Origin: Raillietiella orientalis
Taxonomy: Eukaryota
NCBI GenBank assembly: GCA_036172245.1
Contig: JAYWIR010000027.1
Span: 434,001-498,000 of the forward strand
Length of the DNA: 64,000 bases
Direction: 5' to 3'
The notes under the pieces are model-generated. The model saw only the letters and a program-made list of their open reading frames with translations. It was not told the origin of the DNA and did not search any database. Shown here in pieces: positions 1 to 64,000 of this stretch. The translations under genes and the position numbers were made by a program. Positions within the stretch are counted from its first letter, which is position 1. Each line of letters begins with the position of its first letter.

Positions 1-3000
1 ATGCACCGGCTCCGGATCGAACGCGGCCGATCCTTCGAGGACTCCTTTTCGGAAAGGTCGCGTTCCCCACTTCCGGCAAGGTGGGAGCTCTCTGGGGCTT
101 TCGCGAGCTCCTTGAACTCCCACCGAGACTCCTCCCAGGCGTCCCACCCCCAACGAGGCACGCCTTCCTCGGAAAGAACCCAGGCAACCTCCTCCCCAGA
201 AATGGGGGGGAGGAAGAGGACGAGGATTTCCGGGTTCGGGTGAACACGTGCCTGAGGGCATCTCGTCGCTCGAATGAATCTGCCTCTTCTTCCCAAGGAC
301 ATCGCCTTTGTGCCGAAGGTGGCTCGGCACAAAGACAGGTTGCGGAGGCAGGAGAAAAAGAGGAACGCGCCGGATTTTCTTCCCAGAGGGGGACAGGTGC
401 TGGGACTGCTGAAAGTAGCGACAACTGCGCACTGTGGCTAACAGTCCCGGCAGTGGAGGGCGTGGATAGGAGGTCCTAGTGGGGATCCCCTGCACACTCC
501 TTCTGGAGTCCGGATAGACGTCGCTCCCTTGTGTGTGCGTTCGGGATGCGAAGATGGCTGGTTGATCCTGGTGGGGAGGCACCTCTCCACGCCCTTGCGT
601 TCCCAACGGGTTGACGGATACCCTCCAAGAAAAATTTTTTCCACCAAGGTCGATACAGAACCCATTTTGTGGGGGAGGGGGGGCAGGAAACGGCGCTGTT
701 GAATCCCGGATGTCGCTGTTCCCGGAAGATGGGATCCTTCGCGAGACTTCTCAAACAAAAGATGCCCCCAGGTGGACCACGCTCTCCCTACCAAGAGTAT
801 GGGGGACTGTTGGTAGGGATACCTATTAAGAGTCCCCATCTTAGCATCGCGCGCGCAGGGGGAGTCACCAGCACTCCCAGACCAGAAGGAAATGCCGGGT
901 CGAACCTTTCCAGAAGCTCGAATGCCGGGACTGTCTGGAAAAGGGGCTCTGACCAGCGATCGAGTCAACGGCAGCTTTCTTTCGGGTCACCCCACGCAGT
1001 ACTTCCAGACGTGCTGGTATCAGATTCTGTGGGAAAAAGGTTCAGTCAGGATGCCTCAGGAAGCCCAGTGGGATTGCTCGGGGAGTGTCGGACCGCGTGG
1101 TCCAAAGAGGGAGCGATCGGGCAGATGCGCCTCCCGGAAGCGCATCCGGTGGAGAGGGCCCTACATGAAAACAGGCGGCTAAACCTTCCCAGAGGAAATT
1201 TCCGCCGCCTGGATCAGTCTCCTGCGAGTGCAGGCCGCGAAGGTTGCACGGGGTTTTTCCGTGGCAATCAAGAAGCAATTTGTTGAGTAGCAATTACGAG
1301 GGTGTATTATGATTGTAGCGTTTTTCCCTCCCTTCCTCCTTCTCCCCCATGCCACTTGGTCTTCATTGTTTCGCTACATTCTGATTTATCCGGGAATGGA
1401 AAACCTCCTGAGGATGCTGGAGGAGGAGTGCTGGCTGCAGAGATGCCACCTTTTGCCGCCCCTCGGTTCACATCGCCAGCGCCAAATGCTCGGTTTGGGA
1501 AAAGCTGAGGAGAAAAAAGAAAAGAATTCGGATGTCCTCAGGGGCAGGCGACCCGAAGCTCCAACCCTTCTGAGAGCCAACTCGAAAAGGGAAGGGTGCA
1601 AACCTGCTCTGGCATCTCCTGGCGACGCGGAGCTCGAAGCAGCGGAACGGAAGGCTCCTCTGCTCTGCTGGCGCTGGAGCCATTAAGGACTCCGGGCGGG
1701 TTCTCCGGGGTTTTCCCCGACAGAGGAGGGACTGACCCCTTCTGGAGGCCCCTGACATTCAGCAGAGACATCCGGAGACTGACAACGTGTGGCTTGTCGC
1801 ATCGCGAGTTTCGAGCCACCGCGATCTGCATCGCGGGCAGATCAGCGACGATGGCGCCTCAGGCAGCCGATGAATGAACGTGCTTTTACCAGAAAAAATA
1901 AATAAATACCAATGTCGGAAGATCATCAAGAAGATATGAGGAGCACGAAGAAATGGGAGCTGAAGGTTTCGAGGGTAGCAAAGCAGGAAGGGAAGGCGCG
2001 GTCGCACCATTCGCTCACGCTCAGGAGTGAGAAGAAGAAGGGGAATTGGAGGTCGGGATGGGGAGCTCTGCTGCCTCAGTCCTTGGGAGATCTCCTCCTG
2101 TACGCGCTGATCCAGACGTTTCGAACACCTCTCTCTCCGAAGCAGGGAGATTAAGATGAACGTGACTCCGCGTTCAGTTCAATTTCGCTCCGCTTTCGGG
2201 GGCGCCGCCGCGATGCAGCTCGAGGTCGTAGCCACCGAGGAGCAGAAGAGACTTTGGAGGAGACGATGTCTTTGAAGAATCCTGCAAGCGTCCTCCGGGC
2301 ATTAGAAAGCCGCTCTTGTAGACCTGAAGAATGCATTCCGGCAGCAGGTACGCGTCGGTCGATTCGGTCACCCGCGCCGGGAGGCACAGGGTCATTCTAC
2401 TACTCTGCTCATCCCACGGGATGGCCAGTGCGAGTGGAGCATCCACCGAGTGCTGTCTCCTAACCAAGAGCCACGTATCTCCTGAAAAGAAACATGCCGT
2501 CCAAACAGTGAGTGGAATCGCGAATTCCTCAGAGGGAATTCTCCAAAACTCTGCCCAGACTCTTGGCGCCGCTTCGTCAGCCAGCTGACTTAGACCCTTC
2601 CTTCCGTTGCCTTCCCATGGAGGCTCCTTTTTTCTCGTCGGAGGTCACCGTATCCAAACTGTTTGGATCCATCATCTGGATGACTTTGCTTATCCGATCC
2701 GGAGGAATCCTTTTCTCCCTCTCCTCCCGATCAATGATTCCTACACCTCTCACTGTGAGGTGATTCCACAGAGGGAAAAATCGAATCTCTGTGGACACGC
2801 AAGTCACTCGCAACCCTGGAGTCGCTTTCAAAGTCCTGGTCTGGAACAAAAAGGCCGAACTATCCTGTCTAATCTAATCCTCGGCTGCCAGTTCCTTCTG
2901 TTTCGGTTTTGTTAGCGCTTTTGTTAGCAGGCAGTTTCATCGGCGCCAACATCCTGTGTGGATGGTCCTTACCGATTCTCTCACCCAGACGTCCTTCGAG

Positions 3001-3449
3001 ACCGAGCCCTACGAATTGGTTGGTTCCTTATGTGGAGACTCTTCTGCAGCAGATTGGCATCTCTGTCCTCTTAGGTCGTTGATCCCCCCTCAGGAGCGTG
3101 ACTTATCGATGTCCTCTTGCTGACGAAAACCAGTCCCCACTCTGTCCTATTCAATTTGTATTCCTGACGACCCATGCTAGTGCCTTCCCATTCTGGAATG
3201 GCCGGGCCATTTATTTAAAATAAGTATTTTCATTTTACAAGATGTAAAAAGCCAAATTGTGACGGCCTGTAGTGAAAGGGCCAAACCTCACTTGGAAACA
3301 GGAAAGGGAGGAAGCCGAGGAGGGACGGAAGACCCAATTAATAAATAAATACATAAATAGATAATGGGATAGGCTGACCTCGTGATACTGATGCGCCATG
3401 GTTTCCGAGGATTTGAGCTATAGGAACACGATAGGGGGGGAATTTAACT

Positions 3450-4250
3450 GGTTTCAAGGCAACTGACCACTATCATTCTGTGGCGCAATCCTATTTCACA
3501 TCCTAGTTTGGACCGTTTCGTAGCAGTTTGCCCAAGGGCTATAGTGATTGCAACGGCTTCCCGGTATGACATTACACTCTTCCATTTTGGCAACCATCGC
3601 TGCGGCGCCGGTGACAAAGGATGACCAGTGAAGAGGATACGGGCGAGCCTGTAGAAGTGAGAATTCATCTGAACAGGTCCTATGAAGCATCATCGGGGAA
3701 TTGAAGTGTCCCTGAGATGCACGTGCAATCCTGCCACAGTCTGGGACGTTCCAAAATGAGGCATAATTGAATAATGGAATACTAGAGAAATAGTGCAAGA
3801 TTTCTACTGTTTCGGGGGTACATCTCCTGGGGAGTCTCTTCGCAAAGTCGTGACAATGAAGTCTCTCGGTTCGAGGAAGGACCCAGTGCGCTAGCAAGAT
3901 AGCGATGTGCTGATAGAGAAGGGGAAGGACGGAGACCCCACCAGGAAGCCTGTGATCTCGAATGTTTTCGGGAAAATCCCAAGAAACTCGATTCGCCTTT
4001 GTAAGCCCTGAGCAAGAAGATCTTTGGGCGCCAGTCTCTACGTTTTCCATTGAGCGATGGGCTTCTGTGAACCCGCAACACTGCAGGAGAATCATGTTCC
4101 GCTTCCCCCCTCTATAGAAGGGCTCCCATGGTGTCTTCAACGGTCTCGAGATGCGCCCTAGGAAGCAGAGGCTAATGTATTTGACGGTGTTAAGCTGCTT
4201 TCCCCATGGAGCTTGCATACAAGGTTGGAATATCCTTCATCAGTAATAGG
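3450..4250 (-). mobile_element. Decayed L1/Tx1-like non-LTR retrotransposon, ORF2 C-terminal (zf-RVT-like) remnant
   Basis: The minus-strand ORF contains LAHWVLPRTERLH...RCTPETVEILHYF...FW. This resembles the H-x-x-LPT-x-x-RL...CxxC..ET..H...FW signature at the end of L1/Tx1 ORF2. The cysteines are degraded and no RT core is visible. Confidence 0.35.
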
Positions 4251-7200
4251 TACTCCGCAGATTCCGCACAGATGTTCCACTGCTGTATCACTGCCATATG
4301 CAATTTTAAAATGCTCTCTGTGCTTTATCCTCTTTAATTACTTTTATCTATATTTCGACTTGAGATGACATTGACTTCTTCGAACAAACAAGCTAATAGA
4401 GAGATCAATGGATGGAAATAGATGGAGAAATATTAAATATTCGTCTAGCAATTCTCCTTTTTTAAAAAAAAATGATTTCTGACTTTTTTAAAAAAAAGTA
4501 TTATTTATTCATTGCCTCCGACTAGGCCCTTTGCCTGTCATGAACTCAAAAGAGTGAGTTCAAGCTATTCTCGCCAGCTCATTGGAACCCTGGGATCCCA
4601 AGCAACAGGGATGTTCTAAAAGAGCCGGATATTCATTCGCTCTGCTTACTGAGTAAAAAGAAACATCACATACAATAAAGGGATCAGGATAACTAGAAAC
4701 CATCGCAGAAAACGATGATGCCGCCCAACATCCAACAGAGCTTTTCACTCAGTTATGCCAGGCGTTTCTTTTCCAAAAAAAGAAAACAGGCAATGTAGAT
4801 TATTCAATCTACCACTCTTTGAAAAATTCAGGGAAGGAAATAAAAAGAAAACAACTGACTCTCTGGCCGGCTACACAGAAGGGCATTTTGCCACATTCCT
4901 TATTACTGCGGAATTGAGGTGGTCCTTCTCCCCTGCTGATGGGCATCCTCAGTGCTTCAAGACACCGCCATTCTTCTGGCGCAATGCAGGATTCGCGATC
5001 GGGGAATCAGGCGAAAGCCCGTCCCGTGTGGAGCAGCTCCGCAGCAACTCTTTGGCAGCGTCCTCGGGACCAAGTAGAGCATCCGCGAGGCGCTTTAGCA
5101 CGCGCCCAGGTTTACTGCATCTCAGCAGCAGGTACATAAAAGTTCCAATTTCTCCGCAGCCTGAACAGTTCGAGGAGGCTCTTTTCCCCGTCCAGCGATA
5201 TCGCCGCTGAGAGCACGAGAAGTCCCAGTGCACGAACGGCAAAGGTTCTTGTTGCCAGTTGAGGGGAGCGCAGAGCGGTCCAGGTAGAGGGAAGGGATCA
5301 CAGTCCCCGAGGGCGAAAGAGCCAGGTATTCTGCCCAAAAGAGCAGTCCTTTTGCGCGGGCACTGGATGCTGCCGCGTATTCCATTGACTCACCAGTTTC
5401 GTCTCTCCTGCTACGGAGCACGAGATCATCCACCCTGCTGTTGGCCACCGACGTTTTTCTCCCTTGAGGAGGACAGCGCTACGGATGGGAGGAGGGGAGG
5501 CAGTAGCCTGGTCCACTTCTTCCTGTCCCTTTCCTCTCCGCTCCGAGGTTGTGGAGGGGACTATCATGGTTGTATTTGTGCTCATGATGAGGATCCAGGT
5601 ACCCACTGCCCCTTGATGCCAAGCGTACTAGCTTGCGGGACAACAAGAGGTCCACTGATGTTCTTTCCAGTGGGAACCTAAGCGCCTTCGTGCGGCCTCG
5701 AATGCGGGGTAGCAACGACGCCATTCCCTCACAGCCGACTGAGCCTCAGGATTTCGCGCAAAGGCAGGCGCCAAAGCTGCATCCAGTTCTCGGCCATTGA
5801 GGCCATCATCCTAAACTGGAGCTGTAGCTACATCTATAATAGGAGGATGCCGAGTTCTGAATTTCTTCGTGGTGCGACCTGGTCTTTGAAGCAAACCTTT
5901 GTACTGGCGGAGCCCCATTGTGTTTTCCGCTGGAGGCCATCCGTTTTACGCCTCGGCTCATAGGGCGGGAGCGAAGCAAAAAGAAACTGGTAACCGGTAC
6001 CACTAGACAAGAGGTGCCGCTCCGAACTGTGCCAGGAGAAGGTGAGGCGTGCCTCGAGCACCCGTTACTGGATTGTGCTGGTCTCGGATCCGTGTGGGAA
6101 TCTTCCGCAACGGTCCTACAGCTTCCGATGGACAACCTCAGAGACTTAAGCGTGGGATGCAACGTCGCCTGCCGCAACGCTAGCAGCTCTTCACTGCTTT
6201 CGAGGTAGTGGCAGCCTGGAGGGACGCCCAAAGAGGAACGAACGACAGGAACGCCATCCATTTCATGACCTGCTTCATGAGTATCGTGTCGAGATGGCCT
6301 CACCTGGACAGAAATAAAGCGGAACTTGCTGGCATCTTTCAGAGGAAGCAGAGGACGCAATGGAGCAGACCGTGATCCCTTTCCCAGCTCCTTTCCCTCA
6401 GAGATATAAAATTTATTTACTTAGTTTTCTTTTTTTTTTGGTTTGCCTTCCCATTGCTCCCGATGCAGACTTCGATGGTCAACCAGCCGGCATCTCGGTA
6501 CTTGTCTCCAGTTGACTGGACTTGGTAAGACTTAGAGTGCTACTGCTCTTGTTCATTGTTTTTGCCAACACATGCCCTGGATTTACGGGTATTAAGTGCA
6601 GCACATCCCGCTCTTCTCCTTTACGCGTATGGTTTTCATACACCTTCTCAAACTGTCCGCCCGTCCCTCCCACGTAAATGGATGTTTGTTCACCATACGT
6701 TGCCTATTAACTATTATGAATGTCCCGACGATTCGCTTGGTCGAAGCTCGAGTACAAACCAATGGGGAAATTCAGTGGACCCTACAAGACTGATTTACCA
6801 ATGGTGCACGGAACAGAAGCAAAAAGATTCCGCATCAAGTCCTGATGTCTCTGGCCGCCTTTCATTTTGACATCTCCACACTCTTGCAGACAACATCGCT
6901 TCCCAGTTTGGCTTGCAGCGTCCGTCACTACAGCCTCCTGCTTGATCTTTAGCTCGTACCGATACTTGCTCTAACGCTCTTGCGGAGGATTAAAGAATCT
7001 GCTGAGACTTCCTTCTTTTGAATACATGAACTGAGGAGTGCCAGCGAGATTTAGCGTCCCATTATTTCCTTTTCTTTCGGGCAATTTCAGACACTTTCGT
7101 CTGCGAATGTGCTGTGTGTGGCATTTCCTTCGCAGACGTCTTGAAGTACCTTCGGCACCCTGTGGCTTATATGTGCCATTTCTGCACGCTGCCATTCCTC

Positions 7201-9556
7201 AGAGTGCAATCGAAAAACTGGGCGCAGGATCTCCTGGTTTCCGACTAGTGCAATTACACTCCCACTCTACTTGAAAGGGAGGAACAGACGTTCCCCTCAA
7301 TCGTCACTACTTTTCACATTTTGAAAACTCATGGCACACAACGACAGCTAAATTTGCGAAGATAAAGGTACAGCTCATGCGTTTGCGACAGTTACCAAGG
7401 CACGGTCTTGTCAAAGCGGACGGTTGGGTGCTTCAATGCTATGCGGAGTTACGAGAGATCTTTTTTTCTGGTGCTGCAAGCAAGGAAACAAGCTGTGTAA
7501 ACTGACACATCGAAGATCAACGCGTAATAGCTCCTTGATAACCACGACAAAAGAAAACATGCACACACGTGGTAAAATTATACCAAGTGACAAACAACAT
7601 CCGGCATTTCATTGTAAATTAACTGTTGTTGTGGGTACCGAGGTTTACTGATAAATCCCGAAAAAATATCCTTTAGTTTAACCGTTTGCCAAAAATACAC
7701 CTATAAATTCCTGGACAGTGGTCTGTAGGACTGAAAGCATGATAGTGCCATGACAAAGATTGGAGCGATTTGAAAAATTTTACAACCTTTCAAGATGAAA
7801 GTCTAACTCAAAATCAATGGTGGGAACCATGCTTAAATCCCAAAAAGCAATTTACGGGAAATTCGTTTATGGGTAACTTTCTTCAAATTTGGCCACTCGA
7901 CACAATCGGAAAATGATGAAGAAAAACAAACGCATTTATCTCATTTCCTGGTTTTCACGCTACCAATTATTATTATTCAAATGCAAAACATTTGCAGAAA
8001 ACACTTGTTGTAACACAAGCAGTCAAGTGAATATTGAATGTGATTATTAATGAAATTCCTGGCAATTCAAAACACATAATCTGCGTATCAAACATGAGTT
8101 GGAGTGACAGTATCAAGCTGGATGTCCCAGAGCATTCCCAGATACGACATCAAAATGATTACTCATGGATTGGCAAAAAGATGAATTCATTACTTTACCC
8201 TAATTGCAAACTTGCCTGGCCAGAAACCAACATCTGTTGGAACTCTGAATAAATTTTCCTTGCACACACAGTACTGACAGAATACTGACACATGCAAAAA
8301 ACTTAATCATGGCCTTCAAATGCCATGGTTGTAACATAGCGTATTGATGTTATTTTCATGAATAATACTTTAACTACATACTGATTTACAAGTTTAATCA
8401 CAAAGTGAATGCCATCAACGCCTCATTATCAACTACCTCATCATTGATATAAGAGAAATTTATCGATGTAACTGTCATAAATGCACGAATGCATTTTCAA
8501 TGTCCTACACAACTTGGTTCATGAACAAAAATCATTATTGTTCAATTTCCTATTCATTCCCACACATTCTTGTTTTTGCACTGAACTTAAACCAATCATG
8601 CTATGATTAAATACTGCTGTACATTCAATACACTTTGCTCTGTCTTTTCCCTTTACATCCTATTGCATTTTTTTAATGGTGCATTTACAAGACCTACATC
8701 TCACACATTTGAAATCAACATTTTTCAATTTGCATTCCTTCCACTTCTTTGGAAGCAGCAGCATCTCCATCTAATAGTGAATCCTCGCCAGACAAATTTC
8801 ATTACAGACAAAAAACTTGGCAACATAAGTTCATAAAATATATTATTATATGATAGCTTAATACACACCTTGAACATACCATCACCAGCACAACTGTTTA
8901 TAATATGAAAAGTTATTTGTTTGCATATCTGTGCAAAACTAAAAACTGGGCAAAGTTTGATAAGCAAAGAATACAAAAATATCAACAACTTCAGCAAACA
9001 GAAAACCAACAAAAATGCTTTGCTCCCACACAAAAACCACTTTTAGGCCAAAATCACACACAATAAAAAAACTCTGCTTATAAAGAGAATCCAAATATAA
9101 ACTTCCTGGTAATCAAGGCAACATCAATATTTGAATCCATAAACCTCCACATGATATGGCATCAGAAACTAAATTACACATAAAATATAAAGCTGACATT
9201 CTTATGCTATTAATTTATTTCTAACTATTGACTACAGAAAAAACAGCTAATTCTTACAGTCTTTACTCTTACACTCCTTTTGCACGAATGTGTAACAGAG
9301 TACTGCTCATATGACCCAATGATGGGCAATGCTCGTAATTATTAAGATTTAGATTTTAAAAATTGAAAAGCAACCTGAGAAGCAAACTGATTGCAAAGAT
9401 ACCTTGATTAAAACGGATATATTCAAGAAAGGTCTCTTGAGTGGTTATGAAATGCAATGCAGCAGAGAACTTACCAGGACTGTGCACAGCATTGCCACAT
9501 TAAAAAGTTTGTCTCAACCTTACATGTATTAGGATTAAAACAAATTTTGTCTCTCC

Positions 9557-9570
9557 TTATTTATTTATTT
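9557..9570 (-). promoter_or_regulatory. Polyadenylation signal(s) of RpL36A
   Basis: Overlapping AATAAA hexamers (AAATAAATAAATAA on minus) about 30-40 nt downstream of the TAG stop. Confidence 0.6.
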
Positions 9571-9597
9571 TCTCTCTTTTCTCAAATCTTAATCCAG

Positions 9598-10326
9598 CTA
9601 GAACTGGATCATCTGACCCTAATAATCAGAGTTTGAAAAATACTTCTTTGGAAAATTCATTTACCTTTCTTTTTCTATCACCACCTAATTCAAAGTGCTT
9701 GCAACGCTTCAAGGATAACTGCTTTCTGTATTTGCATTCTGAGCATTCCATACGTAGAACAATTTTTTTGGTTGTTTTTGCCTGAAGATGACATGCTTAA
9801 GAACATTACTGAAAGCTAAGTGACTTTACTTTTTTCCTGAAAATTGGTTTTGTTTGTCCTCCAAAACCTTTTTGTTTGCGATCATAGCGTCGTCTACCTT
9901 GGGAAACCTTTCTCTCCTTGCTTTTTTTATATTGCGTTACTTTGTGCTGGACGTGTTTGCCGCACTTACGGCAATATGTTGTTCGTTGTTTGGGTACATT
10001 AACCTAAAACACATTCTATGCATTACTGAATCTAAACAGATTGCATGCGTTTTGAGTACTCTCGGCTCAACCACATTCTTTTACCCAATTAACAAATTAC
10101 TATCGTAAATCCAAGAAGTATTAACTTCGAATAATATTTATTCATATGGTCATTTCATGAAAGTTCCATTAAGATACCATGGAACACGGCAGTTCCACAG
10201 AACCTTAGAAACGTTGCGCTTTCGATCTATCATCACAATAGTAAATTCAATAGAGGATGTATCGTAATTCAAATCGTAACAAAATATAACTCTTTCCGCA
10301 AAATGCAAAATCATTATGCTTACCAT
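9598..10326 (-). CDS. RpL36A: 60S ribosomal protein eL42 (L36a/L44), 104 aa
   Basis: Exons 10324-10326 (ATG|gtaagc), 9830-10003, 9665-9781 and 9598-9618, with GT-AG introns of 320, 48 and 46 nt. Spliced product: [104 protein letters not shown]. It has the eL42 zinc-finger cysteines and the GGQTKP motif. Confidence 0.98.
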
Positions 10327-13300
10327 TTTCAGCACGAATACTGCCTTACAAGTGGCAGGCACTTTTCCTACGTCGTCACGTGAGCTGAAACGAATCAGGG
10401 CCTCCTTTGCACTTACATGTAAAACAAAGATATGAAAACATTCTATATTATCGGAACACAACATTCCACTACGTGTATAATAATGTTGATATATACTGTA
10501 CACAAGTATATATGCATATGCATCCTACGTTTTTCATTTATCTTAGTATAAAGATGCAGTAGTATAAACACAAAGTAATATGGAAGCTATATATTAACAT
10601 ACGGAAGACAGAAAATGAAAAATATTTCATTAAGCTAGGAAGTGAACATTCATGAATAAGATATGCATTTCATTTTGTATGAAAGATACGCAGTACAGAA
10701 CATCCATCACAATTCCAATTGATTCCAATGAACATTAATCAGAGGAAATCAAGTTCTATCAAAAATTTTGGACTAATGATCTGAAATCCCAATGGCTACT
10801 CATTAAAAATCAGTTTAAATTGGAATACTGATGGCAAACATTCAAAAGAATTAATACCCAAACTTCAATGATTTTATTAATGCACTATATGTAAAGAGGC
10901 AAATAAATCAAAAAATGGTTTCAAAACATCTCCTAGCCACAATTTCAAAACACAATGATTGTAACAATGTAAGGAATAATATAAATAAATACTTTGACGT
11001 ACTCAGTACGGAACCAAAAATACGATTTAAAGAGTATTCGGACTTTGACGTGGAGTTCTTAATAATTATTACTTCAGGAGTAATTTTTTCATACTGGGTA
11101 TTATGCAATTTTGTGAGCCTAATCTAGAACTAGGTAGATTATATCATCATTTTATAAATGAAAATTTATTGATTTAAATTAGGTACTTTCAGCTTTACAA
11201 AAAAAAGTTTTGGGATTTACGTGGACTTCTATCAAAAATTAAATCGTATTTTTCCCACTGCACTTGTTCATAACTACTGGAACTGTTTTTCTGATTTAGA
11301 AAATTTATTGGCGGAGAAAAATACACCAAAAATTATTCGATCTGGAGGAGTAATAAGTCACCTGCTGCAAGGGAATCAATAATAGAAGACCCTCTAGAAT
11401 ATCTTGAGATAATGAAAATTGTAGCTGAAGCACACATGGTAAATGCCATCGCAAAGAAGCACTGCATTAAAGATCGTTAAGCGCTGTGATTAAGAGATTT
11501 GCATTTTCCCTAATCGTCGTCTATTACGCGTTCACGTAGCATTCGCGGTGCTTTGGATAGAATTCCATTCGTTTCTGTTACAGTGTTACCAGATTCTGTC
11601 TTTCCTAAAAGATACACATGATTCCATGGTTAATATATGTGCGGTCTGCATCCTGGTGATGGCAGTTTAAAAACTGATAAACTATGGAGTTCATCAGTGT
11701 CCAATGAGAAAAAGGATCTCTTTTATGCTTCTATATTTTAGAATAATATACCTAAAATTTGTTCCTCCAAATTGAATTTGAAATTGATATCTGTAAAAGA
11801 ATTTCCTCTTTTGTATGGAACCCTGGAAGAGTTTTTTTTTATTTTGCTTTCTTATCCTAAATAAGATTTGAGTAATTCTATTTTGGAAGAATTATACAGA
11901 CGGTTTCGAACGGAATGAATATTTGATAAATAGCAGAAGTTGAAAGTATGAAATAGTATGAAAGTTGCTATTTGAAAATATTTGAAAATAGCAACTTTCA
12001 TATACTTGCCGGTGAAAACACCAATTTTATTTCGTTCCGTTTAATTAAAAGTTTATTAGTGAAGGTCTTTGTGGTCGAATACCCACGATGATGTTGTGAT
12101 TCTCGTTTATACGGATTGTTTTGTTTCAGATAATAATTGGATCAGAATAACAGCTACAGGATCAAAAACGCACATACAGGACAGCATGCAGCTGTCACCT
12201 TGACAGTACCTCATAATTGCTCTAAATGAAAATTTATCAGCCTTGAGGATTGCATTCAATATTTGCGGAGAAAATCTAAAAAGAAAAAGGAACAAAAAAC
12301 AAAGTCCATGATCCTTTGCATAATTAATTGCTTTCGTACATATAGACAGAACGAGTCTTTCCATGTAGAAGATACAAAGCCGGTTGTGGGCCAAGGCAAG
12401 CTCAGCCTAGAGCCGGCTTTACCTTGCCTCTATAGTCACCTAAGGAACCAAATTTTAGAAGGCGCCAAAACTGAAAAGACTTCCAAAACACACAATATGA
12501 GTGTAAAATAACATCCTGATAGTGTTTCCACGTTGGTTTAGGAGTTTGGTTCTACACTTTTAGAAAAACCCCACGAAGTCGGTCGAGTGGTAACGAACAG
12601 CACACTAACCAGATGCTGCAAGTCACGAAATAGAAACTGCTATAATTCCCGAGGCCCATGGAATGACCATATTATTTGGATATTATTAAGGAGGAAGCTG
12701 ATAATATCACCGAAGCAGGGTCTGATAGGAAGGCAGTGAGCGGGCAGGTCTCATATAGAAGTTAGATCAGGAGAAGAAGCAGTAATGGCTCATCTTGTGC
12801 GCCAGAGCAAGATGATCAAGGAGGATTGATTCGAGGACCAAACATGATTTCGCAGCATTACTGTCAAATGACAACGATGAGTGTTTATGTGATTAAAATT
12901 ATGTTTCCTGTGAAGTAGGGTGAAAATGTCCAAGAAAGGAAAAAAATTGCCCGGTATTGAATTGAAAATCGTAAGCGTAAAGCTGAAAAACTCGGAAAAA
13001 AAAGGGAGAAAAGAAAAGAGAAGAAACAAGCGGGCACCTTTCGAAATTCCTAATAAAATCAGAAGAGCCAAACGATATCAAGCATGCCAAGGAACATCAA
13101 CCGGAAAGCAACAGTGCACTTCCGGTTGTTTGGATGAAGCAATCGAAAGCGCAATTTTCCTCATCCGATAGTTGTAAAAACGTGTAAAGGCATCTTAGGA
13201 GGCACACGTGGAAAATTGCAACACATCAACTCGACAACTCTAAATAACGATCCATTGGGTTTTTATTTCAGCTGAGCATGGAATCACCAATGAAACCAAT

Positions 13301-14608
13301 GTGTCAAAAGTTCATAGTTTGGCAAAGACGAAAAAGCTAGGAATGCTAGATGTAGCAAATAAATACATCATGTATGTTACGAGGTTTAATAACCGGAAAC
13401 AATAAGAACATTGCTGCTCTCTCCTAATTCCCGCTTATCAATCCAATCTTGGGAATTCAGGCCATGGGAGGTTCCAGAACATGAAGCAGAAAAATGTCGA
13501 GAGCAGTTCCAGAGAATAGGTATTTGCTGTCCTGCCCGTTGGCAATTGTATGCGAACAGATCGTTAACGATCGACAGGGATTTTCGCCTCTCCAGAACCA
13601 GTATTTACCAGCATTTCTCGAATTTTGCGGACCAGAACCCATATATTTCATCACATCTCTTTTTTCCTCAAAGCCACCAGGCTTCTAGTTTCGGCTGCTT
13701 GTTTTGGTTGGAGATAGATGGCAATCTTGTCGCGCACTGAGTTTCAAGTTTGACCTAAAACCTACGGTAGGAAGCCAAATCCGTGAAGTTCCCCCCCCCC
13801 CACCCCCTTTTTTTTTTTTGATGCTTGATAGTAGGACGGATTGTGATGTGATGCTGGTGTCTCGTGCATTTGCGCCGTCTTAGCGTAAGCATGCGGAAGA
13901 ATCAGAGATCTCCATTTTATTTCGGGTCATGCTGAAATATGTCCTCTGGCAAGAAGACCAGGGAATTTGCTTCGGCAGTCGATCCTGAAAGTTGCGGATT
14001 TTGAGAGGTCCAGTTTCGGACGTTTCGATTCACAGAAAATGAAGCTGAGGCCAGCGTTTCGTCTGAGCGACTCTGCCCCCCTAATCCAAGGTTCAAGTGA
14101 GGGGGATATGAGGTCGGCAGGAGGTTACGAGATGGCTTGCAGGAGTCTGGCGTCCTACTGAGCCCACAGATGGAGTTTCGAAAGAGATTTCTACAATGAG
14201 AGACGCGTTCCGTGCCGTTTCTGGTGGCGGTCTAGACCAGTCCCCCCCTAAATCTCAACAGAAACTTTCCTTTTCGTGACGCATCCTTGCAAGAGTGCGA
14301 AAAGCGGAGGAAGAGAGAAAAACGGCTCTGTGGATGATGTGCTTCTTCGAGCGCCCGCAAAGAGTCCCCAGGTGGCATTCCCAGATCTATCCCATCGTTC
14401 GTTCTTTCCGAAGAGTGGAGGATCCGATGACGGAGGCCGGCTTTAAGTCGGTGTTGAAAGCTCCTCGCTCTCTCTCATAGCGTCGGGGGTTGTTTGAATC
14501 TCTCCCTCCTCTCCGGACAGGAACAGGAAGCTCAGGCAGGCTGCTGTCCCCTTTCGTGACTCGCTATCAAGGTTCGCTTTATTCTTTTGCTTCCTAGCCC
14601 TCTCCAAG

Positions 14609-17600
14609 CTACTTCTCCAGCATGTGGTACTTTACGTACTGCAGGGCTGCCAGGTACCCCATCTGGGGACGCCGGTCCTTTCCCCTTACGAGTTTATCGA
14701 CCTGGAAAGGGAGCCCTCCGGGCTCCCTGCCCGGAAAGCAGAAGGCCCGTCGCCTACCTCCGAGGACAAGACGATGACTCCCAGCCCTTCCGAAATGGCT
14801 TTCTTGCTTTCCAGGATGTAGGAGTCCGAAACTCCCTTGCAGGCATCCTCGATGACCACCATGCGGTAACCCAGTCTCAGGGCGTCCAGGCAGGTTTCGA
14901 CTGCGAAGAGGTCGCGCGCTGCGCGTCCCCGCCAGGTCTTCCCTCGAGAGGACCTTACCGACGCAGATGTCGTAGGCGACCCCACAGAGGAACACGTCCG
15001 TGATCCCCCTCTCTAGAAGCTCCTGGTGAAGGCTCGCGCCGTTCCTCGTCCGCGCTCCGCTGGAGAATCCCGAGTACGCCTCCACCTCGGGTTCCGTCCC
15101 TTTGTAGATGAAGAGGGCGCCGTCCGCGACCTGCAGGGCGAAGAGGAAGGTCTCGGCGTCGGGAGCGGATGCCGCGTTGGCGCGAGCGAGGTCTCAATCG
15201 GCGACCCGCTTTCCCGGTCCTTCCCGGCAAAGCAACGGCTGCGGCTCCCTTTCCGCGGAGGCGGAGGGGGACTGTTTTTTATTTTTTTTTCCCATCTCCC
15301 CGTTCAGGACGCCACAAGATGATCCTCCGAGGACGGGTCAGTCGCGAGCGTTCCTGAAGGTGGGGGTGGGGGGAACTGCCCAGGCGCAGACCTTCCTGCC
15401 AGGGAACAGCACGGCATCCGCACGCGGGAGAGATGCCGCGCTGAGCGCGCTCGATGGAACACTTAACTTCAAGCCGGGGTGGATCTCGGCCCCCCAGGTG
15501 CCTTGGACGCAGTGCTTCGGCCACATTTTCTGCCGCATCGGAGGAGGCCCGGCGAAGGTCACCGTGTCGTAGAGGGAAACGTCCTCGTAGCTGACCTGCA
15601 AAAAAAAGGGGGTGGGGTGGGGTGGGCGGAAGCAGGACCGGGATGGAACTGCGGGAAGGGAGACGCCTTCTTCCCGGAGTCCCCCCCCCTTCGTCTTTGT
15701 CCTCTCTCGAGAGAAGGGAGGGTGGGGGAATGGAGCGATCTCTGGTCCTTCCCTACCACCGATCCCCGCAGACGCCGAGGGGCAGGACCCGACCCTCGAA
15801 GGCGCGATTCCCGTCTCCTCCCCCCTTGCCCGCCTCAGGGCAAGAACCGCCATCTTCGTCTTGTCCGTTCGGCACCTTCTCCCGCGCCGTCGCTCCGGAA
15901 TCTTCGACCGGGAGGGAGGCTCAGGAGAAAATGGGAGTCCCTGCTCGAGGGGAAGGACGCGGATGGCTCCACACGCAATCCTGGCGCTCCGGAGCAGAGG
16001 TGCGCGCACATGCGACCACACCCGGGAGTGGTCCGCCCCGCCTGGGGACTCCCACGCGAAGGACCTGCCCCCGAAAGGAAGGAGGGGGAGGGAGGGGACC
16101 AACAGAGGCGAAGAGCGCCTGCTGCCATCCCAGGGAAGCTCGCCGGGAAAAGGGGGGGCCCGGAGGATGAGGCAAGGAGCCAGGAGGAGCGCGCGTGGCC
16201 ACTCACAGGACCTGCTCTTCGAGACTCTTCTTCCGGACGAGTCTTCAGGGTTCCCAGCGGGACGAGGACGTCGCTGCGGCGCGCCCGCGGAGGGCGAAGT
16301 CGACAGGGCGGGAGGAGGAAGCGTCCCCCCCCCGCCTTCGTTCCCGCTCTCGAAGATCGGCGCTCAGGGGAAAAGACCCCATCCCCGATCAGCTGCGCGA
16401 ACCGCGGATTCCGTCTCGAAACGGCTCGGAGCTGACGTCACCCGAAAGCGGAGCGCTGTGCGCAGTGACGTCATCGCCGAACAGTGGGACTTTGCGAAGA
16501 GCGCGGAACGCGGCGCTCAGGCGAGTGGGTCCACGGCGCGCAGTTCGAGGGCTGCGTGCGCGTAGCACTCCCCTTCCGCGAGTTTAAACTCCGCGGCGTG
16601 AGTTAAAGGATACAAGGGACGAGGGAGTGTCCAGTAAGGGAGGGGGGGAGGCGTCACGGGGCAGCTGCAGGAACCCCGTCCGTGCTGTTGTGGGCGCGTG
16701 GAGGTTTTCCCTCCCTCCCTCCCTCCTTGATACACTATCCTGGAAGTACCCCGGAAGGTCGACTCCCAATCCCGGCCCCACTCTTCGGGGGCATCCTGTT
16801 TTTGCCAGCTTCCCCCAGTGCCGCCCCCGATCATGAGTCTCCCGAGAGTCATCTTACGGGGGGAATCCGAACCCGCGACGCACCCCCGTTTCTCTGGCGG
16901 CGGCGTCGATCCTTCCCCCCGGGCGGGATTCGAACTCGCGACTACCGCTGCCGCGCGCGGAAAGATCGCAGTCCGGCCTCCATCCTTCCTTTCGGACCTT
17001 CCTCGCCCCTTCCGGCATGCGCCGGAAAAGGTCAAAGCGCGTGACTCTTCCACGTTCCTTCTCTCTCGGCGAAGAAGGGGGGAGAGGGGGAAGCGACGTG
17101 TGGTCAGAGGACTCTCCAGGCGGCGGAGAGAGACCGAAGGACGACGAATCGGACCAACCAGAGACCAACCAGCCCGCAGCATCCGCAGCCCAGCCCCCTT
17201 CTCCCCCCTCTGGGGAGCAACGTCCGGAACAACGGCTTTTAAAGGAGGAAGGGAGGAGTCGCCCCAAAAAGGGCGAGTCGCGGGTTCCAAGACTCGAGGT
17301 CGTTCGCGAGATCACTCCGGATCGTCCAAAGTGACCTCCGGCAGCTCACGTCGCGACGCCCCTCCGGGTCGCCGCCGTTGCCGCTGTCCATCCCAGCCCG
17401 TGGCCAAGGAGGGTCTGCTTGAGCCGCAGCCCACGCTCCGCACTCCGGGATCTCGTGGGGGGATGGGAGGCGGTTCCGGAATGCCACGCGTTCCTCGGCA
17501 ATCTCCCGCCTGACGTCTGGCACTCCTCGCCCGGGGGGGGGGTTCAAGGTGCCAGTAGGATAGTGGCTCGAAGGGACTTCCCGGGACAATAGGGGGGGCA

Positions 17601-20600
17601 CTTGCAGCCGCCGACGGAGCGGTGCGGTGGTTGCTGAAGTCAGTCAAGATTGCCAAGTCTGATCAATGGATGGGAAGTTCACGCGTGCTCAGGACGTGGG
17701 CAGAAGGTGAGAGCAGGAAGGGGCCTTTCGGCTTCCCTGGGGAAGTCCAGATTTCCCCGATGCGATCTTGGGGAGTCTGGTCTCGAAGGAAGAGGAGGGA
17801 AGGGGGAAGATGCCCCGGAGAAGTGAAGGAATCACGTGGGAGCACGCGCGCGCGAGCTGCCGTAGCGCCAGCTGAAGTGGCCCGCGCAAAACCTGCGTCA
17901 CGACGGGACTCAGGTTCGCGCGTAGGCCGGCCGGCAGGGGAAGCACCTTCCTTCGCTCGTCGGGAGCGAGGAGGTTCTTCTCCCCTTCCCCTCCCCGCGC
18001 TCCCGTCATCCCGAACTCCCCGGGACGAGTCAAGGAGCACGGGAAGAAGTTCGGATCCTGGAACGGGATCCCCACGGGAGGCGCCGCAGGATGGGTTCGT
18101 TCCCCTCCGCCCTCCACCCCACCTTCGCACGCATGCGTCCTGAGGCGGGTGGGTGATCAGGACTCCAGAGGGAGTCGACGGCAAGGAGCGTGCGCAGGAA
18201 GGGAAAGGGGGGGAGGGGGGAGTGTGGGTGTCGCGGGTAGGGCGGCACATTTACGTTCTCCGCGGGATCCAGTTCTCTCAACCGGAGGTTTTCCAGGAAA
18301 GAGATGTGATTTTCGGGATGGTAATCCATGGTGTAGACCAGCTTCGCGAAATCATTGCTTTCGATGACGTCATTGATAACGGGGATGATCTGGAAAGCAC
18401 AGGTTTTTGAGGCGGCTAAGACGCGAAAGGCTTGGGGAGGCAACACGCGCGCGCGGCCCCTTCCGCTGCGGAGGGTCAGAAACACGGAAAGCTTTCCCGA
18501 CGTGTTTCGCGCGTCCCTCACCGCCCCCCCGCTACCCCTACTCTTTTTTTTTGCTCTTTGGTGTTCAGTTTCAATCTGCACTTTCCCTCCCACGTGAGGG
18601 TCTCCTTCAAAATCCGGAACAATCATATATATATATAACAACCATATGTGTGTTTATTTCTTAAACATACACATAGACATATACACTATATATATATATA
18701 TATTTGCACATTTATGTTTATATATATATATATATAATCTATAAATATTGATGCATGTCATAAGCATACACATTTATTTTTAATACTCTTTAATATACAT
18801 TAGCAATATAATCAACAACTTATTAATTATATCACCTTATTAATAATACTTAATTGCTGTTCATACTAATATATTACTAATTGCATCATTTTATTAATAT
18901 AAAATGTATGCGAATAAATCTTATATGTTCTCCAGTAATATTACTATTAATAATATTAAACATGAATAACTATGGCTGTCTAAATAAATTTGGTCGTTAA
19001 TCTATGTAGAATAAGCATTTCAATTCATTTTTATAATCTTCATGATTTAATTAATTTTAATTAATCTGTGTATTAATTTAATATATATTAATCTGTGTAT
19101 GAATATATATAAGCACATATCTTTATTTTTATCAGCTTCATGATATACATTAATCCATCTTAATATAAATATATATGTGAACATCTTTACATAAATATAT
19201 ATATATACATGTGAATATGTATAATAATGTATTTATTTTTTTAATCTTTAATACATATATCAATAATAGAATCAACAAATTATGAATTTTGTTAATAAAA
19301 TGTACACCACAGAATCTTAATAAATATATTTATTCATATTGAATAAGTTTGTATGCTAACCTATGTGGAACAAGCGTGTGCGTTTGTTCCCCACGATCTT
19401 CGGGGATTTCGGAGTTTCGAGCGCCACCGCAAGAGGCGCTTCATGCATTGTTTTCCTCAGGAACAAAAGGCGTGCCAGAACTCTCTCGCGTGCCCAACGC
19501 ATGCGGCGAAGAACACCCGAATAAAGCACGTGCGAAGTCCGTTCGTCCGCCATCGTCGCCCTCGCTCGAACCACCACCACCGCCTTCGGGTGGCCCACTT
19601 TGCCGGGTGAGAGGGTTCGCACCGCAAGCCGCGTGGCTACGGCCGCCACGCCCGGCACGGAGCTCCGCGGGCTCGAATACACCCGCAAGGAATCGACGTC
19701 GAGAAGGGACGCGTCGTGGGTCTCGGGCCGCCCTGCGCGAGTCGTTGGTCGGCTGGTGGGCTTCGGTTGCGGCACTGGTACGGCGCTTGTGCGCGGTGAA
19801 GACCGGGCGCCCCGTTGGCTAGCTGGAGGTAAGAGTGGAGACAGGCCTCCGGCGGTGCTTCCAGGAGTCGCCCTAGTCGAGGCACCTTTCCGTACACCAA
19901 GACCATGCAAGCGTGCACACACCATTTGGGGCACCGTCGGTAACTCCACGTGCGTTGCCCGGCAAGATGTGCGAGCAGGTCCTGTGGAGACGCCCGGAAA
20001 TCATCCAATAACGACCACACGCAAGAGTTCCCGTTCGAAATCTCCCCTCCGTATTCCCTCCTCCGACGCACGTATGCACGCTCTCCGGATTATCACAAAG
20101 AAGTCCAGGAATTCGTCCGACCACCACAGGCTTACGCGAGCCACGAAGGAACCCCATCGGCCCAAATGGTCCTAAACTCAGCGCTCTCCGTATGCAGGAA
20201 ACAGAAAGCCTCGAGAAATTGGGCACTCCTGCATTGTCTATACGTGTACATTCGCGAACAGATATGTGTACGCGTTCGAAAGTTTACACACGGACACACA
20301 CATAGACATATACATGTAAACACACAGGATACACGCGCGCACACATAAAATGCGCACGTGTATAGTACATGTACACTACATTTATGCGCATATGTAGTAT
20401 GTACATACATTTGTACACGCACGCGCACATGTGAACTTTACAATTCCAACTTCTTGCTGGGTTCTCTCAGCGCAACTATGTCGAATATGTGTTAACCTGT
20501 AAGTGCAATTTACATATGTCTTTTCCGCGCTATCAGGAAGAAAGTGAATACTCTTTTGCTTATTTTTTCTCCGAGGGATCACTCCGGTTCTCTGATTCAA

Positions 20601-23600
20601 TGTGGCCGCTGCGGTTGCCGACAAGGAGAAGCGTTTTGTTAGCCGCAAAGGAACCGGAAGCTCTCCCGGCCCCTCCGACAAAGCCTTCGTTTTGCCCGGG
20701 TCCACTTTCGGATGCGGCGACGCTGAAGCTGCAAGACAGCCTCCTTTACTTTGGCTGACGGTGGGACCCCGGAATGGCTGTGATGGCAGTTTCGGTTGAG
20801 CTAACGCAAAGGTCCCCAGGATCTCGCAGGCGGTATTTTCTCCGCACATTCAGTCAGCGCCCTCGCACGACCGATGTCGTCGGCTGTGGGTTGACTTTTT
20901 TCCTTCCCTCTGGCTCTTACAACGCTGAGTAGCAAAAGAACGATGACAGCCGCCTTTGAGAAGGGTTTGGAAGTCGTGGTTTCGTGGATGGGAAGCAGCT
21001 GCGATCGAGAGGCCTGCTGAAGCCGCGGGAAAGCGCTGCCAACCGATTTCAAAGATTGATCAGAAAGTTGCTGCCCATGCGCAACCGACTTGGGTACGCA
21101 CGCGGGAACGCAGCTTCCCTCGTATTTGGAGCTAGCGGATGCGAAAGGATACGAAAAATCGGTGCTTCTTTCCACCAAAAGCGTTTCCTCCTCGGCCATA
21201 TCACCTGGGAACGGAAAGAGCAACCAGATGTGATTTTGGCTCCGGGTATCTCTCTTGCAGGAGTCAGCCTCACGCCTGAAACTCCTATTTGAAGAATTAT
21301 CAGGAGAGCAATCAGCTCTTGGGAACGAAGCTTATCATCTAAAGCTTCGGCGAATGTTTACAGTTTCGACCAACTGCTGCGCCTTCCATCTGCCAATTCC
21401 GACAGACGTACGAGAAAGACGCCATCTTTCGATCCGCGAATGCAAAATCGAGTTTCCTCATCCGTGCCGCACTTGTCGCAAGAACTGCTGGACCGCCTCC
21501 CATCCCGACGGAAGGCTGCTAAGGATTTGCAATCAGGGACTCTGACGGGTTCGGAGGAATTCGTGGCTGAAGCCACGCTGCACGGGCATCTCGTGGACCA
21601 AAAGTGGACGGCAAACGCAACAGCGGCAATGAAACCTCGACGCAGTCGTCTCAGCGGCGAGCTCCTGGGAACAGCCGTGCAGACGGAAAGAACACGCAGG
21701 AAGCCGACTGCGAGGGTCACGGCATCTTAGAACGGGTCACGGGGCGGAAGATCGCGGGAAGGAACTTCGTCCAAAGGCTGGATTCACGGAGGGAAAACGA
21801 GGGGCTGTCTGGCCCCGCAGGTCTCACACCGAGCGGGCTGCCCCCCGTTCCGGCCCTTTACTTCCCGAGCCCCCGTCGCACGAAGGCGAACCCCGGGGTG
21901 TCTCGGACGGAAGCAATTTGCGAAGGAAGTGCGTTCGAAGGATGCTGACGCACAACTGCGTGCAAAGAAAGCCGTGGCAACAAATCCAAACAGCTGACTC
22001 GACTGCTCGCAGGAACGCTTCTGCAACCATCTCCCCCTTCCTCAATTAACAGCCGCACCACGATGCAAATGATATCCTATCAACCGCTTGTAATTCAAAC
22101 ATTTATTTTAGGAAATAATGCTATTATCACGCACAGCTTGCATTGATCGAAAAATCGACCAAGCGAGTTTCAGCAGGAAACAGAGACGGGCAGGGAAGGA
22201 GACGTAAAGGGAAAAGCCGTCCGAGTTCTTCTTCATTCTTGGACGAAACCAAAAGTAAAGGACCGGGGGCAGATGCATTTGCTTAAGTAACCATGAAATC
22301 GCATTTTATGTTTCCGATTGCCTTGGAAATTCGACCCTGCTCTGTTTCAGGTCTGATGGGGAGGGGGAGGGGGGGCTGAGGAGACGTGCCAGCTGTGGTC
22401 AGGAGGTGAACGCCGGATACCTATGGGTCATCCGAGAACGCCTGCTGTGGGAAACGAAAGATGCGCCCCTTTGCAAACGTGGCATAATTCACGCCTTTTC
22501 TGAAGCTACCGTTCTTGCACTGCTTGCAAAAGACAATTGGTCCATGACTCTCCTCCAAGATGATTGATGAGAAGTTAACCATAAACACATGTTTTTATTT
22601 TCATGTATTTTGGGCATTTTTCTTTTTTTCGCTGACACGTGAGTGTTGAGGCCCTCTTAATCTTAGCATCTCGAGCGTTAGTATTCAGTCGTAGAAACCC
22701 TTTGATGCTGAAGATGTGCAAATCTATTCATGGTAACTTCGAAAATGGTTGCTGGCTTCCATCTTTCAAGAGAAGGATCACGTGCTTCTCTGGAATAATT
22801 CCAGAGAAGGACCAGTGATTCATTTTCTTAATTCCTTTCCATCAAGCATTCGTATAGAGACTGACGGTGATCTGTCCCTAATCTGGGATCGTGATTTCGG
22901 TAGCACCGACTCTAAATCCAAACCCTTGGGCACAGGCCGTGCTGAAATTCCGCATCCACTGCCATCCTATCTTTTCGGAATCTGGAGTCTAACAGATCAT
23001 GGTGATGTGACTATCAGAAACACATGAAGCAGCTCGACTGGTGAACGTTCCGACTGAACGTCAGATCACGTCTCACTGAGAATACAAACTCCAGCAAGCT
23101 CTTTGGTTAGAGAGTCTTCCTGTTTCAGATGAGATTCCAAGGCATCAACTCTCATTTCTTTTTGTGCAGCTCAACTGGACTCTCCAGCTTGCAGAAAACA
23201 AACACTCGCATATGTCGGCGGCTCGTGTGCACTTGAACACTATTTCGCACAAAATATTGAACAACGGTCACATTTTGAAAAAACCGATGACGCACTGAAC
23301 AAACTGATTTCAGCAACAACATGCTTCCCTACGTTAGAGATTCGCTTGAGATTTTTTGCTCTTCTTAGAAAAAGAAACTTTCGATTTTCACGGTTCATGC
23401 AGGTACTGTGGAACAAGGTTTCCATGAAAGGACGCTGCTGCACCTCCAGCATTACATCCAAAGCTTCAGATATTCCTACAGTTATTGGGCACGCAGTCAA
23501 AGAAATGCTGCGTGCCGTTTACTCCAGAGCGCTTAATTTTACGGTTGTTGGAGACATCTTTGTGGACGCCAAAGTCTTGATAATATTCGATCGTTCTTCC

Positions 23601-26600
23601 CCCTCTATCTCCCACGTATCCCATGTCATTTCCCTCATTTAACTCGTTCACTTGATGTCTATTACCAACATCTACGATTTAGCTCTGTTGCATTAGGGGA
23701 CGATCCGAAAGCTGGACCTCTTCGAATAGTTAAATTTCCAAGGAGACGGCTTGCCAAAACGTACACCTCGGCTATCGCTACTTCTATCAGAGATCGCAAT
23801 GCAGGTGTTCTCTTCTTTTAACCCTTTGAGTGCCATGGACGCGTCTATGGGTTTGGCAAGTGCTTTCACATTGTACACGCGGCACAAATTAGCACTATCC
23901 GTGTTTGAGGTGGACGACGCATCCACTCACGTTCTTACAGTTCCCTTGGCAACGACAGTAAACGAAATTCTATTTTTATATCGGCCAACGATTTCTCTCG
24001 GTGTGGCATGTAATTTGTTATGCCGTTTTTCATCTTTGCGATATCTAGAAAAATGTGAACGAATTTCTTCAAATCATAATCATAACTTTTAAATAAATAA
24101 TATGTGTTTGGAAAAAAATGGAAATATTTCATTTAATGAGGTGTACATAAACAATTACAATGAATGAGCACTTTATGCAGTGAGTCGGTACTTCGATGGA
24201 GCACGCGGTGCGCGAAAAAGCGTTCCGTCCTTCTGTGACTCAACACGGAACGTTTCAATCTGATAAGCTCCGCACCCAAAGGGTTAATACACACAAGAGT
24301 TATTGAAGAAACCATCTTTCAGAAAGGACCAAGTCTTACTTCTAAACCTTAGAGTGCCACGAAACATTCTTTAGTTCCCCGTACGGGAGAGAGGATTCAG
24401 TCACGCCCATTGGGGTGCAAACTTTCTAATCCAAAGACCTGTTCAAGTTGCGTCGCGTCAGCGTTACCAACTTCCTGTTGTGAATCCTCCGAACTGCCAC
24501 TAGCAGACAGAGAGACCATTCCGTCCTAATCGTTTAAGCTGCGGTCTCCGGGACGAAGTACGCTTTCGCAGATCGACTCTCAAGAAACCGCAGGGTTTCC
24601 AGAACGTCCCGAAACGGATGCCTATGTATCGATGATTGTGCCTCCAGAAAATTCTAATTAATTCAGGAAGAAAAAATTCTGGATTCTGGAAACAGAGAAA
24701 TCCAACAGCTCTGGAGACGTTCTCTGCAACGGTTCCAATTCAGTTTGGAGAGCTTCCGAATTTTCACTCGTCGTTGCGCCGCATCAAGAATCGAATTTAT
24801 TGATAAGGGTCGTTGCAAAACAGGAGTGACCGGGGCCATCTCGTGCTCTCTATGAATGTTTCGCCGCTGGCGAAGGGCTTGTCCGCGAGAGGGGCTTCAA
24901 GAGCGAGCGTATTCCTTGTGGATGCAAGGACTTTTGCCTGGCGAGTTCGAACCCGCAGCCTTTCGGTCAGTTCCACGCTAAGCCCTGTTTGCTAGAGGTC
25001 TGACAGTTAGACGGTTCTAAAGGTGGCGGATCTTCTAGCAGCTCGACTGTGTAGGTGTGCGTTCGGTCTTTTTTTTTTTTTTTTAAATCCTTCCTCATTC
25101 TCTCCGGAGGGACACCCTCTGGAAAGGGGTGGTCCTCTCCATTTCAACTTCTCCGAAGGGAACCCGGAAAGGATCCGCTAGCAGGAATTTCTTCTCCGGA
25201 GGGAACCCTCAAGGGAACCGCTCCTCTTCACTCCTCTGAAGAGAACCCCGAAGGGACGCTTCCGAAACTCAGAAGGGACGCTGTAGCCTCCCGCAGGGGA
25301 ATCGCTCTCGCTTGCTTCCTTGCACTCTGTGAAGAGGCGACGACTCGGAGGGTCCCCCCCGCAACGGGGAGGGTCCGCTCCTTTGAACAACTGGAGAGGT
25401 GCCCGTGAGGGCTCCTGCTCCATCTTGAAACCGGAGGGGTCCCCCGGTGAGGGAGATCCGCTCTCCGTTGCACGACCGGAGAGGGAACTCCCCACTCCTT
25501 GATTCCTGGAAGGACCCGAAGGTTGACTCCGGCCCCCATCGGTGGCCTCCGGCTTAAACCACTACCGGTGCCACGCCCGAATGTCTCGGCCAACCAGCGC
25601 CATTGCAGGAGAAACTCGGAACCCAACGATGCAATGGCGTCAGTTTCTGCCGGAGTATTCGAACCCGCGACGCACGGTGCCACACGCGGAAGCCTTAACC
25701 ACAAGGCCTCCGACTGCGTTCGGTCTTTCGGAAAGCGTCCCAGCTAGTGCATCCATATGTCCTGGATCTGTTGATAACCTAACCCAACAACGAAAGCGAC
25801 CGGAGGGGAGGGCAGCATGCATCACGTCGCTACTATGTGCCGCCTGACCTTTTCATCGTATGGTTAAGATTGATTTAGGAGAGGTGCCTAACCGAACCTT
25901 CCACAACATCACTAGATCATTACTCAGAGAATTGCAAAATCCTTGGGTCACAAGGAAATTATCCTGGCAGGTCACCACAAAAACGATTACCGACTTCCCT
26001 CGATTTCTCTCTTTATTTTGTTTTTTGTTTTTTGTTTTTTTTTTCTACTGAAAAAGAACGTGAGATTCCCTTTCCGTTCGCATAATAGAAGCGAGCAAAA
26101 CGAATGCACCTTGAGAAACCTGCAGACGAAGACAAGAACTCGAATGTCGTTTCAGTTACCTGTTCGGCGTCCTGTCCCGCGGGGCAATCTTTCAGAGCCA
26201 GACTCCCTGTCACAAAGTCATTCTGCACATCTACGATGATTAGGGCACACTTTGGATGGCATATCTACCGAATCGCGATGTTTACAGGGAGGAAAAACAG
26301 ATCCGCGGAGCTTACTGTTTGGATCCAAAATGTCCAACAATCCTGAAACTCTGCGCGGCAGATGAAACCATCCTAAAAAGGACCAATTAGAAATTCACAA
26401 AGAAAAACGATACGTGGCTTCCGAGGAAAAAGATAAAAATCGTGCAGATAATTACTCTGTTCCTATCGAAAATGGAAAAGATCTCTGCAAGCTGAACAGG
26501 GTCTAGTTTATACGGCTGCTGTGCACAGTCGCGGAATAGGGCGCTGCATAAATTTGCAAATTCGAGTGGAGACAGTGCGTCGTCCCTATAAAGAAAATTC

Positions 26601-29600
26601 AATTTTATGCAACATGAACGGGTGGTTCAAAAAGAAGATGTTTGCAAACATGAGATTTATGATTTCTTGTCTTCGGAACTGGGAAAAAAACGGGAAGAAG
26701 GAACACGAGGCAGGGGTAATGCGTCCTTTCTGCGGACGCGTGGCTATCGTGTACCGCAGATTCCAGCATGTGGTAAAGATTAATTTGGGAGAGGTACAAC
26801 CTCGAAATACGGTAACACCTTGAGGGGGCACGACACCGTTGGCCGTTAACTGAGAGGCCTTTCGTGGAGCGCCTGGAAAACCAAGGTGTCCCGGGAAATT
26901 ATCGCTCTGATACTTCAACGGAACGTCTCAGAAGAATGACTCCGGGAGAAATCCGCAAGAATAAAAGGGTTCCGCTTATTGTGACTGGTCGAAGAGCAAA
27001 AAAGAGCAAAAACGCAAGATGCTCACGATTTACCTATTCGAGTGCTGTTTGATTTTATGAGGGACGGAGATGGTGTTTAGTTCAGAACGTTCCCAATCTT
27101 CACTTCATTCCCAAAAGTAGGTCTGAGAGGTCCGACCTTCTCAACAGGCCTGTCCAAACATCCTAAAGACAAGAAAATCCGGCTTTTTACCCGACAGTTG
27201 TCGTTTTCATTTAAGCAAACCGTACGTTCCGTTTCCTTTCATTATCCTTACAACCACTTCGCATAGACCTCACGAGGATTTTATGGGAAACACTCGACGG
27301 AAACAAGCGACCTGCCACCAAGTCTTTTGGGTGAAGGTGGCATGAGTTCATAACCCCCCCGGCAACGTGGCAGATCTCTCATGGAGCCTACGGAATCACG
27401 GTGTCCTGGAAAATGAGCCGAAGATTCAGTTTCATAAGAAAAGGGAGGAGGGAGAAGTTCAGTAAAATCGAAACGGATCACGACTCTTTCTCCTCCGGGA
27501 GCGATGCATCCACTTGAGATTTCTCAGTCTGCTGTAACAAATAACTCGTAACTAAGGTTTTCAAAAAGCTACAAAGGAGTACGAATGGAGTGCCGGCACA
27601 CCTGCTCTTTGGAAAGCCTGTGGTAGTTAAGACTTTTCGCTGCCAGACGAAGTTCAGGTTTCATCTACATATGTTGTGCTGGGGCACAAGTGAAATTCCT
27701 AACCAGAATTCAGCCACGAAAGTCATCTACATATTCACATCTTTGCTATTCTGGTAGAGCATCCTGGTATCTCAGCAAACAGAGCGCATCTAACACGAGA
27801 GTCTGAAGATCGAAAATGGAAATCTTGAGCGGGAAGGGGAAGAATTGATGCGACCTTTATATGCCCATGCAACGAGTATGCTGCATAGCAACGAAAAAAC
27901 AGCAACTCTATCTAATAGGAATGCTCCATCTTAATATTCTCTGAAGCCTTGCTGATTTTATGTATTTCAGATGGGTGGTCATGTCGTCCTCACAAGCGAC
28001 AGGATCTCTTCTCGCTTACTGCAAGTTCCATTCCGTATGGAAGCGTAAAATCTGGTGCTCTACCAACTTCCATGCTTCGCTGAATCCGACCGCATCGCCC
28101 AGACTTCGAGCTTGGGGCAATCGTCTGTTTGGGTGCCCATGTTCTCTTGTTGGAGCTTTTTTTGCCTCTGGCTGGTTTGATCACGCAGATTTCATCTGCT
28201 GATCCGCTTTGTTCATTTATTTACATCTTTGGACGTCTGCTCCCGGTACACACGCCTAAAATTTGGCATCCCTGAAGTTTCCATAGACCACCATTGGTCA
28301 TCACTTATTATTACATCACATGTTATTACAGTTGTTACTCTGAACGCTCTTGGGGGCATAAAAGCCTTTCTCTTGAGGAACGAATGTCATTCTTCGTCAT
28401 CTGCACCTAGGAGCATTTCACAGAAGGTTGGGAAGAGCACATCACGTCACACACACACCAAAGCTTTGTCCCCCGAAAAGAAAGTTAATAAACGGTGAGA
28501 GGGATTGTTATTCCATCGGCTTTGGCATCCTCCAACGGGAAAACTTTTTCCTGTGTACCCAGACGGCACTTCATTCCTCGTTTCCAGTGACACCTCAGGT
28601 CGTCTGTTAGCGCGAATACCAAACATGCGGACCCGTGCTGGCAAACAAGCGGACCACAGACTAAACCAGCAGCGTTTTACGTTACCAAGGTCCATTGAGA
28701 GAATGAAATCAGTAGCCCAGGATACGCAAATCCGAATGCAACGGAGCGACGGATCATCCGACGGAGCAGTGCCGGGAGAAGAGCATTTGGACGCGACAGC
28801 AGGTCGTCAGATTGATTGCTCTCCCGGCGTCGCCTTTGACGATCCGAACTTTTCCGACGAGTCGAGCCTTCCAGAGATGCCCCAAGGATTCTCTTAACTG
28901 CGAGGGGTTTCGCAAATCAGAACGTATTGCTCGTCTATTCCGTTTTCATAGTAGGTCTCGAATGCATCTGCCCTCTCTTATCGAAGTTGAAGAGTGAAGT
29001 GCAAGGAGTTTCTTCACAAACCCTTTTCCTTTTCTTTAGGAAAAGGAATAACGTTTGTTAACCCCTAGCATCCTAGTAGTGTCCGATGGACACATTTTCA
29101 AATTGACTCACATACGAAACCAAAAGTACTGATTTGATTGAGAAATTACTTTGTTTCATTTTCATAATTACCTTACCCTTTTTTTTTTTTTAAGAAAAAC
29201 ATCGTTTATTTGAATAATTTACCAAAACTGCAACACAACAATTCAGATGTGTCCATCGGACACTGACAGAATACTAATTCGCACCTTTGCACCTATTTAA
29301 ACCTACAAGTAAATGGCGGGAAAATTGCGTACCGTTCCTGTTTTTATTTATTCCATCAATATGTACCGACATGTGCGGAGGCGAAGATTTTATTATAGAT
29401 GGTGAGCGCCTCTGACAGCGAAAGCAACTTCACAGAAAGGGCATCTGAGGTCGATGGTCAGCAATTGTACAGTGATGACGAAAATGCAAATGAAGAGGAA
29501 CAAGAAAACCGTTGCGAGGATCCGATTGATGAAGAGCGGGGGAAGATGGAGAAAGATGGAGCCGAGGGGGGGGAGGGGAAGGCATCAGGGGCGGAGTGCA

Positions 29601-32600
29601 CGAGGTTGCTCTCCCGCAAGAGAAGGGAATCCAGGACCCTATCGACAGTCCCCATTTGTTTTTCGTCCGCACTTTGCTGGAACATATTGCAGAGCGCACC
29701 GATTCCGAAGCTGAAAGAGAATGGGGAAGGAACAACCGAATTGCAAGCATTTATGGGTCCACCATTGACCACTGGTGTTTATTGGACAACAGAGCAACGT
29801 GGATTCTCCTTGCGACCGCGGGGAGAAATCCATTCGCGTCTATCCCACGTTTTCTAAGATCTGAAGACCAAAATACCATCGCACTTAAAAAGCCAAGAGG
29901 TGGACCAGCACTAAGAAAACAATTTTTGCTAAATGTCCTTACTAATCACATTGCTTAATAATAAGAACACGACTTGTCTAACGTGATGACTACTCATTTT
30001 TTTTCACATTATTGAATTCATTTTAGTATAATTTAGAGTAATCCGTCTATCTGGTCAGTTGCATTAGGAAAACACGTTGGGACGTTAAGGGTTGAGCGGT
30101 CAGTTCTGATGTTTTCCTATTCACTTCTCTTCTTTTTGATGGAGACAAAGGCCTCAAGGTATGAAAACAAAGATGAGATGGAACGAGGAAAGATTTTCAC
30201 CAATCCGCAATCCGTTCCCACTGTGATCACTTCATTTGTACAGTTAGGGAGGCTGTACGTTCCGGATTGAAGATTTCGAAATAATCGGTTGATAAGGAGC
30301 AGCCGCTGGTCTTCGTCGAAGTTGCCGCCGCACCGGAAGTGGGATTCCACTAGTGCATCCCCCTCGGGATGCGCCTAGGACTTCAAGAGCTGTGCTGGCG
30401 TGCACCCCACTTCCAGGGATGCAGGAGCTGCTGGGCTCGATCACTGCCTTGGCAGATGGCCTCTATCTGTGACGATGGCACCAGCGTTTTCAGGACGTCA
30501 ATCAAGGAGGGCATGCAGCTCAATACGCAGGAGCTGGAGCGAATCTGGACTTGCGGATGCTCGGGAATGATCTTCCTCATGGAACGGGGGCACGAGAAGG
30601 CAGCAGCTATCTCATGACAAAGATGCGACGGGGGAGGCAAAGCAAGTCAGCGCATCGCGGAAAGTCCACCACGAGATGGGAATCGCGAAAATTCGAATCT
30701 TTGGAAGAGAAAACAAGCCACTTTTAACTGCGCCCGTGTTTCCCCTTCTCCCCTGTCCATCCCTCTTCCCCATTCTGGAACTTGAGGCTGAAGGAAAGAA
30801 AGCGCTCGAAAGAGCGTTCTCGACGTGCATCTTGAGAAGTGAAGAGGATATCGGAGGAAACGGAAATGCAAGCGGCATTACGAAAGCACACCGTCACCGC
30901 AGCTTATCAGAGTCCTTTTAAGCATCTGCGTCGGAGTCTTTAACGCACCCGAATCTTTCGGCCCAGTGATTCTACTTCTGTAGGGAGGAGAGCCACAGAA
31001 TAAGGGGATGACGAAAGCACAAGGGCTGGCTCCAGCAGCAGGAAAAATCCGTCAGATTGCAGCGACGCGAGTACGACGCGAGTACGAACCGGAGAAATCC
31101 TTGCGGCCAAAATGGGGAGCCGAAGCAGAGAACACGTATCCCCGGACTCAGGAAAGCCGAGGTCAGAATAAACGACCTAGTCACTAAAGGGACACAAGGA
31201 AAGCAAGGCAGGAGGCGCCTCTGCCAAAGGGCGCAGCAGGAGCAAACTTCCACGCAAAACGGAAAGCGGACGAGCCTCAACAGCGAAAGGAACGGAAACC
31301 CACCGCCGTCTGGGAGGAGAAGACGAACTTTTGGAGATAACCGAGGCCAAAGCCCGGGAGCAGCAACATGTCAAGAGAAAGGAAAGAGGTTAGGGCGTAC
31401 GGCTTAATTAAGGAATGGATTCTTTTTCAAAATGAGCTGAAGCTCTTAAGTGTGTCGAATTCCCTCTCGAGGAACGCAGAATTCAACATACTAAGAGCGT
31501 CCAGCGCTGTCTTGCAAAATGGTCAAGATGTGTCGGACCGGCATCTAATGCTGAAAAGACATTCGGAGTAGAAAAGCCAAGCAGAATAGGGAAGAAATTT
31601 TACGCCATGATCACGAACTCACTCAAAGGTGTGCGACACTGAGACAGAATCCCAAAAGAGGAGGAGGAAGAAAAGGCTTGAAACGAGGGTTCCTCCTTCA
31701 TTTTTTCTCTTCGTTGCGATTGGATTCCCGTTGTACTTGTTTTTGTACATGTTTTGCTTCCAATGAGTCACCCCAGCTCTGATGGGAACGAGGAAGATGA
31801 CTTGCGGCTATGTTGCTCGCGGACGAAAACGCAGCGCACTTGCACGCGTTCTTTCCATGCACGCGGCAACAACTACAAAGCAACGGGTCCGGAGCCTGAA
31901 GAGAACGGACGACAGCATGGAACCGCCTGCCGTACTTACGAGATCGATAAAGACTCCGGAGTGCCTGCCGACGGTGTCGATCGCTTCTTTGCTCAGGGGC
32001 AACATGGCGGCTCATGAGGTTCGCTGGGGCACGAGCGCTGAAAACTTCGGTCGCCACCACACGATCTTTCGGGCCACGCGCCAACGGGAAGCGGCGGCGG
32101 CGGAGACGATTTTCTCGATCGCGAGGGGAAAGAACGGAGAGTCGAGAACAGACAGGGAGAACTCCCCAAGGCTGCAAAGTTGACGAGGCAAATTGTGCAT
32201 AGTGGGGCGGATTTCGAGAAACTCCTAAGGAAACCTCCCATCCGCATTCGCCTTCTTCGAACCCCAAAATTTCGATTCTCAAGACGCTTCCTCTCGAACC
32301 GGCACCGAGAGATCACTGCTGCTTCAAACGACAACTCGGTTTTTGCTATCTTGCTGTGGTGGAATCTTCGATTCCAAGTGGTCCTTATTTAATTGGGAAA
32401 TGAACGAAAGTCAGATCCGACCACAACAGGATGCTCATGTTGACCTCCTCAAATGTGTCTAGTCTCTTCCCTCATCCTTTTCCCAACGAGCAAGGCTACC
32501 CATGAGGATGCTCTTTGCGCAGAAGTACACTAAACAAGAGGATGCACATTGAAAGCAAGATCGCACCTCCGTTAAAGAGTTCGCTCTCAAGCGGAAGAAA

Positions 32601-35600
32601 CGGCTCATAGTCCAGGGACCTGCGAGGGTCACTTGCACTCCGCCTCGTCCTTGTTTCACAGTTCACCCACCGATCATGACGATGGAATCCTTTTGGGTTC
32701 TTTTCTGTCTTCGCTGTTATTCCTTTCAGCTTTTTTTTGGCTCGTTAAGTACCTCATGAACCGTCGCGCGCCTGGCGGCCCACGCAGCTCTTTGACACTG
32801 TTCCACGCCACCCGAGGGTGCATGTACTTCTTCAAGATAAGGAGTACCTCGGGAGGGGATCGCCCTATGAATCCAGAAAGGGCTCGGAGTCCGTTCCTCT
32901 CACGCCTAGGGAGGGATCCCAGGAATAGAGATCATCTCCACCCTGGTTGTCTCCGAAGGAGAATTTCGATGGGAATCTCATTCCTTATTCTCTCTGGAGG
33001 GACCTTCGGAGGGTCCCTCCGGAGACGCTCCATTTTTTCTTCTGCAGAGGGAACCCGCAAGGAAACCGCTCCTGTTTACTCCTCTGAAGCGAACCCCGAA
33101 GCACGCTTCCGAAATTCAGAAGGAATCTGCTTCTTTGAAGGGATCGGCTCGCTTCTCTGCACTCTCTGGAGAGGTGGCGACACGCCTACTCCATGGAGGA
33201 TCCCCCCGAAATGTGGGTACGCTCCTTTGCACTACAAGGGGGGAACTCCCATTCCTTGATCCCTGGAAGGACCCGAAAGTCGACTTCCGATCCCGGCCAC
33301 TCATCGGGGGCATCCGGTTTCAGCCGCCACCGGTGACGCAGCACCCGAATGGATGTGGACCAACCAGCGTGGTCTCGCGGGAGGAACTCGAACCCACGAC
33401 GCACCCTCATCTCTCGGAGTGGATTCCTTTATAGTATTCGAACCCGCAACGCTTGGAGCCACGGGTGGAGACCGTGTGGCCTCCGACGCGGGCCGGGTTT
33501 GCTGAGTGCCTCTAGCCGCTTCTCGGTCTTTTGTACGAGATCCTACAAGCTCCGACAGTCTCCGGGTGATGCCTTCACGTCACTACCACATACGGAAGAA
33601 GAACTTATCCACGAGAAGCTTGCGGAAGTGGGAGGATGACGAATTCGAGGAGGAAGCTAAGGGACGCCTGACGAAATGAAGAAATCCTTCACGGTGAACC
33701 TTCAACGAGGAAGCAGGTGATGCAAACAAGGATAAGAAGGTCAAGTGGTAATGACCTCCCCCAGAGCGAGTGCCAGCGACCGTAAGGGTGATCATAGATC
33801 TCTGAGATCATGGACAACGAAGGAATGGAGAAGTCTCGCGGAAGTTGAAAGATCTCGAGAATCAAGAGGGACAAGCGTTAGATAAGAAATAGTGTGCTCC
33901 CGCATCCACTGTTTCCATGATGTGCGTTGGAAACATCCGTTAGGCCACCTCCCGTAACGGAAGAGCTTCCAAAATCGTAGGCTGAGTTGAAGAGGCAGGC
34001 GGCGCAGATGGTGGACCCCCCCCCCCCCCCAAGCATTCGTCTGCACCCTCCTCCCTTTCAACACGAATGTAAGAATTTTGAATGAAATTCGTTATGGAGG
34101 CTTTGGATGTCGGTGCAGCTCACAGATCTTCTAGTAAACCGTACTGACTTCCTGGTTGCTTCGCACCGCTGGTGAAACCTCAAGATGGAGAAGTAGTGCC
34201 ATTCAGCCATTTTGGTTTCGTGATTTTCGGCACGGGAAAGGCAACAAAAACCCTGCACATGTTTCGAAGACACACACGTTGGTGAGCATGCCGAAGAGCA
34301 GCTCTTCCTGAGGATTCTGCCCGTAGTCTGCTTCCCCCTGCTATGTCACACACGCGGGAGCAGACCACGTTTTGCAAGTCCGGGATCTCAGGCAACACGG
34401 AGACAGTTCGGGGATAGCAAATGCCACGACGTGTTGGATCTACGACTTACGCAACTTTGTTTCCCTGTGACCTTTTGTTTTCTGTTTCCCAAGGGCTCCT
34501 CGCGCAGAGCGGACATAAACGCAGGGCAGAATCCAAACACCAAAGCGAGACGACAAGATGGCGCATGCCATCACTGTAAGTCAGGCTAGCAAGCAAACTG
34601 TCCTTTGAGGTACGGCTTCATGCTTGCGCGCTTTCGCGGCGTCGCAACTTCTCCAGGAACCTGAGGAGGGGGGTGGAAGATCCGGGGAGGATCTGCTCGA
34701 ATACAAGCGAGTGCGCATCGGAAAGCATCGAGGCGATAGTGAAGATTTCCGCTCGCGGGGGGTCCGCCCGCTCGTCCGTCGACAGGAAAGAGCGTCCCAC
34801 ACACCACACTCGCGCGCGCATCGGATTCTGGGAACTGCTCCTGCGGATGCGTAGGGGTGCGAACGGCGGCAGAAGTAGTGGCACATTTCTGAAACTACCA
34901 GAACCCTCCGGAAGAGCGGGCTGCCACCACGGGGGTGCCCCATATCACCGACAGCCATCCTGACTCTTTGGGAAGATGCCTCCTTTTCTTACTCGGGAGA
35001 CATCTTCCGATTGCACCCATCCTTAGGTCCTGGAACACGCGAGAGCGCCATCTGATCTAGTTGAACTTCGACGACCTTAAGTGATGTTTGGCAGAGAGGG
35101 ACGAGAAAAGAAGGGAAGGAGGTAGAGTGGCACAAAGGAGCTCTTGCAGAAACAACCTTAAGAGCTTCATGGTTTCCCCTTCCCCCCTATTTCTGAAAAT
35201 TCGCATCCGTGGATCTTGGGGAGAGAAGCACGGTCTTTCGACGGTGTAGTTTCACGCCGGATACACTGCAGGAGCTGGGAGCGTGCTGATGGGGAGAGGG
35301 AGGAGAGGGAGACTCCAAAATTCGCGACGGACAGTCAGGACCTGAAAGCTGACTCGAGTATACCACGCACACAACCGTACGGAACACCTTCAAGGGAGAA
35401 GACCACCGCAGCGTGGGAGCAAAACAGCTGGTTCCTGCCGAGCAAATCTGACTGGGGAACCCGAGCCGAGAGCTCCATCCCGAGAAGCATGCGGCAGAGC
35501 CAAAAGACAAGAAATGGAGGAGAGAGCATCCGAATGCGTTCTGAAAGGCAATTGGCGAGATGGCATCCTCCCTTCACGAAGCGCAAGCTTAAAGGAAGGG

Positions 35601-37567
35601 GCGATGGGAAAGCGGGAGAGCGAAGCTCGAGTAGCCCCCGAGAGCAGCACGGGGTTCGCAGGACTGAGGAGGATGACCAAGTTTCAGTAGCACAGGCGAC
35701 AGACTTCCCACGCAGGAAGAGCACAAGGAATCGTGCAGCTCACTACCAAGAAGGGGCAACTGCGTGCGTCTCTGCGGTCGAGAAAGAGATGGAGAGCTAG
35801 CAGGAATCAAGGAGTGGGAGTTCCCCCCTTGTAGTGCAAAGGAGCGTATCCACATTTCGGGGGGATCCTCCATGGAGTAGGCGTGTCGCCACCTCTCCAG
35901 AGAGTGCAGAGAAGCGAGCCGATCCCTTCAAAGAAGCAGATTCCTTCTGAACTTCGGAAGCGTCCCTTCGGGGTTCGCTTCAGAGGAGTAAACAGGAGCG
36001 GTTCCCTTGCGGGTTCTCTCTGCAGAAGAAATTTCTGATAATGGATCCTTTCCGGGTTTCCTCCGCTAAAGAAAAAATGGAGCGTCTCCGGAGGGACCCT
36101 CCGAAGGTCCCTCCAAAGAGAATAAGGAAGGAGATTCCCATCGAAATTCTCCTTCGGAGACAACCAGGGTGGAGGTGATCTCTATTCCTGGGATCCCTCC
36201 CCAGGCGTGAGAGGAACGGACTCCGAGCCCTTTCTGGATTCATAGGGCGATCCCCTCCCGAGGTACTCCCTATCTTGAAGAAGTACACGCACCCTCGGAT
36301 GGCGTGGAACAGTGCTGAAGAGCTGCGAAAACAGCAAAGACAGAAAAGAAGGATTTCCGAACGGACGGTGCTGTTCGTCCATTCCAGCTGCACCTGTTGG
36401 GCTACGGTACTGCCACCAAACCAAGCTGGGAAATGGTGAGAGGAACAAATCATTCAGGAGATCCGGAATCACTCCAAGCAAAAGGAAAGCGAGAGCTGCT
36501 TTCTGCAGCTTGCACAAGGTTTCCTTAACCTGTCCTTAAACTTCAGGGGAATGGGAGGCACGACGTGCCTGGATGAGGGAATCCAGGACGAGCAAGTCCG
36601 GACCGGCAGCGTTAGATGACGTCCAGGAGTCGCCGAGACCCTACAGCAGCAGCGGCAGGCAGACCGAGTCGTAGCACGCAACCCTGCCCCCCCTCCCCCA
36701 GAGCAGAGAGGATGGACCGCACCTTGCAATGGTCTTTCAAAATTGAGGAGCTGCGGCAGGCAGACTGAGCTGTTCCGTCCGAGGAGACCCTGTCGCCGGT
36801 CGAAGGTGAACGAATCTGTTCTTACTTTGACCGGCGGCTCTGAAGCTTGATGAGAAGTCGGTGGAAAGGAGAGCGCGAAAGAGAGCAAACGGAGATTCGG
36901 CACAGAATGGCACTGCCTCCTCGGCACGACTGCCGAAGAACCGAGCGCATCAGAAGCGATGCATCTTTGTCCCGGGCCGACGCCGATTAATTCGACCACG
37001 GAGGATTGGCGGTGCAGCTGACTCAGTCAAAAAAAAAACTTTCCCGCGGCTCAGCGCGGGGGGTGACCCTTGAACACCTATCGTGCGGCGGTTCACCAAT
37101 AACGAGGAAGACGAGAAAGGTCGAAGAGAATGCCTCTTTCCTCCAAAAGAAGAAACACACCATGTTCTGCAAGGATCCACGAATATCACGGGTGGGTGGT
37201 AGGATCCTCCATCGTGAGGAAAAAGTCGAACAACCGTCAGGCAGTGGGACACAAGAGATTCCGGCAGGTTATTCAAGGAAGACGCTAGGGAGAGCGGGAT
37301 CGAAAAGCGGGAGGTAGGGGCAGGAACAGCAACAGCAACAACGAAACGCATCCCGTAGTAAAAATTCCTCATCATCCAGTGCTCGCAGCTGCACTTTTCT
37401 TTTTTGACCCGGGCGAGATAAGTATGGCGGGGATCTGGGACCGGCACGCCCCATGCGAAGAGACCCCTCGGTCAAAAATACACCGATTTCCCTTACCTGT
37501 CGCTGTCAAACAGGCGCAAGCACATTTCAGCATCCAGAGATCCTGGATCTGTGGGCACGTCCTCCAT
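14609..37567 (-). CDS. Naam: Nicotinamidase (isochorismatase family) with N-terminal EF-hand pair, 344 aa
   Basis: Exons: 37497-37567 (MEDVPTDPGSLDAEMCLRLFDSD), 26456-26585 (DDALSPLEFANLCSALFRD...IFDRNR), 26316-26372 (DGFICRAEFQDCWTFWIQT), 26160-26264 (ICHPKCALIIVDVQNDFVTGSL...), 18255-18389 (...YTMDYHPENHISF...), 15467-15595 (...GPPPMRQKMWPKHCVQGTWGAEIHPGLK), 14959-15130 (...YKGTEPEVEAYSGF...CGVAYDICV), 14758-14900 (ETCLDALRLGYRMVVIEDACKG...), 14609-14701 (...GKDRRPQMGY...*). Intron phases are all compatible and the total is 1035 nt. The catalytic D-K-C triad and metal ligands (DxH, PKHC) are present, and the architecture matches insect Naam. One donor is non-canonical (see findings). Confidence 0.93.
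16724..16981 (-). mobile_element. Partial copy (5' portion) of the tRNA-derived SINE family
   Basis: Shares ctccttgat..cctggaag.acc..gaaggtcgact..cccggcc..actc.tcgggggcatcc with 33250-33315. Has two B-box-like motifs (plus-strand atccgaacccgcgacgcac and ggattcgaactcgcgac) and ends at ggcctcc like the other copies. Confidence 0.7.
18620..19345. repeat. Extremely AT-rich low-complexity tract with (TA)n runs
   Basis: Multiple (TA)n runs and a degenerate direct repeat of about 55 bp (atttatttt..aat.cttt.aata..cat...caat...aatcaacaa.ttat.aatt) near 18772 and 19231. Confidence 0.85.
19635..19870 (+). mobile_element. Divergent copy of the SINE 5' region
   Basis: gcgggctcgaatac...aaggaatcgac..cgaga...gcgtcgtggg...cttccagg is colinear with the reverse complement of 33260-33450. 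Confidence 0.5.
20240..20432. repeat. (CA)/(TA)/(CG) mixed microsatellite
   Basis: Alternating purine-pyrimidine tract (acacacggacacacacatagacatatacatg...). Confidence 0.8.
22900..23165 (-). mobile_element. Possible decayed APE-type endonuclease fragment (LINE or Helentron origin)
   Basis: The minus frame reads RVDALESHLKQEDSLTKELAGVCILSET*SD...IPKR*DGSGCGIS. This resembles the APE 'lcLsETW' and 'R.GGGV' motifs, but it has in-frame stops. Confidence 0.25.
24900..24985 (-). mobile_element. tRNA-like head of a second SINE type (fragment)
   Basis: Minus strand ...gaccgaaaggctgcGGGTTCGAACTCgccaggc contains a Pol III B box, but no intact cloverleaf could be folded. Confidence 0.35.
25072..25714 (-). 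mobile_element. Full-length tRNA-derived SINE (about 640 bp) with poly(A) tail and 14-bp TSD
   Basis: On the minus strand it starts GTCGGAGGCCTTGTGGTTAAGGC (A box, 25692-25708), has B box GGGTTCGAATAC (25655-25666) and ends in an A-run (plus T-run to 25084). The identical TGCGTTCGGTCTTT flanks both ends (25058-25071 and 25715-25728). It lies in Naam intron 4. Confidence 0.9.
29062..30091 (+). mobile_element. Internally deleted piggyBac (PGBD-like) element
   Basis: TTAA|CCCCTAGCATCCTAG ... TTGGGACGTTAAGGG|TTGA gives imperfect TIRs and a TTAA target with one mutation. The frameshifted transposase N-terminus shows an acidic stretch, DPIDSPHLFFVRTLLEHIAERTD, TTELQAFMG...TGVYW and RFLRSED, then jumps to a C-terminal RKQFL motif. 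The catalytic DDD core is missing. Confidence 0.8.
31780..32110 (+). mobile_element. Decayed LINE ORF2 endonuclease fragment
   Basis: LLRGNMAAHEVRWGTSAENFGR resembles the APE motif il.GDfNAHh..WGs...n.rG, and is preceded by CGYVARG and PP motifs in the expected order. Confidence 0.35.
32690..33487 (-). mobile_element. Long variant of the tRNA-derived SINE
   Basis: Same 5' end (GTCGGAGGCC at 33487), two B boxes (33434-33445 and 33385-33395) and the same hairpin body as 25072-25714. It has a 3' extension of about 280 nt including an A8 run (32731-32738). No TSD was found. Confidence 0.85.
35801..36350 (+). mobile_element. 5'-truncated copy of the long SINE variant, inverted relative to 32690-33487
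   Basis: Near-identical reverse complement of 32783-33266. The ORF track independently shows the same peptides on opposite strands (e.g. STSGGDRPMNPERARSPFLSRLGRDPRNRDHLHPGCLRRRISMGISFLIL). Confidence 0.9.
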
Positions 37568-38219
37568 CCTCTCGCAGCAAGTAGCTTTCGCTTTCGCGGG
37601 CCTTCAGTGCAACCGTGGAGGATGGATACTGACCGATGGCGGACGACTCGGCTTCTCCGCTTAACGCCTCAAGTCCGCGGAGACTTGTCAGAGACGGACC
37701 ACAGACTTTCCGAAGTGCAAAGCTTCCGTGACAATGATGCTCACTCTGGAATGCAAACAAAAAACACTGGATGGAAGGCACAAGAAAAAGCAGCTCCGAG
37801 CCTGTATTTATTTAGTGCAAGGTGAGTTCGACTGACGCCAAAAGGCTTCGCAAGTTGAGTCACGGAATCTAGGATGGGATACCTCAGGGGAAAACTACGG
37901 TATTTATCAGTCGACATCACTTGATATGGTCACAGTGCACAACTATTTTCCAAAACGGTTTCCGTTTAATGCAGGGTTTGGCTTGAGATGGTTTCCAGGG
38001 AAACATGGAATAACCTGGACCTGCGCCGTGGTGCATTGTCATATCCCATCCATCTATTATTTATTCGCTTTTTTTTTTTTGTACAGCACTGGCATTCTCT
38101 GTTAACAGTTATTATGGTAAAAGACTGGTACCTTTGGAGACAATCTGGTTGAGGGAAAAATGGTGATGAAAGCCTTCCTGAAAAATTCTTTGCGTTGTTG
38201 GAGTGTTTCGAGCTTTCTA

Positions 38220-38327
38220 CATATACACATACATACACAAAAATACAACATACATTATATATATATATATATGTATGTATGTATGTATAATACATATGTG
38301 TTTGCTTATATGTGTGTGTGTGTGTGT
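38220..38327. repeat. (TA)n/(TATG)n/(TG)n microsatellite
   Basis: Directly visible tandem di- and tetranucleotide runs. Confidence 0.9.
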
Positions 38328-38404
38328 TCATTATGGTGTCGCATGCCTTGCGGGTGACCACTTCGCTGAGCCCGAGACTCCAGCACAAAGCAGGCAGCGA
38401 TGAT

Positions 38405-39063
38405 CAGGGTTGCCAATTTAGCAGTTTTCCCGCTAGATCTAGATTTTTGAGGATCTAGCGGATAAAAGTATTTGATCCCTCCGAGCGGGAATTCTAGCGG
38501 AAAGTTTAAATCCCTGGCCGCCGAAGTTTGCGGGTTTTTCTTGGTTGCAAAGGAAAATTTTCGATTATAGATGTTGTAGATTGTCTTTCGGAATGGAATT
38601 CCGGATATTTGATCCACCCCTGTTTCCATCTTGGAGGTTATGGCATCACATTAATAAATTGTTGACAAACATTGGCCAAAATAACCGACTTCCTTGTTAT
38701 TTAAATATTTTGATATTTAAATAGTGATTGTTGTGATGCAGAGGCAAATTACAATTCACAGATTGCCCGAACGGTTTTCTTTTAAAAAGCGGTAAACAAA
38801 ATGGCGGTGCGGCGCTCTCCCTACAAACGTATCGAGCACGTGCGTCAAAGCTCCACATCATAAATTTTCCGTGATCGACAATTAATTGTCTGCATTTTAT
38901 TTTGGTCTCTTGAATCTGAAGATTAAATGACATTAAATGATTTACTAATACTAATGATGATGAATTTCTAGGTATTAAGATTGTAGATTTTTCTTTTTTT
39001 GGAAAAACGCAAGTTTTCGAAGACCATCTAGCGGGGTTCCATTAACTTCTGCTGGCAACCATG
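38405..39063. mobile_element. Non-autonomous hAT-type MITE (659 bp)
   Basis: 11-bp TIRs CAGGGTTGCCA / TGGCAACCATG (1 mismatch). The 8-bp flanks GCGATGAT and GTGAAGAT match at 6/8, and 8 bp is the hAT TSD length. CTAGCGG motifs repeat subterminally at both ends. Confidence 0.8.
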
Positions 39064-40699
39064 GTGAAGATGGCGCGCGTATGCAACACATGGCCTCAAT
39101 TACGGCGCCTAGGGAACGGTCGTCGCGCACGAAGAATCTCCTTGCCAAGGTAAATTTGACTGACTGAAAGCACTAAAAGGTTTTCCTAAGGTGCTTACGG
39201 ATGGTGTATGTGTACAGATATATGTGTATGTGTACGATGACAGGATTTATGGGCTTGGAAGAGTTTTCCCCGATGAGAGAAAAATTGCATTCGGTTATTA
39301 ACCCGTTTGGTCCCGTGCCTCTGGGTGCCATTTAGCAAAACGAGGAGGAAGTGACGTGAACAATTAAAATCCGCACTGAATGACACCGAAATTTGCGCAA
39401 GATTACCGTTCGGTTGCGATTTTCAATTTGGCTTCTATGAAAAAAAGGCCGAGCTCAACTGGGGAAATTCAGTAAAGAGCCGAAAACAAAACTCACTCGT
39501 GCCTCAGGTTCGTCATCAGGCAAAGCTGCAAGGTTTCGGAACCGGTTCCCACACTGAATACGTCGGCACTCCGATGAGTTTAAGCGCAACTGCTGTAGGG
39601 TCTATCCTAGCTGCATCTGCGTCGCTTGGACTTTTGTTGCAGGGGCTTTTACAGGCATCGCCCCCTTAGATTTGCCTCAGAAGAATTTGCATCGGGTTCT
39701 TAACCCAGGACGCCACCAAGTCCTCGGGTGGATTCGGTTTCTCGCCCACAGGGCTTTCCTCGGGAGACGCTGCTGCTCACGAATCTTTGCCAAATAAGAG
39801 GAGGGCGAAAGAAAACCGAGGGGAGGAAGAGGGGACAACACAGGTCGGTTAGGTGAACAACAGCAGTCAATACAAAGGAAATAAAGCTGTAGAAATAACT
39901 TCCCATCCCATCCCAAATGGCACGCACCGCCGCATTGCTCTTCAGGAAGGATGAGGGCTGATCAGAAGAAGATTATCAACATCATGAGGATCACAAAGGC
40001 AGAATGGGGCTTGGAAATCGGTCCCCTGGAATCCAACTCTCGTGTTCGGTGCTGGCTGCGACCACTTACAGCTTGCCGTCTTTCCTAGAGGCAAGTATGA
40101 CCCTTCAAACGAGCGCTCTGGAGTGTTTCTGATAAGCCAAAGAAGATTCAGATTTAGAAACATCTGACAAGCAATAAGCAAATAAATGAGCTTTCAGGGC
40201 AGCGGTCCCCTCTACCCGGCGATGTGAAGCAAAGGCTGGCATTCTGAGAGGTTGACAGTGGAAGACGGATTTTTGGAGGGGACAGGAGAAGGAACAAACG
40301 CATTGCATTCCCGGAGCGGACGAAAATGGAAATCTCCCGTTTGTTTCTTCCGACTACTCGTCTCTTGAGCGTTCTTCCATTCGGACATCCCCTTCGTATC
40401 TGGGAACCCAAGAGAGGCCACCTCGTCGCTCCCCTCAACATGGGGGCACTTTCTTGATCGCGTCGCTGTGCTCACAGTATGAACTTCTCTGGTGCACTGG
40501 AACTGGCAACCTAGCCCGAGCCCACCACATCCGCTCTTGCAGTTTCAGAAAAGAATGATGAAAATGATGAAAGAATTGAAAATGCAAGTGCAAATGACCA
40601 TACAGAGATTCCCTGTAATGGGTGATAAGGGAGAATGGCAAACTATTTTACAGAAAGTTGTACAGACATGCCTGGTGCCTTATGGGTATTGTGCCGGTG

Positions 40700-43600
40700 C
40701 CGAAGCTTTTCCCCACTGTACACAACAGAGTTTTAATGAGGAACCCATATCAATTAGAAATCCATCTTCTAAGATTAGCTGTCTTCGTCTGTGCGCTTGC
40801 TCGAAAGACATCTTCAAGGGATGGACTTCGTCGGACATGGACTTGGCACACTTTTCCCCGCTTATTTCTCACTGATCCCTGTCTGCAACCTGAACACGAA
40901 CACTTCGTTTTCGCAGTTGTTTCCGTGTGTCTTCTTTTGAATACGTTCCGAGTCGCGCCCCATTCCTTCAAGGGACCACCAGTGTTTGGTCGCTTGGAAG
41001 TGACACCACAAGTGAAGAGCCCGATGTCCAAAAAAAACTCCGTCGCAGGCGCTCCTCCTGGGACGGCGTTCCACGTTCCGTTTCCTGGGTGCGCAGGCAG
41101 AAAAATGCTAGTGGTCCTCCAAGCCATGGAGAGGTGGGCCAAACGAGGCGCGTGGATAGCATGCAGCGCGAAGAGTGCCATTTCGTCGACCTACAGGAGA
41201 CAACGGAACTTGGCACTTGTTCGAAACGTTGGCGCCAGTCGTTTCCGCCCGCCGGTTTCTGTTGGTTTCCGTGATCGCAAAGGTGGTCCGGCGGGCGATC
41301 CCCACCGTGATCTACGAGCCCTGCACGTTGAGAGAATCGATCGGTCCCCTAATGTTCGTCGATGGCCTCCCCGAATGCCGGGTTTCACCCCGGACCAAGA
41401 GCTTTCTCCCGATGCAGTGAATAATGGTCTTTCCGTGCCATCGCTTGCCTTGGGAACGCTCGTGTGGAAATGCCATTACCATGTGAGTAATCGAGGAGTT
41501 CCTCGGAGCATCCATCGTGCAGTCTGGAGGGAAAACAAGCTCTTGAAGCGCCGTTACGCGTGACCACGTGACGTGGACATGGATCCATAATGCCTGAACT
41601 GTCTCCATGTGTCGCCGGTTCGCGGGGGGCGCGCTTTCCAAAGTTCGTCTATGAAATGCTCGCCATAATTTTCGCTTCCTGCATAAGTGCTGGTCTAATA
41701 AAACTTGGCTTTTCTCGCCTGCTGGATCGCACAGCCTTCCAGGATAATTTACAGGTAAACATCGCATGAGTGTGGGAGAGTTACTTCGTGGAAGCCCGCG
41801 GAATGTTCCAGGGGATGGAAGCCAGTGGGAGGTGGTGGCGTCTACTGAGATAGGAACCCTTGTAACATAGCAACTTGTGCCAAGAGGGAGTGCACTTTCG
41901 ACAAGCGTGGAGGTCAGGTCACACAAGATGATGCCTATGCGGCACCTTCTCATGACGCCTCTGCTGAGACGAGCAAACACTTTAGGCTGCTCGTTGCACT
42001 CTTTGAATGAGCACCCATTTTGAGACTAAGGACTTGGCTGTAAGCACTTGAAGGCTTCAAGTCTCCGTCTTTTTGCCGTTTCTTTCGTGTCCTGCTGGCA
42101 GACCACTTCATCGCCAGGACAGATAAACCCGTTCTGTTTTCCTCAGCATCTCTCACTTTGCTCTGCTTCTTGCAAACACTTTTTCACGGGTCGCCTTTTT
42201 ACCCACACGGATGGCCATGTTTGCCGGTTTGTTCCCCGAGCTGCGAAATTCGTGTCGGTATCCATGAATCCGCCAGCCTGCATCACTAATGCTGGTAAAC
42301 ACACATTGGTTTGTGAGTCCCGATGACAGTGTTTGGAAACCATGATTTCCATTTCGCTCTGTGTTTGATGTGTTCTCTTAGTGCCTGAAGTTTATTTCCG
42401 ATTTCTAGACGTACTCGTTCATAACGCGTGCATCTCGCCAGAAAGGAAGAAACCATCTTGGAAGAACTCTGCGGTTCGTTGGAATTTTGATACCTCTTGG
42501 GGCGTGCAGAAGTTGAAGAACGTAAAGAGCCCTGGTTAAGAGTAGTGAGCAGCATTGAAGCTCGATATCGAGAAGCAAGAGATGACATTCGATCTCAAGC
42601 AGGGGACAACTGGATGACGCAGGAATCGGACTTCTCTGGAACATGGCTTTTGCACGATTTTCTCGACGAACCCGTCCAAACGCGAAGACGTCCAACTCGG
42701 TGTAGGCAGTGTGCTTAGTTTGGTAGTTTGGAAGTAATTTTCGGTTCCGAAAGGTGGCAGCCGCTGCTTGGAAGCCGCTAAAGGAGTGCAGTATCTTCCG
42801 GAGGCGTTTCTGAACACATCTCAGTTTATCTTCGACAGCTCAGGTTTTTCTTCGAACGTGCTCACAATGTCTGCATCCAAATTTCAGCCTCTGTTCGAAT
42901 ACAGGAAAGAAAGCTTTAGAAATCCTTGGAACACCGGATTCCGTTTTGACACACAGCAATGCGAGTTACTGTGTTTTTATGCTCCAGGTAGCTGTTTTTG
43001 GCAGGAAAAATTCCATTCAAATGAAGTCCTACATGGAACCGGAAATAGGAGGCGCACCTGCAGCTCATTCAGGACTGAGCACTTTTGGTTTCTTATCCTC
43101 GTCCCATAAAAAGGATAGTTTCTTAAGAATAAGTGAAGTTTCCTTCGGAATTGAGAAGACTTTCCTCCTCCCAGGGTCACCGTTGTTGCAACTGCATCGC
43201 TGCACAGATCTATCTATAAGAAAATGAAGGGGAATTGCTTAGGGTTTGTGAGCCAGGAATAGGCAGTTGCCACTCCCCCGTACCAACTGCATTAGGTTCA
43301 ACGGGAAGTCGATGCCTGTCTGACTTCCCGGCTGAGTTTGAGGTATTATTCGGGAGAATTTCTGAAGATTCAAGCATGTGAATCTTTAGCGCAATTCTCG
43401 ACAGTCCTTGTTTCTGACTGTGAAGAACCCTATTCATGTGCCTGCAGGAAAATGACGACCAGGAATGCACTCTTCCCTCTGGTCTTCATACATTCGTGGC
43501 GCCACATTATGCTCTCCACGTTCGGTACCATTGCATTACCTGACTTCTGCACCACATCCACCTATTCAGCCCCATCAGGTGTTAACACCGTCCCGCACTT

Positions 43601-44050
43601 TCCTGTCGGACTCTGGTTTCTTCGCTGCTTCATGTATGGCCATCTTCACTAAAGAGCGAACCGCATCTTCCTTCACACAATCTTCAAGCTCACCCATTCT
43701 AATCGCGCGCGCTCGACTCAGCATGTATGCAGCCTGTGGTGTTTGTCACCGAGTGTCAACTGAAATCTCAGTTCTGTATCTCAGCGAGTTCAACAGCAGC
43801 CATTGAAGCAAATTCCAGAAGAGTTCACGATGCCAAATACTGCGGAGCCTGGTCTCGGATTTAGGTGGCTGTGACTTCGAATGAGCTCTGAAGAGTGTTC
43901 TGCCCAGAACGGTGCCAGGCTTCGCAGAAACGGGAGAGAAATGCAATTCCGTGGAAAAGCTCAGGAGGAGCATGCAGCTCTCGAAGCATGGAAGACTCTG
44001 GCATTTAACAGTAAGCACTAGGTGGCAGATTTGGAGCTGCAAACGAGCTG
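40700..44050 (-). mobile_element. Heavily decayed coding-like relic, possibly a Mutator-like transposon with SWIM and cysteine-protease remnants
   Basis: Scattered minus-strand motifs among stops and frameshifts: WSSFSCRHMNRVL (SWIM-like, about 43435), VRGSGNCLFLA (OTU-like, about 43260), and IDSLN and QQKPAGGND (Ulp1-like, about 41250-41340). Confidence 0.2.
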
Positions 44051-47000
44051 CGGAGAACTACTGTAATCCTCACATCCCGCCTCCTTTTAGGTGTGCTAAG
44101 AGCACACAATTTCATTTTAATTTTCGATTTGTAGTAGCATTTCATTAGTGAGCTAAACTAGTGAAGTAATGGTCGTTTCCTTGGTTCATCAAGCGAGTAA
44201 CCATATCTTCGTCTCTTCTATTATGTGACACTGGATTGCTGAACTTGACACAAAAAAGATTCGAGAACCACACAAAACCGTAACAGCAATTGCAAAATCA
44301 AATCCCTTCCAAAGTGAGTTTCCTCTTTCCTCGGGGAACGAAGAATCCAGCAAACACTGTTCAAAAGAAACATTACCAGCTTCCTTGTGAAATGTTTGTA
44401 TAATTTACTTGGACTTGCAATGTTGCTGCACATTAATCCTTTAAACACATATTTAAGGTCACCTTTTTAAGTTTGTCAAAGAAAATAAGAATTGAGATTT
44501 CCATGTGAATTTCAATTCACATGAAAATTTGAGAAAGAATGCAAATGCATTCTTTCTTATCCAGAATATAAGAGCTCACTTCAGACGGTCATGTGATACG
44601 TATTTACGGTACGTACTTTCCTGTATTTCAAACTTGACAGCGATGATCTCCAATGAAAGCCATTCAAATGATGATTTCGACGTAAATTTTCTACGAACTC
44701 AATCCTGTTCCTCTAGAAAGGGTCCCGTATGTTTGGCAGTAATAACGCAACTTCATAACCGCATACAGGTTATTTCCTGGAAATTTCAGTTATTTGCGAT
44801 TAGTGAACTTCAGAATTCCAGTATTTTTGAATTTTTCTTAAGTTAAAATGGTTTTTGGTTTGACCAATATACTCATCCATAAGTTTTTTTGTAAACACAT
44901 TCCACATCTGCACGTTGTGTAAATACCTTGGTAGTTAATAAAAATATGAGCTCATTTGGAAAAAAAAAAAATTAGACATAGTAAACGGAGACCTTGCTAA
45001 CTAATGAAAAATCTGGAATATTTGCCGATGCTGAAATATATATATGCTCAAGTATAAGCCTAGAATACATGTTCAAGGGAAGCCAAATCACCCTGTAGCC
45101 ATCGATAACAAGCTTTCTTCTTTTTTATTCTCGACGCACACTTACGATATAGTCAGAATTTTTTCTGTCAGTTCATTCAGTCTGTACTTTAAAAGAGGTT
45201 TAATTAGCGAGCTTTCATGCTGTACTTAACGAAGATTTCGGAAATGAGTATAGAAGGAGGTGCAGAGAGATGTTTCTTCTTAAAGGTATATCTTTAAAGT
45301 TTTCGTGCGCATATAAGTGAGGCTACTAACTGTAGCATTCGAAGGAGCAATTTGTAAAAAGAAAAAAAAGGTACAATGATTTAAAGTATTTAAGCAACTT
45401 ATCTTAAGTGGAAGCTGAATGGTAAAAGCTGGATATCCCTTTCTAAACATAGCCAAAAGTTATGTAGTAATCGATGAGCAATGAAAGTGTTATTAGAATG
45501 GATACAGAAATGAAAGAAGAAAAAAAAAAAGAAGGAAAAACATGGGAAAAACACAGAAACGAAACATTTAAAAGACTTCTGGAAATCCTGTGTCGGCATG
45601 CGATTGGTTGATCTACCTCCAAACAGTAAGTTTTACATCTGTTCCACAGATGCACAACATATGTACACTTCAATAGCTGCTGTGCTAGTGCTGTTCCTAA
45701 GTACTATTTGAAATGAAATAAATACAAGAAAAACACTTATCAACAAACAATGCAATGTCTGTGAATACTAAAAATTCAAATCATAATATGCTAGAATCGA
45801 AAATCTAGATGAGTGCAAGACATTTCACGTGGCGGACATTTTACGTTTTATGAGAATGTGTGCATAAGAAGATTATTCTTGAGATTTACGACAAATTAGA
45901 GAATGATAACGTGTCACAGTGCTCATAAAAACGAAAAGAACAGATAGTGTAAAATTCTTATTTGAAATCATTCCAAAATGAGTGATTTCAAATAAGTTGA
46001 GAGTTGGGCGTCTTGATTGTATTTGTCGTATGGCAACTCTTACAACATGGAATGAGGTATTTCAGCCAGCCGTGATTCTTTCAAAGTTTCCGTCCTCGAT
46101 TAGGATGCTGTCCGTGCGCAAAGCAAATAAGCATAAGGCAAGATATGCCATAAAGCAAATATATCATAAAATTGATCTCAGTATCGTTAAATCGTCATCA
46201 GGACATGGTTTATGAAAGAATCATTACTAGCACGTTTTCTTCTCGTCATCCTTAACGCATTGTCATACTTCAGTTTGGTCAGTACCATCTTCCTTCTCTA
46301 AGTTTCCACACAGATTTGTTTTTCACTATGAGCATTTCAATGATAAACATTTGGTAAAACACTGATACTTCTCTTTATACCATATTTATGACTTCAGGAA
46401 CCTGGCGTAATTTATGCATTGTCTTTTGAACAGGTTTTGTGGATGAATTAGGAATATTAGAACTATTAAGTTCGCAGTAAGGCATTAGTTAGTAATTTGA
46501 ACTTCCATTCTTTATATAGAGTTTCTCGCACATTGATTTCCAGAAAAATGACTGCTTTAAATTTTGGACTTAAATTAAATTAATTAATTAATTAATTAAA
46601 TTTCGCAGATTGTATATAAAAGGAATTGCCATAGTGATCTTGTTTTAAGATTTCGAATAAGTGCAAAATCAACTGAAAAACCAGTTTGAGATTATAATTT
46701 ACCGGCAAGTTAAGTTCGTAAAACGAACCCTCCCCCCTATTTTTTTTTGCTAGAAGCCAATCAGATAACCATGAGAAATTCCATAAATTGATGTTCGCTG
46801 ATCAAATCAGATCGTAAGAAAAGATAAAACAAAATCTGAATATTCATACATTTCATATTACGATAAACTTTGAGTTTTGGAAACAAGGATTTCTAGATAA
46901 ATGCTGTAAACTACTATGATAATGCCCGCATGACTGCTTAAAATTCTTCAAAACTACAAAGAATTCAATAAAATTGAATTGAGATGTCATAGGAAATGAG

Positions 47001-47581
47001 TTGATGAATCAACATACAATTGTCTTGAAGATTCCACAAGAAATATACATCAGCATTCAACAGATAGAGTCAACATTTCAGGCACAGTTGTATTTTGCAA
47101 ATTACTTCTTGTTTTAATTCATTACGATTTACACTTTTGTTCACATTCCTTCATGTATCAAATATGATACTAAATACACGAGGAATTCTTTTTTCTGAGA
47201 TGATCATATCATCCTCATGATTTTAATATTTTTTAGTTGTCGATGTTTTTTAAGGCTAAAGAATTCTTGTGAGGTAATTCTGAATTATTGCATCTTAAAT
47301 GTTCGTCGTTCCTATATTTTCGGAAAGCAAAAGTGCGGAATATTCAAGAAATCAAAACGATACTTTTTCATAACGAATATCAGTGTGCAATTTAAAACCC
47401 TCACACAATTTTCATATCAGCAAATTGCATTATTACGAAGTAGAACTGAATTTCTTAGAGCATTGGTAAGCCTGAATTATTGGCTACCGATTTAAAGCTG
47501 GTCCGCTTGTTGAAGTGATTGGAAATGATACAAATGTTTGTAATACAAGAGTTGTTTTAACAGTTAACAATCATCAGGACA

Positions 47582-50500
47582 ATGTATAGTTTAAACGAAA
47601 TGTGGGTATCATATAAGGAACTCAATCGGGTTGTTCAGAGTGCTGTTTGCAACTATGATGTAAGCATGAAGGCAAAGTTAAGCACCATTTTGAAGCAACA
47701 CAAGCCCAGTTTTCTGTTGTTTCTCAGGAATGCAGTAAGTACATGTGTCAGTTTTGGTAATTTTGAAGGTTGAAGTACCTGTATTATTTTTGACGTAATT
47801 TACTCAAAATTTTGTGATGTTTTTCTCAGTTACTCATCTCTTGAAATTTTAAAGCCATATCCTCTCCAAGCTAGCACATATGTATTGTTGCCTGTACTTT
47901 AAGAATGTGAGTGGGCTGTACTTTTATACAGGAATCGGCTGATATTTGAACAATTTGGAAATGGTTTGTTACAGAAAGAATAACAATAATTTTATCTTAA
48001 TGCTTTTCTCAATTCTCTTAAAAACTCTTAAGTGACCTCCCAACTCTTCACATGATTTTCAATCAACAATCAAATTAAGTTTCCAGTCCTAATTCCGTGA
48101 CTTCTCAAAACATTTCCTGTGACAAGTGAAGAGTATTTTTTTGGCAAATTTGTGGCATGTTTTGTTGAGGTGAAAAGTCATTGGAGTATTCAAACACTTG
48201 AATAGCCTAGTTCTGTGAGTTTTCAATTAATGTACTGAACAAGGAGTCCGAAAAGCAAATGAAGGATACAGAGTATGAAACCAGTATTTGGGTTAATTGG
48301 TGAATTTGTAGTTGTGAATACTCTTCAGAAGCAAATTATACGTAGTTCTATCTGATATTTGCATGTACTGTTTGGAACGGTGTTTGGGCAAGTAATGTAA
48401 TCTGGAGTATCGCGTGGTTGTTTTTTGTAACATTTGAGGAGGGTGGAAAAAGGGACATCCATGTATTGAGTTCTTCATTCATAGTTTTTTGATTTTATGT
48501 TCAGAGCTCAAAACTATCATTCCAAATACTCATTTATGTGTAGTTAACCTCTTATGCTAAAAGCTCAAATTGATGTGGAATCACTTTTCTTTTGAGAAAT
48601 TAGACTTAGGTAGAATAGGTAAAAAATTACACTGAGCTAGAACCAGTTTTGCAAGTTTTACATTACTTTTATTCCAGCAATATTTTCTTCTCTGTCTTTG
48701 ATTGCATTGATTGATTGGTTTCCCTTTATTAAAATTGCTACCGTTTGAGTGATTGTTCCATTGTGTCCAGTGTCATGTGTTCCTTTCATAAGGAGAAACA
48801 CAGAAGTCAGGTTCCCACTATGGAAGGTCACCGCAAATCCTTAAAAACAAATCTATTGACATTACATAAAATTAAATTGGTATCATTCTTTTCAGCCTAA
48901 GGATAATCAACAAAGAGAAATCCTGAAAAAAGCAGCTCATGAAGGAATTATGATATCTGGGTCTAATGTTCCACAAGTGTTGCCACAGAAACTTGTTGAA
49001 GAGGCTCTGATCTTGTCAGAAATGTTTGATTTGAACGAGATTTTATCTTTGGAACTTCTGCTTACAGGTTAGATCAAACAGTTTTGTTAGAATTCTATGC
49101 CTTTATATGGTCTTTTTAGGGGAAACACAGAAGGCTGATTTTCCTCTGTGGCCTAGTGGCCTCATTGCTGTTTTACTATACTATGATGGCAGACATGCTC
49201 TTGTCATGACTCTTCGTATGCTTCTTCAGGCTCATGAAGGTTATATGTGGACTTTACAGTTGCCTGAAGACCTTACTCAAATGATCACTCAATATGTTGA
49301 TGACATTCTTGAGGAGGGACTTCTTGAAAAAATTCTGACCAATATTTCATCTATGACATGGGAAGCTGAAGAGGAGTTGTTGCTTAGGAACCGTGCTCTA
49401 GGTTGTGCTCGTCACCGCCGACAGGTTCAGGACTTGTTTATGGACATCAGAATTGGACTTGGAGAAAGTGTGTTTTGTTGGGCTGCACATGGCAAAATGG
49501 GAAGAACTGATACTTTGAGGTGAGAGGATTGGGTTATCCATTTATTAAGGGCCATAAATGTTTCAATAGATTTCTGAATTACTTGTCTCAGTGGAATCCT
49601 GTTGAAAATTCCGATGGAAGTTTGGAGAATGCTTGCCTGGCTCTTGTTATGGCAGCTCTTTGCGCTATTGATGGAACTCTTTTAGAAAATGTTGATAGCA
49701 CAGAAGGTAAATGGTGATATTGACTTCTGTATGTACTATTCCTTTTGCAGGTATTCTTCAAAAACTTCCCCTCATTTGTGATCCAGAATTTGTCTCAAGT
49801 GTTCATCGGGAACTTGGTCCCAAATCTTCAGTTTGGAAAGTTTCTGGACTACAGGGTCTTATTCAACTAGCATGGGGCATTACTCTTCGACAGTTAAGTG
49901 AGCATGGCAGCAATTCAGGTAAGCATCATTTTCTAATCCTGAATCTGATTGTGCATTAGCTCAATGTTTGGAGGAAGATGAAGGAACTATTGAAGCTGCC
50001 CTTGACAATCGTGCTTTCCTTTATCTATCTCAGGCCATTCTGCGAAATCCCTATTTTTTCAAAGAGGTTAATTCTTCAGTTTTGAAATTGTCCTGTTTAC
50101 ATATGTCATAGGAATTTTATATACGTCGAATCCATGACTTGCTTACAAGTTTCTTATTGCTTCTACCGCTCAAAGTGAAGGAACTTCGGAATCAAGCAGA
50201 TGAAGCAGTCCGAGTCATGTGGGCACATCAACAACAAGGCATTCAGCCACCTGGAAATCTTCCACAGCATTTTCAAAATCTTTTAAAATGTATGGAACAA
50301 CTGTATCAAGGAGATCCTCAAAACTTGCACCTTGCAAATGATTATTGGTGCCCTGTTGAAGGACCTGCTTCCTTGAGAGTTTCCAGTCGCCAGTTAGGTC
50401 TTTTCAAATTCATCCGCTTAGCTGGTGACCTGCTTCCTCCACTACTATTCACTCCATACATAAATATGTTAACCAGTTTAGCAGATTCACCTTTAGCAGC

Positions 50501-53500
50501 CCATCACTGTTTCAGTCTGCTAAAGTCCAATAGTTCTGGTCAGGCATGCAGCATTAGTTGGGATCATTTTTTTCATAGTCTGCAACAGTAAGAAACAAAT
50601 AAAATTGGAATAAGCAATGAGGAAATGCTGTTCCAGATATTATCAGAGTCTAAGGCAGGAAGTCTTTCAAGAAGGAACAGCATATAGGCAGGCAACAAGC
50701 AGAACTATTGGCCCTCAAGATTTGGAAGCCTTGCTGGCTATATTGCGTTTAATCCAAAGTGTGGCAGGTAAAATATGTTCAGAATGTTCAAACAGAAAAA
50801 CAAATGATAGCAATCATGGCAATGGTATCAGAAAATGTCAATTGGTCAGATTGAAGTCATATGTGAAATTAGTTTTGTTGGAATTGGATCTATCATGCCA
50901 TCATGAATTTAACAAAATGTATGAGAAAATCACAAAGACTCTTTCAAATTACTAAGCTATAGTTAAACAAGACAGAGGTGTATTTTTTAAATAAGTATGT
51001 TCCAGAAAGTGAAATTGAAAGTAACAAGTTTGACTTTTCTTGTGACTGTTCAGAACTTTTGGATTCAACCTTATTTCAAGTGCGAACAATGTTTGAAATC
51101 TTGTTGTTTTTTAAAGTACTTGCTTCTGAAACTTGTTTTTTATCGCAGATTGCTACCCACTCAAATTTAGTAATCCATTTCAAGAAAAAATATTTGCTAG
51201 TTAAAAGGAAGGTAAATAGATATCATTGATTCAGCCTCTGCTCTGACATCTCGTAGTTAATCAGCATTTACTAAAACAAACTAAAACTGTAACTGAAATG
51301 TTAGGCAAGTGAAGGCATCTGTAATAGTTCATTTTTCAATAAGGAAAGTGATTTGTCCAATCAAATACAAAACAGTAAATCAAAGAAAGTAAGTCAGGTG
51401 GAGGAATCCTTGAAATAAACAAATGTTTGTATTTACGATTTAGAGACTGATATTTGATAGTTGCTTTATGTAATCAGGATTTGAGCAACATGTGAAATGA
51501 AGTGTTTAAGTATATGCATAAAATGGTATTCCACAGTTTTTTAGTTATTTTGTTAGTTGATATAGGTAGAAAGGATTTTTTTTTTTTTTCTGGGAGAAGC
51601 AGTATCATAGCAAAAGTGCCTTGTTTTGGATCTGATTTTAAAATTTTTACACTGCTCATGTGATTTTGGTATTTTGTTAAATATTTGTACTATTTTTTCC
51701 AATTTTTGATATATTGTTTTATCCTTGTAACCTTTTTACATTCCAAATTTTAAAAATGTTCTTTTGCCATTTTTCGGCTAATAAACATTTAGACTTTTTG
51801 CATTTAAATCATTTTTGCCTTTTATTTTATTAAAGCATTCCATGTTCACAATAGTTGATTTCATTGAATCAATACAATGCAATTTATTTATGTTGAATTT
51901 GCATCTATGCGTTTCAAAAATGATAAAGCATGGGAGAGGATATTCGTACTTTGCTTTTCATAAATTCTTAGGAATTGATTCTGTCTGGCTCTGAATTCAA
52001 GATTTTAGTAAGATTGTGTTTAGACATTACTTATTTTTTGTTTTAAAATTACTTTCCTCACATTAGGTTTTGAAATTTCTGCATATAAATTTCTCCTTGT
52101 AGCTCCTGGAAACTTTGTCTGTTCAAAGAGTATCATTTTGGTTTTTGTACTAAAAATTTAGCTCTAAGTGTTGCTGTTCATTCTGCCTTCGCATATTCCA
52201 GATTTGAGTGAATTGAAAGGAAGTGTAAGCTCTTCAGAAGAAAATGTTGAGTTAGAGTAGAATACAGAGACTTTCAAATAAGGAAAATGTTGCATCAATA
52301 TTCTAATTTGTTGTATGCTTTCTTTGCAGGCCATGATGAAACTGCAAGAGTGGCACTCTGTGATCATCCAGTTTGGCTTCCTGTAGTGAAACTTCTTGGA
52401 CTGTTGACTTGTCCTGTAGACATCTCCCTTAAAGCGCAATTATTGCTGACCCTTAGTGCTTTTGCTCAGAGTGCAGATCTTGCTCCATCTATGTGGCACA
52501 GTCTTGAAGCTGCTCAAGTTTTACAAACATTACCTACAAGCATCAGCTCCTTCCGTAGAAGTGGTATTTATGTAGAATTGGAAGAAGTGGAGACCCGCAA
52601 TGAAGAATTCCCATTAACTCATGCTTTTGTGACATTATTGGGTGTTCTTGCTGAAAACTGTCTTCCTTATAGCCTGGGGATGGGCTCTCGTGCTCCAGGT
52701 TTGGATCCGTACATAGAATTTGTGAGGGATTCTGTTCTACTTAAGTTCCACACACGATCATATTGTGACCCAGCTGAGCAGGTAATGTTGCAGTCAAATG
52801 TTTCTTTGATAAAGAACTGTTGCAGTGGAAGGTATGCTGCTGCTGTTTGCAATTCCTATTCAAACTTCTGGATACCTATTCTCCAAATCTGGAGGACTTT
52901 GGTGAAGTAATGGTAGAAGTGACAACTGGTTCCCAAGTGGTTGCCAATAAGGTTCCTGGATTTGGAATGATGCTCCAGTTGTTGCATGATTCTCCTTTCT
53001 TAAAGATTGTGAGCATCTCAATCAAAAGTTATGAATTTATGACTATATTTGATCAGCTCTTGTATATTTTGGATGAAGGCTGCCACTTACTAGACCAGTT
53101 TGTTCCCTTCCCAGGGAAAGACTACTGTCAGAGTAGTTGTTTATTAGCAATTCGAATAATTCACACAGCTCTGCAGAAACAGTCATGCTTCTTACAGTTA
53201 TTGCGAACTTCTGGCAGCTCTTTACTTGTGGTTTCCCTGGACAGATTGCTACTAGGCACCAATTCACGCAGTGGCAAGCCAGATCATCTTCTGAATCTGG
53301 CCAAATTCGTCACCTATTGCCATTGGTTGCCTGATCATGCTCATTTAGCAATACAGGTTTTCATTCTGCTAGCACACTGTCCCCCTGCTCCACCAGCAAT
53401 GGTTGCCACTCTAACGTGTGATCCCAGTCATCGTCTTGCTATTTTACAAGGCTTTGTGGAATGTTTGGGTGGCGAACTGCCATGCAAAGTAGGTTGTTTC

Positions 53501-56500
53501 TGGTTCAACTATTCTTTTGACTTTGGATAGTAGAAGAATGCAGAAATTCAGCTCGATGTCCTTAGGCTTCTGCATTTTCACTTGGAGTTACCGTCCGCTC
53601 CCAATTTGGCACACTTCCTGCTTGGTTTCAGCATGGATCGCTGTCCACTAGTGCAGCAAACTTTACAAGATGCTGGCTTGCAGGCGCCACGTTCATGTTT
53701 GCATCAGTTACTCCAATTGTTGGATGATGCTTCAGATGCCACTGCCATAACAGAGATGAGCTATCGTGTGATTTATGACTTGTGCCAAGGAGCACAGACA
53801 GCACTGCCCACTTTACGCTATTTGCGTACCTCTAAAGATTTCTTTTTTGCTCATCTAAACAAATTGTCTGACATCAAACACTGTTCAAGTGTATCTTTCT
53901 TGAATCAGTGCAGTTGGCTATTGAAAACAGTCGCCATTGATCTCAAAGCAGTTGCTGCAGACCGTCATAATTCGTACTTGCAAAGAATGGCCAGCTTGTT
54001 GGTGGATGATTGCATGGAGGCTGCGCCTTTGACTGATTTCCGTGAGTTTTTTCATACCATACGAGACCATGGTCGGATAGGTTCTCAGAGTGGTCATATG
54101 CTTTTGCTGCTTCTTAAATCTCTGGATTTTGAATACGAAAATGTTCTACCAGTGGAATGGCGTTATTTCGATCCCAAACACGTTAGCATGGCTATTCAGC
54201 AATGCGAGCAGCTAGCTGACTGGTCAATTAAGATGGTTAACATCAGCAAATTGCAGACCATGCTTCAGTCAAGCTTGACTAATCTACAGAGTGGTGTTCA
54301 ACGGAATCTTCTAGTCCAAGAAATCAAGGTGTGTATTTGGATTTGACAAGAGTAAGCAGCATTTCTCATCTAGGACATTTTGAGTTATTCCACAAGATTG
54401 AATCAAATGGTAAAGTTGGTGGCTGCTAAGCTGAGCTATCTGGAAGGCTGGCGTCAGATCACCGAAGTCTTTCTTATATGCTGTAGCTTGGATATCATGA
54501 AAGGCACCAAGCTGCAGCGACTCATTTTGGATTTGATGCAGGAGTTGTTATCAAAGGTGTCTTCAGATCGAGTCATCCCGGAGCTCATGCAGATTGCTGC
54601 AGGGGTCATTCTCCTACTTCTTGCTAGTCTGCGTTGTTGCCACATCACAGAAAGCAAAGTGAAACAAGCAGAAAAACAAGGCTTGAGGTACTCAGCAGCT
54701 CTTCAGATAATTTTACAAGGACTATTAAATTGTGTGCTTCGAACTCGTGAGTATGTCATTTAGAGTAAGTTGTTATGGATCATTAGCAGGTCGTGGACAA
54801 CAGAGAGTAAGCATTCATTTTTATGGAGCTCTGATGCACTACCTTCGTTTGGAGCAAAACTCTGCTGATCAGGACCGTTTTATACATGAGAGTCAGGATA
54901 TGATCTCCAGCTTTGGGCACACACTCATGGAAGTTTTTTGCCAAGATGCATGTGTTGGCCATGATATTGCCAAGGTTCAAGCTTTGTGGACTTGACTAGC
55001 AGTTGTTTCCTTTTCCTCTAAGCAGATGGAAGCTTTAGGTTGCCTGGATCTGATGTTATCACTGGAGTGCGGTCAGAATTGGCTGCAGTATCTAAGCTCA
55101 AGAGGTTCCCTGAAACATTTAGTGGACAGTTTGGCAACAGACAATGATGCTATGCTGACTGAGTTGACACCCCAGCCATATCCTATACGTACAATCGAGT
55201 TATATAATTGCCGTATGGTGAGTTCTCAGCACCATCCTGTATATATCTTTTTATTTTGCTTCTAGGCCTTATTCTGTCGTGTTGCTTCTACTCCCGAGGG
55301 TGCACAGTTACTTTTAAAAAATGGCCTTCTAATACATCTGGCCAAGATGAGTGTATTTGAAGCACGACCATCCAATGTTGGCAGGTACCAGACCTTATCG
55401 ATTTTCACATCTCTCCATGTATACAAAATTCAGTAGAACTACTTAATAGTTAGTAGCTAGAATTTTCAGCATACTTTTGCTAAAAGTATTGGATTTTTAT
55501 TTGTTATTTAGTTAAATAATGTAGATCAGGATAGATTAAACTACAAAGAGATTAAATCACAGGGTGAACTCGTCAGGTTGGCAGTGAAGTTTGTAGGTTT
55601 CAAAGTTTTCTTTGTGTTGTGCACATTTTTTTTGCACTGCTTGATATGATGTGATGATATTTTTGTGTGGAGATAATTACTCTCTTAATCAGTGCTCTGT
55701 AATTCAGCTCTTTAGGTTTAGGTTCAGTCATCACTTCATTTTCTCATTGATATGCTTCGTCATTCTCGTTACTTTTAAAGATTTCATCTCAGGAAAACTC
55801 TGGATTCCATATTCCAGTTATGCAAATTCGTCTGTTTTGTGCATGCTGGTAAGCATATGGTTGCCTTTTGATTGTTAATTTGAAAATGCCTTAGATCTTC
55901 ATTGTTTGGATGCTTGAATTAATGATCTCATAATCATTTCAAAATCAAGGTTGAAAAAATGGCATTTTGTTTTCTCATTTTACTTTTAAAGCTTAGGGAT
56001 CAAGCACAGTTTTGATTTCAGAAGAAAACTTTATTTTGTAGACTTTAAATTCAGTTCATATGTGCTTTTGCTGTGCAGTGCATGACTTTTGTGAACTTGT
56101 TGATCTTGAACATTGCTGCTTAGGTAAACTAGTTTTGTTTATCCTACTTTGTTCACTCTTGATCAGTTCATGGTTGTTTTCATTTCAGGTTTTTCATATT
56201 TCTAGGTTTCCTCATTTGCAAATTTCTCAGATTAAAAGGTTGATTTCATCAAATGGAAATCCATATTTTAGTGGGCTTCCTAAGCTATGGATTTCTGTTT
56301 TGGTAATATTTTTTCTTTTTTTAAAAAGTACCCCAAGCTGTTTGGCAAACAGTTTTTGCTCTTAATCAATGCTCATTCTTTTTTTGATTTCTTTGTAGTG
56401 TAGAATGCATCAATAATGGTTTTACAGCATTATGTACACTTGGTTTAGTTTCTTTATTTTGTTTAGGTATGACTTTGCTCCTTGCTTTTTTATAATCTTG

Positions 56501-58132
56501 TTAGTATTGCTTTTCGTATAAACTTCTGGTATTCTTATCTTGCAGCCGCAAGCAGAATGTTATTGCTCTGCTTTGAAAGTAATTGCATGTGTCTAGAAAA
56601 GTTATTGTCCACAGTATTGCATTTGGCTAACATTTTGTATCCAAGCCAGTAGTCAGTTAACAAATGCTGAGTTTGGGTGGGAGAAATCTCAGAAAATGGT
56701 GAATTAAAGCTCTTTCACATTAATCACGAGTTAAGCATTTATTTAATTTGTTTCTTAGTTTGTCATTTCCGGAGTTCTTGGAAGAGGAACCAGTGCTTCC
56801 TAGTGTGGAACAGAGGTTCAGGCAGATTTTGCTCCCTGCCTTCCGTCTTTGTCAAATCATCTTGACATCATTAGGTTTAGCCAATGCATCTGGAAGCCAC
56901 CAAGTCAGTGGGAACATGTTTTAGGCATTGAAATGCTTCCAGGTCTTGTATTTTCTGCTGCCACACAGTGAGACCATGCTGGCCATTTTAAAGGCAACTC
57001 ATCCTTGCACGAGGTTGGCTCTTTTGGAAGAATTACAGATGCTGACGAGTTTGTTGACAGCTGTAGCGCATGACAGTATGTGTAGGCTCTTATCCACCCT
57101 TAGTGATGACATTACTCTCAGATGACATTGATACCTCTGATCCTGCTGGCCTCAGACTACAGAGTCAGGTGGCATATTTTCAGCGCTATATGCTATCTTT
57201 GCTCTCTGCTTATTTGTTGCAAGAACGGAATTGGCGTCAGTGGAATCATTCAGGCGCATTTGCATATCAATCAGCATATCTAAAGGTACTACAGAATGTG
57301 CTAGTCCATTTAAGCACCATTGTTAGTCGGAGCATGAATTCAAAAAGTAGTCGCATTCTCTTCATGCCCACATTTGTGGAAATGTTGTCCAAAGATATAT
57401 TTGGTGCTGAAAGTAAGCTAGAATGTTGAGCAACAGTTTAATTGATAACACAGCAGATGCAAAAACTGTGAGTTTATTGCCATCGCGACCTTCAGGAGTT
57501 GGTTTGCTGGTGTGCCACATTCAGCATCTCTCCCAGATATTGCTGCTTGTACAGCAAGATTTTCAAACACAGAAGCACAAACTCTGCAATGTGGACAGCA
57601 TGACTACAGATCAAATTCAATCATGCCTGGGTGATAAAACAGTTACAAATGCAGCTGCTCAACGGTTGCAAGTATCACAGCAATTCAGAAAGCATTTGGA
57701 TTTTCTTGAAGAACAACAAAGCATGTTGATAACATGCCTGGAATCATGTCTTTTTCTTTTGTGGCGCCATTTAGAGTTCTATCTGATGGAGTGCACTCCT
57801 TCTGATCAGTCTAGTGCTCTGCCCCATGTTCTGAGCTATGTCAATAAACGTACTCCTTCCAATGATTCCCATCATCCTGGTGCAGACAGCCCCATTGGTA
57901 TTACCAAAGGAGACTTAGAAAAATTGCGCCAAGATATGCCCACATGTTTAGGAGAAATTTTTTTCTCACGCCTGGGAGAAATTGAGAAGGTTAGTTTGAA
58001 TTCATGTCAGCTAAATGTTTTATTTTCCAGAAAATGAATCAGATGGATGGAAGCTTAAATTTCCTAGGAGCCATGGTAAGAAGATTGCAAAGATTACTGT
58101 TATCCCATACATCTCCCAAATATACACCTTTA
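47582..58132 (+). CDS. Nup205: Nuclear pore complex protein Nup205 (about 1892 aa)
   Basis: 21 exons: 47582-47734, 48896-49067, 49120-49519, 49570-49706, 49751-49918, 49960-50066, 50112-50587, 50637-50767, 52330-52781, 52826-53008, 53057-53488, 53534-54328, 54374-54746, 54790-54974, 55026-55217, 55266-55384, 56759-56903, 56943-57075, 57122-57412, 57457-57989, 58031-58132. All introns are GT-AG with consistent phases, total 5679 nt. A few acceptors are ambiguous by 3 nt. Motifs GLIAVLLYYDG, KVKELRNQADE, ISWDHFFHSL, ELEEVETRNEEFPLT, APNLAHFLLGF and LFLLWRHLEFY match animal Nup205. Confidence 0.96.
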
Positions 58133-58181
58133 AGATGATGTAGCATTTGTTGCTTATTATTGTATTATAAGTTGCAGTGCT

Positions 58182-59457
58182 TCAGAGCACACGTGCAATC
58201 ACTGCTTCCAGCCAGGAATGCAAATCAAGTTTCTGTAGAGTGTATTTCCATACTGGTATGAGGATTCTACACACCTGATGCACAAACTGATTTGCATATG
58301 CATATATACAGATGATCACATCAGGCAGATGTTGCAAAATTATTTTTAGTGCATCACAAATGTAGTGTGAAAAAACAGAAATGCCCAGCTGCAGTTTAGG
58401 CCACACAAGTTTAGCCACTTCCTTCAATTTAAGCCACAAGTGAAAAAACATTTGTGGATAGTAATTTGTGAAAATAATCATTGTTGAAAACAATAATATT
58501 AAGAATGGTATCCATAAAAATTTCCAAGGAATTACCTTTCTGGAATCTAAAAGTATGGTGTCTGCACACCAACAATGTAAAAAAACAAAAGAGAAGTACT
58601 GATTTACCTTTGTGCAATTGTTTAGAAGGAAGTGATTGTACTTTTGGCTCTGTTTTGGGAGTTCCTTTGGGTAACTCGCATGGTTTGGCATAATTCTTCA
58701 AAGCAGGTAGCTCTTTAGTCAGTTTGGGTCTTTTTTTGCAAGAATTGAGGGGCTTTGGAGTACTCTGCTCTATTAAAAATTTTCGAAAATTCTATAAAAA
58801 GCATTCTGTTACCTTCATTTTCAATTGTTTTTGTTATCTGTTCAATGTGCTGTTGTTTAAAGTGTTTAACAATTCTAACTGCACATTCCTGACACTCTTT
58901 GTCCGTACTACAGCCACCAGCTTTTGCTTTTAATACTTCAGATAGAGGATTATCTTTGAGGTCCAACCATCTTAAGTTAACCAATTTATAAAAACTACCG
59001 GGAAGGTTTTCCAGCTAGGCGATTGATTAAAGGCACAAATATTTTTAATTAACCATCTTACTTGGTTCTTCCATAAATCCAAATATTTCAACTGAGTCAG
59101 TTCTCCAAAAGTATCTGGGAGACATTTTAGTTTATTCTGGCTCAAATCCAAATGCGTGAGATTTTTAAGAACACTGATTGTTTCCTAAAACTTATTTAAA
59201 GGATTATTGTTTGATTTATTTCACTCACGGAAAGATCCACCAGCTTATTATTTGACAAATCAAGCTTTTTGACTTTAGCTTGACTTCCCTAAACATATAC
59301 TGAAGCCGCCGTAGAAAATTTTTTAAAAACCTCTACTTACAATATAAGAGAACACCATCTCGGGAATTCTATTAAGACTCATTAGGCTCAGATCCGCTCT
59401 GTCATCACTAATTCTATCTTTAATTTCATGCTTTAATTTCTTCCGTGGCGTCTCCAT
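58182..59457 (-). CDS. LRRC59: Leucine-rich repeat-containing protein 59 (ER/nuclear envelope membrane protein), 347 aa
   Basis: Exons 59341-59457, 59229-59288, 59062-59184, 58813-59014, 58608-58769 and 58182-58561, with GT-AG introns of 43-52 nt. LRRs (LDLSNNKL, LDLSQNKLKCLPDTFGEL, LDLWKNQLENLP) are followed by NLRWLDLKDNPL...AGGCSTDKECQECA, typical of LRRC59, and a TM segment (FLWIPFLILLFSTMIIF). Confidence 0.9.
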
Positions 59458-61490
59458 GTTTTGCTATTTCAAATTCTAACTCAGGAAGACGAAACACGTA
59501 TCTCTGCAGGACCTGCCACTATCACAACAATTCATATTTTGAAGAATAGTTTACGTAGTGCTAATTATATTTTGATGAATTAATTCGATTCGGTATAGCG
59601 CAATGAATTTTCAATAAGATTAATTTTGAGAACAGCTAAAGCAAACTTGTAATGTACTTTCAGTATGTTTTCAGGTAATACCTGTTAGCTACGAGAAATA
59701 TTTCATACTTTCGTTGTATTTGATATACATGCACGAAACCATATCAACTCAAGACCAGACACTTGCAAATAATTAGAAGGATTTGGATCTCCAATTTTTT
59801 TCCCAGGCCCAAATTACCTTATTTACTAACTCATTCTCAGATTTGAAAAGCAGCACAACGAAGCCTTAGGAATTGCATACAACATTTATGAAATTTGTAT
59901 TAGGATCAATACTTTCGCAAAATACATTTGTCAAATGAATATGAAATAGTGATAACTTTTATATTTTTCATAAGCCTTCTTTTTATTGCTGAGCATTCAA
60001 AACACAGTAGCGATTTATTCAGAGAGTTATACCTTTCCGAAACTCTTGCAGCCTCTTATACTAGATAGCCCAAACTATACTCAACAAACATTCTTTGAGT
60101 GGACCCCCAAAAGGATTCATGATGTCAAAGATGCATTTTATTTTTGTTAAATGAAACAATCACATCCATGCATAATAATATGGTCACATTATGATGCATC
60201 AATGAAAGTTTTATTGCCTATTCATTTAATCATTTGCATTTATAATCTGCCTGAGTGCATGAAGGGAAAACAAGGGAAAAGAAAATTACACACTACTCAT
60301 ATCCAATTATTTTTCCGTTCAATTATTTATAAAAATAGAAATTTCAGAATGAAGCTTCATATAAATAACCACTCTTGACAACCTGGGATCCATTTTCAAT
60401 TCGTATTTGTAATATATACAAAAGCATGACTCTATCCAAATGAATGACTGTCCTTCATTCCTGAATACTTATAAAGCCCCTGCAAAATCGCCGCACCGGA
60501 TGTCTTTCTTTTCATGGGATAGTTATTAACTGTTTGTCGCAACATCTCAGGAAGGCATTTAACAGGGACTCGCTCAATATTCAAACAAAAAATCAGATCG
60601 AGAAGTCAGTCATGTGGTTGAGATTGCAAATGGCACAATATGCTCGGCCTGAAGTACACATCCGCCTGTCTTGTGAACATTTGCAGCGCCTTCAAGGTGC
60701 GCCATGACAATCTTGCATTCTACAGCATGGTGGAAACTTCAATTATTCAAAGTTTCCAGAAAGGTCCCTTATTTGCAGAGTACTATTTCTTCTTCTGCCT
60801 GAAATGCAAACCGATTTCGAATTCATAAAATGCTTTTACTTCCTCCAAAATTTGAAATGCCAATAGCGTGCGGTTGAAGTAACTTGAAGAAAAGGCTTTT
60901 AAAAGTACAGAAAAGAAATTCGAAGTATATGGGGAAAGGAACAAGCAGTTCGAAGTTATGAACAGGTGGTACAAGTGTATGATATATATCTATATCTCTA
61001 TTTCCTTTTAGTCTTCTTAAATAGGAAAAGTCCGTTGTCACATTCACGTCGTTCTTTCAATTTGCATCCACACGGATGAGATTTTAGGGAATCACAATCT
61101 CACAATAAAAAACAAATTGACTGAAAATAATAACGGCATAATTATGCTTCCAACATTCGCTCTCTTTCCCATGGGAGATTTCAACTCGCAATAATTTTGA
61201 GTGCAAAATTATTCCGAGCTGGAAAAAAAAAGGAACTTCGGATGGGTTCAGCTATTCGATCCCATCGACGATCTCATTATCCTAAGGATCGATTGCCTTC
61301 CAGTTCAAATCTCCTCATAAAATGAGGCATATTGACTGCAGTGTCCCCAGGTCCGACAAGCGGTGGGGTGCATTTACTGAAGCAAATTTTGAACTTTAAA
61401 CAAACAACTATCAGTCTTTTCTGTCCTTACCATGTTTTCACCACTAACAACTGTACTGGTTTTGTTTTCAATTCATCCTTTCCCTTCACT

Positions 61491-62150
61491 TTATCGCATT
61501 GGCGTATTTGGAAGTTTGGGTTCAAGGCGGGCCGGGATCGTTCCTCTCATCTGGGCGTAATCGTTCATCTTCCTGAGGATGTAGCGATACCTCCAGGATG
61601 GGACCCTACGGCAGCTCCTGATCCCGATCTCCCTCATTAGCAGGACTTTCAGAGTCTCCCATGTCGGTACTCTTCGTCCAGATGTGTGCATCTTTGCCCT
61701 TCTGATCACAATTGCTGTGACGAAGAGGGCAAGCGTGGTTCGAACCATCGGGTTGTACAGTTGGACGTTTCGACTCTCCTGAAACAGACCCCCCAGAATT
61801 TTCGCCTTCACGCTTCTCCGCAGCCCAGTCCCCGCCTTCACCGCCTGCCAATCCGGTAGAAGCGTGGGGCGGGTGAACACATAGAGCTGTTCTCTTCCGC
61901 TCCACATGCCTTGCAGCGTCCGTCCTGTATGTTGCCGGTGCAGTGTTGCAGTCTCGAGACAGCTAGGATCCCTCCGTAGAGAACAACAGGAGCTCGTCCT
62001 GGGTGTCCGGGGGAAGGTCACTCCTCCGGAGTGCAGCCCCGACCGCCTGCACGTTTGTGTGCGCAAGTCCGCAGAGGCTCCAGGCTGCATCGAGGGCGTC
62101 GTCATCTTGATGTTTCTTCCTTGGTACTGACTTTCGTCATCAGCAGCCAA
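61491..62150 (-). mobile_element. Decayed L1/Tx1-like retrotransposon ORF2 3' end (zf-RVT/CCHC region)
   Basis: Across two frameshifts it reads AAWSLCG...ALRRSDLPPDTQDELLLF / GILAVSRLQHCTGNIQDGRCKACGAEENS / YVFTRPTLLPDWQAV...KILGG. This matches the LPP..D....GIL...RL...CxxCG.EE...F..P.L..W pattern. Confidence 0.5.
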
Positions 62151-63570
62151 GTCTGATGCGGCGGCTGTTTACAAAGCTCCCGTGTTCTGTAACTGCAACT
62201 CCCTTTTATCTGCATGCTCAAGCAAAACCTCGACTTGGGGGCGGTTCCCGCTGGTGGCGAAATGTTCGCAGTGATCCACTCTCAATCTTCGCCTCTGGTG
62301 TGCACCGATGAAAGTCGCCCTGGGAACGGGGACAAAGTAGAGTATGACAAGGGCCACTTCTTCATCCCAGATATCCTAGCTCCTAGGCACGATCCTGAAT
62401 TGGTGAAGCCTAACCAGTGACTGCCAAATGTTGGCAAGATAGTGCTGCGAAACTTATGAATCCCATTCATCCTAATTTTGAAAACATTTATAACAGCGGC
62501 AGTGTAAGAGAGTGGCTGAAAGACGCATCGACTGAGTCTTCAAAGACGCGGTTTAAGACATAGCTTAAAATTCGCTCTCTTTCGGATGCTTTCACGAGTG
62601 AAAAGAATTCCTACCATTCCTAGGGCAAGAAGCTCTGAGAACTCACTTCAGTAAACCTGCATGCATGATTCCGAACAACTACCTGCCATGTGTGTTCCCA
62701 CCCTGTAGAAAGTGCCATTTCTCAAGTATGGCGTCGCTTCCAACAGCCAAGAAATTTGTCCGGAAGTGTTCTGGAAATGAAAACAAACGGAATCACAGAG
62801 GAGCAGGCTATTAAAATAAGCCAACAAAACAGTTTCCCCAGATTGTCTAATGGTTCTGGCACTTCAATGTGAGACACTGTAAGAATCTTAACTTGATCTT
62901 ATTCTGTATAGGAGAATAATCCTTTCAAAGAATTGAAAACAAAACAAGGGTTCGAAGAAAGAATTCCCGAAATCTGCGACAATTCAAATTCCGTTTTCCA
63001 GTCTATGGGCAATGAGCAGCACTCCGTTTTTGATGAGCCAATTTAAAGAACATTCCTCTCTCCATATAAGATGGACCTGCAGATATGGAGATGCAGACTT
63101 CCTTCGTGCATCAAAGTTTGAAAAGCTTATAAGAAACGGGCGTGCGTGAAAGCATCAAATCTCCACTAAACAGGATAACAAGGAAGTGTACCTAAACAAT
63201 TGTCTAAAAGATATTCGAATACAGCAGTTTCTGAAAAAGAATGAAAAGAATGAAATGTCAGAACCTGGGAATTCCATGGATAACATCAACGAAATACTTC
63301 AAGACGAACAAAGCCTTGCGTTGCAGCAATTGCTGGGACTCTCAAAGCAACTAAAGAAGCCTACCAGTTGCTTTCCCAGAAATCATAAGCCAACGGATTT
63401 TCACTTCAGCAGCAGAGAACATGAACATCGACCCTTCTCGCAGCTACGAGGAACATCGATAGCGAACTTCATCTTTACGAGTTGCAGCACAAGATGAACA
63501 CATCCAAACAGCAAAAAAGCAGAGGTAGGAGCCAAACCACCACGACCGAACCAGCTGCCGGTTTCTCCTT

Positions 63571-63669
63571 NNNNNNNNNNNNNNNNNNNNNNNNNNNNNN
63601 NNNNNNNNNNNNNNNNNNNNNNNNNNNNNNNNNNNNNNNNNNNNNNNNNNNNNNNNNNNNNNNNNNNNN
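63571..63669. other. Assembly gap (about 100 N)
   Basis: Run of N bases. Confidence 0.99.
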
Positions 63670-64000
63670 TGTCAGCAGAAAATCGTTGAAGGCCGCTTCG
63701 TGAGCTCCCAGCCGACCACTCCACTCATTCGTCACCACGATGCGCTTTCAGTTCCTGAACAACGACTTGAATGTTTTCCCCTAATCACCGACGAGCAATC
63801 CCACAGTGACCGAAGAGACTGTGGAGATCTCTTGGTCCACCTCCGGTTCCCATGATTCACAACTTTCTCTCCAGTGCATATCCCAAGAAATCAACTTGAT
63901 CCGAAGTGCTTCTTATTTTGCAACAAGTTCCATCACTAAGAAACAACACCGCACATCTCCCTATCCTTGTTTCTCTGAGGGCCAGTATGCACCGCATCAC

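Follow-up and report, generated by a model that had tools for sequence, protein, structure and literature searches.

A candidate TT-AG intron in a nicotinamidase gene of Raillietiella orientalis and its likeness to human TT donors

The window analyzed here, a stretch of 64,000 nucleotides from Raillietiella orientalis, comes from a scaffolded assembly and carries a run of 99 N at positions 63571-63669. Judging from the homology of its translated exons, a gene on the minus strand is an animal-type nicotinamidase in which an N-terminal region precedes an isochorismatase-like fold. The exons were mapped by tblastn with 12 homologues against the window; they are listed below in the order of transcription, with a slash at each splice junction.

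26456..26585, minus strand: upstream coding exon, N-terminal region (DDALSPLEF...FDRNR), acceptor tatag/G, donor AGA/GTAATT (tblastn)
26316..26372, minus strand: coding exon DGFICRAEFQDCWTFWIQT, donor ACA/GTAAGC (tblastn)
26160..26264, minus strand: coding exon with ALIIVDVQNDF, start of the isochorismatase-like fold, donor CAG/GTAACT (tblastn)
18255..18389, minus strand: coding exon IIPVINDV...MDYHPENHISF..., donor AAC/GTAAAT (tblastn)
15467..15595, minus strand: exon 6, 129 nt, 43 aa, ending ...WPKHCVQGTWGAEIHPGLK (PF00857 profile 60-83; 9u8m_A 176-214)
14959..15130, minus strand: exon 7, 172 nt, VADGALFIYKGT...CGVAYDICV, donor TCG/GTAAGG (9u8m_A 216-270)
14758..14900, minus strand: exon 8, 143 nt, donor GAG/GTAGGC (tblastn)
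14609..14701, minus strand: last coding exon, ending in TAG (tblastn)

When joined through a TT-AG intron between exons 6 and 7, these eight exons form an open frame of 320 codons that ends in TAG and does not include exon 1 with the ATG, which a profile scan of the minus strand from 26586 to 40000 did not find (best E 6.6). The remaining donors of the gene are GT in all six cases (GTAAGT in none of them) and all acceptors are AG, in agreement with an earlier note on this DNA that had described the nicotinamidase as otherwise intact. An exon 6-like remnant at 28718-28798 (minus strand) was dismissed as a chance match (tblastn E 0.25-0.84, an in-frame stop, profile E 23). Scanning the window for Rfam families and tRNA genes gave no matches. 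The donors of the adjoining nucleoporin-like gene are ambiguous under a heuristic that pairs GT with AG without homologues.

Three of the four exon peptides tested match the PF00857 profile colinearly (profile positions 60-83, 100-127 and 130-164), with single scores of 12.2, 17.5 and 24.6 bits that are each below the 27-bit cut-off, and the best PDB matches of the exon peptides are chains named nicotinamidase. Residues 5-43 of exon 6 align to residues 176-214 of 9u8m_A, a solved nicotinamidase chain of 357 aa (E 3.2e-15), and residues 2-57 of exon 7 align to residues 216-270 of the same chain (E 3.7e-10). The exon peptides abut, K43 against V1, at residues 214 and 215 of 9u8m_A without a gap, as expected from the gapless K/V junction that the earlier note had proposed. 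The full-length homologues are 40-50% identical to the model, the best of them 50%, and conservation across 28 of them reaches at least 85% in 29 alignment columns, of which the model retains 23; the K in YKG and the C in DxCV, both borne by exon 7, are among those retained. With the animal nicotinamidases of the Naam/PNC-1 type, such as 9u8m_A, it shares VDVQNDF, HP..H.SF, WP.HCVQ, YKG and DxCV, but it differs from them just past YKG, where five of the six lost conserved columns are bunched (EAYSGFSSG versus the usual DSYSAF.DN), a divergence that could reflect some relaxed constraint. The model also has the D in VDVQNDF and the D, H and H in MDYHPENH, and H170, K195 and C241 fall within conserved columns; these residues we take to be the catalytic Asp-Lys-Cys and the metal-binding Asp/His, with the roles assigned in the PncA/Pnc1 literature. 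A decayed pseudogene was rejected on the strength of the open frame, the normal other splice sites and the retained columns, a judgment that covers the gene without its 5' end.

Introns start almost universally with GT, and intron 6 of this gene, as assembled, departs from that rule at its first base.

15461..15466, minus strand: donor hexamer TTAAGT, whose first T is intron base +1 (A at 15466 on the plus strand), with AAGTTAAGT located at 15461-15469
15131..15466, minus strand: intron 6, TT...AG, 336 nt, phase 0, in which the frame stays open for 42 intron codons before TGA
15131..15152, minus strand: pyrimidine-rich tract and acceptor accttcctcttcgccctgcag/G (window sequence)

In the window sequence, exon 6 ends at 15467 in ...CAC CCC GGC TTG AAG and exon 7 opens with GTC GCG GAC at 15130, right after ...cgccctgcag, exactly as the earlier note had read the two borders. 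TT occupies +1 and +2, and AG ends the intron at the junction that the frame requires. Outside +1, the donor keeps its complementarity to U1 through G at -1 and TAAGT at +2 to +6, which brings a further GT at +5/+6; both the pattern '..G TTAAG.A.' and the part played by that GT were taken from the part of PMC6280755 used here. Together with its flanks, the donor AAG/TTAAGTGT matches 8 of 11 U1-complementary positions, the complementarity being incomplete also at -3 and +7. The 9-mer AAGTTAAGT occurs twice in the window versus 0.49 occurrences expected, and two were reached in 10 of 100 shuffles; it is not rare in itself, and the non-random part is its location exactly at the break in homology.

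The junction that the family requires can be gauged from 42 homologues that span both flanking motifs. The spacing between these motifs is 26 in 34 of the 42, 27 in three, and 30, 31 and 33 in one each; the values 46 and 55 stem from unspliced intron read-throughs, and 28, which would result from an insertion of 2 aa, is found in no homologue. The TT-AG join likewise gives 26 and, as judged from this comparison, is the only one to reproduce the family spacing. Against a profile built from the 28 full-length homologues, the TT-AG form scores 402.5 bits, the form with 2 extra aa 395.5 bits and that with 25 extra aa 384.0 bits, the latter split into two domains, and the -1 frameshift and the retained intron score 246.3 and 239.2 bits, respectively. 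The fly-type string HKDLKVVDHGIKVYKGT, quoted in the earlier note, is present letter for letter in homologue P0054. The position of intron 6 is widespread in other animals and the gene calls of four relatives (P0045, P0052, P0135 and P0149) that continue into the intron have V as its first codon, that is, GTN; accordingly, TT is the derived state. A metagenome scan with the 24-nt donor region carrying N at +1 gave no matches, and protein searches for gene calls of close relatives that read through the donor were blank for exon 7 among longer proteins, for exon 6 with its read-through as one region of a 341-aa ORF, and for the same 85 aa among proteins of near length.

The donors that could compete with the TT site are as follows.

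15466..15467, minus strand: GT across the exon-intron border, exon-final G plus intron-initial T (register -1); with the same acceptor, 1 nt is lost
15459..15460, minus strand: weak in-frame GT, AGT/GTTCCATC, adding 2 aa (LS); 2 of 11 U1 matches
15412, minus strand: weak in-frame GT adding 18 aa; 3 of 11 U1 matches
15390..15391, minus strand: weak in-frame GT, AAG/GTCTGCGC, adding 25 aa; 5 of 11 U1 matches
15376, minus strand: weak in-frame GT adding 30 aa; 2 of 11 U1 matches

Register -1 with the same acceptor leads to a stop at model codon 223, in exon 7, with two exon junctions still downstream; the frameshift foreseen in the earlier note is thereby borne out, as is the in-frame insertion of 25 aa with the 15391 donor. 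The same note had, however, limited an in-frame mRNA to TT-AG (or GT-CA, one base apart) and the donor at 15391, which proves too narrow given the further in-frame GTs at 15460, 15412 and 15376. The best U1 complementarity in the neighborhood is that of the TT site, and a good alternative donor is absent. Rescue of the -1 GT through another acceptor was discarded: the sole other AG in the last 60 nt of the intron sits 21 nt upstream and is in the wrong phase. Introns of the U12 type are marked by an extended donor box and a branch-site box near the 3' end; the donor TTAAGTGTTCC and the last 40 nt of intron 6, compared by eye with the U12 consensus, are unlike these boxes. Finally, rescue of the donor by RNA editing was set aside because the cases described in the part of PMC4176328 used here convert A to G, and the base in question is T.

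The explanation that best accommodates these data, and one that we adopt tentatively and at somewhat less than even confidence, is that the T is real and the TT donor still usable, probably with mixed products. A +1 G-to-T change would have struck a former consensus donor and turned it into a non-canonical TT donor of the U2 type similar to those of human ETV1 and FBXO9. As extrapolated from human reporter work, U1 snRNA would still dock at this site, where complementarity is retained except at +1 and a GT is available at +5/+6, and the spliceosome would later cleave in one of two places, ahead of the TT (register +1, in frame, with the K/V junction and an active enzyme) or at the upstream GT (register -1); the loss of one base in the latter register would lead to the premature stop in exon 7. 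The expected outcome is a working gene, possibly of lower output, rather than a dead one. Both the reality of the T and the register used are what we infer here. An error or mutation that hits +1 by chance would seldom do so in a donor with consensus at all remaining positions, whereas usable TT donors show exactly this feature; the argument is built on the six other donors of the gene and partly on general donor frequencies, and its weight may be overstated, since a site close to consensus is more readily noticed. Since TT is the derived state, a fresh lesion would look identical to a usable TT donor.

The earlier note had already named the three readings that still compete, a functional TT donor, a fresh null allele and a base-call error. 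Among the alternatives, an error of base calling or assembly, with a canonical true donor that would be either AAG/GTAAGT (G miscalled as T) or AAG/GTTAAGT (one G of GG dropped), is unlikely but has to be taken seriously. A one-letter change restores a canonical donor exactly where 34 of the 42 homologues need the junction, the relatives carry GTN at the donor, the rest of the gene is normal, and the N run attests to the scaffolded nature of the assembly. Such an error would, however, have to strike one particular base in the 64-kb window; errors are spread over donors by chance, and only a small minority of donors, none of the other six in this gene, are consensus at every remaining position. 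In addition, nearby simple-sequence and AT-rich stretches are free of gaps, which hints at long reads, and substitutions are the rarer type of error in long-read assemblies.

Also unlikely, and nearly on a par with an error, is the reading that the T is real and the allele effectively dead or nearly so, that is, a recent loss-of-function allele on the sequenced haplotype or the opening step of a gene loss. The main route would be cutting at the -1 GT, which is available in the sequence, with the 1-nt deletion, the stop at codon 223 ahead of two exon junctions and probable decay of the mRNA, or else retention of the intron. In the part of PMC6280755 used here, the majority of human GT>TT donor mutations disrupt splicing, G/TTAAGT reporters use register -1, nearly exclusively in some contexts, and the reporter site CAG TTAAGTGT, with the same intron letters as in the present donor, was in one context cleaved nearly always at -1; FANCC c.165+1G>T was cut only at -1 according to another group cited there. 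The lack of other lesions in the gene fits a very young mutation. Against this stands the form of the site: aAG/TTAAGT with GT at +5/+6 and mismatches at -3 and +7 belongs to the class that is accurately cut at +1 and on which human genes rely (PMC6280755, in the same part), and a null allele offers no reason for the enriched consensus remainder and is accompanied by no second lesion.

Use of a cryptic intronic GT (15460, 15412, 15391 or 15376), which would place an insertion in the loop before the lysine of YKG, is very improbable: each of the four keeps the frame when joined to the acceptor of intron 6, the loop is longer in some homologues (27 to 33, as listed above) and the form with 2 extra aa costs only 7 bits against the family profile, but the U1 matches of these sites (2, 3, 5 and 2 of 11) compare poorly with the 8 of 11 at the TT site, no homologue has the spacing of 28, those of 46 and 55 are read-throughs, and the insertion of 25 aa splits the profile match.

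The usable TT donor can also be put in a stronger form, namely that the T has reached fixation in this species, with the intron constitutively removed from a TT donor that arose independently of human ETV1 and FBXO9; this form is possible but rather doubtful. In that case, a natural aAG/TTAAGT intron would exist in an invertebrate metabolic gene, suggesting that the rule derived from human reporters (a consensus remainder, GT at +5/+6 and no strong rival donor) holds across animals and would mark those donors that are able to survive the loss of the +1 G. Should the T prove real and the junction be in use, the gene would provide an independent natural TT donor with the signature of the human cases and a test of the generality of the rules for non-canonical donors; it would also call for caution with gene predictors and read mappers that take only GT, GC and AT donors, by which such a gene would appear broken or be mis-framed. 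In the case of an error or a null allele, the nicotinamidase model needs read support before the presence or loss of an NAD-salvage enzyme is inferred.

A TT donor of exactly this form has human precedent, in ETV1 and FBXO9, and these precedents give more weight to the option of a functional TT donor and lower its novelty. Within the part of PMC6280755 used here, the usage of non-canonical donors follows the order GC > TT > AT > GA > GG > CT, non-canonical sites in reporters are strictly dependent on nearby enhancers, and accurate cutting at +1 is accompanied by GT at +5/+6 and sub-maximal U1 complementarity; both of these features are found in the nicotinamidase donor. The main text of PMC7072748, in the part used here, makes no mention of TT-AG.

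The closest pathogenic counterpart is FANCC c.165+1G>T, which shares with the nicotinamidase donor the +1 G-to-T change and the remainder TTAAGT and in which the frameshifting register -1 competes with the correct register +1; a low level of correct splicing at this donor has been tied to milder disease (PMC6280755, in the part used here, citing Hartmann 2010). It differs in being a disease allele and in its exon side, atG with weaker complementarity, in place of the aAG found here. The natural human TT donors are closer. That of ETV1, aAG TTAAGTtg, was cut only at +1 in a reporter, and that of FBXO9, aAG TTAAGTAT, at both -1 and +1 (same part of PMC6280755); reads across their TT-AG junctions come from 13 and 15 tissues, respectively, and RT-PCR confirmed the junction of ETV1 (PMC4176328, in the part used here), whereas the nicotinamidase junction is predicted from the genomic sequence. 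The three introns have in common the aAG/TTAAGT core, the G at -1 that creates the upstream GT, the GT at +5/+6, an ordinary pyrimidine tract and an AG acceptor. At +7/+8, ETV1 lacks complementarity (tg) and FBXO9 is fully complementary (AT); the nicotinamidase donor, with gT, is intermediate.

The nicotinamidase gene was mapped by tblastn with 12 full-length homologues and inspection of the flanks, which gave eight coding exons:

26585-26456, minus strand, coding exon
26372-26316, minus strand, coding exon
26264-26160, minus strand, coding exon
18389-18255, minus strand, coding exon
15595-15467, minus strand, coding exon 6
15130-14959, minus strand, coding exon 7
14900-14758, minus strand, coding exon 8
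14701-14609, minus strand, last coding exon, ending in TAG

No first exon carrying the start codon was located. Joined through a TT-AG intron between exons 6 and 7, the eight exons form an open frame of 320 codons (the model); the other six donors all start with GT (GTAATT, GTAAGC, GTAACT, GTAAAT, GTAAGG and GTAGGC) and all acceptors are AG, in agreement with the earlier note, which had described the gene as otherwise intact. The best solved relative is 9u8m_A, a 357-aa chain named nicotinamidase (E 3.2e-15 for exon 6 and 3.7e-10 for exon 7); three of the four exon peptides tested give colinear matches to Pfam PF00857, each alone below the curated cut-off, and an exon 7 query against 1.84 billion representative proteins retrieved 230 proteins at E <= 0.001. 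These similarities identify the predicted protein as a nicotinamidase. Among the best 150 of these 230 matches, the closest full-length homologue is 50% identical to the model. In an alignment with 28 full-length homologues, 29 columns reach at least 85% conservation among these homologues, and 23 of the columns are retained in the model; one lost column is the unlocated start methionine and the other five are grouped after YKG, where the model has EAYSGFSSG and most homologues DSYSAF.DN. Residues 202-217 (15040-15095, minus strand), directly after the YKG lysine, read EAYSGFSSGARTRNGAS, compared with DSYSAF.DN...T in most homologues, a divergence that could be lineage-specific or reflect locally relaxed constraint. 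The gene thus looks intact, with one divergent loop, and judging from its sequence is probably functional. An exon-6-like stretch upstream of the gene (28718-28798, minus strand; QMLFSRHCSVG, an in-frame stop, then SVAPLHSDLRIL) was rejected as not significant and probably due to chance (tblastn E 0.25-0.84 for 4 of 12 queries; profile E 23).

Base composition differs very strongly from one part of the 64 kb to another. G+C is 61-66% across the gene's 3′ half and large intron (14001-18000), which are rich in C and G runs and in CpGs, ~45-50% around the upstream exons (~26 kb), and 32-35% in 8001-12000 and 44001-52000, where (TA)n and further simple repeats occur. Within the G+C-rich intron 5, 16890-16965 (minus strand) resembles the 3′ part of a tRNA (...ggtagtcgcgagttcgaatcccgcc...); ARAGORN found no tRNA gene and Rfam no match in the window, and the stretch is, if anything, a tRNA-derived repeat fragment. 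Two inverted copies of a repeated element, ~2.5 kb apart (32576-33434, plus strand; 35807-36453, minus strand), share long identical strings when compared as frame translations (e.g. ...SEGICFFEGIGSLLCTLWRGGDTPTPWRIPPKCGYAPLHYKGGTP...) and are probably members of a dispersed repeat family. A series of long open frames (<= 270 aa) apparently separated by short introns occupies 49035-58037 (plus strand); for 53534-54343, the ESM Atlas feature search gave 0.96 to Nup188 N-terminal-domain clusters at a recognition value of 1790, below the tool's 2300 mark, and a large nucleoporin of the Nup188/Nup192(Nup205) type is a lead only. A run of 99 N at 63571-63669 marks either a gap in the scaffold or masked sequence.

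Exon 6 ends in ...TGG CCG AAG CAC TGC GTC CAA GGC ACC TGG GGG GCC GAG ATC CAC CCC GGC TTG AAG, directly followed by TTAAGTGTTCC, with AAGTTAAGT at 15461-15469 (minus strand); exon 7 starts at 15130 (GTC GCG GAC ...), immediately preceded by a pyrimidine-rich tract and ctgcag. The coordinates and letters first reported for this phase 0 intron of 336 nt (15466-15131) were correct on re-reading, and TT-AG and GT-CA are, as was then proposed, two descriptions of one mRNA.

Three independent checks place the junction between the last residue of exon 6 (K) and the first of exon 7 (V). In the 9u8m_A alignment, exon 6 residues 5-43 match 176-214 and exon 7 residues 2-57 match 216-270; the two peptides therefore meet at 214/215 without a gap. 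Among the best 150 of 230 matches, 42 contain both the P.HC. and.KG motifs, and in 34 of these the spacing is 26, as in the TT-AG join; three have 27, one each 30, 31 and 33, none of the 42 has 28, and the two with 46 and 55 evidently result from reading through this intron unspliced. Against a profile built from 28 full-length homologues, the five possible products scored 402.5 bits (TT-AG join), 395.5 (+2 aa, GT at 15460), 384.0, as two domains (+25 aa, GT at 15391), 246.3 (1 nt shorter) and 239.2 (retained intron).

Every GT and GC in 15485-15339 was surveyed as an alternative donor (position, first base of each GT; score, U1-complementary positions):

15466, TT site, AAG/TTAAGTGT, in frame without insertion, 8/11, equal best in the gene
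15467, GT one base upstream, GAA/GTTAAGTG, loses 1 nt, 4/11 in its own register
15460, in-frame GT, +2 aa, 2/11
15412, in-frame GT, +18 aa, 3/11
15391, in-frame GT, +25 aa, 5/11
15376, in-frame GT, +30 aa, 2/11

The earlier note expected a frameshift from the GT one base upstream joined to the same AG, and this cut (the -1 register) indeed leads to a stop at model codon 223, within exon 7; the last 60 nt contain just one further AG, 21 nt upstream and in the wrong phase, leaving no acceptor that rescues this cut. The in-frame GT at 15391 that it listed stands, and 15460, 15412 and 15376 had been missed.

The intron itself is old. In 53 of the best 150 of 230 matches, Q immediately precedes the residue matching the first of exon 7, itself preceded mostly by F, L, S or P, without upstream homology, which is the mark of a gene caller reading through a ...ttYcag acceptor. 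Four homologues (P0045, P0052, P0135 and P0149) read through the whole intron, and in all four its first codon is V, GTN. A phase 0 intron is therefore widespread at this exact position, with a GT start in relatives, and TT is the derived state.

That the T is real and the donor still yields in-frame mRNA, probably with some -1 product, is our leading, if tentative, reading. It is favoured because the gene has no other lesion, because there is no credible alternative donor, and because every position of the site other than +1 fits the consensus, as in usable TT donors but uncommonly among donors in general. GTAAGT makes up just a few percent of human donors, and the gene's six other donors all lack it; neither a chance error nor a chance null mutation would often hit such a site. 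Against a usable TT donor, TT is the derived state, the sequence would be no different after a single-letter error or a very recent lesion, a near-consensus site is more likely to catch a reader's notice, and the -1 register can dominate in some human reporter contexts among those described by Erkelenz et al. (2018). An assembly or base-call error, including loss of one G from AAG/GTTAAGT, is a lesser but appreciable possibility, and a real T in an effectively null allele is only slightly less probable, both being weakened by the rarity of chance events at an all-consensus donor. Rescue through a cryptic GT is very improbable, a U12-type intron was rejected, and A-to-I editing offers no rescue because the base is T.

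Erkelenz et al. (2018; PMC6280755) give GC > TT > AT > GA > GG > CT as the order of usage among non-canonical donors and state that such donors required nearby enhancers. In the TT test sites described there (..G TTAAG.A.), maximal U1 complementarity leads to cutting at both -1 and +1 (before TT), whereas GT at +5/+6 with reduced complementarity gives accurate +1 cutting. Of the natural sites, ETV1 (aAG TTAAGTtg) is cut at +1 only and FBXO9 (aAG TTAAGTAT) in both registers; in a different reporter, cutting of CAG TTAAGTGT is nearly confined to -1 while an upstream GT site close by is in use as well. According to the same authors, splicing is disrupted by most human GT>TT mutations, and in FANCC low usage of a mutant TT site accompanied milder disease. 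ETV1 is described as a constitutive TT-AG junction, validated by RT-PCR, by Parada et al. (2014; PMC4176328), the supplements of which give reads for ETV1 in 13 tissues and FBXO9 in 15; their data file contains the string TTAG 40 times, 27 of them in the all-candidates sheet, and the remainder begin in the U2/U12-like junctions sheet, with at least three there. If real, the nicotinamidase intron would be a further case of this already known rare type; otherwise it is either artefactual or a defective allele of an ordinary kind. Its donor, aAG/TTAAGTgT, shares the nine-letter core of ETV1 and FBXO9 as printed in these sources and is intermediate between them at +7/+8, and by this analogy it is a candidate U2-type TT-AG intron, the predicted mechanism of which matches the known class.

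What the first reader, a model, noticed from the sequence alone, without database searches (positions are those of the whole stretch)
25072..25714. SINE whose body is a modular array of bulged hairpins: candidate undescribed structured Pol III RNA
Seen on the sense (minus) strand: after the tRNA-like A/B-box head, a module GGAG-(C/A)-GG-[variable stem-loop]-CC-CTCC recurs about five times, at plus coordinates 25431-25467, 25348-25381, 25198-25224, 25155-25180 and 25106-25140. The basal stem with a bulged base is kept while the apical hairpins differ yet still pair (TCTCCC/GGGGGA, CCCC/GGGG, CCCT/AGGG, ACCC/GGGT). Two cUUCGg tetraloops (near 25245 and 25515) occur in the sense orientation. Whole modules are gained or lost between copies: one is present at 25155-25180 and about 36030-36070 but absent from the 33 kb copy. 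Established: cUUCGg is an extra-stable RNA loop, and known SINE body domains (CORE, V, Deu, Ceph, Meta) are not described as tandem bulged hairpins as far as I know. Inference: selection on RNA structure, such as a multivalent protein-binding scaffold. The perfect 14-bp TSD suggests recent mobility.
Basis: partly seen in the sequence, partly recalled or inferred. Interest (0 to 1): 0.7.

Follow-up and report, generated by a model that had tools for sequence, protein, structure and literature searches.

The report
Hairpin-array retroposon with a master gene
This is a dead, shortened copy of a long hairpin-rich RNA that has been pasted many times into an animal genome, and the newest copies trace back to one source locus that looks like a real RNA gene, which raises the testable possibility that the host keeps this RNA for a purpose.

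Summary
The flagged stretch is real but incomplete: a dead, 3'-shortened retrocopy (nt 7-646) of a ~1,080-nt tRNA-Arg-headed element with roughly 4,000 candidate places in this invertebrate genome. The full RNA has about twelve related bulged hairpins, an A-rich stretch and a terminal hairpin with a U-run. The scan noted this family before on other DNA. None of the earlier notes I saw names a source locus. Young copies form a graded ladder ending at one locus (C6:5519597-5520685). It has no poly(A) or target duplication, a T5 terminator, and a flank resembling one U6 gene's promoter. Along source lineages, substitutions spare the hairpins by folding energy (z -1.6 to -5.1, unpicked), while copies decay neutrally. 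Pair-by-pair covariation and strand-specific wobble tests failed, and the source evolves at about the neutral rate, so selection on RNA is likely, not shown. Best reading: an over-long SINE-like family fed by a long-lived master gene, built like BC1/ID and copied by an L1-type reverse transcriptase. A host-useful scaffold RNA is possible (about 25%). No expression data were available. The partner LINE was not found, and Dfam/SINEBase sequences could not be searched.

The parts
25715..25728 (-). 5' target-site duplication, 14 bp
   Evidence: found again by script
25085..25714 (-). retrocopy body: nt 7-646 of the 1,078-nt young-subfamily consensus plus three T
   Evidence: 597 of 626 aligned bases identical; other copies run about 430 nt further
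25640..25714 (-). tRNA-like head, best match tRNA-Arg(CCT) of the same genome; refolded as a long hairpin (25679-25714)
   Evidence: 42 of 66 columns identical for the young consensus and 52 of 78 for the oldest (counted from the alignments); 0 of 200 shuffles reached the score; 30 of 62 tRNA hits compared; fold
25693..25703 (-). A-box-like motif
   Evidence: sequence, aligned to the tRNA D-arm region; box names recalled
25655..25665 (-). B-box-like motif
   Evidence: sequence, aligned to the tRNA T-arm, among the best conserved columns; box names recalled
25597..25673 (-). two related hairpins H2 and H3; H3 looks like a duplicate of the T-arm unit
   Evidence: match of H3 to tRNA not significant (p 0.11)
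25537..25583 (-). hairpin H4, holds the one clean double compensatory change (T-A to C-G) between subfamilies
25508..25530 (-). module A (UUCG/UCCG loop in the consensuses; damaged in this copy)
25478..25498 (-). module B, bulged hairpin
25432..25467 (-). module C1, bulged hairpin
25346..25381 (-). module C2, a duplicate found only in the young subfamily
25241..25317 (-). module E and small hairpins F and G (G has the CTTCGG at 25248-25253)
25197..25224 (-). module H, bulged hairpin
25153..25182 (-). module I, gained and lost between copies
25102..25141 (-). module J, stem lengthened on both sides in the young subfamily
25072..25087 (-). T3 followed by A13: the same kind of end as full-length copies, but 430 nt early
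   Evidence: compare ends
25058..25071 (-). 3' target-site duplication
32678..33493 (-). older copy of the same family (intermediate subfamily), ends at the CAUC site, no poly(A)
35801..36340 (+). older copy lacking its 5' part, 88% identical to the 33-kb copy
16715..16981 (-). 5' fragment of the oldest subfamily
19618..19869 (+). very worn fragment of the family (62% identity)

Best explanation
The window holds a dead retrocopy of a long SINE-like RNA whose young copies come mainly from one long-lived source gene (L260, G000 C6:5519597-5520685, minus strand). Steps: (1) RNA polymerase III transcribes the source from internal A/B boxes plus an upstream TATA-like flank and stops at a T5 run behind a terminal hairpin, giving about 1,090 nt (inferred). 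(2) The RNA folds into a string of short bulged hairpins that arose by tandem duplication of one unit (duplication shown; fold predicted). (3) An L1/Tx1-type reverse transcriptase copies it, either from an A-tail added after the U-run or by priming inside single-stranded A-rich linkers (insertion signatures shown; enzyme inferred). (4) Copies then decay neutrally (shown), while the source lineage keeps the hairpins (shown by energy tests only), most likely because a compact, stable, full-length RNA is needed for it to persist and be copied (inferred). The focal copy came from an RNA that ended early at a short U-run, got an A-tail and was inserted with a 14-bp duplication (inferred).
For: About 3,700-4,300 first-look candidates; 202 non-redundant copies in four age classes forming a ladder. 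Full-length copies end in a hairpin, 1-9 T and, in 38 of 46 distinct ends, an A-rich tail, often with A-started TSDs. Of the 40 best hits to the focal copy, 14 reach the terminal hairpin (one across an internal deletion), 15 stop in A-rich linkers, 3 at the CAUC site and 8 earlier. All 59 derived alleles of L260 are shared with other copies in a continuous gradient from 98% to 0%, and copies sharing more have fewer private changes (Spearman -0.67, n 22; -0.48 over all copies); L260 has branch length 0.000 at the tip. L260 has no poly(A) or TSD, a single-copy upstream flank, a TATA-like word at -30 as in 14 of 30 tRNA genes but only 2 of 57 young copies, itself included, and a -32..-1 flank matching the best U6 gene (score 23; 0 of 98 other copies, 0 of 30 tRNA genes, 1 of 5000 random stretches). 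The terminal hairpin is whole in 2 of 90 older copies, so it is ancestral although most old copies lack it. No internal T4 run in any of four consensuses. Energy tests. Neutral decay of copies.
Against: No expression data. The ladder alone cannot tell one lasting locus from a chain of successive source copies. 30 of the young loci were recruited with L260 as query. Other young sub-lineages exist (L136/L214/L139, L130/L135), so L260 is not the only source. The promoter match is post hoc, holds for one U6 gene only (score 9 for the second, best 15 for RNase MRP), and no shared PSE was found. A young copy (L265) also lacks poly(A), though it has a degenerate TSD. Covariation and wobble-asymmetry tests failed; antisense folds are kept as well as sense folds. 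5 of 40 control copies also score below -2 in the test where L260 scores -2.8. No partner LINE: the 30 best RT hits are a Tx1-like family in tandem arrays without clear poly(A), and no tail homology was found.
Confidence: 0.55

Rival explanations
1. The source locus is a host-kept non-coding RNA gene (BC1/BC200-like): a Pol III RNA with a protein-binding hairpin array, an A-rich stretch and a unique 3' stem, and the family is its cloud of retropseudogenes.
For: If one fixed locus is the source, competition among copies cannot explain why its structure is kept, so selection would have to act on the host (inference). Native-gene flanks at L260; 3' stem retained through all age classes; same three-part build as BC1 (PMC1978531, passages); 3'-short copies primed in A-rich loops resemble tailless retropseudogenes of cellular RNAs (PMC5322556, passages).
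Against: L260 carries 59 derived changes in about 1,040 sites, as many as dead copies of that age, and its paired sites change nearly as often as unpaired ones (20 of 474 versus 28 of 524). Modules are gained and lost freely. Several sources are active. No relatives and no RNA data to test it.
Confidence: 0.25
2. An ordinary quasi-oligomeric SINE with serial source copies; the hairpins come from duplication of a palindromic unit and are patched by mutational processes (template switching, slippage in C and G runs), with little or no selection on RNA structure.
For: Units are homologous (mean pair score 22.6 versus 13.5 +/- 1.0 shuffled), so shared bulges and UUCG loops need not be independent. 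Strand-specific tests are null. Many stem changes are length changes in C/G runs on both sides. UUCG loops were lost in the O1 subfamily and one in L260.
Against: Palindrome correction should erase bulges, yet a 5'-strand bulge persists in 9 of 12 (young), 9 of 11, 8 of 11 and 4 of 10 modules. CC-UNCG-GG occurs 2-6 times on the sense strand and never on the antisense strand of five sequences, and loops in mixed-sequence stems fit the RNA tetraloop register. Substitutions avoid paired sites on the branch to the young subfamily (43 versus 62 +/- 5).
Confidence: 0.15
3. A highly derived known housekeeping RNA (7SK, telomerase RNA) or a ribozyme-bearing retroelement.
For: U6-like flank, terminal hairpin with U-run, one stem with paired GAUC words (module L).
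Against: No Rfam family reaches its threshold on the window, on a full-length copy or on L260; tRNA-like head; no TTAGG-template hexamer and no hammerhead core followed by a fitting GAAA in L260 (motifs recalled). A genome search with Arthropod_7SK found nothing anywhere, so it neither places nor excludes 7SK.
Confidence: 0.05

Closest known systems
tRNA-derived SINEs, incl. the quasi-oligomeric CHRS family (SINEBase, PMC3531059; Definitions section and passages read, supplements not available)
   Same: tRNA-like head over 60% identity in over 60 nt, interspersed, far more than 100 copies, body of unknown origin, internal tandem duplication of a unit, subfamilies.
   Different: 1,078 nt against 75-662 nt for the 175 listed families; repeat unit is a ~40-nt bulged hairpin, not a ~20-nt motif; own terminal hairpin and terminator; most copies are short at the 3' end rather than the 5' end.
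Rodent BC1 RNA gene as master of ID SINEs (PMC1978531, passages read)
   Same: tRNA-derived 5' domain refolded into a long stem-loop, A-rich region, non-repetitive 3' part, one locus feeding a retroposon family.
   Different: BC1 is 152 nt with no hairpin array; its expression and function are shown, here neither is; many young copies here do include the 3' stem.
Tailless retropseudogenes (PMC5322556, abstract and passages read)
   Same: 3'-truncated copies primed at single-stranded A-rich sites with microhomology to the target and a TSD.
   Different: Described in therian mammals with L1; here an invertebrate, and the focal copy itself has an A-tail at its truncation point, which that paper did not find for 5S or U2.
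Plant SB1 SINE RNA (PMC2408557, passages read)
   Same: tRNA-derived SINE RNA that has left the cloverleaf for stem-loops with bulges; the authors propose selection on structure through dsRNA-binding proteins.
   Different: Three stem-loops, not about twenty; no duplicated module.
7SK snRNA (PMC8406779, passages read)
   Same: U6-type upstream promoter, 3' hairpin, retropseudogenes.
   Different: 300-400 nt, no tRNA head; no covariance-model match here.

Membership tests
tRNA-derived SINE (SINEBase definition) | Interspersed, at least 100 copies | tested here: met
   202 non-redundant copies collected; about 4,000 first-look candidates
tRNA-derived SINE (SINEBase definition) | At least 60% identity to a tRNA over at least 60 nt | tested here: met
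   42 of 66 and 52 of 78 columns against the genome's tRNA-Arg(CCT); 30 of 62 tRNA hits compared
tRNA-derived SINE (SINEBase definition) | Short (under 700 bp in the definition, under 1 kb as working limit) | tested here: not met
   young consensus 1,078 nt; older ones about 750-800 nt up to the CAUC site
tRNA-derived SINE (SINEBase definition) | Retroposition marks (tail, TSD), non-coding | tested here: met
   only short ORFs overlap
tRNA-derived SINE (SINEBase definition) | [quoted passage not shown] | not testable with these tools
   boxes present, no internal T4 run; no RNA run was listed
tRNA-derived SINE (SINEBase definition) | Depends on a partner LINE | tested here: inconclusive
   Tx1-like and RLE-like elements present, no tail homology in 40 RT loci of 3,358 candidates
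tRNA-derived SINE (SINEBase definition) | Made from SINE copies, not pseudogenes of a cellular RNA | tested here: inconclusive
   ladder ends at a gene-like locus, but other young sub-lineages exist
Described SINE families and central domains (CORE, V, Deu, Ceph, Meta) | Sequence match to the family or domain consensus | not testable with these tools
   no SINEBase or Dfam library; SINEBase supplements unavailable
BC1-type master RNA gene | One locus at the tip of a gradient of derived alleles | tested here: met
BC1-type master RNA gene | Native Pol III flanks, no insertion marks | tested here: met
   promoter match post hoc and to one U6 gene
BC1-type master RNA gene | Slower evolution than dead copies; orthologous locus kept | tested here: not met
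   overall rate about neutral; orthology not testable, no relatives held
BC1-type master RNA gene | Abundant discrete transcript with a host function | not testable with these tools
   no RNA run was listed
Conserved structured RNA | Significant pair covariation | tested here: not met
   40 of 101 versus 439 of 1131 pairs kept, p 0.92; register shifts in C/G runs blunt this test
Conserved structured RNA | Changes spare the fold more than chance | tested here: met
   equally true for the antisense strand
7SK / any Rfam 15 family | Covariance-model match at the gathering score | tested here: not met
   best hit NrsZ 32.6 bits on the wrong strand against a threshold of 76.9
MITE | Terminal inverted repeats and short fixed TSD | tested here: not met
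   ends are a tRNA-like head and a T/A tail; TSDs vary from 7 to 19 bp

The most novel reading that the evidence does not exclude
The locus at C6:5519597-5520685 is an undescribed, host-kept ~1.1-kb Pol III RNA gene: a tRNA-born scaffold of about twelve equivalent bulged hairpins (multivalent sites for one protein, for example a dsRNA-binding or RNAi factor), an A-rich stretch and a 3' stem. It would be an independent invertebrate parallel of BC1/BC200, and its thousands of dated retrocopies would be a fossil record of how the RNA's structure evolved step by step.
Probability: 0.25. Interest if true: 0.8.

Novelty: new variant of a known kind. Interest (0 to 1): 0.5.

Why it matters
Source genes of SINE families are rarely pinned down, and the question of whether SINE RNA structure is under selection is hard to test. 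Here one candidate source locus, a graded series of its past states and a neutral control (dead copies) lie in one genome, so expression, structure and function can be tested at a named place. If the locus is long-lived and its fold is kept, selection must act on the host, which would make it a new large structured RNA. If not, it is still longer than any family in the SINEBase paper and unusual in build.

Tried and rejected
Rfam: nothing at gathering score on the window, and only chance-level hits on a full-length copy and on L260. ARAGORN finds no tRNA in the window. No match in phage records or, with two patterns, in metagenome contigs. Arthropod_7SK genome search rang nowhere, controls included. 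Pair-level covariation and G-U versus A-C tests were null; within-subfamily shared variants gave only a weak signal (9 of 17 frequent stem variants keep pairing). Sense versus antisense energy difference not significant. A DNA mini-hairpin reading (C-GNA-G on the cDNA strand, recalled) has overlapping sequence needs; mixed-sequence stems in modules A and E fit the RNA tetraloop register better, but this rests on two modules. Hammerhead and telomerase-template motifs (recalled) not found in L260; an HDV-like fold was considered by eye only and does not fit. No shared PSE among two U6 genes, RNase MRP and L260. No LINE 3' end matching the tail. Taxon: the protein search with a Nup205 piece gave nothing; representatives at about 50% identity are insects, a sea spider, a frog and a hemichordate, so 'bilaterian, probably arthropod' only. 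Eight literature searches listed no paper on such an element; the library lacks most subscription journals. A tool count of pairs on alignment A1 was not obtained. Rows dropped: 31 of 202 copies under 430 nt were left out of the tree, 3 more out of the subfamily consensuses; 40 of 61 eligible copies served as controls.
Full report
What is in the window. The stretch folds better than its shuffles (z -4.0). Four more copies of the same family lie in the window, at 16.7, 19.6, 32.7 and 35.8 kb. The genome is 210 Mb in 491 contigs. A Nup205 gene at 49-58 kb has best named relatives near 50% identity among insects, a sea spider, a frog and a hemichordate, so the host is a bilaterian animal, probably an arthropod.

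The element is longer than flagged. Searches of the own genome gave 3,727, 4,290 and 4,178 first-look candidates, 40 scored each time. The best relatives start 6 nt earlier and run about 430 nt further than the focal copy. I collected 202 non-redundant copies of 150 nt or more; 171 of at least 430 nt form a ladder of four age classes: OO (48 copies), Om (18), O1 (24) and the young Y (78), three left unassigned. The Y consensus is 1,078 nt and 60% G+C. Its order is: tRNA-like head refolded as a long hairpin; three more head hairpins; about twelve modules with a purine-rich 5' basal strand, a bulge and a variable upper stem; an A-rich stretch; a CAUC site; a terminal hairpin and a T-run. The head best matches the genome's tRNA-Arg(CCT) among 30 tRNA loci tested, above all 200 shuffles. 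The modules are homologous to each other. No consensus has an internal T4 run (2.7 expected in Y, P 0.05).

How copies were made. Of the 40 best hits to the focal copy, 14 reach the terminal hairpin, 15 stop in A-rich linkers, 3 stop at the CAUC site and 8 stop before nt 770. Full-length ends have 1-9 T, and 38 of 46 are followed by an A-rich tail; TSDs are 7-19 bp and usually start with A. Internally ended copies often share bases with their TSD, as described for tailless retropseudogenes (PMC5322556, passages). Older copies differ: 18 of 24 O1 copies stop at the CAUC site with no poly(A) and mostly no TSD. Yet 2 of the 90 older copies carry the whole terminal hairpin, so it was part of the source RNA throughout. 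The focal copy ends in T3 plus A-tail at nt 646, where the older O1 and OO consensuses have a T3 run; early termination followed by tailing is the simplest reading (inference). The 30 best reverse-transcriptase hits are one Tx1-like family in tandem arrays with a fixed junction, and RLE-like elements also occur (clade names from recalled motifs). No LINE tail matches the element, so the partner is unknown.

A candidate source gene. One full-length locus, L260 (C6:5519597-5520685, minus), ends in five T with no poly(A) and no TSD. A copy 100 kb away is 99.7% identical over 1,033 nt with unrelated flanks. In a tree of 95 Y copies L260 sits at the tip of a nested series with branch length 0.000. 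All 59 of its derived alleles occur in other copies, the shared fraction runs continuously from 0.98 to 0, and copies that share more have fewer private changes (Spearman -0.67 in the 22-copy clade, -0.48 overall). Thirty loci were recruited with L260 as query, which enriches sharing but should work against that negative trend (inference). Its upstream 405 bases are single-copy. It has a TATA-like word at -30, as 14 of 30 tRNA genes but 2 of 57 Y copies do. Its last 32 upstream bases resemble those of the best-scoring U6 gene more than any of 98 other copies, 30 tRNA genes or all but 1 of 5,000 random stretches. This test was designed after seeing the match, and the second U6 gene and RNase MRP match weakly. 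Other young sub-lineages show that more sources exist. The focal copy shares 5% of the L260 alleles and belongs to an early Y branch.

Is the structure under selection? Dead copies give the control: in stems C-to-T and G-to-A occur about equally and stems mutate nearly as often as loops. Between subfamily consensuses, placing the observed substitutions at random costs far more folding energy than the real ones: z -5.1, -3.0 and -7.5 for modules I delimited, and z -3.4/-2.1, -2.2/-1.6 and -3.6/-5.1 in both directions for whole elements without picking (30 simulations each). Broken ancestral pairs are 50 against 73.7 +/- 6.8 expected. From the Y consensus to L260, z is -2.8 to -3.0; 40 control copies average -0.4 (sd 1.1), one is lower and five are below -2. 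Several stems gained or lost pairs on both sides at once, and the bulge stays on the 5' strand in most modules. Against: changed pairs are kept no more often on source branches than in dead copies (40 of 101 versus 439 of 1131, p 0.92); G-U outcomes do not beat A-C (15:10 versus 300:288, p 0.42); the antisense strand scores as well as the sense strand; only one clean double compensation was seen. CC-UNCG-GG is sense-only (2-6 versus 0), but the loops descend from one unit and some were lost. L260 evolves at about the neutral rate (20 of 474 paired, 28 of 524 unpaired sites). So the hairpins are kept in the source lineage, by avoidance of stems and re-pairing; that this acts on RNA is likely, not shown.

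Comparison. It works like a tRNA SINE fed by a master gene, with the three-part build of BC1 (PMC1978531, passages). It meets the SINEBase copy-number and tRNA-identity criteria and fails the length criterion; listed families are 75-662 nt, and CHRS is the precedent for an oligomeric body (PMC3531059, Definitions section and passages). Stem-loop folds with bulges are reported for tRNA SINE RNAs, with selection through dsRNA-binding proteins proposed (PMC2408557, passages). No Rfam family fits. Eight full-text searches listed no description of such an element. Dfam and the SINEBase sequences could not be searched; the SINEBase supplements, which I could not see, may bear on novelty. Earlier notes of this scan describe the same family on other DNA and mostly find selection unproven; none of the notes shown names a source locus.

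Verdict. New variant of a known kind. Best reading: long SINE-like family with a long-lived, structure-keeping source gene (0.55). Host-kept scaffold RNA 0.25; mutation-maintained hairpins 0.15; disguised known RNA 0.05. Interest 0.5: the flagged copy itself is dead, but the family and its candidate source make a sharp test possible.

Noticed in passing
L260 (G000 C6:5519597-5520685, minus): Candidate source gene of the family: no poly(A) or TSD, T5 terminator, U6-like upstream flank; the bases after its T-run also resemble those after the best U6 gene.
   Followed up: yes
L293 (G000 C49, about 252.4-253.2 kb, plus): Only O1-subfamily copy with the whole terminal hairpin and T4, no poly(A) or TSD: possible former source of that subfamily.
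   Followed up: partly
L250-L255 (e.g. G000 C26:2878500-2886500): Abundant Tx1-like LINEs with long open ORF2 sit in tandem arrays about 5.6 kb apart and share a fixed junction right after the AATAAA, suggesting insertion into each other's 5' ends.
   Followed up: partly
L256, L257 (G000 C30, C81): RLE-type (NeSL/Utopia-like, recalled motif) non-LTR elements, also in tandem.
   Followed up: no
G000: 48 U6 matches over the cut-off; two look like true genes, at least one other has an A-tail, so small Pol III RNAs are retroposed often in this genome.
   Followed up: partly
window 61518-62423, minus: 3' remnant of the Tx1-like ORF2 (30% identity to an intact relative).
   Followed up: no
window 49035-58037, plus: Nup205 gene with long exons and very short introns; only about 50% identical to its best relatives, so a poorly sampled animal lineage.
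   Followed up: partly
window 14600-18650, minus: Exons that look like a nicotinamidase (recalled motif; Pfam gave no hit on the two frames tested), with the oldest-type copy of the element in a GC-rich intron.
   Followed up: no
L060, just after the CAUC site: The copy continues with an exact reverse complement of the element's last 17 bases, hinting that the terminal hairpin arose by fold-back duplication.
   Followed up: no
L036, L047, L028/L209, L137: Several pairs of family copies lie close together, some in inverted orientation.
   Followed up: no
L201, 3' junction: A truncated copy is followed by TTAGG-like repeats, the arthropod telomere word (recalled).
   Followed up: no
L299 (G000 C1:9867570-9867839, minus): RNase MRP gene with a TATA-like word and a 9-base upstream word shared with the L260 flank at different spacing.
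   Followed up: partly
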